From Centroscyllium fabricii (lineage: Eukaryota), in the NCBI GenBank assembly GCA_051313645.2, contig JBNRSN020000028.1, positions 15,066,001 through 15,130,000 on the forward strand: a stretch of 64,000 bases of DNA. The letters run 5' to 3'. Below are positions 1 through 64,000 of the stretch, one piece after another (the first letter of the stretch is position 1; each line of letters starts with the position of its first letter). Under the pieces are notes generated by a model. The model was not told where the DNA came from. It searched no databases and worked only from the letters and a program-made list of their open reading frames with translations. The position numbers were made by a program, and so were the translations under genes.

Positions 1-587
1 CTCTCCCGAAATGGAGGCCAATCTGGAAGGCAATGATGGGAAGGCCTCAATGTTGTTGTTTTTGCCGGATGCTTGGCCTCCCTTTCCTCTCCTCCGTCCT
101 CTCTCCCGAGGCACCTCTGCTTTACAAAGTATTCGAAGGGATGAATCCCAGCACTGAGTTCAGCAGTAAATTTAACTCTTCTGTAACTGAGCTTCAGGTG
201 GCAGAACGCAATGTCCAGAATGTAGGCAACCGTAGTTCTCCGAAGTCCGCTCCACAGCTAAGACTCACTCTACCCGAGTTTCCAGAAGAGAATACATCAT
301 CTACAAGGCAGGGGAACGCCCAAACCCATTGCCTCTCCAGGAGCTCAGACAGCAACCACTCCTTCGTAGTAATGAGTAGTAAGTAGAATGATCCGGCCAC
401 TGCCTGGTCTCAGCACCCAGCTTATAAGCCGACTAGATAGATTAGTGCTAACCAATAAGAATGCAGGTATAGAGAACGAGGAACCCACAGGTATGTGCAC
501 AGGTAATTGAGGTATAATGAACCAAAACAGAGAACAAAACATAGAATTCCAAAATGGATTCCTTAAAGGGGAATGCCATCTGTGACA
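1..587. mobile_element. Possible LTR (retroelement terminus) abutting the satellite
   Basis: Unique sequence ending ...TGTGACA (TGTCACA on the minus strand, an LTR-like TG...CA end) directly against the first satellite unit; contains TATAA (~423) and CCAAT (~452) motifs; no coding homology recognised. Confidence 0.3.
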
Positions 588-3500
588 GGAGTCCGTGGTG
601 AGATGGGGATTGAGTGTGTTGTCACTGTGACTTGTATTAGCAGGAGTCCGTGTTGAGGAGGGGATTGAGTGTGTTGCCAGTGGGTCTTGTATTAGCATGG
701 ACCGTGGTGAGGCGGGGATTGAGTGTGTTGTCAGTGTGTCTTGTATCAGCAGGTGTCCGTGGTGAGGAAGGGATTGAGTGTGTTGTCAGTGTGTCTTGTA
801 GTAGCAGGAGTCCGTGTTGAGGAGGGGATTGAGCGCGTTGTCAGTGTGTCTTGTATTAGCAGGAGTCCGTGTTGAGGAGGTGATTGAGTGTGTTGCCAGT
901 GTGTCTTTTATCAGCAGGAGTCCGTGGTGAGGTGGGGATTGAGTGTGTTGTCAGTGTGTCTTGAATTAGCAGGAGTCCGTGGTGAGATTGAGATTGAGTG
1001 TGTTGCCAATGGGTCTTGTATTAGCAGGAGTCCGTGTTGAGGAGGGGATTCAGTGTGTTGCCAGTGGGTCTTGTATTAGCAGGGTCCGTGGTGAGGAGGG
1101 GATTCAGTGTGTTGTCAGTGTGTCTTGTATCAGCAGGAGTCCGTGGTGAGGAGGGGATTGAGCGTGTTGTCAGTGTGTCTTGTATTAGCAGGAGTCCGTG
1201 GTGAGGAGGGGATTGAGTGTGTTGTCAGTGTGTCTTGTATTAGCAGGAGTCCGTGGTAAGGAGGGGATTGAGTGTGCTGTCAGTGTGTCTTGTATTAGCA
1301 GGGGTCCGTGGTGAGGAGGGGATTGAGGGTGTTGTCAGTGTGTCTTGTATTAGCAGGAGTCCGTGGTGAGATGGGGATTGAGTGTTTTGTCAGTGTGTCT
1401 TGTATTAGCAGGGTCCGTGTTGAGGAGGGGATTGAGTGTGTTGTCAGTGTGTCTTGTATTAGCAGGAGTCCGTGTGGAGTAGGGGATTGTGGGTGTTGTC
1501 AGTGTGTTTTGTATAGCAGGGGTCCCTGGTGAGGAGGGGATTGAGTGTGTTGTCAGTGTGTCTTGTATTAGCAGGGTCCGTGTTGAGGAGGGGATTGAGT
1601 GTGTTGTCAGTGTGTCTTGTATTAGCAGGGGTCCGTGGTGAGGAGGAGATTCAGTGTGTTGTCAGTGTGTCTTGAATTAGCGGGGTCCATGGTGAGGAGC
1701 GGATTGAGTGTGTTGTCAGTGTGTCATGTATTTGCAGGGTCCGTGGTGAGGAGGGGATTGAGTGTGTTGTCAGTGTGTCTTTTACTAGGAGGGTCCGTGG
1801 TGAGGATGGGATTGAGTGTGTTGTCAGTGTGTCTTGAATTAGCAGGAGTCCGTGGTGAGGAGGGGATTGAGTGTGTTGTCAGTGTGTCTTGTATTAGCAG
1901 GAGTCCCTGGTGAGGAGGGGATTGAATGTGTTGTCAGTGTGTCTTGTATTAGCAGGAGTCCGTGGTGAGGAGGGGATTGAGTGTGTTGTCAGTGTGTCTT
2001 GCATTAGCAGGGGTCCGTGGTGAGGAGGGGATTGAGCGTGTTGTCAGTGTGTCTTGTATTGGCAGGAGTCCGTGGTGAGGAGGGGATTGAGTGTGTTGTC
2101 AGTGTGTCTTGTATTAGCAGTGCTCCGTGGTGAGGAGAGGATTGAGTGTGTTGTCAGTGTGTCTTGTATTAGCAGGAGTCCGTGGTGAGCAGGGGTTTGA
2201 GTGTGTTGTCAGTGTGTCTTGTATCAGCAGGGTCCGTGGTGAGGATGGGACTGAGTGTGTTGTCAGTGTGTCTTGTATTAGCAGGGTCCGTGGTGAGGAG
2301 GCGATTGAGTGTGTTGTCAGTGTGTCTTGTATTAGCAGGGGTCCGTGGTGAGGAGGTGATTGAGTGTGTTGTCAGTGTGTCTTGTATTAGCAGGGTCCGT
2401 GGTGAGATGGGGATTGAGTGTGTTGTCAGTGTGTCTTGTATTAGCAGGCTCCGTGGTGAGATGGGGATTGAGTGTGTTGTCAGTGTGTCTTCTATTAGCA
2501 GGAGTCCATGGTGAGGAGGGGATTGAGTGTGTTGCCTGTGGGTCTTGTATTAGCAGGGTCCGTGGTGAGGAGATGATTGAGTGTGCTGCCAGTGGGTCTT
2601 GTATTAGCAGGGGTCCGTGGTGAGGAGCGGATTGAGTGTGTTGTAAGTGTGCCTTGTATTAGCAGGAGTCCGTGGTGAGGAGGAGATTGAGTGTGTTGTC
2701 AGTATGTCTTGTATTAGCAGGAGTCCGTGGTTAGGAGGGGATTGAGTGTGTTGTCAGTGTGTCTTTTATTAGCAGGGGTCCGTGGTGAGGAGGGGATTGA
2801 GTGTGTTGTCTGTGTGTCTTCTATCAGCAGGGTCCGTGGTGAGGAGGAGATTGAGTGTGTTGTCAGTGTGTCTTGTATTAGCAGGAGTCCGTGGTGAGGA
2901 GGAGATTGAGTGTGTTGTCAGTGTGTCTTGTATTAGCAGGGGTCCGTGTTGAGGAGGGGATTGAGTTTCTTGTCAGTGTGTCTTGTATTAGCAGGAGTCC
3001 GTGTTGAGGAGGGGATTGAGTGTGTTGTCAGTGTTTCTTGTATTAGAGGAGTCCGAGGTGAGATGGGGATTCAGTGTGTTGTCAGTGTGTCTTGTATTAG
3101 CAGGAGTCCGTGTTAAGGAGGGGATTGAGTGTGTTGCCACTGGGTCTTGTATTAGCAGGGTCCGTGGTGAGGAGGGGATTGAGTGTGTTGTCAGTGTGTC
3201 TTGTATCAGCAGGTGTCCGTGGTGAGGAAGGGATTGAGTGTGTTGTCAGTGTGTCTTGTAGTAGCAGGAGTCCGTGTTGAGGAGGGGATTGAGTGTGTTG
3301 CCAGTGTGTCTTGTATCAGCAGGAGTCCGTGGTGAGATGAGGATTGAGTGTGTTGTTGTGGGTCTTGTATTAGCAGGGTCCGTGGTGAGGAGGGGATTGA
3401 GTGTGTTGTCAGTGTGTCTTGTATCAGCAGGAGTCCGTGGTGAGGAGGGAATTGAGCGTGTTGTCAGTGTGTCTTGTATTAGCAGGAGTCCGTGGTGAGA

Positions 3501-6500
3501 TGAGGATTGAGTGTGTTGTTGTGGGTCTTGTATTTGCAGGGTCCGTGGTGAGGAGGGGATTGAGAGTGTTGTCAGTGTGTCTTCTATCAGCAGGAGTCCG
3601 TGGTGAGGAGGGAATTGAGCGTGTTGTCAGTGTGTCTTGTATTAGCAGGAGTCCGTGTTAAGGAGGGGATTGAGTGTGTTGCCAGTGGGTCTTGTATTAG
3701 CAGCGTCCGTGGTGAGGAGGGGATTGAGTGTGTTGTCCGTGGTTCTTATATTAGCAGGGATCCGTGGTGAGGAGGTGATTGAGTGTGTTGTCAGTGTGTC
3801 TTGTATTAGCAGGGATCCGTGGTGAGGAGGTGATTGAGTGTGTTGTCAGTGTGTCTTGTATTAGCAGGATCCGTGGTGAGGAGGGGATTGAGTGTTTTGT
3901 CAGTGTGTCTTGTATTAGCAGGGTCCGTGGTGAGGAGGGTATTGAGTGTGTTGTCAGTGTGTCTTGTATTAGCAGGGCCCGTGGTGAGTTGGGGATTGAG
4001 TGTGTTGTCAATGTGTCTTCTATTAGCAGGAGTCCATGGTGAGGAGGCGATTGAGTGTGTTGTCATTAGGTCTTGTATCAGCAGGGTCCGTGGTGAGGAG
4101 CGAATTGAGTGTGTTGTAAATGTGTCTTGTATTAGCAGGAGTCCGTGGTGAGGAGGAGATTGAGTGTTTTGTCAGTGTGCCTTGTATTAGCAGGAGTCCG
4201 TGGCGAGGAGGGGATTAAGTGTGTTGTCAGTGTGTCTTGTATTAGCAGGAGTCCGTTGTTAGGAGGGGATTGAGTGTGTTGTCAGTGTGCCTTGTATTAG
4301 CAGGGGTCCGTGGTGAGGAGGGGATTGAGTGTGTTGTCAGTATGTCTTGAATTAGCGGGGTCCGTGGTGAGGAGGGGATTGAGTGTGTTGTCAGTGTGTC
4401 GTGTATTTGCAGGGTCCGTGGTGAGGAAGCGATTGAGTGTGTTGTCAGTGTGTCTTGAATTAGCAGGAGTCCGTGGTGAGGAGGGGATTGAGTGTGTTGT
4501 CAGTGTGTCTTGCATTAGCAGGGGTCCGTGGTGAGGAGGGGATTGAGCGTGTTGTCAGTGTGTCTTATATTGGCAGGAGTCCGTGGTGAGGAGGGGATTG
4601 AGTGTGTTGTCAGTGTGTCTTGTATTAGCAGTGGTCCGTGGTGAGGAGAGGATTGAGTGTGTTGTCAGTGTGTCTTGTATTAGCAGGAGTCCGTGGTGAG
4701 CAGGGGTTTGAGTGTGTTGTCAGTGTGTCTTGTATCAGCAGGGTCCGTGGTGAGTAGGGTATTGAGTGTGTTGTCAGTGTGTCTTGTATTAGCAGGGTCC
4801 GTGGTGAGGAGGCGATTGAGTGTGTTGTCAGTGTGTCTTGTATTAGCAGGGGTCCGTGGTGAGGAGGCGATTGAGTGTGTTGTCAGTGTGTCTTGTATTA
4901 GCAGGGGTCCGTGGTGAGGAGGTGATTGAGTGTGTTGTCAGTGTGTCTTGTATTAGCAGGGTCCGTGGTTAGATGGGGATTGAGTGCGTTGTCAGTGTGT
5001 CTTGTATTAGCAGGGTCCGTGGTGAGGACGGGTTTGATTGTGTTGTCAGTGTGTCTTGTATTAGCAGGGTCCGTGGTGAGGAGGGTATTGAGTGTGCTGT
5101 CAGTGTGTCTTGTATTAGCAGTGTCCGTGGTGAGATGGGGATTGAGTGTGTTGTCAGTGTGTCTTCTATTAGCAGGAGTCCATGGTGAGGAGGAGATTGA
5201 GTGTGTTGCCAGTGGGTCTTTTATTAGCAGGGTCCGTGGTGAGGAGATGATTGAGTGTGTTGCCAGTGGGTCTTGTATTAGCAGGGGTCCGTGGTGAGGA
5301 GCGGATTGAGTGTGTTGTAAGTGTGTCTTGTATTAGCAGGAGTCCGTGGTGAGGAGGAGATTGAGTGTGTTGTCAGTGTGTCTTGTATTAGCAGGAGTCC
5401 CTGGTGAGGAGGGGATTGAATGTGTTGTCAGTGTGTCTTGTATTAGCAGGAGTCCTTGGTGAGGAGGGGATTGAGTGTGTTGTCAGTGTGTCTTGCATTA
5501 GCAGGGGTCCGTGGTTAGGAGGGGATTGAGCGTGTTGTCAGAGTCTCTCATATTGGCAGGAGTCCGTGGTGAGGAGGGGATTGAGTGTGTTGTCAGTGTG
5601 TCTTGTACTAGCAGTGGTCCGTGGTGAGGAGAGGATTGAGTGTGTTGTCAGTGTGTCTTGTATTAGCAGGAGTCCGTGGTGAGCAGGGGTTTGAGTGTGT
5701 TGTCAGTGTGTCTTGTATCAGCAGGGTCCGTGGTGAGCAGGGGATTGAGTGTGTTGTCAGTGTGTCTTGTATTAGCAGGGTCCGTGTTGAGGAGGCGATT
5801 GAGTGTGTTGTCAGTGTGTCTTGTATTAGCAGGGGTCCGTGGTGAGGAGGTGTTTGAGTGTGTTGTCAGTGTGTCTTGTATTAGCAGGGTCCGTGGTTAA
5901 ATGGGGATTGAGTGCGTTGTCAGTGTGTCTTGTATTAGCAGGGTCCGTGGTGAGGACGGGTTTGATTGTGTTGTCAGTGTGTCTTGTATTAGCAGGGTCC
6001 GTGGTGAGGAGGGTATTGAGTGTGCTGTCAGTGTGTCTTGTATTAGCAGTGTCCGTGGTGAGTTGGGGATTGAGTGTGTTGTCAGTGTGTCTTCTATTAG
6101 CAGGAGTCCATGGTGAGGAGGAGATTGAGTGTGTTGCCAGTGGGTCTTGTATTAGCAGGGTCCGTGGTGAGGAGATGATTGAGTGTGTTGCCAGTGGGTC
6201 TTGTATTAGCAGGGGTCCGTGGTGAGGAGCGGATTGAGTGTGTTGTAAGTGTGTCTTGTATTAGCAGGAGTCCGTGGTGAGGAGGAGATTGAATGTGTTG
6301 TCAGTATGTCTTGTATTAGCAGGAGTTCGTGGTTAGGAGGGGATTGATTGTGTTGTCAGGGTGTCTTGTATTAGCAGGGGTCCGTGGTGAGGAGGGGATT
6401 GAGTGTGTTGTCAGTGTGTCTTGTGTCAGCAGGGTCCGTGGTGAGGAGGAGATTGAGTGTGTTGGCAGTGTGTCTTGTATTAGCAGGAGTCCGTGGTGAG

Positions 6501-9500
6501 GAGGAGATTGAGTGTGTTGTCAGTGTGTCTTGTAATAGCAGGGGTCCGTGTTGAGGAGGGGATTGAGTTTGTTGTCAGTGTGTCTTGTATTAGAGGAGTC
6601 CGAGGTGAGATGGGGATTCAGTGTGTTGTCAGTGTGTCTTGTATTAGCAGGAGTGCGTGTTAAGGAGGGGATTGAGTGTGTTGCCAGTGGGTCTTGTATT
6701 AGCAGGGTCCGTGGTGAGGAGGGGATTGAGTGTGTTGTCAGTGTGTCTTGTATCAGCAGGTGTCCGTGGTGAGGAAGGGATTGAGCGTGTTGTCAGTGTG
6801 TCTTGTAGTAGCAGGAGTCCGTGTTGAGGAGGGGATTGAGTGTGTTGCCAGTGTGTCTTGTATCAGCAGGAGTCCGTGGTGAGGAGGGGATTGAGTGTGT
6901 TGTCAGTGTGTCTTGTATTAGCAGGAGTCCGTGGTGTGATGAGAATTGAGTGTGTTGTTGTGGGTCTTGTATTAGCAGGGTCCGTGGTGAGGAGGGGATT
7001 GAGTGTGTTGTCAGTGTGTCTTGTATCAGCAGGAGTCCGTGGTGAGGAGGGAATTGAGCGTGTTGTCAGTGTGTCTTGTATTAGCAGGAGTCCGTGTTAA
7101 GGAGGGGATTGAGTGTGTTGCCAGTGGGTCTTCTATTAGCAGGGTCCGTGGTGAGGAGGGGACTGAGTGTGTTGTCAGTGTGTCTTGTATTAGCAGGAAT
7201 CCGTGGTGAGGAGGTGATTGAGTGTGTTGTCAGTGTGTCTTGTATTAGGAGGGTCCGTGGTGAGGAGGGGATTGAGTGTGTTGTCAGTGTGTCTTGTATT
7301 AGCAGAGTCCGTGGTGAGTTGGGGATTGAGTGTGTTGTCAGTGTGTCTTCTATTAGCAGGAGGCCATGGTGAGGAGGGGATTGAGTGTGTTGTCATTGGG
7401 TCTTGTATTAGCAGGGTCCGTGGTGAGGAGCGAATTGAGTGTGTTGTAAGTGTGTCTTGTATTAGCAGGAGTCCGTGGTGAGGAGGAGATTGAGTGTGTT
7501 GTCAGTGTGTCTTGTATTAGCAGGAGTCCGTGGCGAGGAGGGGATTAAGTGTGTTGTCAGTGTGTCTTGTATTAGCAGGAGTCCGTGGTTAGGAGGGGAT
7601 TGAGTGTGTTGTCAGTGTGTCTTGTATTAGCAGGGGTCCGTGGTGAGGAGGGGATTGAGTGTGTTGTCAGTGTGTCTTGTATCAGCAGGGTCCGTGGTGA
7701 GGAGGGGATTGAGTGTGTTGTCAGTGTGTCTTCTATTAGCAGGAGTCCGTGGTGAGGAGGAGATTGAGTGTGTTCTCAGTGTGTCTTGTATTAGCAGGGG
7801 TCCGTGTTGAGGAGGGAATTGAGTTTGTTGTCAGTGTGTCTTGTATTAGCAGGAGTCCGTGTTGAGGAGGGGATTGAGTGTGTTGTCAGTGTGTCTTGTA
7901 TTAGAGGAGTCCGTGGTGAGATGGGGATTGAGTGTGTTGTCAGTGTGTCTTGTATTAGCAGGAGTCCGTGTTAAGGAGGGGATTGAGTGTGTTGCCAGTG
8001 GGTCTTGTATTAGCAGGGTCCGTGGTGAGGAGGGGATTGAGTGTGTTGTCAGTGTGTCTTGTATCAGCAGGTGTCCGTGGTGAGGAGGGGATTGAGCGTG
8101 TTGTCAGTGTGTCTTGTATTAGCAGGAGTCCGTGTTGAGGAGGGGATTGAGTGTGTTGCCAGTGTGTCTTGTATCAGCAGGAGTCCGTGGTGAGGAGGGG
8201 ATTGAGTGTGTTGTCAGTGTGTCTTGTATTAGCAGGAGTCCGTGGTGAGATGAGGATTGAGTGTGTTGCCAGTGGGTCTTGTATTTGCAGGGCCCGTGGT
8301 GAGGAGGGGATTGAGTGTGTTGTCAGTGTGTCTTGTATCAGCAGGAGTCCGTGGTGAGGAGGGGATTGAGCGTGTTGTCAGTGTGTCTTGTATTAGCAGG
8401 AGTCCGTGGTGAGGAGGAGATTGAGTGTGTTGTCAGTATGTCTTGTATTAGCAGGAGTCCGTGGTTAGGAGGGGATTGAGTGTGTTGTCAGTGTGTCTTT
8501 TATTAGCAGGGGTCCGTGGTGAGGAGGGGATTGAGTGTGTTGTCTGTGTGTCTTCTATCAGCAGGGCCCGTGGTGAGGAGGAGATTGAGTGTGTTGTCAG
8601 TGTGTCTTGTATTAGCAGGAGTCCGTGGTGAGGAGGAGATTGAGTGTGTTGTCAGTGTGTCTTGTATTAGCAGGGGTCCGTGTTGAGGAGGGGATTGAGT
8701 TTCTTGTCAGTGTGTCTTGTATTAGCAGGAGTCCGTGTTGAGGAGGGGATTGAGTGTGTTGTCAGTGTGTCTTGTATTAGAGGAGTCCGAGGTGAGATGG
8801 GGATTCAGTGTGTTGTCAGTGTGTCTTGTATTAGCAGGAGTCCGTGTTAAGGAGGGGATTGAGTGTGTTGCCACTGGGTCTTGTATTAGCAGGGTCCGTG
8901 GTGAGGAGGGGATTGAGTGTGTTGTCAGTATGTCTTGTATCAGCAGGTGTCCGTGGTGAGGAAGGGATTGAGTGTGTTGTCAGTGTGTCTTGTAGTCGCA
9001 GGAGTCCGTGTTGAGGAGGGGATTGAGTGTGTTGCCAGTGTGTCTTGTATCAGCAGGAGTCCGTGGTGAGATGAGGATTGAGTGTGTTGTTGTGGGTCTT
9101 GTATTAGCAGGGTCCGTGGTGAGGAGGGGATTGAGTGTGTTGTCAGTGTGTCTTGTATCAGCAGGAGTCCGTGGTGAGGAGGGAATTGAGCGTGTTGTCA
9201 GTGTGTCTTGTATTAGCAGGAGTCCGTGGTGAGATGAGGATTGAGTGTGTTGTTGTGGGTCTTGTATTTGCAGGGTCCGTGGTGAGGAGGGGATTGAGAG
9301 TGTTGTCAGTGTGTCTTCTATCAGCAGGAGTCCGTGGTGAGGAGGGAATTGAGCGTGTTGTCAGTGTGTCTTGTATTAGCAGGAGTCCGTGTTAAGGAGG
9401 GGATTGAGTGTGTTGCCAGTGGGTCTTGTATTAGCAGCGTCCGTGGTGAGGAGGGGATTGAGTGTGTTGTCCGTGGGTCTTGTATTAGCAGGGATCCGTG

Positions 9501-12500
9501 GTGAGGAGGTGATTGAGTGTGTTGTCAGTGTGTCTTGTATTAGCAGGGATCCGTGGTGAGGAGGTGATTGAGTGTGTTGTCAGTGTGTCTTGTATTAGCA
9601 GGATCCGTGGTGAGGAGGGGATTGAGTGTGTTGTCAATGTGTCTTGTATTAGCAGGGTCCGTGGTGAGGAGGGTATTGAGTGTGTTGTCAGTGTGTCTTG
9701 TATTAGCAGGGCCCGTGGTGAGTTGGGGATTGAGTGTGTTGTCAATGTGTCTTCTATTAGCAGGAGTCCATGGTGAGGAGGGGATTGAGTGTGTTGTCAT
9801 TAGGTCTTGTATCAGCAGGGTCCGTGGTGAGGAGCGAATTGAGTGTGTTGTAAATGTGTCTTGTATTAGCAGGAGTCCGTGGTGAGGAGGAGATTGAGTG
9901 TTTTGTCAGTGTGCCTTGTATTAGCAGGAGTCCGTGGCGAGGAGGGGATTAAGTGTGTTGTCAGTGTGTCTTGTATTAGCAGGAGTCCGTTGTTAGGAGG
10001 GGATTGAGTGTGTTGTCAGTGTGCCTTGTATTAGCAGGGGTCCGTGGTGAGGAGGGGATTGAGTGTGTTGTCAGTATGTCTTGAATTAGCGGGGTCCGTG
10101 GTGAGGAGGGGATTGAGTGTGTTGTCAGTGTGTCTTGTATTTGCAGGGTCCGTGGTGAGGAAGCGATTGAGTGTGTTGTCAGTGTGTCTTGAATTAGCAG
10201 GTGTCCGTGGTGAGGAGGGGATTGAGTGTGTTGTCAGTGTGTCTTGCATTAGCAGGGGTCCGTGGTGAGGAGGGGATTGAGCGTGTTGTCAGTGTGTCTT
10301 ATATTGGCAGGAGTCCGTGGTGAGGAGGGGATTGAGTGTGTTGTCAGTGTGTCTTGTTTTAGCAGTGGTCCGTGGTGAGGAGAGGATTGAGTGTGTTGTC
10401 AGTGTGTCTTGTATTAGCAGGAGTCCGTGGTGAGCAGGGGTTTGAGTGTGTTGTCAGTGTGTCTTGTATCAGCAGGGTCCGTGGTGAGGAGGGTATTGAG
10501 TGTGTTGTCAGTGTGTCTTGTATTAGCAGGGTCCGTGGTGAGGAGGCGATTGAGTGTGTTGTCAGTGTGTCTTGTATTAGCAGGGGTCCGTGGTGAGGAG
10601 GCGATTGAGTGTGTTGTCAGTGTGTCTTGTATTAGCAGGGGTCCGTGGTGAGGAGGTGATTGAGTGTGTTGTCAGTGTGTCTTGTATTAGCAGGGTCCGT
10701 GGTTAGATGGGGATTGAGTGCGTTGTCAGTGTGTCTTGTATTAGCAGGGTCCGTGGTGAGGACGGGTTTGATTGTGTTGTCAGTGTGTCTTGTATTAGCA
10801 GGGTCCGTGGTGAGGAGGGTATTGAGTGTGCTGTCAGTGTGTCTTGTATTAGCAGTGTCCGTGGTGAGATGGGGATTGAGTGTGTTGTCAGTGTGTCTTC
10901 TATTAGCAGGAGTCCATGGTGAGGAGGAGATTGAGTGTGTTGCCAGTGGGTCTTTTATTAGCAGGGTCCGTGGTGAGGAGATGATTGAGTGTGTTGCCAG
11001 TGGGTCTTGTATTAGCAGGGGTCCGTGGTGAGGAGCGGATTGAGTGTGTTGTAAGTGTGTCTTGTATTAGCAGGAGTCCGTGGTGAGGAGGAGATTGAGT
11101 GTGTTGTCAGTGTGTCTTGTATTAGCAGGAGTCCCTGGTGAGGAGGGGATTGAATGTGTTGTCAGTGTGTCTTGTATTAGCAGGAGTCCTTGGTGAGGAG
11201 GGGATTGAGTGTGTTGTCAGTGTGTCTTGCATTAGCAGGGGTCCGTGGTGAGGAGGGGATTGAGCGTGTTGTCAGTGTCTCTCATATTGGCAGGAGTCCG
11301 TGGTGAGGAGGGGATTGAGTGTGTTGTCAGTGTGTCTTGTATTAGCAGTGGTCCGTGGTGAGGAGAGGATTGAGTGTGTTGTCAGTGTGTCTTGTATTAG
11401 CAGGAGTCCGTGGTGAGCAGGGGTTTGAGTGTGTTGTCAGTGTGTCTTGTATCAGCAGGGTCCGTGGTGAGTAGGGGATTGAGTGTGTTGTCAGTGTGTC
11501 TTGTATTAGCAGGGTCCGTGGTGAGGAGGCGATTGAGTGTGTTGTCAGTGTGTCTTGTATTAGCAGGGGTCCGTGGTGAGGAGGTGTTTGAGTGTGTTGT
11601 CAGTGTGTCTTGTATTAGCAGGGTCCGTGGTTAGATGGGGATTGAGTGCGTTGTTAGTTTGTCTTGTATTAGCAGGGTCCGTGGTGAGGACGGGTTTGAT
11701 TGTGTTGTCAGTGTGTCTTGTATTAGCAGTGTCCGTGGTGAGATGGGGATTCAGTGTGTTGTCAGTGTGTCTTCTATTAGCAGGAGTCCATGGTGAGGAG
11801 GAGATTGAGTGTGTTGCCAGTGGGTCTTGTATTAGCAGGGTCCGTGGTGAGGAGATGATTGAGTGTGTTGCCAGTGGGTCTTGTATTAGCAGGGGTCCGT
11901 GGTGAGGAGCGGATTGAGTGTGTTGTAAGTGTGTCTTGTATTAGCAGGAGTCCGTGGTGAGGAGGAGATTGAATGTGTTGTCAGTATGTCTTGTATTAGC
12001 AGGAGTTCGTGGTTAGGAGGGGATTGATTGTGTGGTCAGGGTGTCTTGTATTAGCAGGGGTCCGTGGTGAGGAGGGGATTGAGTGTGTTGTCAGTGTGTC
12101 TTGTGTCAGCAGGGTCCGTGGTGAGGAGGAGATTGAGTGTGTTGTCAGTGTGTCTTTTATTAGCAGGAGTCCGTGGTGAGGAGGAGATTGAGTGTGTTGT
12201 CAGTGTGTCTTGTAATAGCAGGGGTCCGTGTTGAGGAGGGGATTGAGTTTGTTGTCAGTGTGTCTTGTATTAGAGGAGTCCGAGGTGAGATGGGGATTCA
12301 GTGTGTTGTCAGTGTGTCTTGTATTAGCAGGAGTGCGTGTTAAGGAGGGGATTGAGTGTGTTGCCAGTGGGTCTTGTATTAGCAGGGTCCGTGGTGAGGA
12401 GGGGATTGAGTGTGTTGTCAGTGTGTCTTGTATCAGCAGGTGTCCGTGGTGAGGAAGGGATTGAGCGTGTTGTCAGTGTGTCTTGTAGTAGCAGGAGTCC

Positions 12501-15500
12501 GTGTTGAGGAGGGGATTGAGTGTGTTGCCAGTGTGTCTTGTATCAGCAGGAGTCCGTGGTGAGGAGGGGATTGAGTGTGTTGTCAGTGTGTCTTGTATTA
12601 GCAGGAGTCCGTGGTGTGATGAGAATTGAGTGTGTTGTTGTGGGTCTTGTATTAGCAGGGTCCGTGGTGAGGAGGGGATTGAGTGTGTTGTCAGTGTGTC
12701 TTGTATCAGCAGGAGTCCGTGGTGAGGAGGGAATTGAGCGTGTTGTCAGTGTGTCTTGTATTAGCAGGAGTCCGTGTTAAGGAGGGGATTGAGTGTGTTG
12801 CCAGTGGGTCTTCTATTAGCAGGGTCCGTGGTGAGGAGGGGACTGAGTGTGTTGTCAGTGTGTCTTGTATTAGCAGGAATCCGTGGTGAGGAGGTGCTTG
12901 AGTGTGTTGTCAGTGTGTCTTGTATTAGGAGGGTCCGTGGTGAGGAGGGGATTGAGTGTGTTGTCAGTGTGTCTTGTATTAGCAGAGTCCGTGGTGAGTT
13001 GGGGATTGAGTGTGTTGTCAGTGTGTCTTCTATTAGCAGGAGTCCATGGTGAGGAGCGGATTGAGTGTGTTGTCATTGGGTCTTGTATTAGCAGGGTCCG
13101 TGGTGAGGAGCGAATTGAGTGTGTTGTAAGTGTGTCTTGTATTAGCAGGAGTCCGTGGTGAGGAGGAGATTGAGTGTGTTGTCAGTGTGTCTTGTATTAG
13201 CAGGAGTCCGTGGCGCGGAGGGGATTAAGTGTGTTGTCAGTGTGTCTTGTATTAGCAGGAGTCCGTGGTTAGGAGGGGATTGAGTGTGTTGTCAGTGTGT
13301 CGTGTATTACCAGGGGTCCGTGGTGAGGAGGGGATTGAGTGTGTTGTCAGTGTGTCTTGTATCAGCAGGGTCCGTGGTGAGGAGGGGATTGAGTGTGTTG
13401 TCAGTGTGTCTTCTATTAGCAGGAGTCCGTGGTGAGGAGGAGATTGAGTGTGTTCTCAGTGTGTCTTGTATTAGCAGGGGTCCGTGTTGAGGAGGGAATT
13501 GAGTTTGTTGTCAGTGTGTCTTGTATTAGCAGGAGTCCGTGTTGAGGAGGGGATTGAGTGTGTTGTCAGTGTGTCTTGTATTAGAGGAGTCCGTGGTGAG
13601 ATGGGGATTGAGTGTGTTGTCAGTGTGTCTTGTATTAGCAGGAGTCCGTGTTAAGGAGGGGATTGAGTGTGTTGCCAGTGGGTCTTGTATTAGCAGGGTC
13701 CGTGGTGAGGAGGGGATTGAGTGTGTTGTCAGTGTGTCTTGTATCAGCAGGTGTCCGTGGTGTGGAAGGGATTGAGTGTGTTGTAAGTGTGTCTTGTAGT
13801 AGCAGGAGTCCGTGGTGAGGAGGGGATTGAGCGTGTTGTCAGTGTGTCTTGTATTAGCAGGAGTCCGTGTTGAGGAGGGGATTGAGTGTGTTGCCAGTGT
13901 GTCTTGTATCAGCAGGAGTCCGTGGTGAGGAGGGGATTGAGTGTGTTGTCAGTGTGTCTTGTATTAGCAGGAGTCCGTGGTGAGATGAGGATTGAGTGTG
14001 TTGCCAGTGGGTCTTGTATTTGCAGGGCCCGTGGTGAGGAGGGGATTGAGTGTGTTGTCAGTGTGTCTTGTATCAGCAGGAGTCCGTGGTGAGGAGGGGA
14101 TTGAGCGTGTTGTCAGTGTGTCTTGTATTAGCAGGAGTCCGTGGTGAGGAGGGGATTGAGTGTATTGTCAGTGTGCCTTGTATTAGAAGGAGTCCGTGGT
14201 AAGGATGGGGTTGAGTGTGCTGTCAGTGTGTCTTGTATTAGCAGGGGTCCGTGGTGAGGAGGGGATTGAGGGTGTTGTCAGTGTGTCTTGTATTAGCAGG
14301 AGTCCGTGGTGAGGAGGGGATTGAATGTGTTGTCAGTGTGTCTTGTATTAGCAGGAGTCCGTGGCGAGGAGGGGATTAAGTGTGTTGTCAGTGTGTCTTG
14401 TATTAGCAGGAGTCCGTGGTTAGGAGGGGATTGAGTGTGTTGTCAGTGTGTCTTGTATTAGCAGGGGTCCGTGGTGAGGAGGGGATTGAGTGTGTTGTCA
14501 GTGTGTCTTGTATTAGCAGGAGTCGGTTGTGAGGAGGGGATTGAGTGTGTTGTCAGTGTGTCTTGTATTAGCAGGAGTCCGTGGCGAGGAGGGGATTAAG
14601 TGTGTTGTCAGTGTGTCTTGTATTCGCAGGAGTCCGTGGTGAGGAGGGGATTGAGTGTGTTGTCAGTGTGTCTTGTGTCAGCAGGGTCCGTGGTGAGGAG
14701 GAGATTGAGTGTGTTGTCAGTGTGTCTTGTATTAGCAGGGGTCCGTGGTGAGGAAAGGATTGAGTGTGTTGTCAGTGTGTCTTGTATTAGCAGGGGTCCG
14801 TGGTGAGGAAAGGATTGAGTGTGTTGTCAGTGTGTCTTGTATTAGCAGGAGTCCGTGGTGAGGAGGGGATTGAGTGTGTTGTCAGTGTGTCTTGTATTAG
14901 CAGGGGTCCGTGTTGAGGAGGGGTTTGAGTGTGTTGTCAGTGTGTCTTGTATTAGCAGGGTCCGTGGTGAGGAGGGGATTGAGTGTGTTGTCAGTGTGTT
15001 TTGTATCAGCAGGTGTCCGTGGTGAGGAAAGGATTGAGTGTGTTGTCAGTGTGTCTTGTATTAGCAGGAGTCCGTGTTGAGGAGGGGATTGAGTGTGTTG
15101 CCAGTGGGTTTTGTATTAGCAGGGTCCTTGGTGAGGAGGGGATTGAGTGTGTTGTCAGTGTGTCTTGTATCAGCAGGAGTCCGTGGTGAGGAGGGGATTG
15201 AGCGTGTTGTCAGTGTGTCTTGTATTAGCAGGAGTCCGTGGTGAGGAGGGGATTGAGTGTGTTGTCAGTGTGTCTTGTATTAGCAGGAGTCCGTGGTAAG
15301 GAGGGGATTGAGGGTGTTGTCAGTGTGTCTTGTATTAGCAGGAGTCCGTGGTGAGGAGGGGATTGAGTGGTGTTTTCAGTGTGTCTTGTATTAGCAGGAG
15401 CCGTGGTGAGGAGGCGATTGAGTGTGTTCCCAGTGTGTCTTGTATCAGCAGGAGTCCATGGTGAGGACGGGATTGAGGGGGATGTCAGTGTGTCTTGTAT

Positions 15501-16894
15501 TAGCAGGGTCTGTGTTGAGGAGGGGATTGAGCGTGTTGTCAGTGTGTCTTGTATTAGCAGGGTCCGTGGTGAGGAGGGGATTGAGTGTGTTGTCAGTGTG
15601 TCTTGTATTAGCAGGAGTCCGTGGTGAGCAGGGGATTGAGTGTGTTGTCAGTGTGTCTTGTATCAGCAGGGTCCGTGGTGAGGAGGGTATTGAGTGTGTT
15701 GTCAGTGTGTCTTGTATTAGCAGGGTCCGTGGTGAGGAGGGGATTGAGTGTGTTGCTAGTGGGTCTTGTATTAGCAGGTGTCCGTGGTGAGGAGGGGATT
15801 GAGTGTTTTGTCAGTGTGTCTTGTATTAGCAGGAGTCCGTGGTGAGGAGGGGATTGAGTGTGTTGTCAGTGTGTCTTGTATTAGCAGGAGTCCGTGGTGA
15901 GGAGGGGATTGAGTGTGTTGTCAGTGTGTCTTGTATTAGCAGGGTCCGTGGTGAGGAGGAGATTGAGTGTGTTGTCAGTGTGTCTTGTATTAGCAGGAGT
16001 CCGTGGTGAGATGGGGATTGAGGGTGTTGTCAGTGTGTCTTGTATTAGCAGGAGTCCGTGGTGAGGAGGGGATTGATTGTGTTGCCAGTGGGTCTTGTAT
16101 TAGCAGTGTCGGTGGTGAGGAAGGGATTGAGTGTGTTGCCAGTGTGTCTTGTATTAGCAGGAGTCCGTGGTGAGGAGGGGATTGAGGGTGTTGTCAGTGT
16201 GTCTTGTATTAGCAGGAGTCCGTGTTGAGTAGGGGATTGAGTGTGTTGCCAGTGGGTCCTGTATTAGCAGTGTCGGTGGTGAGGAAGGGATTGAGTGTGT
16301 TGCCAGTGTGTCTTGTATTAGCAGGAGTCCGTGGTGAGGAGGAGATTGAGTGTGTTGTCAGTGTGTCTTTTATCAGCAGGAGTCCATGATGTGGAAGGGA
16401 TTGAGTGTGTTGCCAGTGTGTCTTGTATTAGCAGGAGTCCGTGGTGAGGAGGGGATTCAGCGTGTTGTCAGTGTGTCTTGTATTAGCAGGAGTCCGTGTT
16501 GAGGAGGGGATTGAGTGTGTTGTCAGTGTGTCTTGTATTAGCAGGGTCCGTGTTGAGGAGGGGATTGAGTGTGTTGTCAGTGTGTCTTGTATTAGCAGGA
16601 GTCCGTGGTGAGGAGGGGATTGAATGTGTTGTCAGTGTGTCTTGTATTAGCAGGGTCCGTGGTGAGGAGTGGATTGAGTGTGTTGTCAGTGTGTCTTGTA
16701 TCAGCAGGAGTCCGTGTTGAGGAGGGGATTGAGTGTGTTGCCAGTGTGTCTTGTATTAGCAGGAGTCCGTGGTGAGGAGGGGATTGAGTGTGTTGTCACT
16801 GTGTCTTGTATTAGCAGGAGTCCGTGGTGAGGAGGGCATTGAGTGTGTTGTCAGTGTGTCTTGTATTAGCAGTGTCCGTGGTGAGGAGGGGATT
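588..16894 (+). repeat. 54/55-bp tandem satellite, about 300 copies
   Basis: Consensus GAGTGTGTTGTCAGTGTGTCTTGTATTAGCAG-GAGTCCGTGGTGAGGAGGGGATT repeated continuously; the 54-bp variant reads CAGGGTCC. All ORFs in this interval are translations of the repeat. Confidence 0.99.
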
Positions 16895-16895
16895 T

Positions 16896-17196
16896 CCCCA
16901 AACCGAGCAGGTGACGGCGGCGGAGGGACAATCGGTTCAAATCCGGTGCGATGCGACCACCAGGAGCAGTGAATGATTTTGTGGTACCGCCAATTACCGG
17001 GCCGGGCACCGCAATTCACAATCTCCGCCAATCAGTAATACAGCCGACGGGAGCGGGGGGTTCAAGTTATTCGTTGACAGAAGGAGGAGTTATAACAGTT
17101 TCGGTGTGCGGGAAACCGCGGCTCCAGTCTCCAGGGGTGTTGCTGTGCGAATACGGACATTGGGGCAAAGGGTGAGAAATCCTGTACAGTAAACCT
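16896..17196 (+). pseudogene. TCR V pseudogene (family of the 56.6-kb V), fused to the satellite end
   Basis: Reads QTEQVTAAEGQSVQIRCDATTRSSE, then after a frameshift ILWYRQLPGRAPQFTISANQ*...FKLFVDRRRSYNSFG; collinear with the 56606 V (EGQSIEIQSNATTSG...WYRQL...FRLFIDPTRSYNSLG); decayed RSS remnant ending ...TGTACAGTAAACC. Confidence 0.85.
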
Positions 17197-18189
17197 CGTC
17201 TATCTCAGTCATCGAGATCCGGGCTTCTAACTTCACCATCTTGAGTCTCCCTTCAGAAAAAAAACATTGAGAATTGCTGTATTGCCATTTAATGTCACCC
17301 GACAAAGGACTACAGGGTTAAAGAAAGGGTTAATGGTGTCGTCACTTTAAATTGACGCACTTAGAGGAATCCCCGAGGTATTGGGTTACCCAGTTACCGG
17401 GATTTCACTGGGATACATTAACTATCGTGTTATCATATTATTAATTGCTCACTTAGGAAGCTACAAACAGACGTCAAGGCAATTATGGATCGCCAATCAA
17501 CGCTGGCCTTGCCAGCGACGCCAACATCTCGAGAATGAATTTTTTTTAAACTTTATATTACATTTTATGGCGTTTTCAGTTTAATTATTTTGTGTCGCTT
17601 CAAATAAAATAAATGAAAATGGAAAACTACAATATTTAGCTCAGTGATGGTTTAGTTTCTCCCTGGAGTAAACATACTGTTCACAGTAACATAAATAATA
17701 ACAAAATACAATTATTTCAGAGAGTGAATAATTAGTTTGACAAATACGCATTTACCCGAAGCCCCCACCAGGTGGCGCGCCTGTCTGTCAGGAGCTTCAC
17801 ATTGAGATAGGGCTTAAAGGACAATCTAAAATTTCCGTTTCTATTTGTCTTATACAACGAAAGCATTGAGACCCAAGGCCGTACGGACGTCACGGTAACT
17901 ATAAAGATGATGGATAAGAGAACGAAATATGAGGTAAATATTAATTTAAAGGAATAAATGTGGAGAAAGATTTAGGGGTTCAGATTGTGAAAGTTTGGAA
18001 GAAGCTGATGATTCTCTAAAATTCTATGATTCTAAGACCACGCTGACTATTTGAGATAGACATCAGACACAGATCAAATTTTCCTGAACAATTTAATCTG
18101 TCGTTACACACAGCGACCAGTGGAATTCCTTCCCAGTGACGGTTCAAGGGGTCTCTGGTTTGAGGGACAGCCAATCCCCGAGTGGCACT

Positions 18190-18250
18190 GTGAATGACGT
18201 CAGGTGACAACACAGGCCGATTGGTGAGAATGTCGCCCATCAGTCTCACA
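18190..18250 (+). promoter_or_regulatory. V promoter with CRE and CCAAT elements
   Basis: Perfect TGACGTCA at ~18195 and GATTGG at ~18219, about 180 bp upstream of the leader ATG at 18380; CRE motifs are typical of TCR V promoters. Confidence 0.55.
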
Positions 18251-18379
18251 GTGCACAGGGTGGAAGTGAAGGTCACCCCTCCCCTCGGCTCTCAACCACT
18301 GAAAGTCCGGGAATCGGCAGCAAGGTCCAGTCTGGAAATCAGACCATGATTGATCCGCCTTTTGTCCATCGTCATCGTC

Positions 18380-18665
18380 ATGAACCGGAACCTCCGCAAA
18401 GTCCTGTTCCCAGTTGGAGCCTTGGTGCTGTTGATGTTATGTGAGTTCATCTATCAGCTCAGACGCCTTGTTTCATTCATCTTTTAATAGCCTGTGGTTG
18501 TTGTGTGAGTTTGTTTTGTTCACAGCCGTTCGATGCGAGGGTCGGACCTCACACGCTGAGCAGGTGGTATCTCGAGAACGGGAACGGACTGAACTGGACG
18601 GCCGGCTCTCCGTTGTTACTGGGGATAATGTAGCCTGGTACAGACAAGCTTTGACGGGGTCCTAG
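18380..18665 (+). pseudogene. Truncated TCR V pseudogene (leader 18380-18440, V exon from 18526)
   Basis: Leader MNRNLRKVLFPVGALVLLML + GTGAGT donor; acceptor TTCACAG; exon VRCEGRTSHAEQVVSRERERTELDGRLSVVTGDNVAWYRQ; first Cys lost (GGC); 3' half replaced by CR1. Confidence 0.75.
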
Positions 18666-18667
18666 AG

Positions 18668-19506
18668 ATTGGAGGTTGGGTGATTGGGCAGAAGCGTGGC
18701 AGATGCAGTATAACGTGGATAAATGCGAGGTCATCCACTTTGCTGTAAAAAACAGAAAGGCAGACTATTATCTGAATGGGAATAGATTGGGAGACGGGGA
18801 AGTGCACCAGTCGCTGAAGGTAAGCATGCAGGTGCAGCAAGCGGTGAAGAAGGCAAATGGCATGTTGGCCTTCATAGCGAGAGGGTTTGAGTACAGGAAC
18901 AAGGATGTCCCGCTGCAGTTGTGCAGGGCCTTGGTGAGACCACACCTTGAGTATTGTGTGCAGTTTTGGTCGCCTTATCTAAGGAAGGATGTTCTTGCCA
19001 TGGAGGAAGTGCAGCGAAGATTCACCAGACTGATACCTGGGATGGCAGGAATGACGTATGAGGAGAAATTGGGTCGATTGGGTTTATACCTGCTGGAGGT
19101 TAGAAGAATGAGAGGGGATCTCATTGAAACTTATAAAGTTCTGACAGGTCTGGACAGACTAAATACAGGAAGAATGTTCCCGATGGTCGGAGATTCCAGA
19201 ACCAGGGGTCACAGTCTAAGGATAAGGGGTAGGTCATTTAGGACAGAGATTAGGAGGAATTTCTTCACCCAGAGAGTGGTGAACCTGTGGAATTCTCTAC
19301 CACAGAATGTAGTTGAGGCCAAGTCATTAATTATATTCAAGAAGGAGTCAGATATAGTTCTTGGAGCTAAAGGTATCAAGGGATATGGGGAGAAGGCAGG
19401 TACGGGATACTGAGTTTGGATGATCAGCCATGATCTCATTGAATGGAGGAGCAGGCTTGAGGGGCCGAATGGCCGACTCCTGCTCCTATCTTCTATGTTT
19501 CTATGA
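18668..19506 (+). mobile_element. CR1-type LINE, 5'-truncated 3' end
   Basis: ORF with WQMQYNVDKCEVIHF...RPHLEYCVQFWSP...RNFFTQRVVNLWNSLP (CR1 ORF2 C-terminus); tail TTCTATGTTTCTATG. Confidence 0.95.
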
Positions 19507-19918
19507 TTAAACTCGGTCATTTTTTCTGAAGCTGTGTAATCCCTTCATTTCCCTTCATCTCTATTTATTCCCAGTCACTTGCTCAGTGAACCGGAGCAGT
19601 TTGGCCACAGACCTCTCGAGACCCAACCACTGCCCTTTCCACTCCATCAGCTCCGAGTACAGTTGCGTGGCGCCGCACACTCTGGGCCTTTACACAGACT
19701 AAAATTCGCTCAGTTTTGTGTCTGCGGCAGCCCAGCCCACAGTTTCCGTTTGCTGCTCTCGTTCTGACCCGCCTAGCCTGCCCTGTGTTATTGGACAGAT
19801 TGTTGTCGCTGTCCCCTGTTCGGCCTTGGTTGGGTCAGCATGGCAGTGGGCGGGCATCTGGAGTTCTGCTCCGACAGAGGGTTTCCCGGACTGCAGAGTT
19901 TCAGACTTAGGGAGCATC

Positions 19919-19951
19919 ATGTGGAACCATCTCGCACCGCTCCTCGTCATT
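19919..19951 (+). pseudogene. Truncated V leader exon cut by CR1
   Basis: ATG...MWNHLAPLLVI; the leader and ~200 bp upstream are paralogous to 26970-27200 (MWNRLEPLLVITSLL). Confidence 0.6.
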
Positions 19952-19952
19952 A

Positions 19953-21496
19953 GTGGCCCTAGAAATAGTAGATGTATTACTGATTATCTTCCAGCAATCG
20001 ATGGAATCTGGAAATGTACCCATGGATTGGAGGGTGGCTAATGTTACCCCACTATTCAAGAAGGGTGGTAGGGAGAAAGCGGGAATTTACAGACCAGTAA
20101 GCCTGACATCGGTAGTGGGGAAGATGCTGGAGTCCATAACAAAGGATGTAATCACTGAGCACTTGAAAATCAGCGGCAGGATCGGACAAAGTCAACATGG
20201 ATTTACAAAAGGTAAATCATGCTTGACTAATCTACTGGATTTTTTTGAGGATGTAACTGGGAAAATTGATCAGGGAGAACCAGTAAATGTGGTGTACTTG
20301 GACTTTCAGAAGGTGTTCGACAAGGTCCCGCACAAGAGATTGGCATATACATTTAGGGCACATGGGATTGGGGGCAAACTATTGACTTGGATTGAGAAGT
20401 GGTTGGCAGACAGAAAGCAGAGAGTGGGAGTGAATGGGTCTTTTTCCGGGTGGCAGTCAGTGACTAGTGGGGTACCGCAGGGATCGGTCCTGGGACCCCA
20501 GCTATTCACAATATACATTAATGATTTAGAAAAGGGAACTAAATGTAATGTCTCCAAGTTTGCAGATGACACAAAGCTGGGAGGCTGTGTGTGCTGCGAG
20601 AAGGATACCAGGATGCTCCAGGATGAATTGAACAGGTTGGGCGAGTGGACCGAGACATGGCAGATGCAATATAATGTGGATAAATGCGAGGTTATCCACT
20701 TTGCGGGCAAAAACAGAAATGCCGACTATTATGTGAATGGCAATAGATTGGGAGAAGGGGAACTGCAACGAGACCTGGATGTCCTGGTGCACCAGTCACT
20801 GAAGGTAAACATGCAGGTGCAGCAGGCGGTTAAGAAGGCAAATGGTATGTTGGCCTTCATAGCGAAAGGGTTCGAGTACAGGAACAGGGAGGTCTTGCTG
20901 CAGTTGTACAGGCCTTGGTGAGACCGCACCTTGAGTATTGTGTGCAGTTTTGGTCTCCTTATCTAAGGAAGGACGTTCTTGCCATGGAGGGAGTGCAGAG
21001 GAGATTCACCAGGCTGATATCTGGGATGGCAGGATTGACGTATGAGGAGAGACTGGGTAGACTGGGTTTGTACTCTCTGGAGTTTAGAAGATTAAGAGGG
21101 GATCTCATGGAAACGTATAAAATTCTAATTGGTCTGGACAAACTTGATGCAGGAAGAATGTTCCCGATGATCGGAGAGTCCAGAACCAGGGGTCATAGTC
21201 TAAGAATAAGGGGTAACTCATTTAGGACAGAGATGAGGAGGAATTTCTTCACCCAGAGAGTGGTGAACCTGTGGAATTCTCTGCCACAGAAGGCGGTGGA
21301 GGCCAAATCATTAAAGATATTCAAGAAGGAGCTGGATGTATTTCTTAAGGCTAGAGGGATCGCGGGATATGGGGAGAAGGCAGGGACAGGGTACTTAGTT
21401 TGGATGATCAGCCATGATCTCATTGAATGGCGGAGCAGGCTCGAGGGGCTGAATGGCCTACTCCTGCTCCTATCTTCTATGTTTCTATGTTTCTAT
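19953..21496 (+). mobile_element. CR1-type LINE, RT domain and 3' end
   Basis: Motifs YRPVSLTSVVGK, QHGF, YLDFQKVFDKVPH, GVPQGSVLGP, FADD; one frameshift at ~20915; (TTTCTATG)n tail. Confidence 0.97.
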
Positions 21497-21683
21497 CAGC
21501 AATTAAGACATTACACAGCCTGAGTGCAGTTGAGTGGCGCCGCACACTCTGGACTTTACACAGAGACTTGAGTTTTCCTTCTCACTAAAAATCCATTCTC
21601 CCGGTGACTGCTGCAACCCAGATGTTATTATTAGTCAAGTGATGATGGTGATGAGAATCACTATGGCTGTTACTTTATGTTAG

Positions 21684-21875
21684 AATGGAGCCAGACAGAC
21701 ACAGTGGAACAGCCGGTTCCTGAACTGACGGTTCGAGAGGAAAGGATGTCACATTAACCTGCACCTTGAAAACAAGCGGTGCTGCACATTATGTGCGCTA
21801 GTTCAGTCAGCAGTCCGGATAACCACCAAGGTCGGCAGGAAATGAGTCTTACGGGGTCACATTTCAGGAGAGACC
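21684..21875 (+). pseudogene. Partial TCR V pseudogene
   Basis: After acceptor TTAG: WSQTDTVEQPVPELTVRE / DVTLTCTLKTSGAAHYVR*FSQQSG*PPR; frameshift and stops; intron and exon start paralogous to 27240-27400. Confidence 0.7.
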
Positions 21876-22271
21876 GCGTTGTTCTGAAAGTGTTTCACTC
21901 GTCGATCGTTTCTTAAATCGTTGCTGAAAGTTTCGACTCCGTTCAGTTCTTTTCATAACGACTGGAGCCAGGTTCGAGTGCGATTCTGACACTGAAAAAT
22001 AACGTTTTATATTTGTTTCAATGAGATTGAAAGCTGAGGTGCTCACCACATGAACAGGGAATGGCAGCACCGCCCCATCGAATACCTTATTATCAAATTA
22101 ACAGCAAGATTATTATGATGAATAATAACCTTTCTTTCAGTTCTGTATTGTTAGTTGGACAGCGACCGATTTGCCTGTTTTTACACAGACACTCTCCTGT
22201 GAGAACTACTGACAGTCCCCGTTTCTCCCCACACTGCCCACTATCCAGTTGTCCCTGTCACATTCCGGCGG

Positions 22272-22827
22272 TGTGTTTGTTCGGGGCTCCCTCTGGTTCC
22301 TGTCACTGTGTCTCTCAGTGAGACACCGCGCGGTCAGACAGCCGCAGGCCGCCGATGGTGAAATTCCCCTCACTTTTAGAAGTGTTGAGAGATGCGGAAA
22401 ATCGAGCCCCCGCGCCCTCTGCTCGGAAAACATCCCCGCAGGAAGAAATGTAGATCAGGAATCTGGGGCCTTTGTCGCGATCCTGACGGTACAGTTGTAA
22501 GGACTGTGAAGGAGCAGTGGTCGAATAGCTGTAATTGATTGTCACCGAGTCTCCTTCAAACTGCATCGATGCCAGCGACCCCTGTGAGACCGAGTCCGCA
22601 CAACTAACTCCTGCAGAAATTTAGAAATACAGAACTTTAGGCTTTTTACATGTTTTTATTTTAATCTTACTGTCATGAAGGTGACGTAATAACCATTGCA
22701 AATAGAGAGAAAACGCAGTTAAATTGATGTCAATGACACCTGCAGGAGAAAGATTGTGTAACTTGTAAACTTTACCAGCAGAGAGAGCTGCAGCTGTGAC
22801 GAATAAAGAAAAAGTAACAGCCAACAT
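22272..22827 (-). pseudogene. TCR V pseudogene with intact 23-RSS (leader 22827-22776, V exon 22610-22311)
   Basis: Leader MLAVTFSLFVTAAALSA + GT; exon GVSCADSVSQGSLASMQFEGDSVTINYSYST...LYRQ...RFSASLNTSKSEGNFTIGGLRLSDRAVSH*; both Cys and the conserved Trp are lost; RSS CACAGTG-23-ACAAACACA at 22310-22272. Confidence 0.92.
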
Positions 22828-22829
22828 GT

Positions 22830-23480
22830 TTGCAGGGAGTTGATGGTGGATTTGAACAGAACGGTTTGAACCTGTAATTGTCTCAGTCAAGGGCTGGGAA
22901 GATGTTGAGTAATATCCGGTCTCTCTGCCGATTGGTTCATTCCTGGTAGAGTCAGCAGGAGCTATCCAATCAGCTCACGGATGCTTTGTTCTCCAATTGA
23001 ACCAATCAGCTCACAGTGCCTTTATAAGAAAATAATAAATAAGAGCAGGAATAGGGCATTCGGCCCCTCGAGCCTGCTCCGCCATTCAATAAGATCATGG
23101 CTAATCATCGACCTCAACTCCACTTTCCCGCCCGATCTCCAAATCCCTTGATTCCCCCAGAGTCCAAAAATCTCTCTACTCAGCCTTGAATATACTCAGA
23201 GACTCGGCGTTCACAGCCCTCTGGGGCAGAGAATTCCAAAGATTCACAACCGTCTGAGTGAACAAATTCCTCAAATGTGTTTCTAAATTCATCCAATCAG
23301 CTCACAGATCCTTTGTTCGCCAATTCACGCGGTCAGAGCGAGGAGCGGGAAACGGAGTGAAATTGTTCTCCTCACAACACAGAACTGCACGGGGATTAAA
23401 CTTCAACAGGGTCAGTCTGTGAGGTGGCGGCACTGAAGGGCAATAGTTCATGTTGTTCTGGCATCAGTGCCGGATGCTCC
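22830..23480. promoter_or_regulatory. CCAAT-rich promoter region between divergent V segments (interrupted by a CR1 tail at ~23040-23275)
   Basis: Repeated CCAATCAGCTCAC motifs; the region is paralogous to 62010-62410. Confidence 0.55.
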
Positions 23481-23509
23481 CATTAAAATAATTGTTCACT
23501 GACCATTAG

Positions 23510-23766
23510 ACGTCCAAAGATGTGCGGGTTAGGTTGATTGGCCATGAAAAATTGACCCTTAGTGTTAGGGGGATTGAATATGTGGGGTTACGGGGATAGG
23601 GTGGGATATGTGTCGGTGCAGGCTCCATAGGGATCGAGGGATATGGGGAGAGAGCAGAGACAGGGTACTGGGTTTGGATGATCAGCCATGATCTCATTGA
23701 ATGGCGGAGCAGGCTCGAAGTGCCGAATGGCCTACTCCTGGTCCTATCTTCTATGTTTCTATGTTT
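23510..23766 (+). mobile_element. SINE fragment with CR1-derived tail
   Basis: CCAAAGATGTGCGGGTTAGGTTGATTGGCC core shared with the 25105-25350 and 54095-54400 SINEs, joined to a CR1 3' end with TTCTATG tail; it sits where the leader of the 23.9-kb V would be. Confidence 0.8.
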
Positions 23767-23851
23767 ATAGACCTATGTGTAAAGGGTCAGTGTGTGTTCC
23801 GTGGATTATATTTTGTCCGAAATGTCTGATACATTCTCTGTTTTGTTACAG

Positions 23852-24193
23852 GAATGAATGGCGAAGATTCAGTGCTCCAGGATCCGTCTGAATTAAAGGT
23901 TCAGGAAATGACAGACCATAATACTGAACTGCAGTCACTCGAGAGCTGCTTCAACTCTCTTGTGGTACATCCAGTATCCCGGTGAAGCTCCTAGATATTT
24001 ACTGAAGAGATATCGCTCAGAGGACGGAGACAAGTCTCCAAATTTACCAGATAGGTTCTCTGCTGATATGAACGAAATAAATTAAACAGTTCCTTTAGAT
24101 ATCGCCGGGGCACTTGTCTCCGACCCCGCGGTTTATTTCTGTGCCATGAGCCCCACTCTGCTGCAGCGATACAGCGGATGCCGGCCAAAAACC
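23852..24193 (+). pseudogene. TCR V pseudogene (family of the 62.8-kb V)
   Basis: Acceptor TTACAG; MNGEDSVLQDPSELKVQE / TIILNCSHSRAASTLLWYIQYPGEAPRYLLKRY...N*TVPLDIAGALVSDPAVYFCAMS; frameshift and stop; RSS CACTCTG-24-CCAAAAACC from 24154. Confidence 0.92.
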
Positions 24194-24351
24194 CACACTG
24201 AGAGTTCCAGCTAGTGCTCACCAGAGGGCGCTGTCACATCGATAACCAGAGCGAAAATTCAGCCTCCACAGTGAGGCAGAGGGAGATTCCTAAAAGGGCA
24301 ACAACAGAGAACACTCAACAAGAACATCTGAGGTCCACTTGCAGAATTATA

Positions 24352-24565
24352 TAGAAACATAGAAACATAGAAGATAGGAGCAGGAGTAGTCCATTCGGCC
24401 CTTCGAGCCTGCTCCGCCATTCAATGAGATCATGGCTGATCATCGAAACCCAGTACCCTGTCCCTGCTCTCTCCCCATATCCCTCGATCCCTATCGAGCC
24501 TGCACCGACACATATCCCACCCTATCCCCGTAACCCCACATATTCAATCCCCCGAACACAAAGGG
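24352..24565 (-). mobile_element. SINE/CR1-tail fragment, inverted copy of 23510-23766
   Basis: Reverse complement of the 23550-23766 sequence, including the (CATAGAAA)n tail. Confidence 0.8.
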
Positions 24566-24732
24566 TTTACGTTGTCTGCATGTGTGTATATATGTATTGA
24601 TGTGTGTGTGTATATATGTATTGATGTGTGTTGTGTGTGTCTCAGTGTGCAGGCGCGCGCATCAGGGCTGATATTGACGTGGGCGGTTTCCATTGAACTG
24701 GAGGCACCTTCTGCGGCAGTTTTATTTCGCCG

Positions 24733-25463
24733 AGATTGTTTACAGCAACAGATAAGTTTAAAACTCTGTGCTGCTCAGCGGGCAGAAATATACGGCGCTG
24801 TCCTGGATTTCCGCTCGAGTGATCGTTAAATGAAATGTAATTTCTGAACTAATTGGGCCGGCCTCGAATCTTCACTTGGCAAAAACAGTCTTATTTTTGC
24901 ACTCTTACCCCGCTCCGAAATAAAACGCAGGACCTAGTTCTTGTACAGCTGTTACCAGTACAGATCGGGGTTACTGAGCCTTGTTGTGCAGCTACCGTCT
25001 ATTTTCACGCCATCTCCTTCAGTGACATTTAGCGCGGTCTGAGGTTGTGACTCCGAATCTGCCCGAATCTCCCCCGAATAGAAGTTAACTGCGGGATGAA
25101 CACAAAACCGGTTCAAATCCGGCCTCGGGTACTATCTGTTTACACATTCTCCCCGTGTCTGCGTGGGTTTCCTCCGGGTGCTCCGGTTTCCTCCCACAGT
25201 CCAAAGATGTGCGGGTTAGGTTGATTGGCCAGGATAAATTGACCCTTAGTATTAGGGGGATTGAATATGTGGGGTCACGGGGATAGGGTGGGATATGTGT
25301 CGGTGCAGGCTCGATGGGCCGAAATGGCCTCTATCTGCACTGTAGGGATTCTATGAAAACTGCGATAGAAAGTCTGTTAACATCACATTCGTGCAAACAT
25401 AAACAAGACATTGCCGCACCTACCGAGCACCAGCCACAATATAATGAGGAGAATGTATGACAT
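24733..25463 (-). pseudogene. TCR V pseudogene (family of the 37.8-kb V; leader 25463-25424, V exon ~25073-24771)
   Basis: Leader MSYILLIILWLVL + GTAGG; acceptor mutated; exon EIRADSESQPQTALNVTEGDGVKIDGSCTTRLSNPDLYW*QLYKN*...AEIQDSAVYFCPLS; heptamer CACAGAG at 24770-24764, nonamer decayed; SINE inserted in the intron. Confidence 0.9.
25105..25352 (+). mobile_element. HE1/V-SINE-like element in V intron
   Basis: GGTTCAAATCC B-box then CCCCGTGTCTGCGTGGGTTTCCTCCGGGTGCTCCGGTTTCCTCCCACAGTCCAAAGATGTGC, the V-SINE central domain. Confidence 0.85.
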
Positions 25464-27162
25464 ACCGCATCTTCACCAACAACCCCTGAGAGCAGCAATT
25501 CAATTCCCTTTTGCAAGGTGTTATACTGAGAAAAGTAAGAAACTGTTGAAAGCAAGGTAGAACAGAAGGCGAGAAAGTAACTCGTGCAATTCTATTCATG
25601 GTAAAAGGGAGACTGTATTAACTGGGTAACATAATTTTAACTCCGCCCGTTCGCCCATGACCCCTATGCTTTCTGACCCCCGTTGGCCTCCGGTACACCA
25701 ATGCATTGCTTTTAGAAGTCGCATCCTTGTCTAGAAATCCCACCATGGTCTTGTCCCTCCCCCTGTTGCTGTAACCTCCCCCAGCCCTACAACCCTCCGA
25801 GATCTCTGCACTCCTCCAATTCAGCTTTAGGAAATGAAAGAAAAGATGAAATATGTTTGCTCCACAATCACCGTTCATAAATGCTCCCCAAATTAACCAG
25901 ATGCTGAGTAGCCGCATTGTCGCTGTCCGCTCTGTAAAAGGATGGGTTAATATTTGAAGACACCCGTTCTAATCCCCGCCCTCAATAATCTGCTGTCATG
26001 TCTCAGGATTCTCTCACCTCACTTCATTGGGACACCAGTGGTGCTGACAGACCGGTAGGCGGTGGGCTGGCGGCCAGTGAATGGAAACACCTCGAGCTGG
26101 GGTACAGTCAGTGTCCTTATAGGAGCATTGGTCCCGTTTGTAGGGACCGGTGGTGGGAATGAAACTCATGTCTCGTTATTGGAACCGGGAAACTCGGGAT
26201 TGTTAATGGTGACAGAAAACCATTAAAGAGACATTTCTGAAGGGCAACGGAGATCTCTGTGCTCGGGGCTTGTTTCAAAGAGTACAGACACTACCTTGTG
26301 AAATCTGAAAATTGTGTATAAACTGTCTCTGACCCAGCAACATGCTCTGACCAAATAAATCCTGTGTACAGGCCGCGATCAAAGGGTTCAAGGAACTGAC
26401 AGGGGAGATGTGGGAAGGGCTGCACCATATTGCAAGCAGGCACAGGAAGGGCATCAAAGGACAAAAGGGCCTCGTGTTCAGTGAAATCAGCTCAAAGAAG
26501 ATACTTTGAACACGGACACCAGGTGGCGCTGACAGAGCGCGGATTCCCACCGCCGGTCACTTTATATCAACAAATACTGACCAATACTTCCCCAGTATAA
26601 AGTAAGGTGAAATTCCACTCTATCTCATATTTCTGCTTATTAATGTTATGTAGTTGAATAATTTCACACCTTATTAAAGTGTTAATGAGCTGTGCTCCTC
26701 CAGAGCCTTGGGATCGGTAGCAGTTTTGTTCCATTTGCCACCGCTAGTTTCAGGCCCTGCTTTTGACCCAATTCACTGATGAAGATTTTGATAACTATTC
26801 AAATATAATAATCTGCAATTCTTGCTGCGAGCCTGCTTTTCCCGAATTTGTAACGAATGTGAAAGTAACGCAGCCCTGATAGAGAGGCAGAGATTTATAG
26901 ATTCCGATGGGGATACTATTATTGAGTTCAGTTCCTCACAGGTGGATCCTGTTTTTGACAACACCGCCCGCGGCAGCCCCGCCCACAGCTTCCGGTTGCT
27001 GCTCTGGCTCTGAGCCGCCTTGCCCGCCCTGTTATTGGAGAGATCGCTGCCGCCGTTCCCTGATTGGCATTGGTTTGATCAGCGGTGCAGTGGGGCGGGG
27101 ATCAGTATTCCTGCTCCGACAGAGGATTTCCCGGACTGCAGAGTTACAGACTCAGGGAGGAT

Positions 27163-27405
27163 CATGTGGAACCGTCTCGAACCGCTCCTCGTCATTACAT
27201 CACTTCTCAGTCAGAATTTCCTCCCCAGTGAAAACTCATTCTCGCCCCGAGTGCTGTAACCCAGATGTTATTATTAGTTTAATGATGATGATGAAGATGT
27301 TGATGTGTATGATAATGTTATGATAGAAAAAAGCCACCAAGACACAGTGGAACCGCCGGTTCCTGAAATGACGGTTGAAGAGAAAAGTTATGTCGCATTA
27401 AACAT
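27163..27405 (+). pseudogene. V fragment (leader, intron, start of FR1)
   Basis: Leader MWNRLEPLLVITSLL; exon start KSHQDTVEPPVPEMTVEEKSYVALN, then homology stops; paralog of 19919/21684. Confidence 0.65.
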
Positions 27406-27887
27406 CCCAGCATTAAGGAGAGATTATGAAGGACAATGATCATTGGGGGGACTCTGTGCTTGGGGCCTGTTTCAAAGAGCACAATCACTACCTTGTGAAA
27501 GCTGTTCCTTGTGAATAAACTGTCTCTGACCCGGCAACATACTCTGATCAAAGAAACCCAAGTGTACAGGCAGCGATCAAAGAGTCGGGGTCACTGACAG
27601 GGGGGATGTGTGATTGGCTGCACAGGATCGCAGGGAGGCACGGGAAGGGCGTCAAAGGTCAAAAGACGAGTTCAGGTGCCACAACTCTATTTATGATGTT
27701 CATTGTTATTGTAAGTCGCGTTGCAATCACCAACTAATATAATTCCCGAAGTAGACCTCACCTGCTCTTGATGGGTGTAGTTTTTGATTGATAAGGTCCC
27801 CATCACTCTCACCGTGGAGGCTGAATCATTGCTTGTAGTTATCGGTGTGATTATGGAAGACCGGAAAATATTGGCAGCATTTTGGAG

Positions 27888-28317
27888 ATGGCGCGGGTTG
27901 AGCTGCTCCTGATGTCCATTGTAATAGGTAGATGGTGATATGTGTTCCCTCTGCTGGAGTGAATATTGCTAATTAACAGAGGCATTAACCGATAATTTTA
28001 TTCATTGTTACAGGTAAAATCCAGGGGAGTTCGGTAACGCAGCCTCCAGATGAGGTGAAGGTTTACGAAGGGGAAAATCCTCAGTTGAGCTGCAATTACA
28101 AGACTAGTTCGGCTGATCCGGATCGTTACTGGTACCGGTTGTACCTGAACCAGGCACCACAGTTTATCTTGTACCGTGATAACACCAGGGGAAGGGATGC
28201 CGAGTTTGCGAAAGGAAAATTCGACGCTCGCCATTTCCGTCAATATCAAGTTTTTCCTTTATCAATTTCTGCGGCAGAGACTGAAGACAGCGCCGTCTAT
28301 TTCTGCGGACTGGGGAT
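27888..28317 (+). CDS. Apparently functional TCR alpha/delta V segment (leader 27888-27927, V exon 28014-28317)
   Basis: Leader MARVELLLMSIVI, GT..AG phase-1 intron, open exon GKIQGSSVTQPPDEVKVYEGENPQLSCNYKTSSADPDRYWYR...EDSAVYFCGLG with Cys, Trp, Cys. Confidence 0.93.
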
Positions 28318-28356
28318 CACGGTGCTTCAAAACTGCTCGACTTCCGTACAAAAACC
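28318..28356 (+). other. 23-RSS
   Basis: CACGGTG - 23 nt - ACAAAAACC. Confidence 0.95.
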
Positions 28357-28469
28357 TCACCAAACCACAGACCAACCCAAGAGCTAAGCAAAGACATCTG
28401 CCATCGAGCGACTCACGAAACAAACATCTGTCAATGAGAGAATGATGAGAAAAACATCTTTCCTGTTTT

Positions 28470-28935
28470 ACCAGAATGGTGCCAGTGATGAGATCCTTCC
28501 GCTATGTGGAGAGACGAGAGAACCGGAGATTTTCCACTTAGAGCAGAGAAGGATAAGGGGAGTTTGAATAAAGATGTTTAAAATTATGAATGGTTTTGGT
28601 AAATTAGATGGGGAGCAACTGTATTCATGTCAGTTGGATCGATAGCCAGAGGACACTGATTTAATATAATTGTCAAATAAAGTTCAGGGGGAAATTAGGA
28701 GAATATTTCTATGCAGCTAATTGTTACAATCTAGAATGCACTGCCTGACAGGGTAGTAGAAGTGGTTTCCGTAATAACTTTAAAAGAGGAATTGGATACA
28801 TACTTGGAAAAGGAAAATTTACGGAGTTCTGGGGAAAGATCAGGAGAGTGGGGCTCATTGATCGCTCATTCAAAGTGCGAGCACCGACAAGATTGGCCGA
28901 AAGGCCTCCTTCTGTGCAAATCCTTCTATCATTGT
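28470..28935 (+). mobile_element. Old degenerate CR1 3' fragment
   Basis: Decayed match to the CR1 C-terminal region (TTTACCAGAATG...CCAGAGGACAC...AATGCACTGCCTGA) and 3' UTR. Confidence 0.75.
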
Positions 28936-29269
28936 AAAGTCCATTGCCCTCTCTAATTTGACACAACTCGTTGTTCCTTTATTGTCTCTGGGTCAGGATC
29001 CTGGAGCCCACCCCTAACAGCACCGTAGGAGCACATTCACCGCATGGACTGCAGTGCCTCAAGGAGACGGCTCAGCAACAATAAGGGCAGCTGGAGATGG
29101 GCAATAAATGCCGGCCTTGTCATCGACGCCCATGTCTCGAGAATGGGCACAACAAACTAAGAGAAACAGCAGGTACAGTGTGACAATCACCCCCTGAAAT
29201 CTTTCTTGATTTCGGTCACTCGTTCGTCCTGATTGTTCTACTCTGTCCCTGCCCACTACTCCTGGGATC

Positions 29270-32200
29270 CTCAATCAGCGGAAACAGTTTCGCTCTACCT
29301 ACCCTATCAGTTCCCCTTAAAATCTTGAAAGCTTCGAACATATCCCCCATAACCCTATACATTCCGTAACAAACAACCTAGTTTGTGTCATCTCTCCTCG
29401 TAAGTTAACCCTTGAAGTCCAGTAAATCTACTGTGCACTCCCTCCAAGGCCAATACATCCTTCCTAGGATGTGGTGCCTCGAGCTGCTCACAGTACTCCA
29501 GGTCTGGTCTAACCAGGGTTTGTATAGCGGTACCATAACTACAACCCCCTTGTACTCTAGTCCTCTGGATATAAAGGCCAACATTCCATTAGCCTTTCTG
29601 ATTATTTTCTGTACCGGTCCATGACATTTTAATGATCCATGTACCTGGACCCCAAGTCTCTTTGAACCGCCACTGTTTCTAGTTTTTCACCATTTAGAAA
29701 GTGCTCTGTTCTATAATTTTTAGTTTCAAAGTGGATAACCTCACACTTGCCTACATTGAATTTCATTTGTCGCTGTTTTGCCCATTCAGTTAATCTATTA
29801 ATATCTCCTTGTAATTGTATTCCTCCATCTACACTGCTTCCAATAGCGCCAATCTTTGTGTTGCCGGCAAAGTTGGATATGTGACTTTCTATCCCACCAT
29901 CTACACCTTTAATAAATACAATGAATATATGAGACCCCAACACAGATCCTTGCGAGATATCAATTGGCGTATCTGTCCTGTCAATTAGAGAACATGCCCA
30001 TTACCACTACTCTCAGTATCCTGCCACTCAGCCCATTAGAGAACCTGCCCATTACCCCTACTCTCTGTCGCCTGCCCCTCAGCCCATTAGAGAACCTGCC
30101 CATTACCCCAACTCACTGTCTCCTGCCCCTCAGCCCATTAGAGAACCTGCCCATTACCACTAATCTCTCACTCATGCCCCTCCGCCCATTAGAGAACCTG
30201 CCCATTACCCCTACTCTCTCTCTCCTACCACTCAGCCCATTAGAGAACCTGCTCATTACCCCTACTCCCTGTCTCCTGCCCCTCAGCCCATTAGCGAACC
30301 TGCCCATTACCCCTACTCTCTGTCTCCTGCCCCTCAGCCCATTAGAGAACCTGCCCATTACCCCTACTCTCTGTCTCCTGCCCCTCAGCCCGTTAGAGAA
30401 CCTGCCCATTACCCCTACTCTCGGTCTCCTGCCCATCAGCCCATTAGAGAACCTGCCCATTACCCCTACTCTCACTCTCCTGCCCCTCAACCCATTAGAG
30501 AACCTGCCCATTACCCCTACTCCCTGTCTCCTGTCCCTGAGCATATTAGAGAACCTGCCCATTACCACTACTCCCTGTCTCCTGCCCCTCAGCCCATTAG
30601 AGAACCTGCCCATTACCCCCACTCTCTGTCTCCTGCCCCTCAGCCCATTAGAGAACCTGCCCATTACCCCTACTCTCTGTCTCCTGCCCCTCAGCCCATT
30701 AAAGAACCTGCCCATTACCCCTACTCCCTGTCTCCTGCCCCTCAGCCCATTAGAGAACCTGCCCATTACCCCTACTCTCTCTCTCCTGCCCCTCAGCCCA
30801 TTAGAGAACCTGCCCATTACCCCTACTCTCTCTCTCCTGTCCTTCAGCCCATTAGAGAACCTGCTCATTACCCCAACCACTGTCTCCTGCCGCTCAGCCC
30901 ATTAGAGAACCTTCCCATTACCCCTACTCTCAGTCTCCTGCCCCTCAGCCCATTAGAGAGCCTGCCCATTACCCCTATTCTCTGTCACCTGTCCCTGAGC
31001 CCATTAGAGAACCTGCCCATTGCCCCTGTCTCAGTCTCCTGTCGCTCAGCCCATTAGAGAACCTGCCCATTACCCTTACTCTCTGTATCCTGCCCCACAG
31101 CCCATTAGAGAACCTGCCCATTACCCCTACTCACGCTCTCCTGCCCCTCAGCCCATTAGAGAACCTGCCCATTACCCCTACTCCCGGTCTCCTGCCCCTG
31201 AGCCCATTAGAGAACCTGCCCATTACCCCTACTCTCAGTCTCCTGCCCCTCAGCCCATTGCAGAACCTGCCCATTACCCCTACTCTCTGTCACCTGCCGC
31301 TCAGCACAGTAGAGAACCTGCCCATTATACCGACACCCTCTCTCCTGCTCCTCAGCCCATTTGAGAACCTGTCCATTACCCCTACTTACTGTCTCCTGCC
31401 CCTCAGCCCATTAGAGAACCTGCTCATTACCCCTACTCTATGTCTCCGGCCCCTCAGTCCATTAGAGAACCTGCCCATTACCCCTACTCCCTGTCTCCTG
31501 TCCCTCAGCCCATTAGAGAACCTGCCCATTAACCCTACTCACTGTCTCCTGCCCCTCAGCCCATTAGAGAACCTGCCCATTAACCCTAATCCATGTCTAC
31601 TGCCCCCAGCCCATTAGAGAACCTGCCCATTACCCCTACTCTCTCTCTCTCCTGTCCCACAGCCAATTAGAGAACCTGCCCATTAACCCTACTCGCTGTC
31701 TCCTGCCCCACAGCCCGTTAGAGAACCTGCCCATTACCCCTACTCCCTGTCTACTGCCCCCAGCCCATTAGAGAACCTGCCCATTACCCCTACTCTCTCT
31801 CGCTCCTGTCCCACAGCCCATTAGAGAACCTGCCCATTATCCCTACTCTCTGTCTCCTGCCCCTCAGCCCGTTAGAGAACCTGCCCATTACCCCTACTCT
31901 CTGTCTCCTGTCCCTGAGCCCATTAGAGAACCTGCCCATTACCCCTACTCTCTGTCTCCTGCCCCTCAGCCCATTAAGGAACATGCCCATTACCCCTACT
32001 CCCTGTCTCCTGCCCCTCAGCCCATTAGAGAACCTGCCCATTACCCCTACTCTCTCTCTCCTGCCCCTCAGCCCATTAGAGAACCTGCCCATTACCCCTA
32101 CTCTCTCTCTCCTGTCCTTCAGCCCATTTAAGAACCTGCTCATTACCCCAACCACTGTCTCCTGCCACTCAGCCCATTAGAGAACCTTCCCATTACCCCT

Positions 32201-35200
32201 ACTCTCAGTCTCCTGCCCCTCAGCCCATTAGAGAGCCTGCCCATTACCCCTATTCTCAGTCTCCTGTCCCTGAGCCCATTAGAGAACCTGCCGATTGCCC
32301 CTGTCTCAGTCTCCTGTCGCTCAGCCCATTAGAGAACCTGCCCATTACCCCTACTCTCTGTATCCTGCCCCACAGCCCATTAGAGAACCTGCCCATTACA
32401 CCTACTCACTCTGTCCTGCCCCTCAGCCCATTAGAGAACCTGCCCATTACCCCTACTCCCTGTCTCCTGCCCCTGGGCCCATTAGAGAACCTGCCCATTA
32501 CCACTACTCTCAGTCTCCTGCCCCTCAGCCCATTGGAGAACCTGCCCATTACCCCTACTCTCTGTCACCTGCCGCTCAGCCCATTAGAGAACCTGCCCAT
32601 TACCCCTACTCTCTGTCACCTGCCGCCCAGCACAGTAGAGAACCTGCCCATTACACCGACACCCTCTCTCCTGCTCCTCAGCCCATTTGAGAACCTGTCC
32701 ATTACCCCTACTTACTGTCTCCTGCCCCTCAGCCCATTAGAGACCCTGCTCATTACCCCTACTCTATGTCTCCGGCCCCTCAGTCCATTAGAGAACCTGC
32801 CCATTACCTGTACTCCCTGTCTCCTGCCCCTCAGCCCATTAGAGAACCTGCCCATTACCCCTACTCACTGTCTCCTGCCCCTCAGCCCATTAGAGAACCT
32901 GCCTATTACCCCTACACCCTGTCTCCTGCCCCCAGCCCATTATAGAACCTGCCCATTACCCCTACTCTCTCTCTCTCCTGTCCCACAGCCCATTAGAGAA
33001 CATGCCCGTTACCCCTAATCTCTGTCTCCTGCCCCTCAGCCCATTAGAGAACCTGCCCATTACCCCTACTCGCTGTCTCCTGCCCCACAGCCCATTAGAG
33101 AACCTGCCCATTATCCCTACTCTCTGTCTCCTGCCCCTCATCCCGTTAGAGAACCTGCCCATTACCCCTACTCTCTGTCTCCTGTTGCTCAGCCCATTAG
33201 AGAACCTGCCCATTACCCCTACTCTCTCTCTCCTGCCCCTCAACCCATTAGAGAACCTGCCCATTACCCCTACATCTGACTCCTGTCCCTGAGCCCATTA
33301 GAGAACCTGCCCATTACCCCTACTCCCTGTCTCCTGCCCCTCAGCCCATTAGAGAACATGCACATTACCCCCACTCTCTGTCTCCTGCCCCTCAGCCCAT
33401 TAGAGAACCTGCCCAGTACCCCTACTCTCTGTCTCATGCCCCTCAGCCCATTAAAGAACCTGCCCATTACCCCTACTCCATGTCTCCTGCCCCTCAGCCC
33501 ATTAGAGAACCTGCCCATTACCCCTACTCTCTCTCTCCTGCCCCTCAGCCCATTAGAGAACCTGCCCATTACCCCTACTCTCTCTCTCCTGTCCTTCAGC
33601 CCATTAGAGAACCTGCTCATTACCCCAACAACTGTCTCCTGCCACTCAGCCCATTAGAGAACCTTCCCATTACCCCTACTCTCAGTCTCCTGACCCTCAG
33701 CCCATTAGAGAGCCTGCCCATTACCACTATTCTCAGTCTCCTGTCCCTGAGCACTTTAGAGAACCTGCCCATTGCCCCTGTCTCAGTCTCCTGTCGCTCA
33801 GCCCATTAGAGAACCTGCCCATTACCCCTACTCTCTGTATCCTGCCCCACAGCCCATTAGAGAACCTGCCCATTACCCCTACTCACACTCTCCTGCCCCT
33901 CAGCCCATTAGAGAACCTGCCCATTACCCCTACTCCCTGTCTCCTGCCCCTGAGCCCATTAGAGAACCTGCCCATTACGCCTACTCTCAGTCTCCTGCCC
34001 CTCAGCCCATTGGAGAACCTGCCCATTACCCCTTCTCTCTGTCACCTGCCGCTCAGCCCATTAGAGAACATGCCCATTACACCTACTCTCTGTCACCTGC
34101 CGCTCTGCACAGTAGAGAACCTGCCCATTACACCGACACCCTCTCTCCTGCTCCTCAGTCCATTTGAGAACATGTCCATTACCCCTACTTACTGTCTCCT
34201 GCCCCTCAGCCCATTAGAGAACCTGCTCATTACCCCTACTCTATGTCTCCGGCCCCTCAGTCCATTAGAGAACCTGCCCATTACCCCTACTCCCTGTCTC
34301 CTGCCCCTCAGCCCATTAGAGAACCTGCCCATTACCCCTACTCACTGTCTCCTGCCCCTCAGCCCATTAGAGAACCTGCCCATTACCCCTACTCCCTGTC
34401 TCCTGCCCCACAGCCCATTAGAGAACCTGCCCATTACCCCTGCTCTCTCTCTCTCCTGTCCCACAGCCCATTAGAGAACCTGCCTGTTACCCCTACTTTC
34501 TGTCTCCTGCCCCTCAGCCCATTAGAGAACCTGCCCATTACCCCTACTCGCTGTCTCCTGCCCCACAGCCCATTAGAGAAACTGCCCATTATCCCAACTC
34601 TATGTCTCCTGCCCCTCAGCCCATTATAGAACCTGCCCATTACCCCTACTCTCTCTCTCCTGCCCCTCAGCCCATTAGAGAACCTGCCGTTTACCCCTAC
34701 TCCCTGTCTACTGCCCCTCAGCCCATTAGAGAACCTGCTCATTACCCCTACTCTCTGTCACCTGCCGCTCAGCCCGTTAGAGAACCTGCCCATTACCCCT
34801 ACTCACTGTCTACTGCCCCTCAGCCCATTAGAGAACCTGCCCATTACCGCTACTCTCTGTCTCCTGCCCCTCAGCCCATTAGAGAATCTGCTCATTACCC
34901 CTACTCTCTCTCTCCTGCCCCTCAGCCCATTAGAGAACCTGCTCATTACCCCAACTCTTTCTCTCCTGTCCCTCAGCCCATTAGAGAACCTGCCCATTAC
35001 CCCTACTCTCAGTCTCCTGCCCCTCAGCCCATTAGAGAACCTGCCCATTACCCCTACTCTCTCTCTCCTGTCCCTCAGCCCATTATAGAACCTGCCCATT
35101 ACCACTACTCTCTCGCTCCTGCCACTCAGCCCATTAGTGAACCTGCCCATTACCCCTACTCACTGTCTCCTGCCCCTCAGCCCATTAGAGAACCTGCCCA

Positions 35201-37430
35201 TTACCCCTACTCACTGTCTCCTGCCCCTCAGCCCATTAGAGAACCTGCCCATTACCCTTACTCTATGTCTCCGGCCGCTCAGCCCATTAGAGAACCTGCC
35301 CATTAACCCTACTCACTGTCTCCTGCCCCTCAGCCAATTAGAGAACCTGCCCATTACCCCTACACACTGTCTCCTGCCCCTCAGCCCATTAGAGAACCTG
35401 CCCATTACCCCTACTCTCTGTCTCCTGCCCCTCAGCCCATTAGAGAACCTGCCCATTACCCCTACTCTCTGTCACCTGCCGCTCAGCCCATTAGAGAACC
35501 TGCCCATTACCCCTACTCCCTGTCTCCTGGCCCTCAGCCCATTAGGGAACCTACCCATTACCCCTACTCTCTCTCTCCTGCCCCTCAGCCCATTAGAGAA
35601 CCTGCCCATTACCCCTACTTTCTCTCTCCTGCCGCTCAGCCCATTAGAGAACCTGCCCATTACCCCTACTCCCTGTCTCCTGCCCCTCAGCCCATTAGAG
35701 AACCTGCCCATTACCCCTACTCTATGTCTCCCGTCCCTGAGCCCATTAGAGAACCTGCCCGTTACCCCTACTCACTGTCTCTTGCCCCTCAGCCCATTAG
35801 AGAACCTGCCCATTACCCCCACTCTCTGTCTCCTGCCCCTCAGCCCATTTCCTCACCAATCAATGATTTCCTTCACTTGAACGAGCTTCAACTTTAGCTG
35901 ACATTCTCTTGTAAGAGTCGTTATCAAATGCCTGCCGGAAGTCCGTAAAATAACATCCATAGACAACTCCGTTTCCAGTACTTCGTCACCTCTTCAAAAT
36001 ATTCAATCAAATTCGTCAGGCTCTCTCTGACCAACTGAAAACGTTCAAGGTGTTCAGTCACCTACCCTTAATTATAGACTCTAGCAATTTCCCCAAAACA
36101 GAAGTTTGGTTAACTGGTCTATAATTACGTGGTTTTCCTCTCTCGCCTTTCTGAAATAGCAGTGACATGCGTAATTTTCCAATCTAGAAAACTGTTCCCG
36201 AATCGAGAGAACTTTGGAAGGTTATAGTTAGGACACCTGCAATGTTCTCACTTGCATCCTCTGAAACCCTGGCTTGGAAACCATCCGGTCCTGGGGATTT
36301 GTCACTCCTCAGTGCCATTGTTTGCTTCATTATTGTTATTTTTCTTATGTTAATTTTGGTAATTCCCCATCCCTGTGTCAATATTAGTTTCCTTGGAATG
36401 CCTGGATGCGATTCTCTTCCTCCACTGTAAATACTGACGCCAACTAATTATTCGACAAGTCCGCCTTTCCGTATTTTCATTGAGAACGTCGGTTTTCAGG
36501 GGACCCGCATTGCTCATAACCAACTTCATTTTCCTAATATAATAGTTAAAAAAGTGTTTATTTTTCTCGCCCTTGCAAGTTACTTTTCATACTCTAATTC
36601 TGAAGCTCTTACTATGTTTTTTACTTGTGTTGTTCTTTTTACATCTCCCAGGATCAGGGTTAGTTTTTGTATATTTGTAAGCTTTATCTTCTAGTTTTAT
36701 GTTGTCCCTTACCTCTTTAGTTGTGATTGGCTGTTTCTTGGCAATTAGTGGCCTTGCCCATTAGGGGTATAATCTGATTCAGTATCACACTAAATTCCTT
36801 TTTGAACATCTCCCACTGATATTCTGTCGTTTCGCCCATGTTTTGTCCAGTTTACTGTGGACTCCCCCTGCCCCATTCCATTGAAGTCAGCCTTACCTAA
36901 TTATATCATCTTAGCAGCTGCTTCGCGTTTTTGCATTGAAACATTAGGATGAACTCGATCATATTATGATTGCTATGTGATAAATGTTACGCATAGTTGT
37001 GCTGCTAACTAAATCTGGCTCATTACCCATTGCGAAATATAATATGACCTGCCCCCTTTTTGATTCTAGGACATATTATTGCAGGAAACTATCCTGAACC
37101 AACAAAATCAATTCGCTTCTTACTGACATGAGTTACTCTTCTTATCCCAATCTGCATGATAGTTAAATTCCCCCATTAAAATCATTCTGCCTTTTCCACA
37201 CGCTTGTCTAATCTCTGCATTTATACATTCTACTACTTCACAACTGCTACCAGAGGGCCTATAGATAACTCCAACTGCAGTATTAAACCTTTTCCTATTT
37301 TAATTCTACCCACAAAGTCTCCATTGCCTGCTCCCCTCTCGGTATATCCCCTCTTACCATTCAAGTGAATTCATCCCAACTCACTAAGGCTGCTCCTCCC
37401 CTTCCACCATTTTCCCTAACCTCTACCTTG
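29270..37430 (-). mobile_element. Old CR1 LINE split by the 51-bp minisatellite (LINE parts ~29270-29985 and ~35850-37430)
   Basis: Minus-strand ORF fragments ISNFAGNTKIG...MKFNVGKCEVIHF (29629-29943) and KSPGPDG...TITFQSSLDSGTV (36184-36381) are collinear RT pieces either side of the array. Confidence 0.88.
29985..35850. repeat. 51-bp minisatellite, about 115 copies
   Basis: Unit TTAGAGAACCTGCCCATTACCCCTACTCTCTGTCTCCTGCCCCTCAGCCCA; 17-codon periodicity in the ORF track. Confidence 0.99.
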
Positions 37431-37700
37431 ACTCCTTTAATATACTGAGTGACATTCTGAGTGATGCCGTCAGAGGACGTAGGAGGAAGTAGAGAATCTA
37501 CATCTGAAGAGTCGTCACTCCTGTTGAAATGCTGTTACCCAATTAATGCATTCGGTAGCTTTACCAGAACCAGAATTGGAAGAGTCACTCCCCCACCCTC
37601 TGTTATACCTTCCAGTCGAACAGTTTCTTACTTTACTCCGTACAACAGATTGCAACAGGAAATAGAACTGTTCCTCCAAGAGGTTGTTGGTGCAGATACC

Positions 37701-38143
37701 ATGTCGTACCGTCACCTCGTTATATTGTGGCTGGTTGTCGGTAGGTATAGCGATGCCTTATGTCTGTTTGCACTAATATGATGTTAATACACTTTCTATC
37801 TCTGTATTGTATTCAATCCTCAGTTAACTTTTATTTCAGGGGAGATTCGGGCAGATTCAGTGTCACAACCTCAGACCACGCTCTCGGTCACTGAAGGAGC
37901 GGTTGTGAAAATACACTGTAGCTACACAACAGGGTACAGTGACCCCGATCTCTACTGGTTCCAGCAGTACACGAACCAGGCTCCGCGATTTATTTTATAC
38001 CGGGATAACAGCAGGAAATATGATGCCGATTTTGCCACGGGACGGTTCGAGGCCGACCAGGCCAACGCAGAAAAGCAGTTTCCTTTAACCATCACTGGAG
38101 CGGAAATCCAGGACACCGCAGTATATTTCTGCGGGTTGAGTAT
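37701..38143 (+). CDS. Apparently functional TCR alpha/delta V segment (leader 37701-37740, V exon 37840-38143)
   Basis: Leader MSYRHLVILWLVV + GTAGGT; acceptor TTTCAG; open exon GEIRADSVSQPQTTLSVTEGAVVKIHCSYTTGYSDPDLYWFQQ...QDTAVYFCGLS. Confidence 0.95.
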
Positions 38144-38182
38144 CACAGTGTTTTAAATCTCATCTGTCTCTGTACAAAAACC
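38144..38182 (+). other. Consensus 23-RSS
   Basis: CACAGTG - 23 nt - ACAAAAACC. Confidence 0.97.
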
Positions 38183-38247
38183 TCAGCAAACTAACAGTGT
38201 CGCAGACGGTGCCTGCAGTTCAAGGGACCAAACCCTTGTTAAAAAGT

Positions 38248-38620
38248 GTCAGCCGCGGCTCAGTCGGTCTCCCTGTCGCATCTGAGTCAGAAGGCTCTGG
38301 TCCAAGTCCCATCCTAGAGACTCTAGGCTGAAAATCCCAGCGCAGTACTTCCGGATGAGGCCTTAGACTGAGGACCCATCCGCCCTCTCAGGTGTATGTT
38401 CAAGATTCTACGGTAGTATTTTGAAAAATAGCTGTGGGCAGTACCCCGGTATCCCGAGGCCAATATTTATCCCTGAACTGACATTACTGAAAACAAATTA
38501 TCACGTTGTTATTTGTGGAAGCTTGCTGTGCGCATATTGGCGACATTACAACAGTTGTCCACATTACAACAGCGACTACACTTAAAAATGACTTCAGTGG
38601 CATTTTAGGAACGTTGCGAC
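38248..38620 (+). mobile_element. tRNA-headed Deu-domain SINE (SacSINE1-like)
   Basis: TCAGCCGCGGCTCAGTCGGT head and CCCTCTCAGGTG...GGCCAATATTTATCCCT core; paralogs at 52800-53100 and 60480-60870. Confidence 0.7.
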
Positions 38621-39389
38621 AGGATTAATGGACCTTTCCTATCTATCATTGTTCGTATATACAGCACATGATTATCGTAACTACTGGGGCGGTCTCACTT
38701 CCAGACTCGCACAGAGTTATTTATTGGAGTGGGCATGGGGGATTCTGCATCTTTCCCGGGAGAGGTTTGAAGACTCTTTGCAAAAATCCCAGCACACGAC
38801 TTGAGCCCAGACCTTTAAAGGGTCTCTACTGCTGAGCATACAACATAGCGCTGAACCCAAGGCAGCTCGCCTTCTCAGGTAACTCCCTTTAGCTTCATTA
38901 CGCTGCTCAATCCCTCACCTCCATCTCCTCTTTACTCACATCCTGCAAAACAAGGCTTCCGATGACCTAGAGTTTTGGGCGCGAAAAAACGGAAACCGTA
39001 GGATGTAATTTGCATCGATAATAAAATCCACGATGAAATGTGTGAGGCCAACAGAGTTACTCTTGCGGTTGTTAACCCTGAGCAGCGGTTTCTATCTATT
39101 GCAAGGGCAATATGGCAGCAAAAACCTCGGTGGTATAAGTTATTATAACTTTTCTGTAACCCTTTTTGTGCTCGGTGTGTGTGAGAATGGGAGAAGGGGC
39201 GTTTTAAAGCGGCGATAAGAGTAGAAAAAGATAGAGTGGATTGCAATCCTGGAAATATTACATTAAATCAGCAAGTGAGTGAAATATAACACAAGACAGT
39301 CAACCTCTGAATGTGAAGGACATGCCAACGCTTTCCTGAGAGATCGTGGCTGCCAAGAGTTAAGAAAAAACTTTGGATCTATTTTTATT

Positions 39390-41690
39390 TATTCTGGGGA
39401 TATGGGCGCCGCTGGCATGGCGGCATCTATTGCCCATTCCTAATGGCCCTTGAGAAACTGCTGGTGAGCCGACTTCTGAACTGCTGTAGTCCGTATGTTG
39501 AAAGTATTCCTACAGTGCTGTGAGAGAGGGAGGTCCAGGACTTTGACCTAACGATGAAAAATTAGCAGAGTTATACTTTCAGGTCAGGATGGAGTGGGAC
39601 TTGGAGGCGGTAGTGTTCCCATGGTCCTGCTGCCCTTCACCTTCGAGGTGGCAGAGGTTGTGGGTTTGGGAGGTGCTGCCGAAGAAGCCTTGGCGAGTTG
39701 CTGCAGTGCATCCTGTAGATGGTACACACTGCTGCCACAGTGCGCCGGTGGTGGAGGGAGTGAAGGTTTAAGGTGGTGGATCAGGTACCGTTTTGTGATG
39801 AATGGTCTCGAGATTGTTGAGTGTTGTTGGAGCTGCACTCATCCAGGCAGGTGGAGTATATTCCATCACACTCCTGACTTGTGCCTTGTAGATGGTCGAA
39901 AGTCTTTGGGGAGTCAGGAGCTGAGTCACCTGCCGCAGATTACCCAGCCTCTGATCTGCTCTTGTAGCCACTGTATTTTTGTGGCTGCTCCAGTTATGTC
40001 TCTGGTCAACGCTGACCCCCAGGATCCTGATGGTGGGCGATGCGACGATGGTAATGCCAGTTAATGTGAAGTGAAGGTAGTTCGACTCACTCTTGTTGGA
40101 GATGGTCATTGCCTGGCACTGTGTGGCGCGAAAGTTACTTTCCACTTCTCAGCCCAAGCCTGAATGTTGTCCAGGTCATGCTTCCTGCGGGCACAGACTG
40201 CTGAGGAGTTGAGATGGCACTGAAAACTGTGCAATCATCAGCGAACATCCCCACTTCAGACCTCATGTTGGAGGGAAGGTGATTGATGAAGCAGCTGAGG
40301 ATGGTTGGGCCGAGGACACTGCCCTGAGGAACTCCTGCAGCGACGTCCTGGCGCTGAGGTGTCTGGCCTCCAACAACCAGAACCATCTTTCTGTGTGTTA
40401 GGTACAACTCCAACCAGTGGAGCGTTTTCCCCCTGATTCCCATTGACTGCAATTTTACTCGGGTTCCCTGATGCCACACTCGGTGAATTGGTGCCTTCAT
40501 CTCAATGACAGCCACCCTCACCTCTCCTATGGAATTCAACTCGTTTGCCCATGTTTGAACCAAGGCTGTAATGAGGACTGTAGCCGAGTAGTCCTGGCGG
40601 AACCCAAACTGATCGTCGGTGTGCAGGTTACTGGTGGGTAAGTGCTGCTTGAAATAATGTAGACGACACCTTCCATCACTTTGCTGATGATTGAAAGTCG
40701 ACTGATGGGATTATAATTTGCCGACATGCATTCGTCGTACATTTTCTGGAGAGGACATACCTGGGAATTTCAATTTTTTCTGGTAGATGCCAGTGTTTTA
40801 GTTATACTGGAACAAAGTGTCTAGAAGCTTAGCTAGTTCTGAAGCACAGGTCTTCAGCACGACAGTCGGGATGTTGTCGGGATCGTAAGCTTTTCTGTAT
40901 CCAGTATGCTCAGTCATCTCTAGATACCACGCAGAGTGAATCAATTTGCTGCAGAATGACTTCTGTGATGGTGGGAACCACAGGAGGAAGCCGATATGGA
41001 TCATCCACTCAGCACTTCAGTCTGATGATGGTTGCAATCGCTTCAGCCTTGTATTTTGCACTCATCTGCTGAACTCGGCCGTCATTGAGGATAGGAATGT
41101 TCATGGCGCCACCTCCTCCCGTTATTTGTTCAAATGTCCACCACAGTTCACGACTGAAAGTGGCAGGACTGCAGAGCTTTGAACTGATGCGTTGGTTATG
41201 GGATCCTATAGCTCTGTCTATTTCATGCTCCTTCCGCTTTTAGCATGCATGTAGTTCTGTGTTGTATCTTCCCCAGGTTGGCTGCTCCTGAAATGCGCTT
41301 CTACTCCCCTCATTGAACCAGGGTTGGTCCCCTGGCTTGATGGCAATGATAAGTGAGGAATATGCCGGGCTATGAGGTTGCAGATTGTGGTGGAATATAA
41401 TTTTGCTGCTGCTGCTGGCCCACAGCGCCTCATTGATGCCCAGTTCTGAGTTGCTAGATCTGTTCTGAATCTATCCCATTCCGAACAGTGGTATTGCCAA
41501 ACAACACGATGGAGCGTGTCCTCGGTGTGAAGATGGGATTTCGTAGCCGCAAGGTCTGTGCGGTAGTCCCTGCTATCAATATTGTCATGGACAGATGCAT
41601 CTGCGACGTGTAGGTTTGTGAAAATTAGGCCAGGTTTTTCCCTCGTGTTGCTTCTCTCACCACGTGGCACAGGGCCATTGGAGCAGCTAT
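39390..41690 (-). mobile_element. Degenerate LINE of a second CR1/L2-group family
   Basis: Minus-strand fragments YNPISRLSIISKVME, GVPQGSVLGP, FADD, IYKAQVRSVMEY; same family as 51060-51900. Confidence 0.92.
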
Positions 41691-41692
41691 TT

Positions 41693-42150
41693 CATAGAAT
41701 CATATAAAGTTCCGGAAGGGAAGGAGGCCATTCGGCCCATGGTGTCTGCGCCGGTTTCTCCAGCATAATCTCACTTTGCAGCTCCCGGTACATAGCCTCA
41801 CAAGTTACTGCACTCCAAGAACATGTCGGAGGACTTGTTAAATGTGATGATTGTATTTGTCTCTACCATCCTTTCAGCCAGTGGGTTCCAGACCCCCACC
41901 GCACGCAGGGTGAAAAAGATTCGCTCCAACTACCCTCTAATCTTTCTATCAATTAATTTCAATCTATGCCTCCTGGTTATTGGCCTCTCTGCTGTGGGAA
42001 AACCCACCCTATTTAGGCCCTTCACAATTTTATGCACATCAATTAATTCTCCGCTCAGCCTCTTCCGTTCCAAGGAAAAGATCCCCTGTCTATTCAATAT
42101 TTCTTCGTTGCTAAATTACTCCATTCCTGACAGTAACCTCGGAAAGTTCC
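41693..42150 (-). mobile_element. CR1 3' fragment
   Basis: CATAGAATCAT tail, GGAGGCCATTCGGCCC and decayed C-terminal coding sequence on the minus strand. Confidence 0.7.
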
Positions 42151-42164
42151 TCTGCACTCATGAC

Positions 42165-43125
42165 TCGGCCAGTTTAGTCAGTAGTGATGCTACCGAGCCC
42201 CTCTTTGGGATGGACATTGAAGTACATTCTGTGCTTTTGCTACCCTCAATGCTTCTTCAGAGGAAATGGCAGCATAGTGGTAATGTCAATGGGCTAGTAA
42301 TCCAAAGGCTTGGATTTATGAGTTCATGAGATTGAGTTCAAATCTCACCACGGCAGCTGGGGAATTCAAGTTGCTAATTAAATACAAGCTGGAATAAAAA
42401 TGTAGTATCATTAATGGTAATCATGGAACTATCGGATTGTCGTAAAAGTGAACACTGCAAAGTCCTCATCATTGAATCTGGACACCATTAAGTCTCATGG
42501 CTTAAGGTCAAGCATGGGCAAGGAAACCTGCTGAATACCAGCTGCCGCCCTCCCTCAGCTGATGAATCAGTACAACCTCCATGTTGAAGACCACTTGGAA
42601 GGAGCATTGAGAGGAGCAAGATTACAGAATGTACTCTGGGGGGGGGGGGGACGACTTCAATGTCCATCGCCAAGAGTGACGTGGTAGTATCACTACTGGC
42701 TGTCCCTGAAGGACATAACTGCCACGAGGGAAAAACCTACTTGCCCTGGACTTCACCCGTGTCAGGTGCAGTATTGGTCGCAGTGTCCACTGAACAGATC
42801 TAGCAGCTCAAAACTGGGCATCCAAGAGGCGTTTTGGCCCATCAGCAGCACCACAATCTGTACCCTCATGGCCATGGTAAATCTCTCACTCTACCATTAC
42901 CACCATGCTCGGGGACCAACCCTGGTTCAATAAGGAGTGCAGGGTGCCAGGAGCAGCACCAGGCGTACCTACAAATGAGGTACCGTGGCTGCAGTGGGTA
43001 CCATTTACAAGATGCACTGCAGCAACTCGCCAAGGGTTCTTCGACAGCGTCTCCCAAACCCGCGCCCTCAACCACCTAGAAGGACAAGGGCCGCAGGCGC
43101 CGGGAACACCACCACCTCCAAGATA
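42165..43125. mobile_element. Rearranged LINE fragments with a nested tRNA-headed SINE piece (~42265-42450)
   Basis: Pieces match the 39.4-41.7 kb family in both orientations (e.g. 42990-43120 is the reverse complement of ~39600-39725). Confidence 0.7.
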
Positions 43126-43945
43126 CACTGTCAAAACTAAGCCACGCTCCAGAAACTTCTTTCAGTCTCTTCCAGTGTAATTACATTTAAATGTTTTTAA
43201 GAAGCCTCTAAAAGCTCATTTAAAAACGTGTATTTGTTTGTGAAGCGATACCATAAGTTAGCAATCCTTTCAGACGCACTCAAAGGGATTCCAATGTTGT
43301 CCTGCCGGGGCGACTAACACATTCGAACAGATAATAAGCAGGTTTTAAGAGAACACTGAATGAAATGATCTTGACGATGTGTATGTGTCACAGCAATGCT
43401 CAATGTGAATTAAAGTTCGCGGCTACAACTAAAGTGCAGTGATTTGTCAGCAGGTCTTTGTCACAATCATCCTCACTGTACAACTTTTGTTAGATTTTAG
43501 AAAAAAAACATTCCTAACTTTGCTTTATTTTTTTCATACAAACTCACAATTTATAAGTCCCTAGATATACAACTTTAGTTTTGACACTCAGCAAAGCTCT
43601 AACAATGTTTCATAACGCCAACAAGTAATGTTGTTAAACTTCAGAAAGATTCCCAGCCAGTACTGACATTACTTTTTAAATCCAGATTTATTTAACTGAA
43701 ATTGAATATTCTAGCTGCCAGTGTTGGGATCTGAATTCACAGATTATCATAAAACATTCATTTAAGGTTCTGGGCTATTGGTGTCGTAACATAAATGCTC
43801 CACTACCATCCCCGATTAGTTTAATTGGTACCGAATCATCTCACTCGGTAGGTATAGGTATAGGTATAGGTAATGCTGAGGAAATAGCCACATTCACAGT
43901 TTTAATATCAAAAAGAAATTGTTGCACATTTCAAACTGTATAATG

Positions 43946-44780
43946 GGCCCTGTTTTCCTGTGCTCCAGAGGAGCTGCACCCCCACGAAGGGGGGTCAGAA
44001 ATGCCTCGTGGGGGTGCAGCACGGGGGATGCCCACGAACGGGAATTTCCTGCGCTGATGGGCAAGGCCCTTCAGCTCCCAACGCAGGAAGACCTTGCACT
44101 GACGATTTCCTGTCAGAATGGGTGATTTTTAGAGAGTAATTCCGTGTGCAACTGGCTCACAATTTGCCCACGAAAAAAACAGGAGTAAGAGGGTGAAGAT
44201 TTAGTTTTTGAAGCAGGTAAGTTAATTTTTTAACTTTAATTTAAAGTTTTTAAAGTTTTGGGGAGTAGTGTGGCCAGATCGGTAGCGTTAAATTTTTAAG
44301 TTAAAGTTTTTTTTTTAAATTACAAATACGATTTTAAGTTAATTTACCTGTTTCAAATCGCTAATTTTTAAAGTTACATTTCTGAAATTTTTAACTCTCT
44401 AGCTAATTTAAAATTTTAAAAAATCTAGGAGGAAAAAATCGCTGACTTACCTTCCGTTTCTTCCTCTGAGAAGCTGCTGTGCCCCCGCGCTGCTCCCCGC
44501 GAGTCTGTTGTGCAGCTCCACACTTCCCTGCTCTCACTAAGGTCCGACTCGGGATCTCGTCATTTAAATTAGGGATCTGGGGGGCGTTTTTTATTTAAAT
44601 TAGGGATCTGTGGGGGCGTGGCTGGACACGCACCAACAAAAGCCAGACCCGTACGCAGCACCCGAAGACGTTTTTTTAAACAGGAAATTGACGTTCTGTT
44701 TTCTGAAAAAAGTTGGTGCGTGCGATTAGGCATCCCCAGGGTCCTAGCACACGCACTAACATGTTCACAGGAAAACATGA
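43946..44780. mobile_element. Putative MITE / non-autonomous DNA element
   Basis: Inverted ends TGTTTTCCTGTG (~43951) and CACAGGAAAACA (~44767); internal hairpin TGCACCCCCACGA...TCGTGGGGGTGCA; AT-rich centre. Confidence 0.5.
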
Positions 44781-44900
44781 TTTCGCTGAAAGTTGCGAAG
44801 AAAGGAACTTTTCACGTAAACAGCCACGTTGCAACTACCGGAATGTTCTCTCTCTGGTTCATTGACGGGGCAATGGTTTGTGCTCATTCAACAGGAACAC

Positions 44901-44984
44901 ACCACGATGGCCCAGTAGTTAAGGCGTTGGACTTAAAATGCAAGGGACCAAATGTTCACGTAGGTTCCAGCTCTGCTCCTGATA
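44901..44984 (+). pseudogene. tRNA-Leu(TAA) pseudogene
   Basis: ACCACGATGGCCCAGTAGTTAAGGCGTTGGACTTAAAATGCAAGGGACCAAATGTTCACGTAGGTTCCAGCTCTGCTCCTGATA aligns end to end with vertebrate tRNA-Leu-TAA, with stem and B-box mismatches; TTTT follows. Confidence 0.75.
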
Positions 44985-45184
44985 ATCTGTTTTCCAGTGT
45001 TGTTTCTCTGTTATTGTCTAATGACGTCAAGGGATCTGGAGGCAAGGCGGGTAAATGAGGTTGATGGGCAGATCAGCAATGATCTTATTGATATGCGGGG
45101 CAAGCTCAAAGGGCGGAATAGCCTCCTCCCGTTCATATAGAAGAAGAATGTTTATTCAAAGTACAGGAATGGAGAGGGGCAGCT

Positions 45185-46252
45185 GGAGAAAGAGGCAGAG
45201 AGAGAGAGAGAGAAAAAGAGAGATAGAGAGAGAGAGAGAGAAATATATAGCGGGAGATCGATTGACAGACCGAGAAAGAATGATCCATTTCCTACAGTAA
45301 AATTATAGGCTTAGCACAGAAGGCCACAATCGTAGATCGGATTAGGAGTTTGTTAAGGCGGGTAAATTGAGTTAAGTTACAAATCAGCGCTGTTCGAATT
45401 GAATTCAGGTTCGAGGGCCTACTCATGTTCCGGATGTTTCTAAAGATGAATTTATCTTAAAAATATATAGACAGAGAGAGACAGAAGGAAAAAGTGGCCG
45501 TGGGAAAGAAACAGAGAGAGACAGACATCGCAGAAAAGAACATTAAAGGAGAAGGCTAGGCAGAGAGTAACAGAGTGAGACAAAGTGACAGACATGCAGG
45601 CAGAGAGGACCAGAGGGGGAGGAAGAAGCAGAGAGAAACAGGCCGAGAGAGAGAGAGAGAGAAATAGGCAGAGCGATATAAAGAGTGAGAGACAGACAAA
45701 GAGGAACAGACAGAGGGATAGGCAGAGAGGAACTCAGAGACAGACAGAGACAGAGAGGAACAGAGGGAGAGAGAGGCAGAGAGGAACTCAAAGACAGACA
45801 GACAGACAGACAGAGAGGAACAGAGGGACAGAGAAAGAGAGAGACAGACAGACAGCAGAGAGGATCAGACAAAGCGATAGGCAGAGAGGAACTCAGAGAG
45901 AGGCAGAAAGACAAGTAGAGAGGAACAGAGCAAGAGAGAGAGCGAGAGACAGATTGGGGAAAAGGTTACAGAGAGAGCAAGACAGGCAGGCAGGCAGAGA
46001 AGAACAGAGAGAGGGAAACTAGGCAGATAGGAACAGGGCGAGAGAGAGAGAGGCAGATTGGCAGAGAGCTACAGAGTTTGAGAGACAGACAGACAAAGTG
46101 GAAAACAAAGAAATAAAGAGAGACAGACAGACGGGTAGAGGGGAACAGAGAGGGAGAGATCCAGAAAGGCAGGAAGGCAGAGAGGAATCCAGAATGACAG
46201 ACCGACGGACAAACAGCGAGAGAGTGAGAGAGACAGAAGGAAAGACAGAGAA
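45185..46252. repeat. (GA)n/(GACA)n low-complexity purine tract
   Basis: Direct inspection. Confidence 0.9.
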
Positions 46253-46351
46253 ATAATTCTCAATTTCTTGCCATAAAAGGGTAGGTTCAGCACAGAAGGC
46301 CGCACCCGCAGATCAGTTGAGGAGTTTGAAAGATGCACTGCGTATTGATGT

Positions 46352-46932
46352 AATAAGATAAGATAAGATTCAATTTATTGTCATTGCAAAGTGAACATAC
46401 ACAAAACAACGAAATGCAAACATGCAATCTCCCAAATTATTAAATGTCCTTGGTCCCAGTCTGATCCTTTCCATCCCACCAGGCCACGCAGGCCCTGGCG
46501 CTGCAGCCACGATGCGCCCGGTGCCCGGCCACGCAGCTCCCCGAGGCCCGACGGCCACAGCTCCCCGAAGGCCCCGACTCTCCGAGGTCCGACGGCCACA
46601 GCTCCCCGAAGGCCCCGACTCTCCGAGGTCCGACGGCCACAGCTCCCCGAAGCCCCGAGTCCCCGAAGCCCCGACGGCCACAGCTCCCCGAGGCCCCGAC
46701 TCCCCGAAGCCCCGACGGCCACAGCTCCCCGAGGGCCCGACTCTCCGAGGCCCCGACGGCCACAGCTCCCGGCGACCACGACGGCTTGTTCAGCACCGGT
46801 GCCCCGATTGAGGAGCACCGGTGCTCCACTCCACCGACCCCGCCGTCCTCTCCAGGAACAGTGCGGGACCAGGGACACTAAAACTCGGGAGACGCAAAGC
46901 AGCTGCGTCTAGCGCGCCGCCATCCTGGACCT
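46352..46932 (-). mobile_element. Short non-coding retroelement with GC-rich internal tandem repeats
   Basis: Minus strand starts CCAGGATGGCGGCGCG, ends AATAAATTGAATCTTATCTTATCTTA; internal ~35-40-bp repeats (CGACGGCCACAGCTCCCCGA) at ~46545-46770; resembles Rex1/Babar-type ends. Confidence 0.55.
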
Positions 46933-47854
46933 CAATAATGAAGAGAATTATAATTAAAAAGATTAAATCCTGCCGTGCTTAACAAGACAATGGTGTAAAC
47001 TGGGCGGGCAAATGAACTCTTCCTATTTCTGTGTTGCATCTTTCTATCTCCTGATAGTGTAACAGCAACAACCAGTCAGTGACGGGGAGGTGACCCGGAG
47101 GGCCCGAGACTGCCCACTTTCAAGAACCGCACATTTCCCAGCTTCTAACCTCAATGTCTGAGAGACGCGCACCTGTTAACCGTTTTCTCTGTTCAGTTCC
47201 CCGTCTCCACACAGAGCAGTTAAACCAGCGGTTTCCGCAATGGGGCCGCTGACAGCTCCATGTCCGTCGACCCGTCAAACCCTTATTCAGTCACATTGAT
47301 TTCACACAATAGGACAGGATTTAAAAATAAACCTAGAAATCAGAAATTGATTTCGAGGATTAATAAATGCCCCCTCTGTCTGTCAGTCTCCATTCTCTGT
47401 CTCTCTGCCTCTGTCTATCTCTGTCTCTCTAGCGATCTGTAGCTCTCTCCTTCTCTCTCCGTTCCTCTGCGTCACTGTGTGTCTTTCTCTCTCTCTCTCT
47501 CTCCACCTGCCCCGTCAATCTTTGTCCCCGTTCTGTCTCTGTCTCTAAGTTTAACGGTATTTTACCCCTTTCTCTCTTTGTCTCTCTATCACTCTTTCTA
47601 TCTATATGTGTGTGTCTGTGTCTCTCTCTCTCTGCCGCGCTCTATTCTCACTACTTGAATGTCAAAAGATGCATTTCTTTAGTTCAGATTTCGGAATATT
47701 CGCAAATGTCATTTAACTTCAGTCAACCATTTTTTCCCTGTTGCAAACCCACAGCCGGAAACTGTGGGTATCTGATTCTGGTCCTGTCAGTGATGAAGTC
47801 TCACTGTCCACACATTGAGCTCCCATCCCGCAGGGTAGGTCACAATCCAGCCAT

Positions 47855-48200
47855 CGTTTCCTTACGAGGCCTGTATCAGTTTAAAGCTCTGTGATCTTCA
47901 GCACACAGTAATACATCGCACGGTGACCCCGCTGTGAACCCGCCAGGGTTAAACTGAAGAACCGATCCGATACTCGGAGGGTAGAAGAGAATCGGCCTCC
48001 CACACCCTCTGGGGTCTATTCTCCTCCCTCAGAATTCCCTCTGACTAAAAGCACCGGTGCCTCCCCCGTTCTCTGCCGATACCAGAGCCGATCATATCGG
48101 CGGCTGTCTGTGGAGCATGAACAGGGCAGCACCAGGCGCTCTTTCTCCACGCAGGGTACTGAAGCTGTCGGTTTCTTTACTGTATTCGAACAACACACTC
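47855..48200 (-). pseudogene. TCR V pseudogene, single in-frame stop, no leader found (V exon 48200-47894)
   Basis: GVCCSNTVKKPTASVPCVEKERLVLPCSCSTDSRRYDRLWYRQRTGEAPVLLVRGNSEGGE*TPEGVGGRFSSTLRVSDRFFSLTLAGSQRGHRAMYYCVLK; RSS CACAGAG-23-AAGGAAACG. Confidence 0.9.
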
Positions 48201-48790
48201 CTGCATAAATAAAAAGAAAACAAATAGAGACTAAGACCCCGGAGACAGGATTATCTGTTCATCCCTCTCTTCATCCTAGAATCCTGGTATCAGAGAATGA
48301 GACAGCCCAGAAGGAGGCTATTCGGCCCATCGTGCCTGTGCCAGATCTTTGGTAGAGCGACACAATTAGTCCAACTCCCCTGTTCTTTACACGCAGCCTT
48401 GGAAATGTTTGTCTTCGAGTATTTACCTAATTCCTTTTTGAAAGTAACTCCACCCCACTTTCAGGCATTGCATTGCAGATCAGGGAGGCGGTGGCGTTGT
48501 GGTTATGTCCCTAGACTAGTAAAACAGAGGGTCTAGTAAACCAGAGGCTCAGTCAAATGCTCTGAGGATATGGGTTCAAATCCCACCACAGCAGCTGTAA
48601 TGGGCACATCCCTGAACTACTCCGAAGAAGGAATAAATCTCTTCGATTGAAGTTGATTCTTCAAAATTATTCCCAATTTAACCGTGTTTTGAACGCATGC
48701 TGACGGTTAATGGTGAATCGATTTTAGGGTTTTGTTGTTGAGGAGAAAAGTTCCATTTGTTAGAAATGAAAATCGAAGGTGATGTTGTCG

Positions 48791-49783
48791 TAGAAACATA
48801 TAAGATAGGAGCAGGAGTAGGCCATTCGGTCCCTCGAGGCTGCACCGCCATTCAATTAGATCATGGCTGATCTTTGGCTGAGATCATGGCTGATCTTTCA
48901 AGTTCAGTACCCCGTCCCCGCCTTCTCTCCGTAACCCTTAATCCCTTTAGCCTGAAGAAATATATCCAATTCCCTCTTAAATATATTTAATGAACTGGCC
49001 TCCACTGCCCTCTGTGGCAAGGAATTCCACAGGCTCACCACTCTCTGGGTGAAGAAATTCTTCCTCATATCTGTCCTAAATGGTTTACCCCTTATCCTTA
49101 GACGGTGGCCCCTGGTTCTGGACTCCCCCGCCATTGAAAACATTCTTTCTGAAGCTAACCTGTCTAGGCCTTTCAGAATTTTATATGTTTCGATGAGATC
49201 CCCTCTCAATCTTCTAAACTCCAGCTAGTACAAGCCCAAACTACACAATCTCTCCTCGTTGGTCATTCCTGCCATTCCAGGTATCATCCTGGTAAATCGC
49301 CGCTGCACTCCTTCCATGGCAAGAACATCCTTCCTCAGATGAGGCGACCAAAACTGTACACAATACTCAAGGTGTGGTCTCACCAGTGCCTTGTAAAGCT
49401 GTAGTAAGGTATCCTTATTCCTATACTCGAACCCTCTTGATATGAAGGCCACCATACCATTTGCCTTCTTAACCGCCTGTTGCACCTGCATGCTCGCCCT
49501 CATGCACAAAAACACCAGATCTCTCTGCACTTCCCCATCTCCCAATCTATTGCTATTTAAATAATAATCTGCCCTCCTGTTTTTGCCCCCAAAGTGGATA
49601 ACCTCACATTTATCCACATTATAGTGCATTTGCCATGTATCTGCCCATTCCCCCAACTTGTCCAAATCGCACTTGAGCTTCCTGACATCCTCTTCAGAGC
49701 CCACCCCACCTCCTAGTTTAGTGTCGTCTGCAAATTTGGAGATGTTGCATCCAATTCCCTGGTCCAGATCATTAATATATATT
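48791..49783 (-). mobile_element. CR1-type LINE 3' part
   Basis: ORFs 49225-49788 and 48904-49209 (FADD, RPHLEYCVQFWSP); candidate target duplication TTGTCGTA/TTGTCATA at the flanks. Confidence 0.95.
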
Positions 49784-50356
49784 GTCATAATATCACTGCC
49801 TCAGAATTTCCCATTAACCAGTGTTTACTCTCGAACGTTTTTGTCTGTGTTTGTCTATGTGTTTATCTATCTGTCTGTCTGTGTTTATCTGTGCATCTTT
49901 TTCTGTGTGTGGTTATCTGTCTCTGGCCGTGTGTCAATTTATCTGTGCATGTTTGTCTGTGTGCTTATTTGTCTGAGTTTCTGTGTCTGTGTCACTCTGT
50001 GTGTTTATCTGTGTTTGTTCTACCAATGGTTTATGTGAGGCTTGGCGGAACACAGGAGGGCATTGTCTGATCACTTCTTAAATAGCTTCCGTCTTAAGCA
50101 ACTCAGCTGAATATACATAAAATTCCTCCACAATATGCCAACCAGTTGTGTGTAAATGGGGTTATGCTGCCTGTGTGTGTAGATATGCATGGTCATGTGT
50201 GTGTGTGTGTGTGTGTGTGCCAGGCCTCATACTTCAATTCTAGAATGATGCATCACAGAAGGAGGCCAATCGGCCCATCGTGTCTGTTCTCGCTCTTTAA
50301 CAGAGCGATCAATTGGTCCCGCTCCCCAGCTCTTTCCCCATAGTCCTACAAATGGT

Positions 50357-50577
50357 TCACGGAGCCTAGTTCTTGTACAGCTGGTACTAATACCGATCGG
50401 GCTTACTGAGCCTTGTTGTGCAGTTGCAGTCTATTTTCACACCATCTCCTTCAGTGACGCTGAATCTGCCTGAATCTCCCCTGAATTAAAGATAACTGAG
50501 AGTTGAAGACAACACTGAGACACAAGGCATGGTCATACCTACCGAACAAAATCACAATATAATGACGTGACGGTATC
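50357..50577 (-). pseudogene. Partial tandem duplicate (5' half) of the 50.7-kb V pseudogene
   Basis: Near-identical to ~50830-51048 (leader part, shortened intron, FR1-FR2). Confidence 0.85.
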
Positions 50578-50639
50578 CCTTGAACGGCGGGTTCCTTTGA
50601 ACGGAAGGCTTTTTCTGTTGCAGTTTTATTTCATCGAGG

Positions 50640-51053
50640 TTTCTAACAGCGACAGATGAGTTTTAAACTCTGTGCTGCTCAGCAGACAGAAATACACGGC
50701 GGTGTCCTGGATTTCCGCTCAAGTGACCGTTAAACCAAATGTATTTTCTAGATTGGCTTGGCCGGCCTCGAACCTTCCCTTCGGAAAATGCTCCTTATTT
50801 GTGCGCTGATATCCCAGTACAAAATAAAACACGGAGCCTAGTTCTTGTACAGCTGGTACCAGTACAGATCGGGGTTACTGAGCCTTGTTGTGCAGTTGCA
50901 GTCTATTTTCACACCATCTCCTTCAGTGACACTGAATCTGCCCGAATCTCCCCTGAATTAAAGATAACTGAGGGTTGAAGAGAATACTGAGACACAAGGC
51001 ATGGTCATACCTACCGAACAGAGCCACAATATAATGAGCTGATGGTACGACAT
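50640..51053 (-). pseudogene. TCR V pseudogene (family of the 37.8-kb V; leader 51053-51015, V exon ~50952-50675)
   Basis: Leader MSYHQLIILWL; FR1 deletion with frameshift; AAC TAG stop; ends AEIQDTAVYFCLLS; heptamer CACAGAG at 50674-50668. Confidence 0.9.
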
Positions 51054-51059
51054 GGGCTC

Positions 51060-51900
51060 TTTTTTATCCATTGATGGGATGTGGGCGTCGCTGGCTGGCT
51101 AGGCCTGCATTTAGTGCCCATCCCTAATTGCCCTTGAGAAGATGGTGGTGAGCCGCCTTCTTGAACCGCTGCAGTCCATATGGTGTAGGTACACCCACAA
51201 TGTTGTTAGGAAGGGAGTTCCAGCAATTTGGCCCAGCGACAGTGAAGGAGCGGCGATACAGGTCCAAGTCAGGATGGTGTGTGGCTTGGAGGGGAACTTG
51301 TAGGTGGAGCTGTTCCCATGCGTCTGCTGCCCTTGTCCTTCTAAGTGGTAGAGATCGCGGGTTTGGAAGGTGCTGTTGAAGGAGCTTTGGCGAGTTGCTG
51401 CAGTGCATCTTGTAGATGGTACACACTGCAGCCACAGTGCGCCGGTGGTGGAGGGAGTGAATGTTGAAGGTGGTGGATGGAGTGCCAATCAAGCGGCCTG
51501 CTTTATCCTGAATGGTGTCGAGCTTCTTGAGTGTTGTTGGAGCTGCACTCATCCAGGCAAGTGGAGAGTATTCCATCACACTCCTGACTTGTGCCTTGTA
51601 GATGGTGGAAAGGCTTTGGGGAGTCAGGAGGTGAGACACTCGCCGCAGAATTCCCAGCCTCTGACTGCTCTTGCAGCCATAGTATTTATATGGCTGGTCC
51701 AGTTCAGTTTCCGATCAATGGTGTTAGTGGGGGATTCAGCGATGATAATGCCATTGAATGTCAAGGGGAGATGGTTAGAGTCTCGCTTGTTGGAGATGGT
51801 CATTGCCTGGCACTTGTGTGGTGCGAATGTTACTTGCCACTTGTCAGCCGAAGTCTGAATGTTGTCCAGGTCTTGCTGCATATGGACACGGACTGCGTCA
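51060..51900 (-). mobile_element. LINE 3' part, second CR1/L2-group family
   Basis: WQVTFAPHKCQAMTISNKR, IYKAQVRSVMEYSPLAW, and 3' UTR GCCAGCGACGCCCACATCCC. Confidence 0.93.
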
Positions 51901-52049
51901 GTATCTTCAGAAAGAACCCCTTGGAATTTCTATTTCCCTAGTTGCAATAAGTTACACTGAGCAAAGTAAGAACCTGTTCGAAAGGAAAGTATAACAGAAT
52001 GTGAGGAAGTATCTCGTAAAAGGGGCAGAATTCATGAATTGCATTTTAA

Positions 52050-52235
52050 ATCCGCCCCTGCTTCAGCTCGCATTCTGCTGAAAGCATCATCCGTGCCTTT
52101 GTTACTTCTAGAGTTGACTATTCCACTGCTCTCCTGACCGGCTTCCCACCTTGCACTCTCCGTAACCTGGTGCACATTCAAAACTCTGATGCCTGTGTGC
52201 GAACTCCCTCCAAGTGCTGTTCGCCCATCACACAT
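52050..52235 (+). mobile_element. L2-like LINE fragment
   Basis: Encodes AFVTSRVDYSTALLTGFP, resembling the L2 ORF2 motif SRLDYxNxLLxGLP. Confidence 0.6.
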
Positions 52236-52794
52236 GGGCTCGCTGTCCGACAACGCCGATCTGTAAAAGGAGGGTTGGATATTTGAAGACACCCGTTCTA
52301 ATCCCCGCCCTCAATAATCTGCGGTCGTGTCTCGGGCCGCTCTGACCTCACTTCCTGGTGTCCCCAGTGGTGCTGTGTCACCGATAGGTGGTGAGCTGGC
52401 AGCCCGTGAATGGAAACACCCCGAGCTGGGCCACAGTCAGTGTGTTTACAGGGAATGGTTCCGCTTTTGGATATTGGGAAGGGAATGAAAATCTTGTGTC
52501 GTTAATGTAACCGGAAACTCAGGATTGTAGATGGGGACAGAATATATTTCGGCAGTAAAGAGACAATCTGAATAACAATGGACATTGGGGGAACTCTGTG
52601 CGTGTGGTTTGCTTTGAAGAGCACATTCACTATCTTGTGAAATATGTTCATTGTGTACAAACTGTCTCTGACCCAGCAACAAACTCTGATCAAATAAAGT
52701 CTGTCTACAGGCCGCGATCAAAGGGTCCACGACACTGCCTGGGGAAATGTGTAAAGGACTGCACAATATTACAGGCAGGCACGGAAAATTCTTT

Positions 52795-53105
52795 CGGAAT
52801 AGACGTTAAACCGAGGCCCCGTCAGCTCTCTCAGGTGGATGTAAAAGATCCCATGGCACTATTCGAAGAGCAGGGGAGTTATCCCCGGTGACCTGGCCAA
52901 TATTTATCCCTCAACCAACATCACTAAAGCAGATTATCTGGTCATTATCTCATTGTTGTTTGTGGGTGCTTGCTGTGTGCAAATTGACTGCCGCTGTTCC
53001 TACATTACAACAGCGACACTTCAAAAAGTACTTCATTGGCTGTAAAGCGCTTTGGGACGTCCGGTGGTCTCTAACGACGCTATACAAATGCAAGTCTTAC
53101 ATTCA
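52795..53105 (+). mobile_element. Deu-domain SINE
   Basis: TAAAAGATCCCATGGCACTATT...CCCCGGTGACCTGGCCAAT, the Deu-domain core. Confidence 0.8.
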
Positions 53106-53327
53106 TTTTTAAAGTAGAAAAGGGGATTTAAGGCTCCACAGACATGATTAGCAAAGCTATGTTTTTTATCATAACTGCGAGTTGAATTCGCAAACTAATA
53201 TAATTCCGCAAGTGTACCTCACCTGTTCTTGTTAGGTGTTGTGTTTTGTTGCTGTCACTGTGAAGGCTGAATTGTTTAGCGGGGTGAGAGCGCCCTCTGG
53301 TGACCACTTACTCGAACTCACAGTGTG

Positions 53328-53367
53328 GGTTTTTGTCCGGGATCCGCGAAAACTCTGCAGCAGAGTG
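53328..53367 (-). other. Orphan RSS without V coding sequence
   Basis: Minus strand CACTCTG-24-ACAAAAACC; spacer and downstream flank match the RSS of the 23.9-kb and 62.8-kb V segments; the heptamer directly abuts a CR1 tail (53368-53460). Confidence 0.88.
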
Positions 53368-53469
53368 AAACACAGAAGACAGGAGCAGGAGTAGGCCATT
53401 CGGCCCGTCGAGCCTGCTCCGCCATTCAATGAGATAATAGCTAATTATCCAAACCCAGCACCCCCTCCG

Positions 53470-53678
53470 GTGGAGGTGCCGGTGTTGGACTGGGGTGGAC
53501 AATTGTAAGAAGTCACACAACACCAGGTTATAGTCCAACAGTTTTATTAGAAATCACAAGCTTTCGGAGCGCTGCTCATTCTTCAGGTGAAGTCGACTGA
53601 TGAAGGAGCTGCGCTCCGAAAGCTTGTGATTTCTAATAACGCTGTGGGACTATAGCCTGGTGTGTGACTTCTTACATC
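53470..53678. mobile_element. Penelope-like inverted-repeat remnant with hammerhead ribozyme motifs
   Basis: ~85-bp arms TGTAAGAAGTCACACA...GCTTTCGGAGCG / CGCTCCGAAAGC...TGTGACTTCTTACA; core CTGATGA-AGGAGC-TGC-GCTCC-GAAA at 53597-53621. Confidence 0.75.
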
Positions 53679-54094
53679 TCTCTATCGTGTTCGTGAAGGT
53701 GCCGCGTGTAGAAAACCAACTTGTCTCAATCTCTCGTTTCAACACAACAAAATGCCCAATTAATAGTAGCAGTTATAATAGATAATATATGATAACTGTA
53801 GCTCAGAGACATATTTGAAATGGCAGCAGTTACTTTAAGCATCAGGCGGGAAACATGGGACAAATCTACGCCCTCTGTATGTAGCGGGGTACCTCAGATT
53901 TGGATTCTGTCTGGTTTCATATTGTTTTGAACGAGCTTCATTCAACAAATGTGTCTTGGATGTTAAGAATAAACAAAGAGAATCTCCGGGATTTACACTG
54001 AAGTTGTCATTGGCGCCGTGTATATGTTTATCTGCATTAATTTCTCTAATAATAATAATAGTAATAACAAGAAAAATGTGACATAAACATGAAT

Positions 54095-54400
54095 CATAGA
54101 ATCTCTACAGTGCAGATAGAGGCCATCTCGGCCCATCGAGCCTGCACCGACACGTATCCCACCCTATCCCCGCAACCCCACATATTTAATCCCCCTAAAC
54201 ACTGAGGGTCAATTTATCCTGGCCAATCAACCTAACCCGCACATCTTTGGACTGTGGGAGGAAACCGGAGCACCCGGAGGAAACTCACGCAGACACGGGG
54301 AGAATATGCAAACTCCACACAGATAGTACCCGAGGCCGGATTTGAACCCGGGTCTCTAGCGGTGTGAGACAACAGTGCTAACCACTATGCCACCGTGCCA
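54095..54400 (-). mobile_element. Full-length HE1/V-SINE-like element
   Basis: Minus strand: tRNA-like head GGTGGCATAGTGGTTAGCACTG...GGTTCAAATCC, V domain, tail ...GATTCTATGATTC. Confidence 0.88.
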
Positions 54401-54889
54401 CCCGTGCAACAACATCCATCAGTAATTTGAGAAATAAACAATTTCTCAGGCAGAGGGCCGATTATCTCACATCGACACCAGACGGAGCTCTCTCGTCGTG
54501 TTTGCCTGTTAACTGCAGCAGATTAGTCGCAAGATGACACGGCCCTTGAGGATGGGGAACGCCGTTGAACCCATTTCAATTTATTCTTCCAGAAAACTCC
54601 ACCCCCATAATTACCTTTATTTGCTACTAAACTCATCCCTTGATGTTGGATTCTGACGCTTTGCCTGGAGTCCATTCCAAGTGTCGATCGCTCTCTGTGT
54701 GACCAACATTCTCTTCCTCTCAGTCCGAAAGTTACAATTTACCAGTTTGAACCTGTGCACACTTGTCCTACTGCCCCTGTTTAATTTCAGTCATTTACCG
54801 CATTAACCCTTTTCCATGTCACGTTCTATCTTATATATTTATGTAATTAGTGTTTTACCTTGGGAGTCATAGACATTGCTACTCTCGCG

Positions 54890-55475
54890 GTTTCTTTCTG
54901 TTCCTCTTGTTATCTCTACACCTGATTCTCTCACTTTCTAAATCTGTTACTCTCACTGCCACTCTCTGTTGCTCGCTCTATCTCTGAATAAGTTTCTCTC
55001 ACTTTGTCTCTACTTCTGTTCCTCTCGCTGCCTCTACATCTGTTTCTCTCTCTCTCTTTCCATCTCTTCCTGATTCTTTCACTGGGCTTTAATTTGGTTC
55101 TCTGTTTCTCAGTCTGTAAGTCTCCCTGTTGCTGCATCTGTTTCTCTCTCGCTGCCGTTCCCTCTGTTTCTCTCCCACTTCTTATCTGCCCCTCGGTTGT
55201 TCCCCTGTAAATTAGTTTATTTCCCTCCCTGTCTCTCTCTCATTTGTCTCACTGTCTCTCCATTTCCCACTCTCCATCTCTCCCTTAATTTATCTCCTTG
55301 TATCTCCATCTGTTGCTATCCCTGTCTCTCCTTCATTTTCCCTCCCTGTCTCTCTCTCATTTGTCTCATTGTCTCTCCATTTCCCTCTCTCCCTCTCTCC
55401 CTTAATTTATCTCCTTGTATCTCTATCTGTTTATTTCCCCGTCTCTCCTTCATTTTCTCTCCCTGTCTCTCCCTC
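54890..55475. repeat. CT-rich low-complexity tract with a ~117-bp duplication
   Basis: CATTTGTCTC at 55241 and 55358 with matching flanks. Confidence 0.75.
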
Positions 55476-55913
55476 AATGACAGATTTGAAAAACAAGTAT
55501 TTACTCGAACAGGGGGTGCTTTGATGCGTCGTTAGTTTTCGTTGCAGTGAAAATATACAAGTGTTTCTTTTGGATTCCATTCCCGGGAGACTACACTCGA
55601 TTAGGTGACAGTTAGAAGGCGAGAGAATCAATACTGTGCAGCCAGTGGACAGAGCACAAGTCAAGTGTATCCTGGCCCTGGGTCAATCACAAGCCTCAAA
55701 CAATCCCCCGTAAATGACAAGATCTTCCCACCCATAACCAAATGCGGCCTTTACTCGTTTTATGGGCTCTATTTGAATGCATGAGAAATATTAACATTAA
55801 ACCAAATGATCTGCTGTGTCCCCATCGAAAGAAATTGATATCCATCCTCTCTGTCCGCACTGGATTCCACAACAAGTCCCAGCGGGTGAAAGCTCAGTGC
55901 AGATCAGGTGACG

Positions 55914-56222
55914 CACCCAATCCCCCATCAGAGGGAGAGGAGACCTTCAACCCCCTCTGCCTGGGGTGGATTGTCCCCCAGATACCAGAGGGTGAAAGGT
56001 CAGTGTACAATCCTCTGACCCACCTAGTCCCCCATCAGAGGGAGAGGAGACCTTCATCCCCCCATGCCTGGGGTGGATTGTACCCCAGATCCCAGTGGGT
56101 GAAAGGTCAGTGTAAAATCCTCTGACCCACCTTGTCCCCCATCAGAGGGAGAGGAGACCTTCATCCCCCTCTGCCTGGGTTGGATTGGACCCCAGCTCCC
56201 AGTGGGTGAAAGGTCAATGTCT
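55914..56222. repeat. 107-bp tandem repeat, about 3 copies
   Basis: ATCAGAGGGAGAGGAGACCTTCA at 55927, 56034 and 56141. Confidence 0.92.
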
Positions 56223-56488
56223 GACTCACTGCCCCGGCAGTACTGCATGAGTTAACAGTAACCTTGGCGGCTTTTACTCCAGAGAATAAATGAGAAACCG
56301 GGCCACCAGAGGGCGTTTCAGTGTAAATAAAACGTCAGCGCTGGCATTGTTCCCCGGCCCTCAGTGAGGAGAGAATAGATACTGTCCATCAGACCTGATA
56401 GAATAGGATAGCATTGATTGCACATCAGGATTAAATCGATTTCCCAGTGATATTCTTTATCCACCGAGCGCAGATTCAGGAAAACGCG

Positions 56489-56925
56489 ATGAATGAAATT
56501 GTAACTTTCACATGTTTGATTTTCGGTGAGTATTATTGGCAGAAAAGCGTTCGCCGTTAAAATTTATTTCTTTTGTCTGATTTTCCATCTGTTTTATATC
56601 GACAGTTATCGGAGGCGAGGCTGTGATCCACCAACCACAGCAGGTGTTTGCACCAGAGGGACAATCGATTGAAATCCAGAGCAACGCGACCACCAGCGGC
56701 ACTGAGAGAATCTTCTGGTACAGACAACTACAGAACCGTAGCCCGACATTTATCATATCTGCTATCCAGGGCAACGCCACTGATGGACGATTCAGACTCT
56801 TCATCGACCCAACAAGAAGTTATAACAGTCTCGGTCTGGACAGCACCGGGGTATCAGATGCTGGAGTGTATCACTGTGCAGTGAGGCACCGTGTGTCAAA
56901 GGCTGAGCGCTCCAGTACAATATCT
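56489..56925 (+). CDS. TCR V segment, open but lacking the first conserved Cys (leader 56489-56525, V exon 56606-56886, RSS 56887-56925)
   Basis: Leader MNEIVTFTCLIF + GTGAGT; exon IGGEAVIHQPQQVFAPEGQSIEIQSNATTSGTERIFWYRQ...SDAGVYHCAVR (AGC at the Cys position); RSS CACCGTG-23-ACAATATCT. Confidence 0.85.
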
Positions 56926-56978
56926 CCTGCAGGTTCCGAACAGACCATCTCCACACCGCTCCTCTGCTCTTCTGAACG

Positions 56979-57252
56979 TGTTGACTCCTTTGTGGGGCAC
57001 AGTTCCACAGGCTCCATTCATTGTCTGAGCAAAGGGTTAATCAGACTGTCCTGGATATGTTGACTTCTTTGTGGGGTACAGTTCCACAGACTCCATTCAT
57101 TGTCTGAGCAAAGGGTTAATCAGACTGTCCTGAATATGTTGACTTCTTTGTGGGGTACAGTTCCACAGGCTCCATTCATTGTCTGAGCAAAGGGTTAATC
57201 AGACTGTTCTGGATATGTTGACTTCTTTGTGGGGTACAATTCCACAGGCTCC
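56979..57252. repeat. 79-bp tandem repeat, about 3.5 copies
   Basis: TTGACT.CTTTGTGGGG at 56981, 57060, 57139 and 57218. Confidence 0.93.
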
Positions 57253-57600
57253 ACCCATCCTGTAAGGAAAGGGTTATATAGGGTTGCACTTGGTTATAAA
57301 CACCCAGCGCCAGGAATGTCTCTTTAGAAATTCACTATCACAAAGAGCTGGGTTCACCTCACTTCCGTCCACAAGGAGGAGAGGAACATGCTTCTCATTG
57401 GACCACTGACATGTCCGGATGTGAACCGCGGGTGACCAATCTGCATTTCCAACCAATCCAAAAGCAGCAAACCCCACGTGACTCAGCCTTTACCTGGGTG
57501 ACGCTGACTTTAATCAGCCGCCTGTTCAATGCCTTCACTCGGCTCGGGGTCTTCTGATCCGAGCTGTCTACCGCTTTCCTCTTGAGAATTTATTACAAGG

Positions 57601-58066
57601 ATGTGTCACTCGGTACAAGTGAATGTATCGCTCGGTATTCTGGTACTGTTAACATGTAGGTCCAGGAGCTGAGCTCAATAACCCGCAGTGTTTATATTCA
57701 CGGTGCTCCGGTGTTTTATTCTCTGAATGTTTTTACAAGTCGATGTTTCTCGGACCAGGTGCTGCAGTCTCCCGCTGTGATAACAGTCCGGAGCGGAGAT
57801 CCGGTGCAGATAAACTGCAGCTGTACATGTCCATCATTGACGCCATGCACTGGTACAAACAGAGACCCAGTCAGGGACTGGAGTGGGTAATAGGGCGAAT
57901 ATCGGCTGGTAAAGAGAGAAGGGGCGGATTAGAATTGGATCTTTCCACTGCGGACAGACGCGGCCAATTGGTCATTGCGAGCAGGGAGAGCGCGGATCCC
58001 GCGGTGTATTACTGTGCGATAGATCCGCACTCTGACAGGAAACCCGACAGTCACTGTACAAAAACC
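57601..58066 (+). pseudogene. TCR V pseudogene with good 23-RSS (leader 57601-57655, V exon ~57739-58027)
   Basis: Leader MCHSVQVNVSLGILVLLT + GTAGGT; exon RCFSDQVLQSPAVITVRSGDPVQINCSCT / SIIDAMHWYKQRPSQGLEWV...DPAVYYCAID; 1-nt frameshift and altered acceptor; RSS CACTCTG-23-ACAAAAACC at 58028-58066. Confidence 0.88.
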
Positions 58067-60479
58067 TCCCTCTGTTTCCAGTCCCGGAACAGCGGCAGCA
58101 ATCTGTCCAAACACACAGGGCAGGCCAGGCGGGGCAGAGCGAGAGCAGCGAGCGGAAGCTGTGGGCGAGGCTGCCGCAGGCAGTGTGACCGCAAGATCCG
58201 TCTCCATAGTTTCCAGTTCACAGCGGGTTTGATCAGAGGTACTGACAGTCACAGAATAAAGTATCGGCCGGTGGAGCCGTCACTCACTGAGTGCATTCCT
58301 TGTCTGAGGAAAACCTCAGCATTGCTTAATTGTGGGATTATATTCACCGGGGCCGAATCTGTCACACTGAGTGTTTATTTGATTCTGGTGTGCGACGATT
58401 CATCGACAACATTAACTTCATTCTCCTGTAACATTCGCGTTTACACCGAGGTGTCCACACTGTGGTTGAGATTTCCTCTGGTCGCTATTTCTAACTATAT
58501 AGTGAACGTATTCTAAAAGAATCAGATTGTGATTTCATTAAAACACCTTTCAGAGGAGAATTCCACAGAGAGACCAGAGAAAATCTTCCCCTGGTGTGAC
58601 CCCAGCAGAAGGTTAATCAAACCCGACCCCCGTCAACCACCTCAGTCTGATTACTGACAGTGAGTGAAATAAAATGAAGATCTTTATCTACATTAATTTC
58701 GATGTAATATCTCACCGCCATCAGCCGACTGTGTGGCAATCGCTCAGAGGGGATTATGAGCCTTGCCCTAAACATCAGATGAATCAGTTAGATTAAAGTC
58801 TGCCTGAAACTAACAGGAGGCGCGGAAATTAATCACACGGGGAGGGAAATGGCGGTTGTTCGCAGTCAACCTCCTTTCCCCTCTGGTTCACAACAACACG
58901 TGTCGAGTAAGCAGGAGACTCGGTCATGGAGAACACGGAACAGACCTTATTGATGCTCAGGAAAGGTGACCAGCCTTTAATTCTATACACACACTGGCTG
59001 TTTCGGTTCAGTATCTTTCGAGAACACGCGGAAATACTGTAGATAACCTCGATCCTTTATACACCATGTTTGACAACATCAATGGAAAATGTCATAGATA
59101 AGCCTAGATGACGTATCTCAGTTTGAAAACCCTTTGAAAACAGAATATTGATATAAAAAGTTTGCAATTGTTTACCTCAGAATGACTCCCCCTGCACGAC
59201 ACTTCCTGACGGTAACAGTTACTAGTATCTCTGAAGTAACAGCTTCACCAACTGCCCCCTGTAGCTAATGGATCACAACTAACCATGTTTACTACCCTGA
59301 AACTAAACCACTCGTGGGTGACGTCATTACTATCACTTATTCCCTGACACAAGCACTTCACATCTCAGGAAACAAGCACTGCATTCTTTCTACGACACTT
59401 CAAATTTATCCTGTTCATTTCTTTGAAAGCCTGGAAACGTTAATACCAGATACAAGTTCGACTGGTAACCCGTAAATTACCAAGATGTCCAACACACATC
59501 TCTCCAGAATGTCCAACAGTGGTTACTGACACGGGAGAAACTCCTCACTCGGGTTACAATCTTGTCTCTCTGAGTGTATCGTGCATTCCATATTTTAATA
59601 TATAAGGTATTTTATTCAAACTGTAGCTTTACAAAACTACCAAAAATGTCACTTAGCAGTTGCTTTAAGATTTGCAGTTTAAGAAAGTCATTCATGAGCG
59701 TGGCGGAGAGAGATTGTGACGATGAAAACAAGACCGTACAAGAGGGAAGGGGTATTTTACTGAACACCAGGAACACAACACAAATATAAACAGGATTAAA
59801 ATGTTGGTGGTTTTTCAACATATCATGAATAACAGGGGACTGATTGTGGAGGAAGCAGCGAGAAACATATGAGCACGGCGCACTCTGGCGGATATAATGT
59901 GAAGTTTTATAATTTTTCGATCCTGGGTGAAAACAGACAATGTGTCGATGGGGAAGTTTCCAGTGCTCATTTATAGCGAGACGTCTTGCGGTGATGCTGA
60001 CGGCCAATGTAGAGCCTTTTACATCAACAATACAGCGACAGAAACATTAATCAGATGAATTCGAGCTCGGAAACTGACAGCTTGCGCACGCATATTTAAC
60101 TCTTTCTGATCTGCAAAATAAACAACTCACAACCCGCTTTCACATCAACCTACTTTCATTTCAGTTCAGTTCTACTGGTGCCAGATGCTCGTGACCATTG
60201 AGCACAGGCTCCAAACAGTCTGTATGTTTTTCCTCCTGCATTACCCGGTGTCCAGTGATTCCTTTCTCTGTATCTCTGCACTGTGGGAATCTTGATACAA
60301 ACTGGGCCCCTGCTCAGGAGAAACAAGCAACCGAGGACCCAACAGACCGCTGTCCGTCTGTCTCTCAGTCATCAGCCTGGTTACCACCATGAAATCCTTT
60401 GATTCATCTATATATAATATTACTAAAGATAAATATGTTTAGTAATGAAAAGTTTAAGGTCTAATCAACAAATACCAGC

Positions 60480-60872
60480 TATCAGCCGTGGCTCAGTTTG
60501 TAGAACTGTCGCCTCTGAGTCAGGAGGTTGTGGGTTCAAATCCCACTCCACAGACTTGAGCACAAAGTGCTCGGCCCATCCTCCCGATGTCAGTACTGAG
60601 GGAGTGCTGCACCCTCGGAGGAGTCACCTTTCGGACGGGTTGTTAACGTGAGGCCCTGTCTGCCCTCTCAAACGGACCTAATAGATCCCAATATTTCCAA
60701 AGGAGTTCTCCTGGTGTCCTGGCCAATCATAATCTCTCGATCGACGTCAGCAAACATATTATCTAGGCATTATGACGTCACTGTGTGTGTGATGCTGCTG
60801 GGCCGCGACTGATGTTCCAAAGTATTTCATTGGCTGTTAAGCAATTGGGGTCGTCGTGAAAGGCGCTCTATC
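60480..60872 (+). mobile_element. tRNA-headed Deu-domain SINE
   Basis: TCAGCCGTGGCTCAGTT...GGGTTCAAATCCC head and AGATCCCA...GGTGTCCTGGCCAAT core. Confidence 0.75.
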
Positions 60873-61063
60873 AATTCTCTTTATTACTTACTTTGCTCGT
60901 GTAACAGCGTTTGTAAGTTTTATTATATATTAATTGTTAATAAAAGGAAATGCGTGTTAGAATTAACAGTAGAAAGGTTAACCATCAATACAGGGACCAG
61001 TTCAGACCCGTCCCTGATCACAATGTTCCCCTGACGCGCTGATCTGTTGAGCGAGGCTCTGAC

Positions 61064-61545
61064 AGTTTTTGTACAGGTCCAGCCCAGCTCCGTGTCTCTG
61101 TGGGGCTCAGTGCGCAGTAATACACCGCGGAGTCTGTCAGTTGTGTTTCAGACACATTCAGCGGGACAGTTCGGCTCGAATCATTGAGCTTCGCTGAGAA
61201 ACGGTTCCCTGAAATTCTTCCTTCGTTGTTGCTGTATCTGGTTCTCTGCAGCAGATACTCTATGGATCCGCTGGGATACTGACGGTACCAGAATAGTTCA
61301 GGATTGCCGGTGCTTGTAGCTGTATAATTACAGTGCAACTGGACATCGTCTCCTTCACTTAATGTGGTTGCAGCCGGTGTCTGTGAAACGGAGTCTCCTC
61401 GACAATGTCCTGCAAGAGCCCAGAGCGATGTTAAATTAAACAATGTCACTTCACCGTGTCTATCCCCCAGAATCAGCCCGTCACCCCAAACACTTACCTG
61501 AGAAGTAAACCCGGGCAGTTCAACAGAAATACAATTCCCCACAGC
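61064..61545 (-). CDS. TCR V segment with intact V exon (61409-61103) and 23-RSS but defective leader
   Basis: GHCRGDSVSQTPAATTLSEGDDVQLHCNYTATSTGNPELFWYRQYP...TDSAVYYCALS; RSS CACAGAG-23-ACAAAAACT; donor GTAAGT at 61497, but the hydrophobic leader (LWGIVFLL) has no in-frame ATG and is out of phase. Confidence 0.85.
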
Positions 61546-61963
61546 TCAGGGGCTGCAACGGAACCGTGTTTGCATCGACTGAATAAACCTGCCTTTAATG
61601 AACCCTCTGCACCTTCCAACGGGATCAGTTCCTCATCTTCACCTCTTGAGATTTGAAGGGAAATCTCCTACCGGTCTGTGGGTTTAAGATGCGTGTGTCT
61701 GTAATTGTCCACCATTGACCCCGCGGGGCGGAGCGGGTCTGTCTGCCATTCACCTGTAATCTCACCTCAACTCTTCCGCCTTCATTCACTGAGCAGTTTG
61801 TCGAGTTTGCCCAAACCGTGTTCAGTGTTGAGTCAATGTGGATCCAGATGGTTTTCTTCACTTCGGACCAACCTATATTCTTGTGTTCAGGGAACTGATT
61901 GATTCAATAAAATGTACAGGATACAGATGTAAAACACAGTGTTGTGTAACTTGTGAACTTACC

Positions 61964-62006
61964 GGTTAAGAGAGCTGCAGATAAATAGAAAATAGCACCC
62001 AACATA
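61964..62006 (-). pseudogene. Orphan V leader exon
   Basis: MLGAIFYLSAALLT + GTAAG; paralog of the 22827-22776 leader; no V exon follows directly. Confidence 0.7.
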
Positions 62007-62420
62007 TTAGCGGAGAGTTGATGGTGGATATGAACAGAAGGTTTGAAGCTGAAATTGTCTCATCAACAATTGGGAAGATGTTGAGTAATATCCGGTCTCT
62101 CTGCCGATTGGTGCGTTCCCGATAGAGTCAGCAGCTGAAATCCAATCAGCTCTTGGCCCTTTGTTGTTCAATTCATCCAATCAATTTGTAGCTCCTTTGT
62201 TTTCAATTCAGCCAATCAGCTCACAGTTCCTTTGTTCGCCAATTCATGACGTCAGAGCGGGGAGCCGAACACGGAGTGAAATTGCTCTTCAGAACTGGAC
62301 GGAGATGGAACCCAATGTTCGCCCTTTAGCAGCGTCAGTCTGTGAGGTGAGAGCGGTGAAGGGCAGTGGTTAATGTTATTCTGGTATCAGAGCCGGAGAC
62401 TCCCATCAAAACCACACACC

Positions 62421-62460
62421 ATGCGCTCCCCATGATTCTGCTGGTCGTGCTGCCCGGTGA
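62421..62460 (+). pseudogene. Orphan decayed V leader exon
   Basis: CACCATGCGCTCCCCATGATTCTGCTGGTCGTGCTGCCCG-GTGAG, paralog of the 63269-63224 leader with a stop and deletion; no V exon follows. Confidence 0.65.
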
Positions 62461-62799
62461 GGCTACGTTTTAAGGATCGTATGTATTTCATCCAGGTAAA
62501 CATCCTCTGTACCGTCTCCAGGGCCTTGACATACTTCCTAAGGTGTGAGCCCAGAATTGTACACAATAGGGAAATGGCAAAAGGGGAGTTAAGGTGCCAT
62601 AGACATAATTTGTGAAGTTCATTTTTATTATCAATACGAGTTTATAACACCGAAATATTCCGCCAGGAGTCCTGACCTGTAATTATTGAGGGTTGTGTTG
62701 TGTTTCTGTTTTAAGAGGGTCCCAGTGAAGGCTGAATGGTCGCTGCTGTTTCTCAGTGTGAGCGCCTTCTGGTGAGCACTGACTGGAACTCTCAGTCTG

Positions 62800-62837
62800 G
62801 GTTTTTGTCCGGGATCCGCTGTAACTGCAGCAGTGTG
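62800..62837 (-). other. RSS with 22-nt spacer
   Basis: CACACTG - 22 nt - ACAAAAACC on the minus strand. Confidence 0.92.
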
Positions 62838-63269
62838 GGGCTCATAGCACAGAAATACACGGCGCTGTCCACCACAAGAACACTGGTGATATTTAAAGGA
62901 ACCGTTTTATTTCCTTTGTGCAAAAGAGCAGAGAACCTGTCTGGTAAATCTGGAGACTGGTCTCCTGACCCCGAGCTGTATTTCTTCAGTAAATATCTCG
63001 GAGCTTCCCCGGGATACTGAATGTACCAGAACAGATTTGAATTGGTTTCCGAATAACTGCAGTTCAGTATTACGGTCTGTCCCTCCTGAACCGTTAACTC
63101 AGCCGGATCCTGGGACACGGATTCTTTGCCACTCGTTCCTGTAACAAAACACAGAATGTGTCAAGAGTCTGGGAGTGAGGAGAACCCTTGGAACACACAC
63201 TGACCCTTTAAACATAGACTCACCGGGCAGCACGGCCATTATTATCAGTAAGAAACACGGGGAGCACAT
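62838..63269 (-). CDS. Apparently functional TCR alpha/delta V segment (leader 63269-63224, V exon 63138-62838)
   Basis: Leader MCSPCFLLIIMAVLP + GTGAGT; acceptor TTACAG; open exon GTSGKESVSQDPAELTVQEGQTVILNCSYSETNSNLFWYIQYPGEAPRYLLK...DSAVYFCAMS. Confidence 0.95.
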
Positions 63270-64000
63270 GGTGTCTGGGTTAGATTTAGACACAAAACAG
63301 CAGATCGGTTTAAATATGTTAACCCTTCTGTTCTTATATAACAGAGTAAACTCAGATCAGGGGCAGAACTCACTTATTGGGAGACTGAGGGGCGTTTCCC
63401 AGGGCCAGGATTGGCTGGTCTCTGAGAACTGACACCCGCTATGAACCAATCAGAGTGAGTCGTGGATCAATTACCGAGGCCTCCCCAAAATTCTATTCCA
63501 AGTCTCGCTCTGTGAGTGTCTATCTCGCTCTGTCTGTCTGTCTGCAGGTCTCTGTCTCTCTGTCTGCAGGTCTCTGTCTGTCTGTTTCTCTCTCTCTCCT
63601 TCTGTCTCGGTGTCACTCGCTGTTTAATTTGGTGTCGTTCTGTCTCTGTGTCTCTCTCTCTCTCTCAGTAAGGTGTAAAGTGAAATATAATTTAAACGAG
63701 TCTCCATCACCGAGTTCTCTCTACAACGAATGAACTTGATTGCTCGGCATAACCTCAAGACTAAGCGGGATATGATAAGTGGACAGCCCTCGGCACCTGC
63801 GAGAGAGCTTTTCAAATATGAACTTCAGGATTTGTACCACTTCCAGGACTTTTACTTGTAGCAAATGATCCTGTTATTCATCCCAGAAATCTGAAGGTCT
63901 GTGCTAAGTTTGGGGTGGAAATATCTGAATTTTACCCTGTGTTAAAATGGTTGAGAAATTTCTATGATCCCAAGACTGACAGCACTGACATAATTGGAGA

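Follow-up and report, generated by a model that had tools for sequence, protein, structure and literature searches.

A locus-specific satellite in a shark, probably founded on the acceptor and opening codons of a TCR-alpha-type V pseudogene

The window analysed is a stretch of 64,000 nucleotides from Centroscyllium fabricii, positions 15,066,001 to 15,130,000 of the contig referred to below as C800. It contains a cluster of V segments with 23-RSSs on both strands, and two tandem arrays that are central to this work. The features used below are as follows (window coordinates).

1..587, no strand assigned: 3′ end of a TG...CA element inserted in the array, recognised by comparison with paralogous copy C
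588..16894, plus strand: final block (of five) of the 55-bp array, with 298 units (TRF and unit counts)
16841..16872, plus strand: 32 nt of intron sequence from the last unit, with the tandem acceptor TAGCAG at its end; paralogs L006 and L007 have their single acceptor at the homologous position
16873..17155, plus strand: TCR-alpha-type V exon, a pseudogene (paralog L004 matches V-set; TCR alpha chains are the best fit for the related V at 56608)
17156..17194, plus strand: dead 23-RSS with heptamer GACATTG (CAC lost), 23-nt spacer and nonamer ACAGTAAAC
28014–28356: open V exon with a good 23-RSS
29984..35849, minus strand: control array of 115 copies of 51 bp, a 17-codon piece of a LINE reverse transcriptase (TRF; LINE copy L102)
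37840–38182: open V exon with a good 23-RSS
56489..56925, plus strand: related V serving as register reference; its leader is 37 nt, its intron 80 nt, and its V exon is open
61064–61409, minus strand: open V exon with a good 23-RSS
62799–63138, minus strand: open V exon with a good 23-RSS

V pseudogenes at about 22.5, 24.0, 24.8, 48, 50.8 and 58 kb, in both orientations, are interspersed with the four open V segments.

TRF reported window positions 586–16894 as a single array with a period of 55, 298.5 copies and 90% matches. Its units comprise 195 of 55 nt, 99 of 54 nt and 4 of 53 nt. The 55-bp unit consists of 32 intronic nucleotides ending TATTAGCAG, followed by 23 exonic nucleotides reading (G)VRGEEGI, which is the division proposed in an initial annotation of the window. 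That annotation had also described the last unit as running straight into a V pseudogene, and the sequence agrees: the final AG of the array is at 16871–16872, and the last unit continues directly into QTEQVTAAEGQSVQIRC. The first 22 nt of the V exon (16873 on) are the exonic part of this last unit, a 54-nt variant. The exon start of the V at 56606, to which the unit had been aligned, is in register with it, with single-base gaps and 35 nt from AG to CAGGTG in both. The cag|GA GT exon starts cited as a further resemblance are present at 22611 and 48201, on the minus strand.

Amplification had been put at 16 kb and about 300-fold, a scale that is fourfold too low. The whole window copy, designated A, has 1,284 units (70,560 bp, or 70.6 kb) in five blocks spread over 82.2 kb, and 986 of these units lie upstream of the window together with the leader exon (G000:C800:15000580–15062617). 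This is the orphaned leader that had been sought upstream; its ATG, at C800:15000580, is 82 kb before the V exon and 65 kb upstream of the window. The original leader intron, given as about 90 nt, measures 77–78 nt when unexpanded, and 78 nt separate the leader donor of copy A from its first acceptor.

In contigs from all four public runs compared, the unit was present at a depth far above that of the V exon (X1: 23,956 versus 50–230), although such a depth is not a copy number, and tandem joints going back 54 were found. The array is therefore not an assembly artefact. Small shares of runs X5–X7 also contained the unit at raised depth with tandem joints, a weak hint that a second labelled organism has the 55-bp array. 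A leader-to-unit contig of run X2 (compared with L034:1691–1860) was about 6% diverged from copy A and had variants in common with run X6; it possibly represents another paralog or population.

The V exon of the window has an extra C in the run 16896–16899, a 1-nt loss after 16972 and a 2-nt loss after 17034, with an in-frame stop after 16973 and a degraded YxC motif. The acceptor-to-exon register is nevertheless in frame, because the 54-nt last unit compensates for the extra C. Judged as a TCR alpha/delta V gene, the 38-nt leader, the stop after 16973 and the heptamer GACATTG mark it as a pseudogene. The best 60 of 423 PDB matches to the related V at 56608 were TCR chains, nearly all named alpha; this V has a V-set domain and is 53–57% identical to paralog L004. 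Homolog searches with the L004 V piece and the 56608 V gave no match at E <= 0.001, and no intact ortholog from another species was seen among their results.

When the genome was searched with the V exon DNA, all seven scored matches fell on contig C800. The array lies directly 5′ of the V exon in three of them: A (the window), B (14.78 Mb) and C (14.90 Mb). A leader search (40 of 150 candidates scored; the 150 of 615 matches listed were all in array loci) found a fourth array copy, D, at 15.17 Mb. The four paralogous copies, within 0.5 Mb of one another, contain 1,284 (A), 1,221 (B), 267 (C) and 269 (D) units, so that array length varies fivefold. A and B, whose flanks are 99–100% identical, may be haplotypes assembled in tandem. 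Copy D stops at a unit end (G000:C800:15187728; L079), with ATT in common, and is followed by sequence 95% identical to window 58563–61556. The junction thus skips the V exon and about 41.7 kb in window terms, a stretch that in the window holds open V genes.

Head-to-tail units were confined to these four copies. An exact 25-mer had 812 forward and no reverse matches in the 7.2-Gb assembly, all 812 of them in the arrays (A 348, B 328, C 57, D 79), and all 34 matches of a junction-spanning 26-mer were likewise in the four arrays; exact probes of this kind would miss diverged copies of the unit. Whether the unit occurs elsewhere had been raised as a check on its origin, and the two probes revealed no other locus.

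The remaining four V exon matches (L004–L007, at 11.07–11.28 Mb) are 3.8–4 Mb from the array and carry the unit once, behind a leader exon and a short intron of 71–77 nt with the unit at its acceptor. Identity to the majority unit is 50/55 in L007 and 47/55 in L006, and in L004 and L005 the AG is gone through a 10-nt deletion. Every array copy reads from its leader through the initial 46 nt of intron into the first unit, and these parts are colinear with the array and the V exon. ATT precedes the unit and also closes it, exactly at both ends. This flanking repeat is only 3 nt long, and in L007 the flanking direct repeat is at best 4 nt (CATT/TATT against CATT), compared with the 5–10 bp of the Haber and Louis model. 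A long near-palindromic A/T-rich stretch lies upstream of paralog L007 (L007:301–480).

The presence of a single copy at the paralog acceptors, together with probe matches only in the four gene copies, therefore indicates that the unit was born in place. The comparison supports a founding of the 55-bp unit in situ from the acceptor and first codons of one V segment. The initial annotation had arrived at in-place amplification of this kind, and had named orthologous V segments with a different acceptor and exon start as evidence that would count against it; the closest paralogs instead hold the unit once, at their own acceptors.

The subfamily has eight members (A, B, C, D and L004–L007), and all are broken. 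Their leaders are 36–38 nt long, with donors GTGAC(T/A), CTGACT or ATGACT; a T occupies donor position −1 in all eight, as against G|GT in the six other window leaders checked. A, B and C have in common the 1-nt loss, the 2-nt loss, the stop and an RSS without CAC, which is thus lost in all three array copies that retain the V exon. The V exon is missing from copy D, and the first acceptor carries a mutation in A, B and D.

Units are 95% identical to the majority unit, against which identities were computed, and 91% identical to one another, whether adjacent or not. Flanking sequence is 83–89% identical to the unexpanded paralogs where homologous, 97–98% identical among A, C and D, and 99–100% identical between A and B. 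This gradient, so far as identity can order events, places the expansion after the split from the paralogs and before the block duplications. Units in duplicated runs number 788/1,284 in A, 710/1,221 in B, 0/267 in C and 74/269 in D, and duplicated blocks reach 111 units, with for example 110 of 111 units identical. By such duplications of multi-kb blocks the array grew from about 270 to about 1,250 units. Unit-level alignment of C or D to A yielded only three short colinear runs each, and the place of D in the order of events is therefore uncertain.

Insertions mark several of these steps. Copy C has the whole of the TG...CA element whose end opens the window: it is 8.4 kb long there and flanked by a 5-bp target duplication, GGAGT. 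Copy A retains no more than its final ~4 kb. The element occupies the same unit in A, B and C. A LINE nested within the copy C element has ORFs matching Exo_endo_phos and RVT_1. In copy B, the element is interrupted at about base 4420 by ~20 kb of array that repeats an upstream stretch (G000:C800:14731983–14762569; L011, L012, L026, L027), which suggests templated insertion or template switching as a candidate cause. A 1-kb insertion has been duplicated together with its block in both A and B. Copy A alone contains a 5.6-kb LTR retrotransposon (G000:C800:15027444–15033073; L021) with an AGTGT target duplication and a 1,221-codon open frame matching protease, RT, RNase H, integrase and chromodomain. 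Its 553-bp LTRs are identical, so its insertion is very recent.

The second array of the window lies 13 kb from the first and arose in the same manner, by amplification of the LINE piece in place. The LINE protein resumes on both sides of the 51-bp repeat (weak RVT_1 match, below the Pfam cut-off), and LINE copy L102 has the 17-codon piece once. The 51-bp array has 151 copies in block B and 108 in block C, and four or more older duplicates at 14.1–14.6 Mb contain it as well. The G-rich strand of the 51-bp array has a G4 score of 1.52, above that of the V-derived unit. More than 10 further arrays occur within the 259 kb scanned, and in the available part of one report some regions of elasmobranch genomes are described as dominated by simple tandem repeats (10.1101/2025.06.08.657570). 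The process amplifies whatever is present, and no special cause is required for its having struck an acceptor. By contrast with the locus-bound 55-bp unit, a 27-bp repeat (GAGACAGGGTCTAGTGTAATATAAACA) is scattered over several distinct sites as arrays of 0.5–11 kb, some in each orientation (L025, L015, L080–L082, L085, L086).

We consider it very probable that the array is a locus-specific satellite derived from one TCR-alpha-type V pseudogene, whose acceptor and opening codons form the unit and have been reiterated in situ between the leader and the V exon. A tandem duplication guided by microhomology likely began the process, the gene was likely dead by then, and the array is likely functionless. 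The first tandem duplication would have used the ATT microhomology, and growth may have followed by unequal exchange or template switching, with instability perhaps promoted by the G-rich strand. No selection would have acted if the gene could no longer splice or rearrange. The whole gene block has been duplicated to four copies of 267–1,284 units each. The order in which the gene died first and the array expanded afterwards is presumed, since the 1-nt, 2-nt and RSS lesions are private to array-bearing copies and undatable relative to the expansion. The in-frame register kept by the 54-nt last unit, the shortness of the ATT repeat and the place of A and G among the more conserved half of unit positions also count against our reading. 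These three inactivating lesions would also fit the reverse order, which we regard as unlikely, in which the gene was functional at the first unit duplication and was killed by its tandem acceptors: use of the first AG would cause read-through into the intron part of the next unit, with loss of frame or a stop. The CRE-like motif ACGTCA at about −170 is compatible with that order as well, being altered in all four array copies and retained in three of the four unexpanded paralogs. All four unexpanded paralogs are broken as well, however, the degenerate donor is common to all eight members, and no intact member of the subfamily was found by DNA or protein search of the genome. There is, finally, almost no prospect that a dispersed satellite or mobile element already in existence landed at the exon start and owes its likeness to an acceptor to chance. 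The 27-bp family, which recurs around the locus, is a precedent for such dispersal, but the 55-bp unit exists as a single colinear copy in four paralogs, no target-site duplication surrounds the array, and the exact probes found nothing beyond the four gene copies and nothing in reverse orientation. The paralog alignment refutes this origin.

An active role for the array, transcribed from the V promoter and serving either as a splicing module with tandem acceptors and 9-nt micro-exons or as a switch-like region targeted by AID, seems highly improbable. YAG is intact in 1,195 of the 1,284 units of A (273 of 298 in the window), and 905 of the 1,284 have G|GTGAG intact as well. The array is rich in G on its sense strand, with a GC skew of about 0.6 and a best 25-nt G4Hunter score of 1.2 for the unit, and AID is active on TCR alpha in nurse shark thymus, according to the accessible part of one study (PMC5931798). 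These properties speak for such a role. The AG, however, has no excess conservation and ranks 7 of 54 dinucleotides; taken singly, its positions do fall in the more conserved half (A rank 9.5 and G rank 23 of 55). Loss of both AGs from TAGCAG occurs in 2 of 3,041 units, where 2.1 were expected, and selection on the acceptor is rejected. The donor-like GT, changed in 15.6% of units, ranks 43 of 54 and is one of the more mutable dinucleotides. The single-copy paralogs already have this GT, which is therefore an inherited exonic look-alike. An intron from unit to unit would measure 46 nt, which is below the usual vertebrate minimum. The micro-exon splicing thought conceivable in the initial annotation is thus unsupported. 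WGCW density is 18.3 per kb in the array against 17.0 per kb in the background, and AGCT is absent, which rules out a reading as an Ig switch-like AID hotspot. The first acceptor is mutated in three of the four copies, and the V of the window, having lost the CAC of its RSS, is unable to join to a J. A coding role is also ruled out, the longest stop-free stretch in the window block being 144 codons. The array is likely without function. A different kind of activity, in which the four co-oriented arrays of 15–70 kb would be recombination hot spots for germ-line duplication and deletion of TCR-alpha V genes in 100-kb blocks, we hold to be unlikely. Copy D lost its V exon at a junction starting exactly at a unit end, as hot spots might produce. 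The duplicates at 14.1–14.6 Mb, which are 90–92% identical, contain no member of this V subfamily, so block duplication ran there without the array. Were the arrays such drivers, the splice site of a dead gene would shape a living repertoire.

Minisatellites whose first monomer spans an exon–intron boundary are described, in the portion of the source available, for human F7 (IVS7, 37 bp, 5–9 copies), IFI6/6-16, CBS (IVS13), LMNB2 and PDGF, all five being donor-side with 5–26 copies (PMC1557585). As in the F7, IFI6 and CBS cases so far as that portion describes them, the shark unit spans an exon–intron boundary and reiterates a splice signal in tandem within an intron. Those repeats concern the 5′ donor of working genes; here the unit is a 3′ acceptor with codons, in a V pseudogene, each array has 267–1,284 copies, and the founding state survives in unexpanded paralogs. 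For the birth of minisatellites, the available part of another account gives the Haber and Louis model, in which a non-repeated sequence is flanked by short direct repeats of 5–10 bp, and also mentions tandem repeats derived from transposable elements (PMC3389668). As in the model thus outlined, a unique stretch bounded by short repeats would have duplicated and then expanded, and the 51-bp LINE array belongs to the transposable-element class. The shark case differs in its substrate, a splice junction, in its exact flanking repeat of 3 nt, and in an array of 70 kb.

The ABCA7 VNTR is reportedly a splicing-modulating repeat in an expressed gene. Tandem repeats that alter the splicing of expressed genes are termed spl-TRs in the part of a report available to us (PMC10078293). 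The 55-bp array resembles these repeats, as they are presented there, in lying in an intron beside splice signals, but a splicing effect is not likely here. Ig switch regions are multi-kb tandem repeats with a G-rich sense strand; they occupy an intron of an antigen-receptor locus, downstream of a promoter and a short exon. The 55-bp array is similarly multi-kb, G-rich on its sense strand and intronic in an antigen-receptor locus; unlike switch regions, it has no WGCW or AGCT enrichment and no constant-region partner, and it derives from a V exon start. The array is a giant satellite on the acceptor side, most likely neutral. A literature search of limited coverage found no acceptor-spanning satellite and none derived from an antigen-receptor gene. 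The earlier remark that no satellite born from an antigen-receptor exon boundary had been described stands within that coverage; its force is reduced by the boundary-spanning minisatellites already in print and by the same process having hit a LINE 13 kb away.

The founding sequence of long tandem repeats is usually lost, which makes their birth hard to study, as stated in the available part of the account of minisatellite birth (PMC3389668). One assembly here preserves a series, with four paralogs at a single copy, two arrays of about 270 and two of about 1,250, together with datable insertions and block duplications. With the parallel LINE case adjacent, the locus offers a test bed for the birth and growth of satellites. 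It is also a natural template for how the spliceosome chooses one 3′ splice site from many identical ones, a mirror-image counterpart to the F7 donor model. A leader and V exon 82 kb apart call for caution in TCR annotation. The array reveals no new function, and its value is as a record of a satellite arising from single-copy gene sequence.

The open V at 56606–56886 and its relatives L053–L059 have Ser in place of the first conserved Cys (QSNA) in seven of eight copies, with Cys only in L056. Beside this V are 79-bp and 107-bp repeats whose copy number differs among paralogs.
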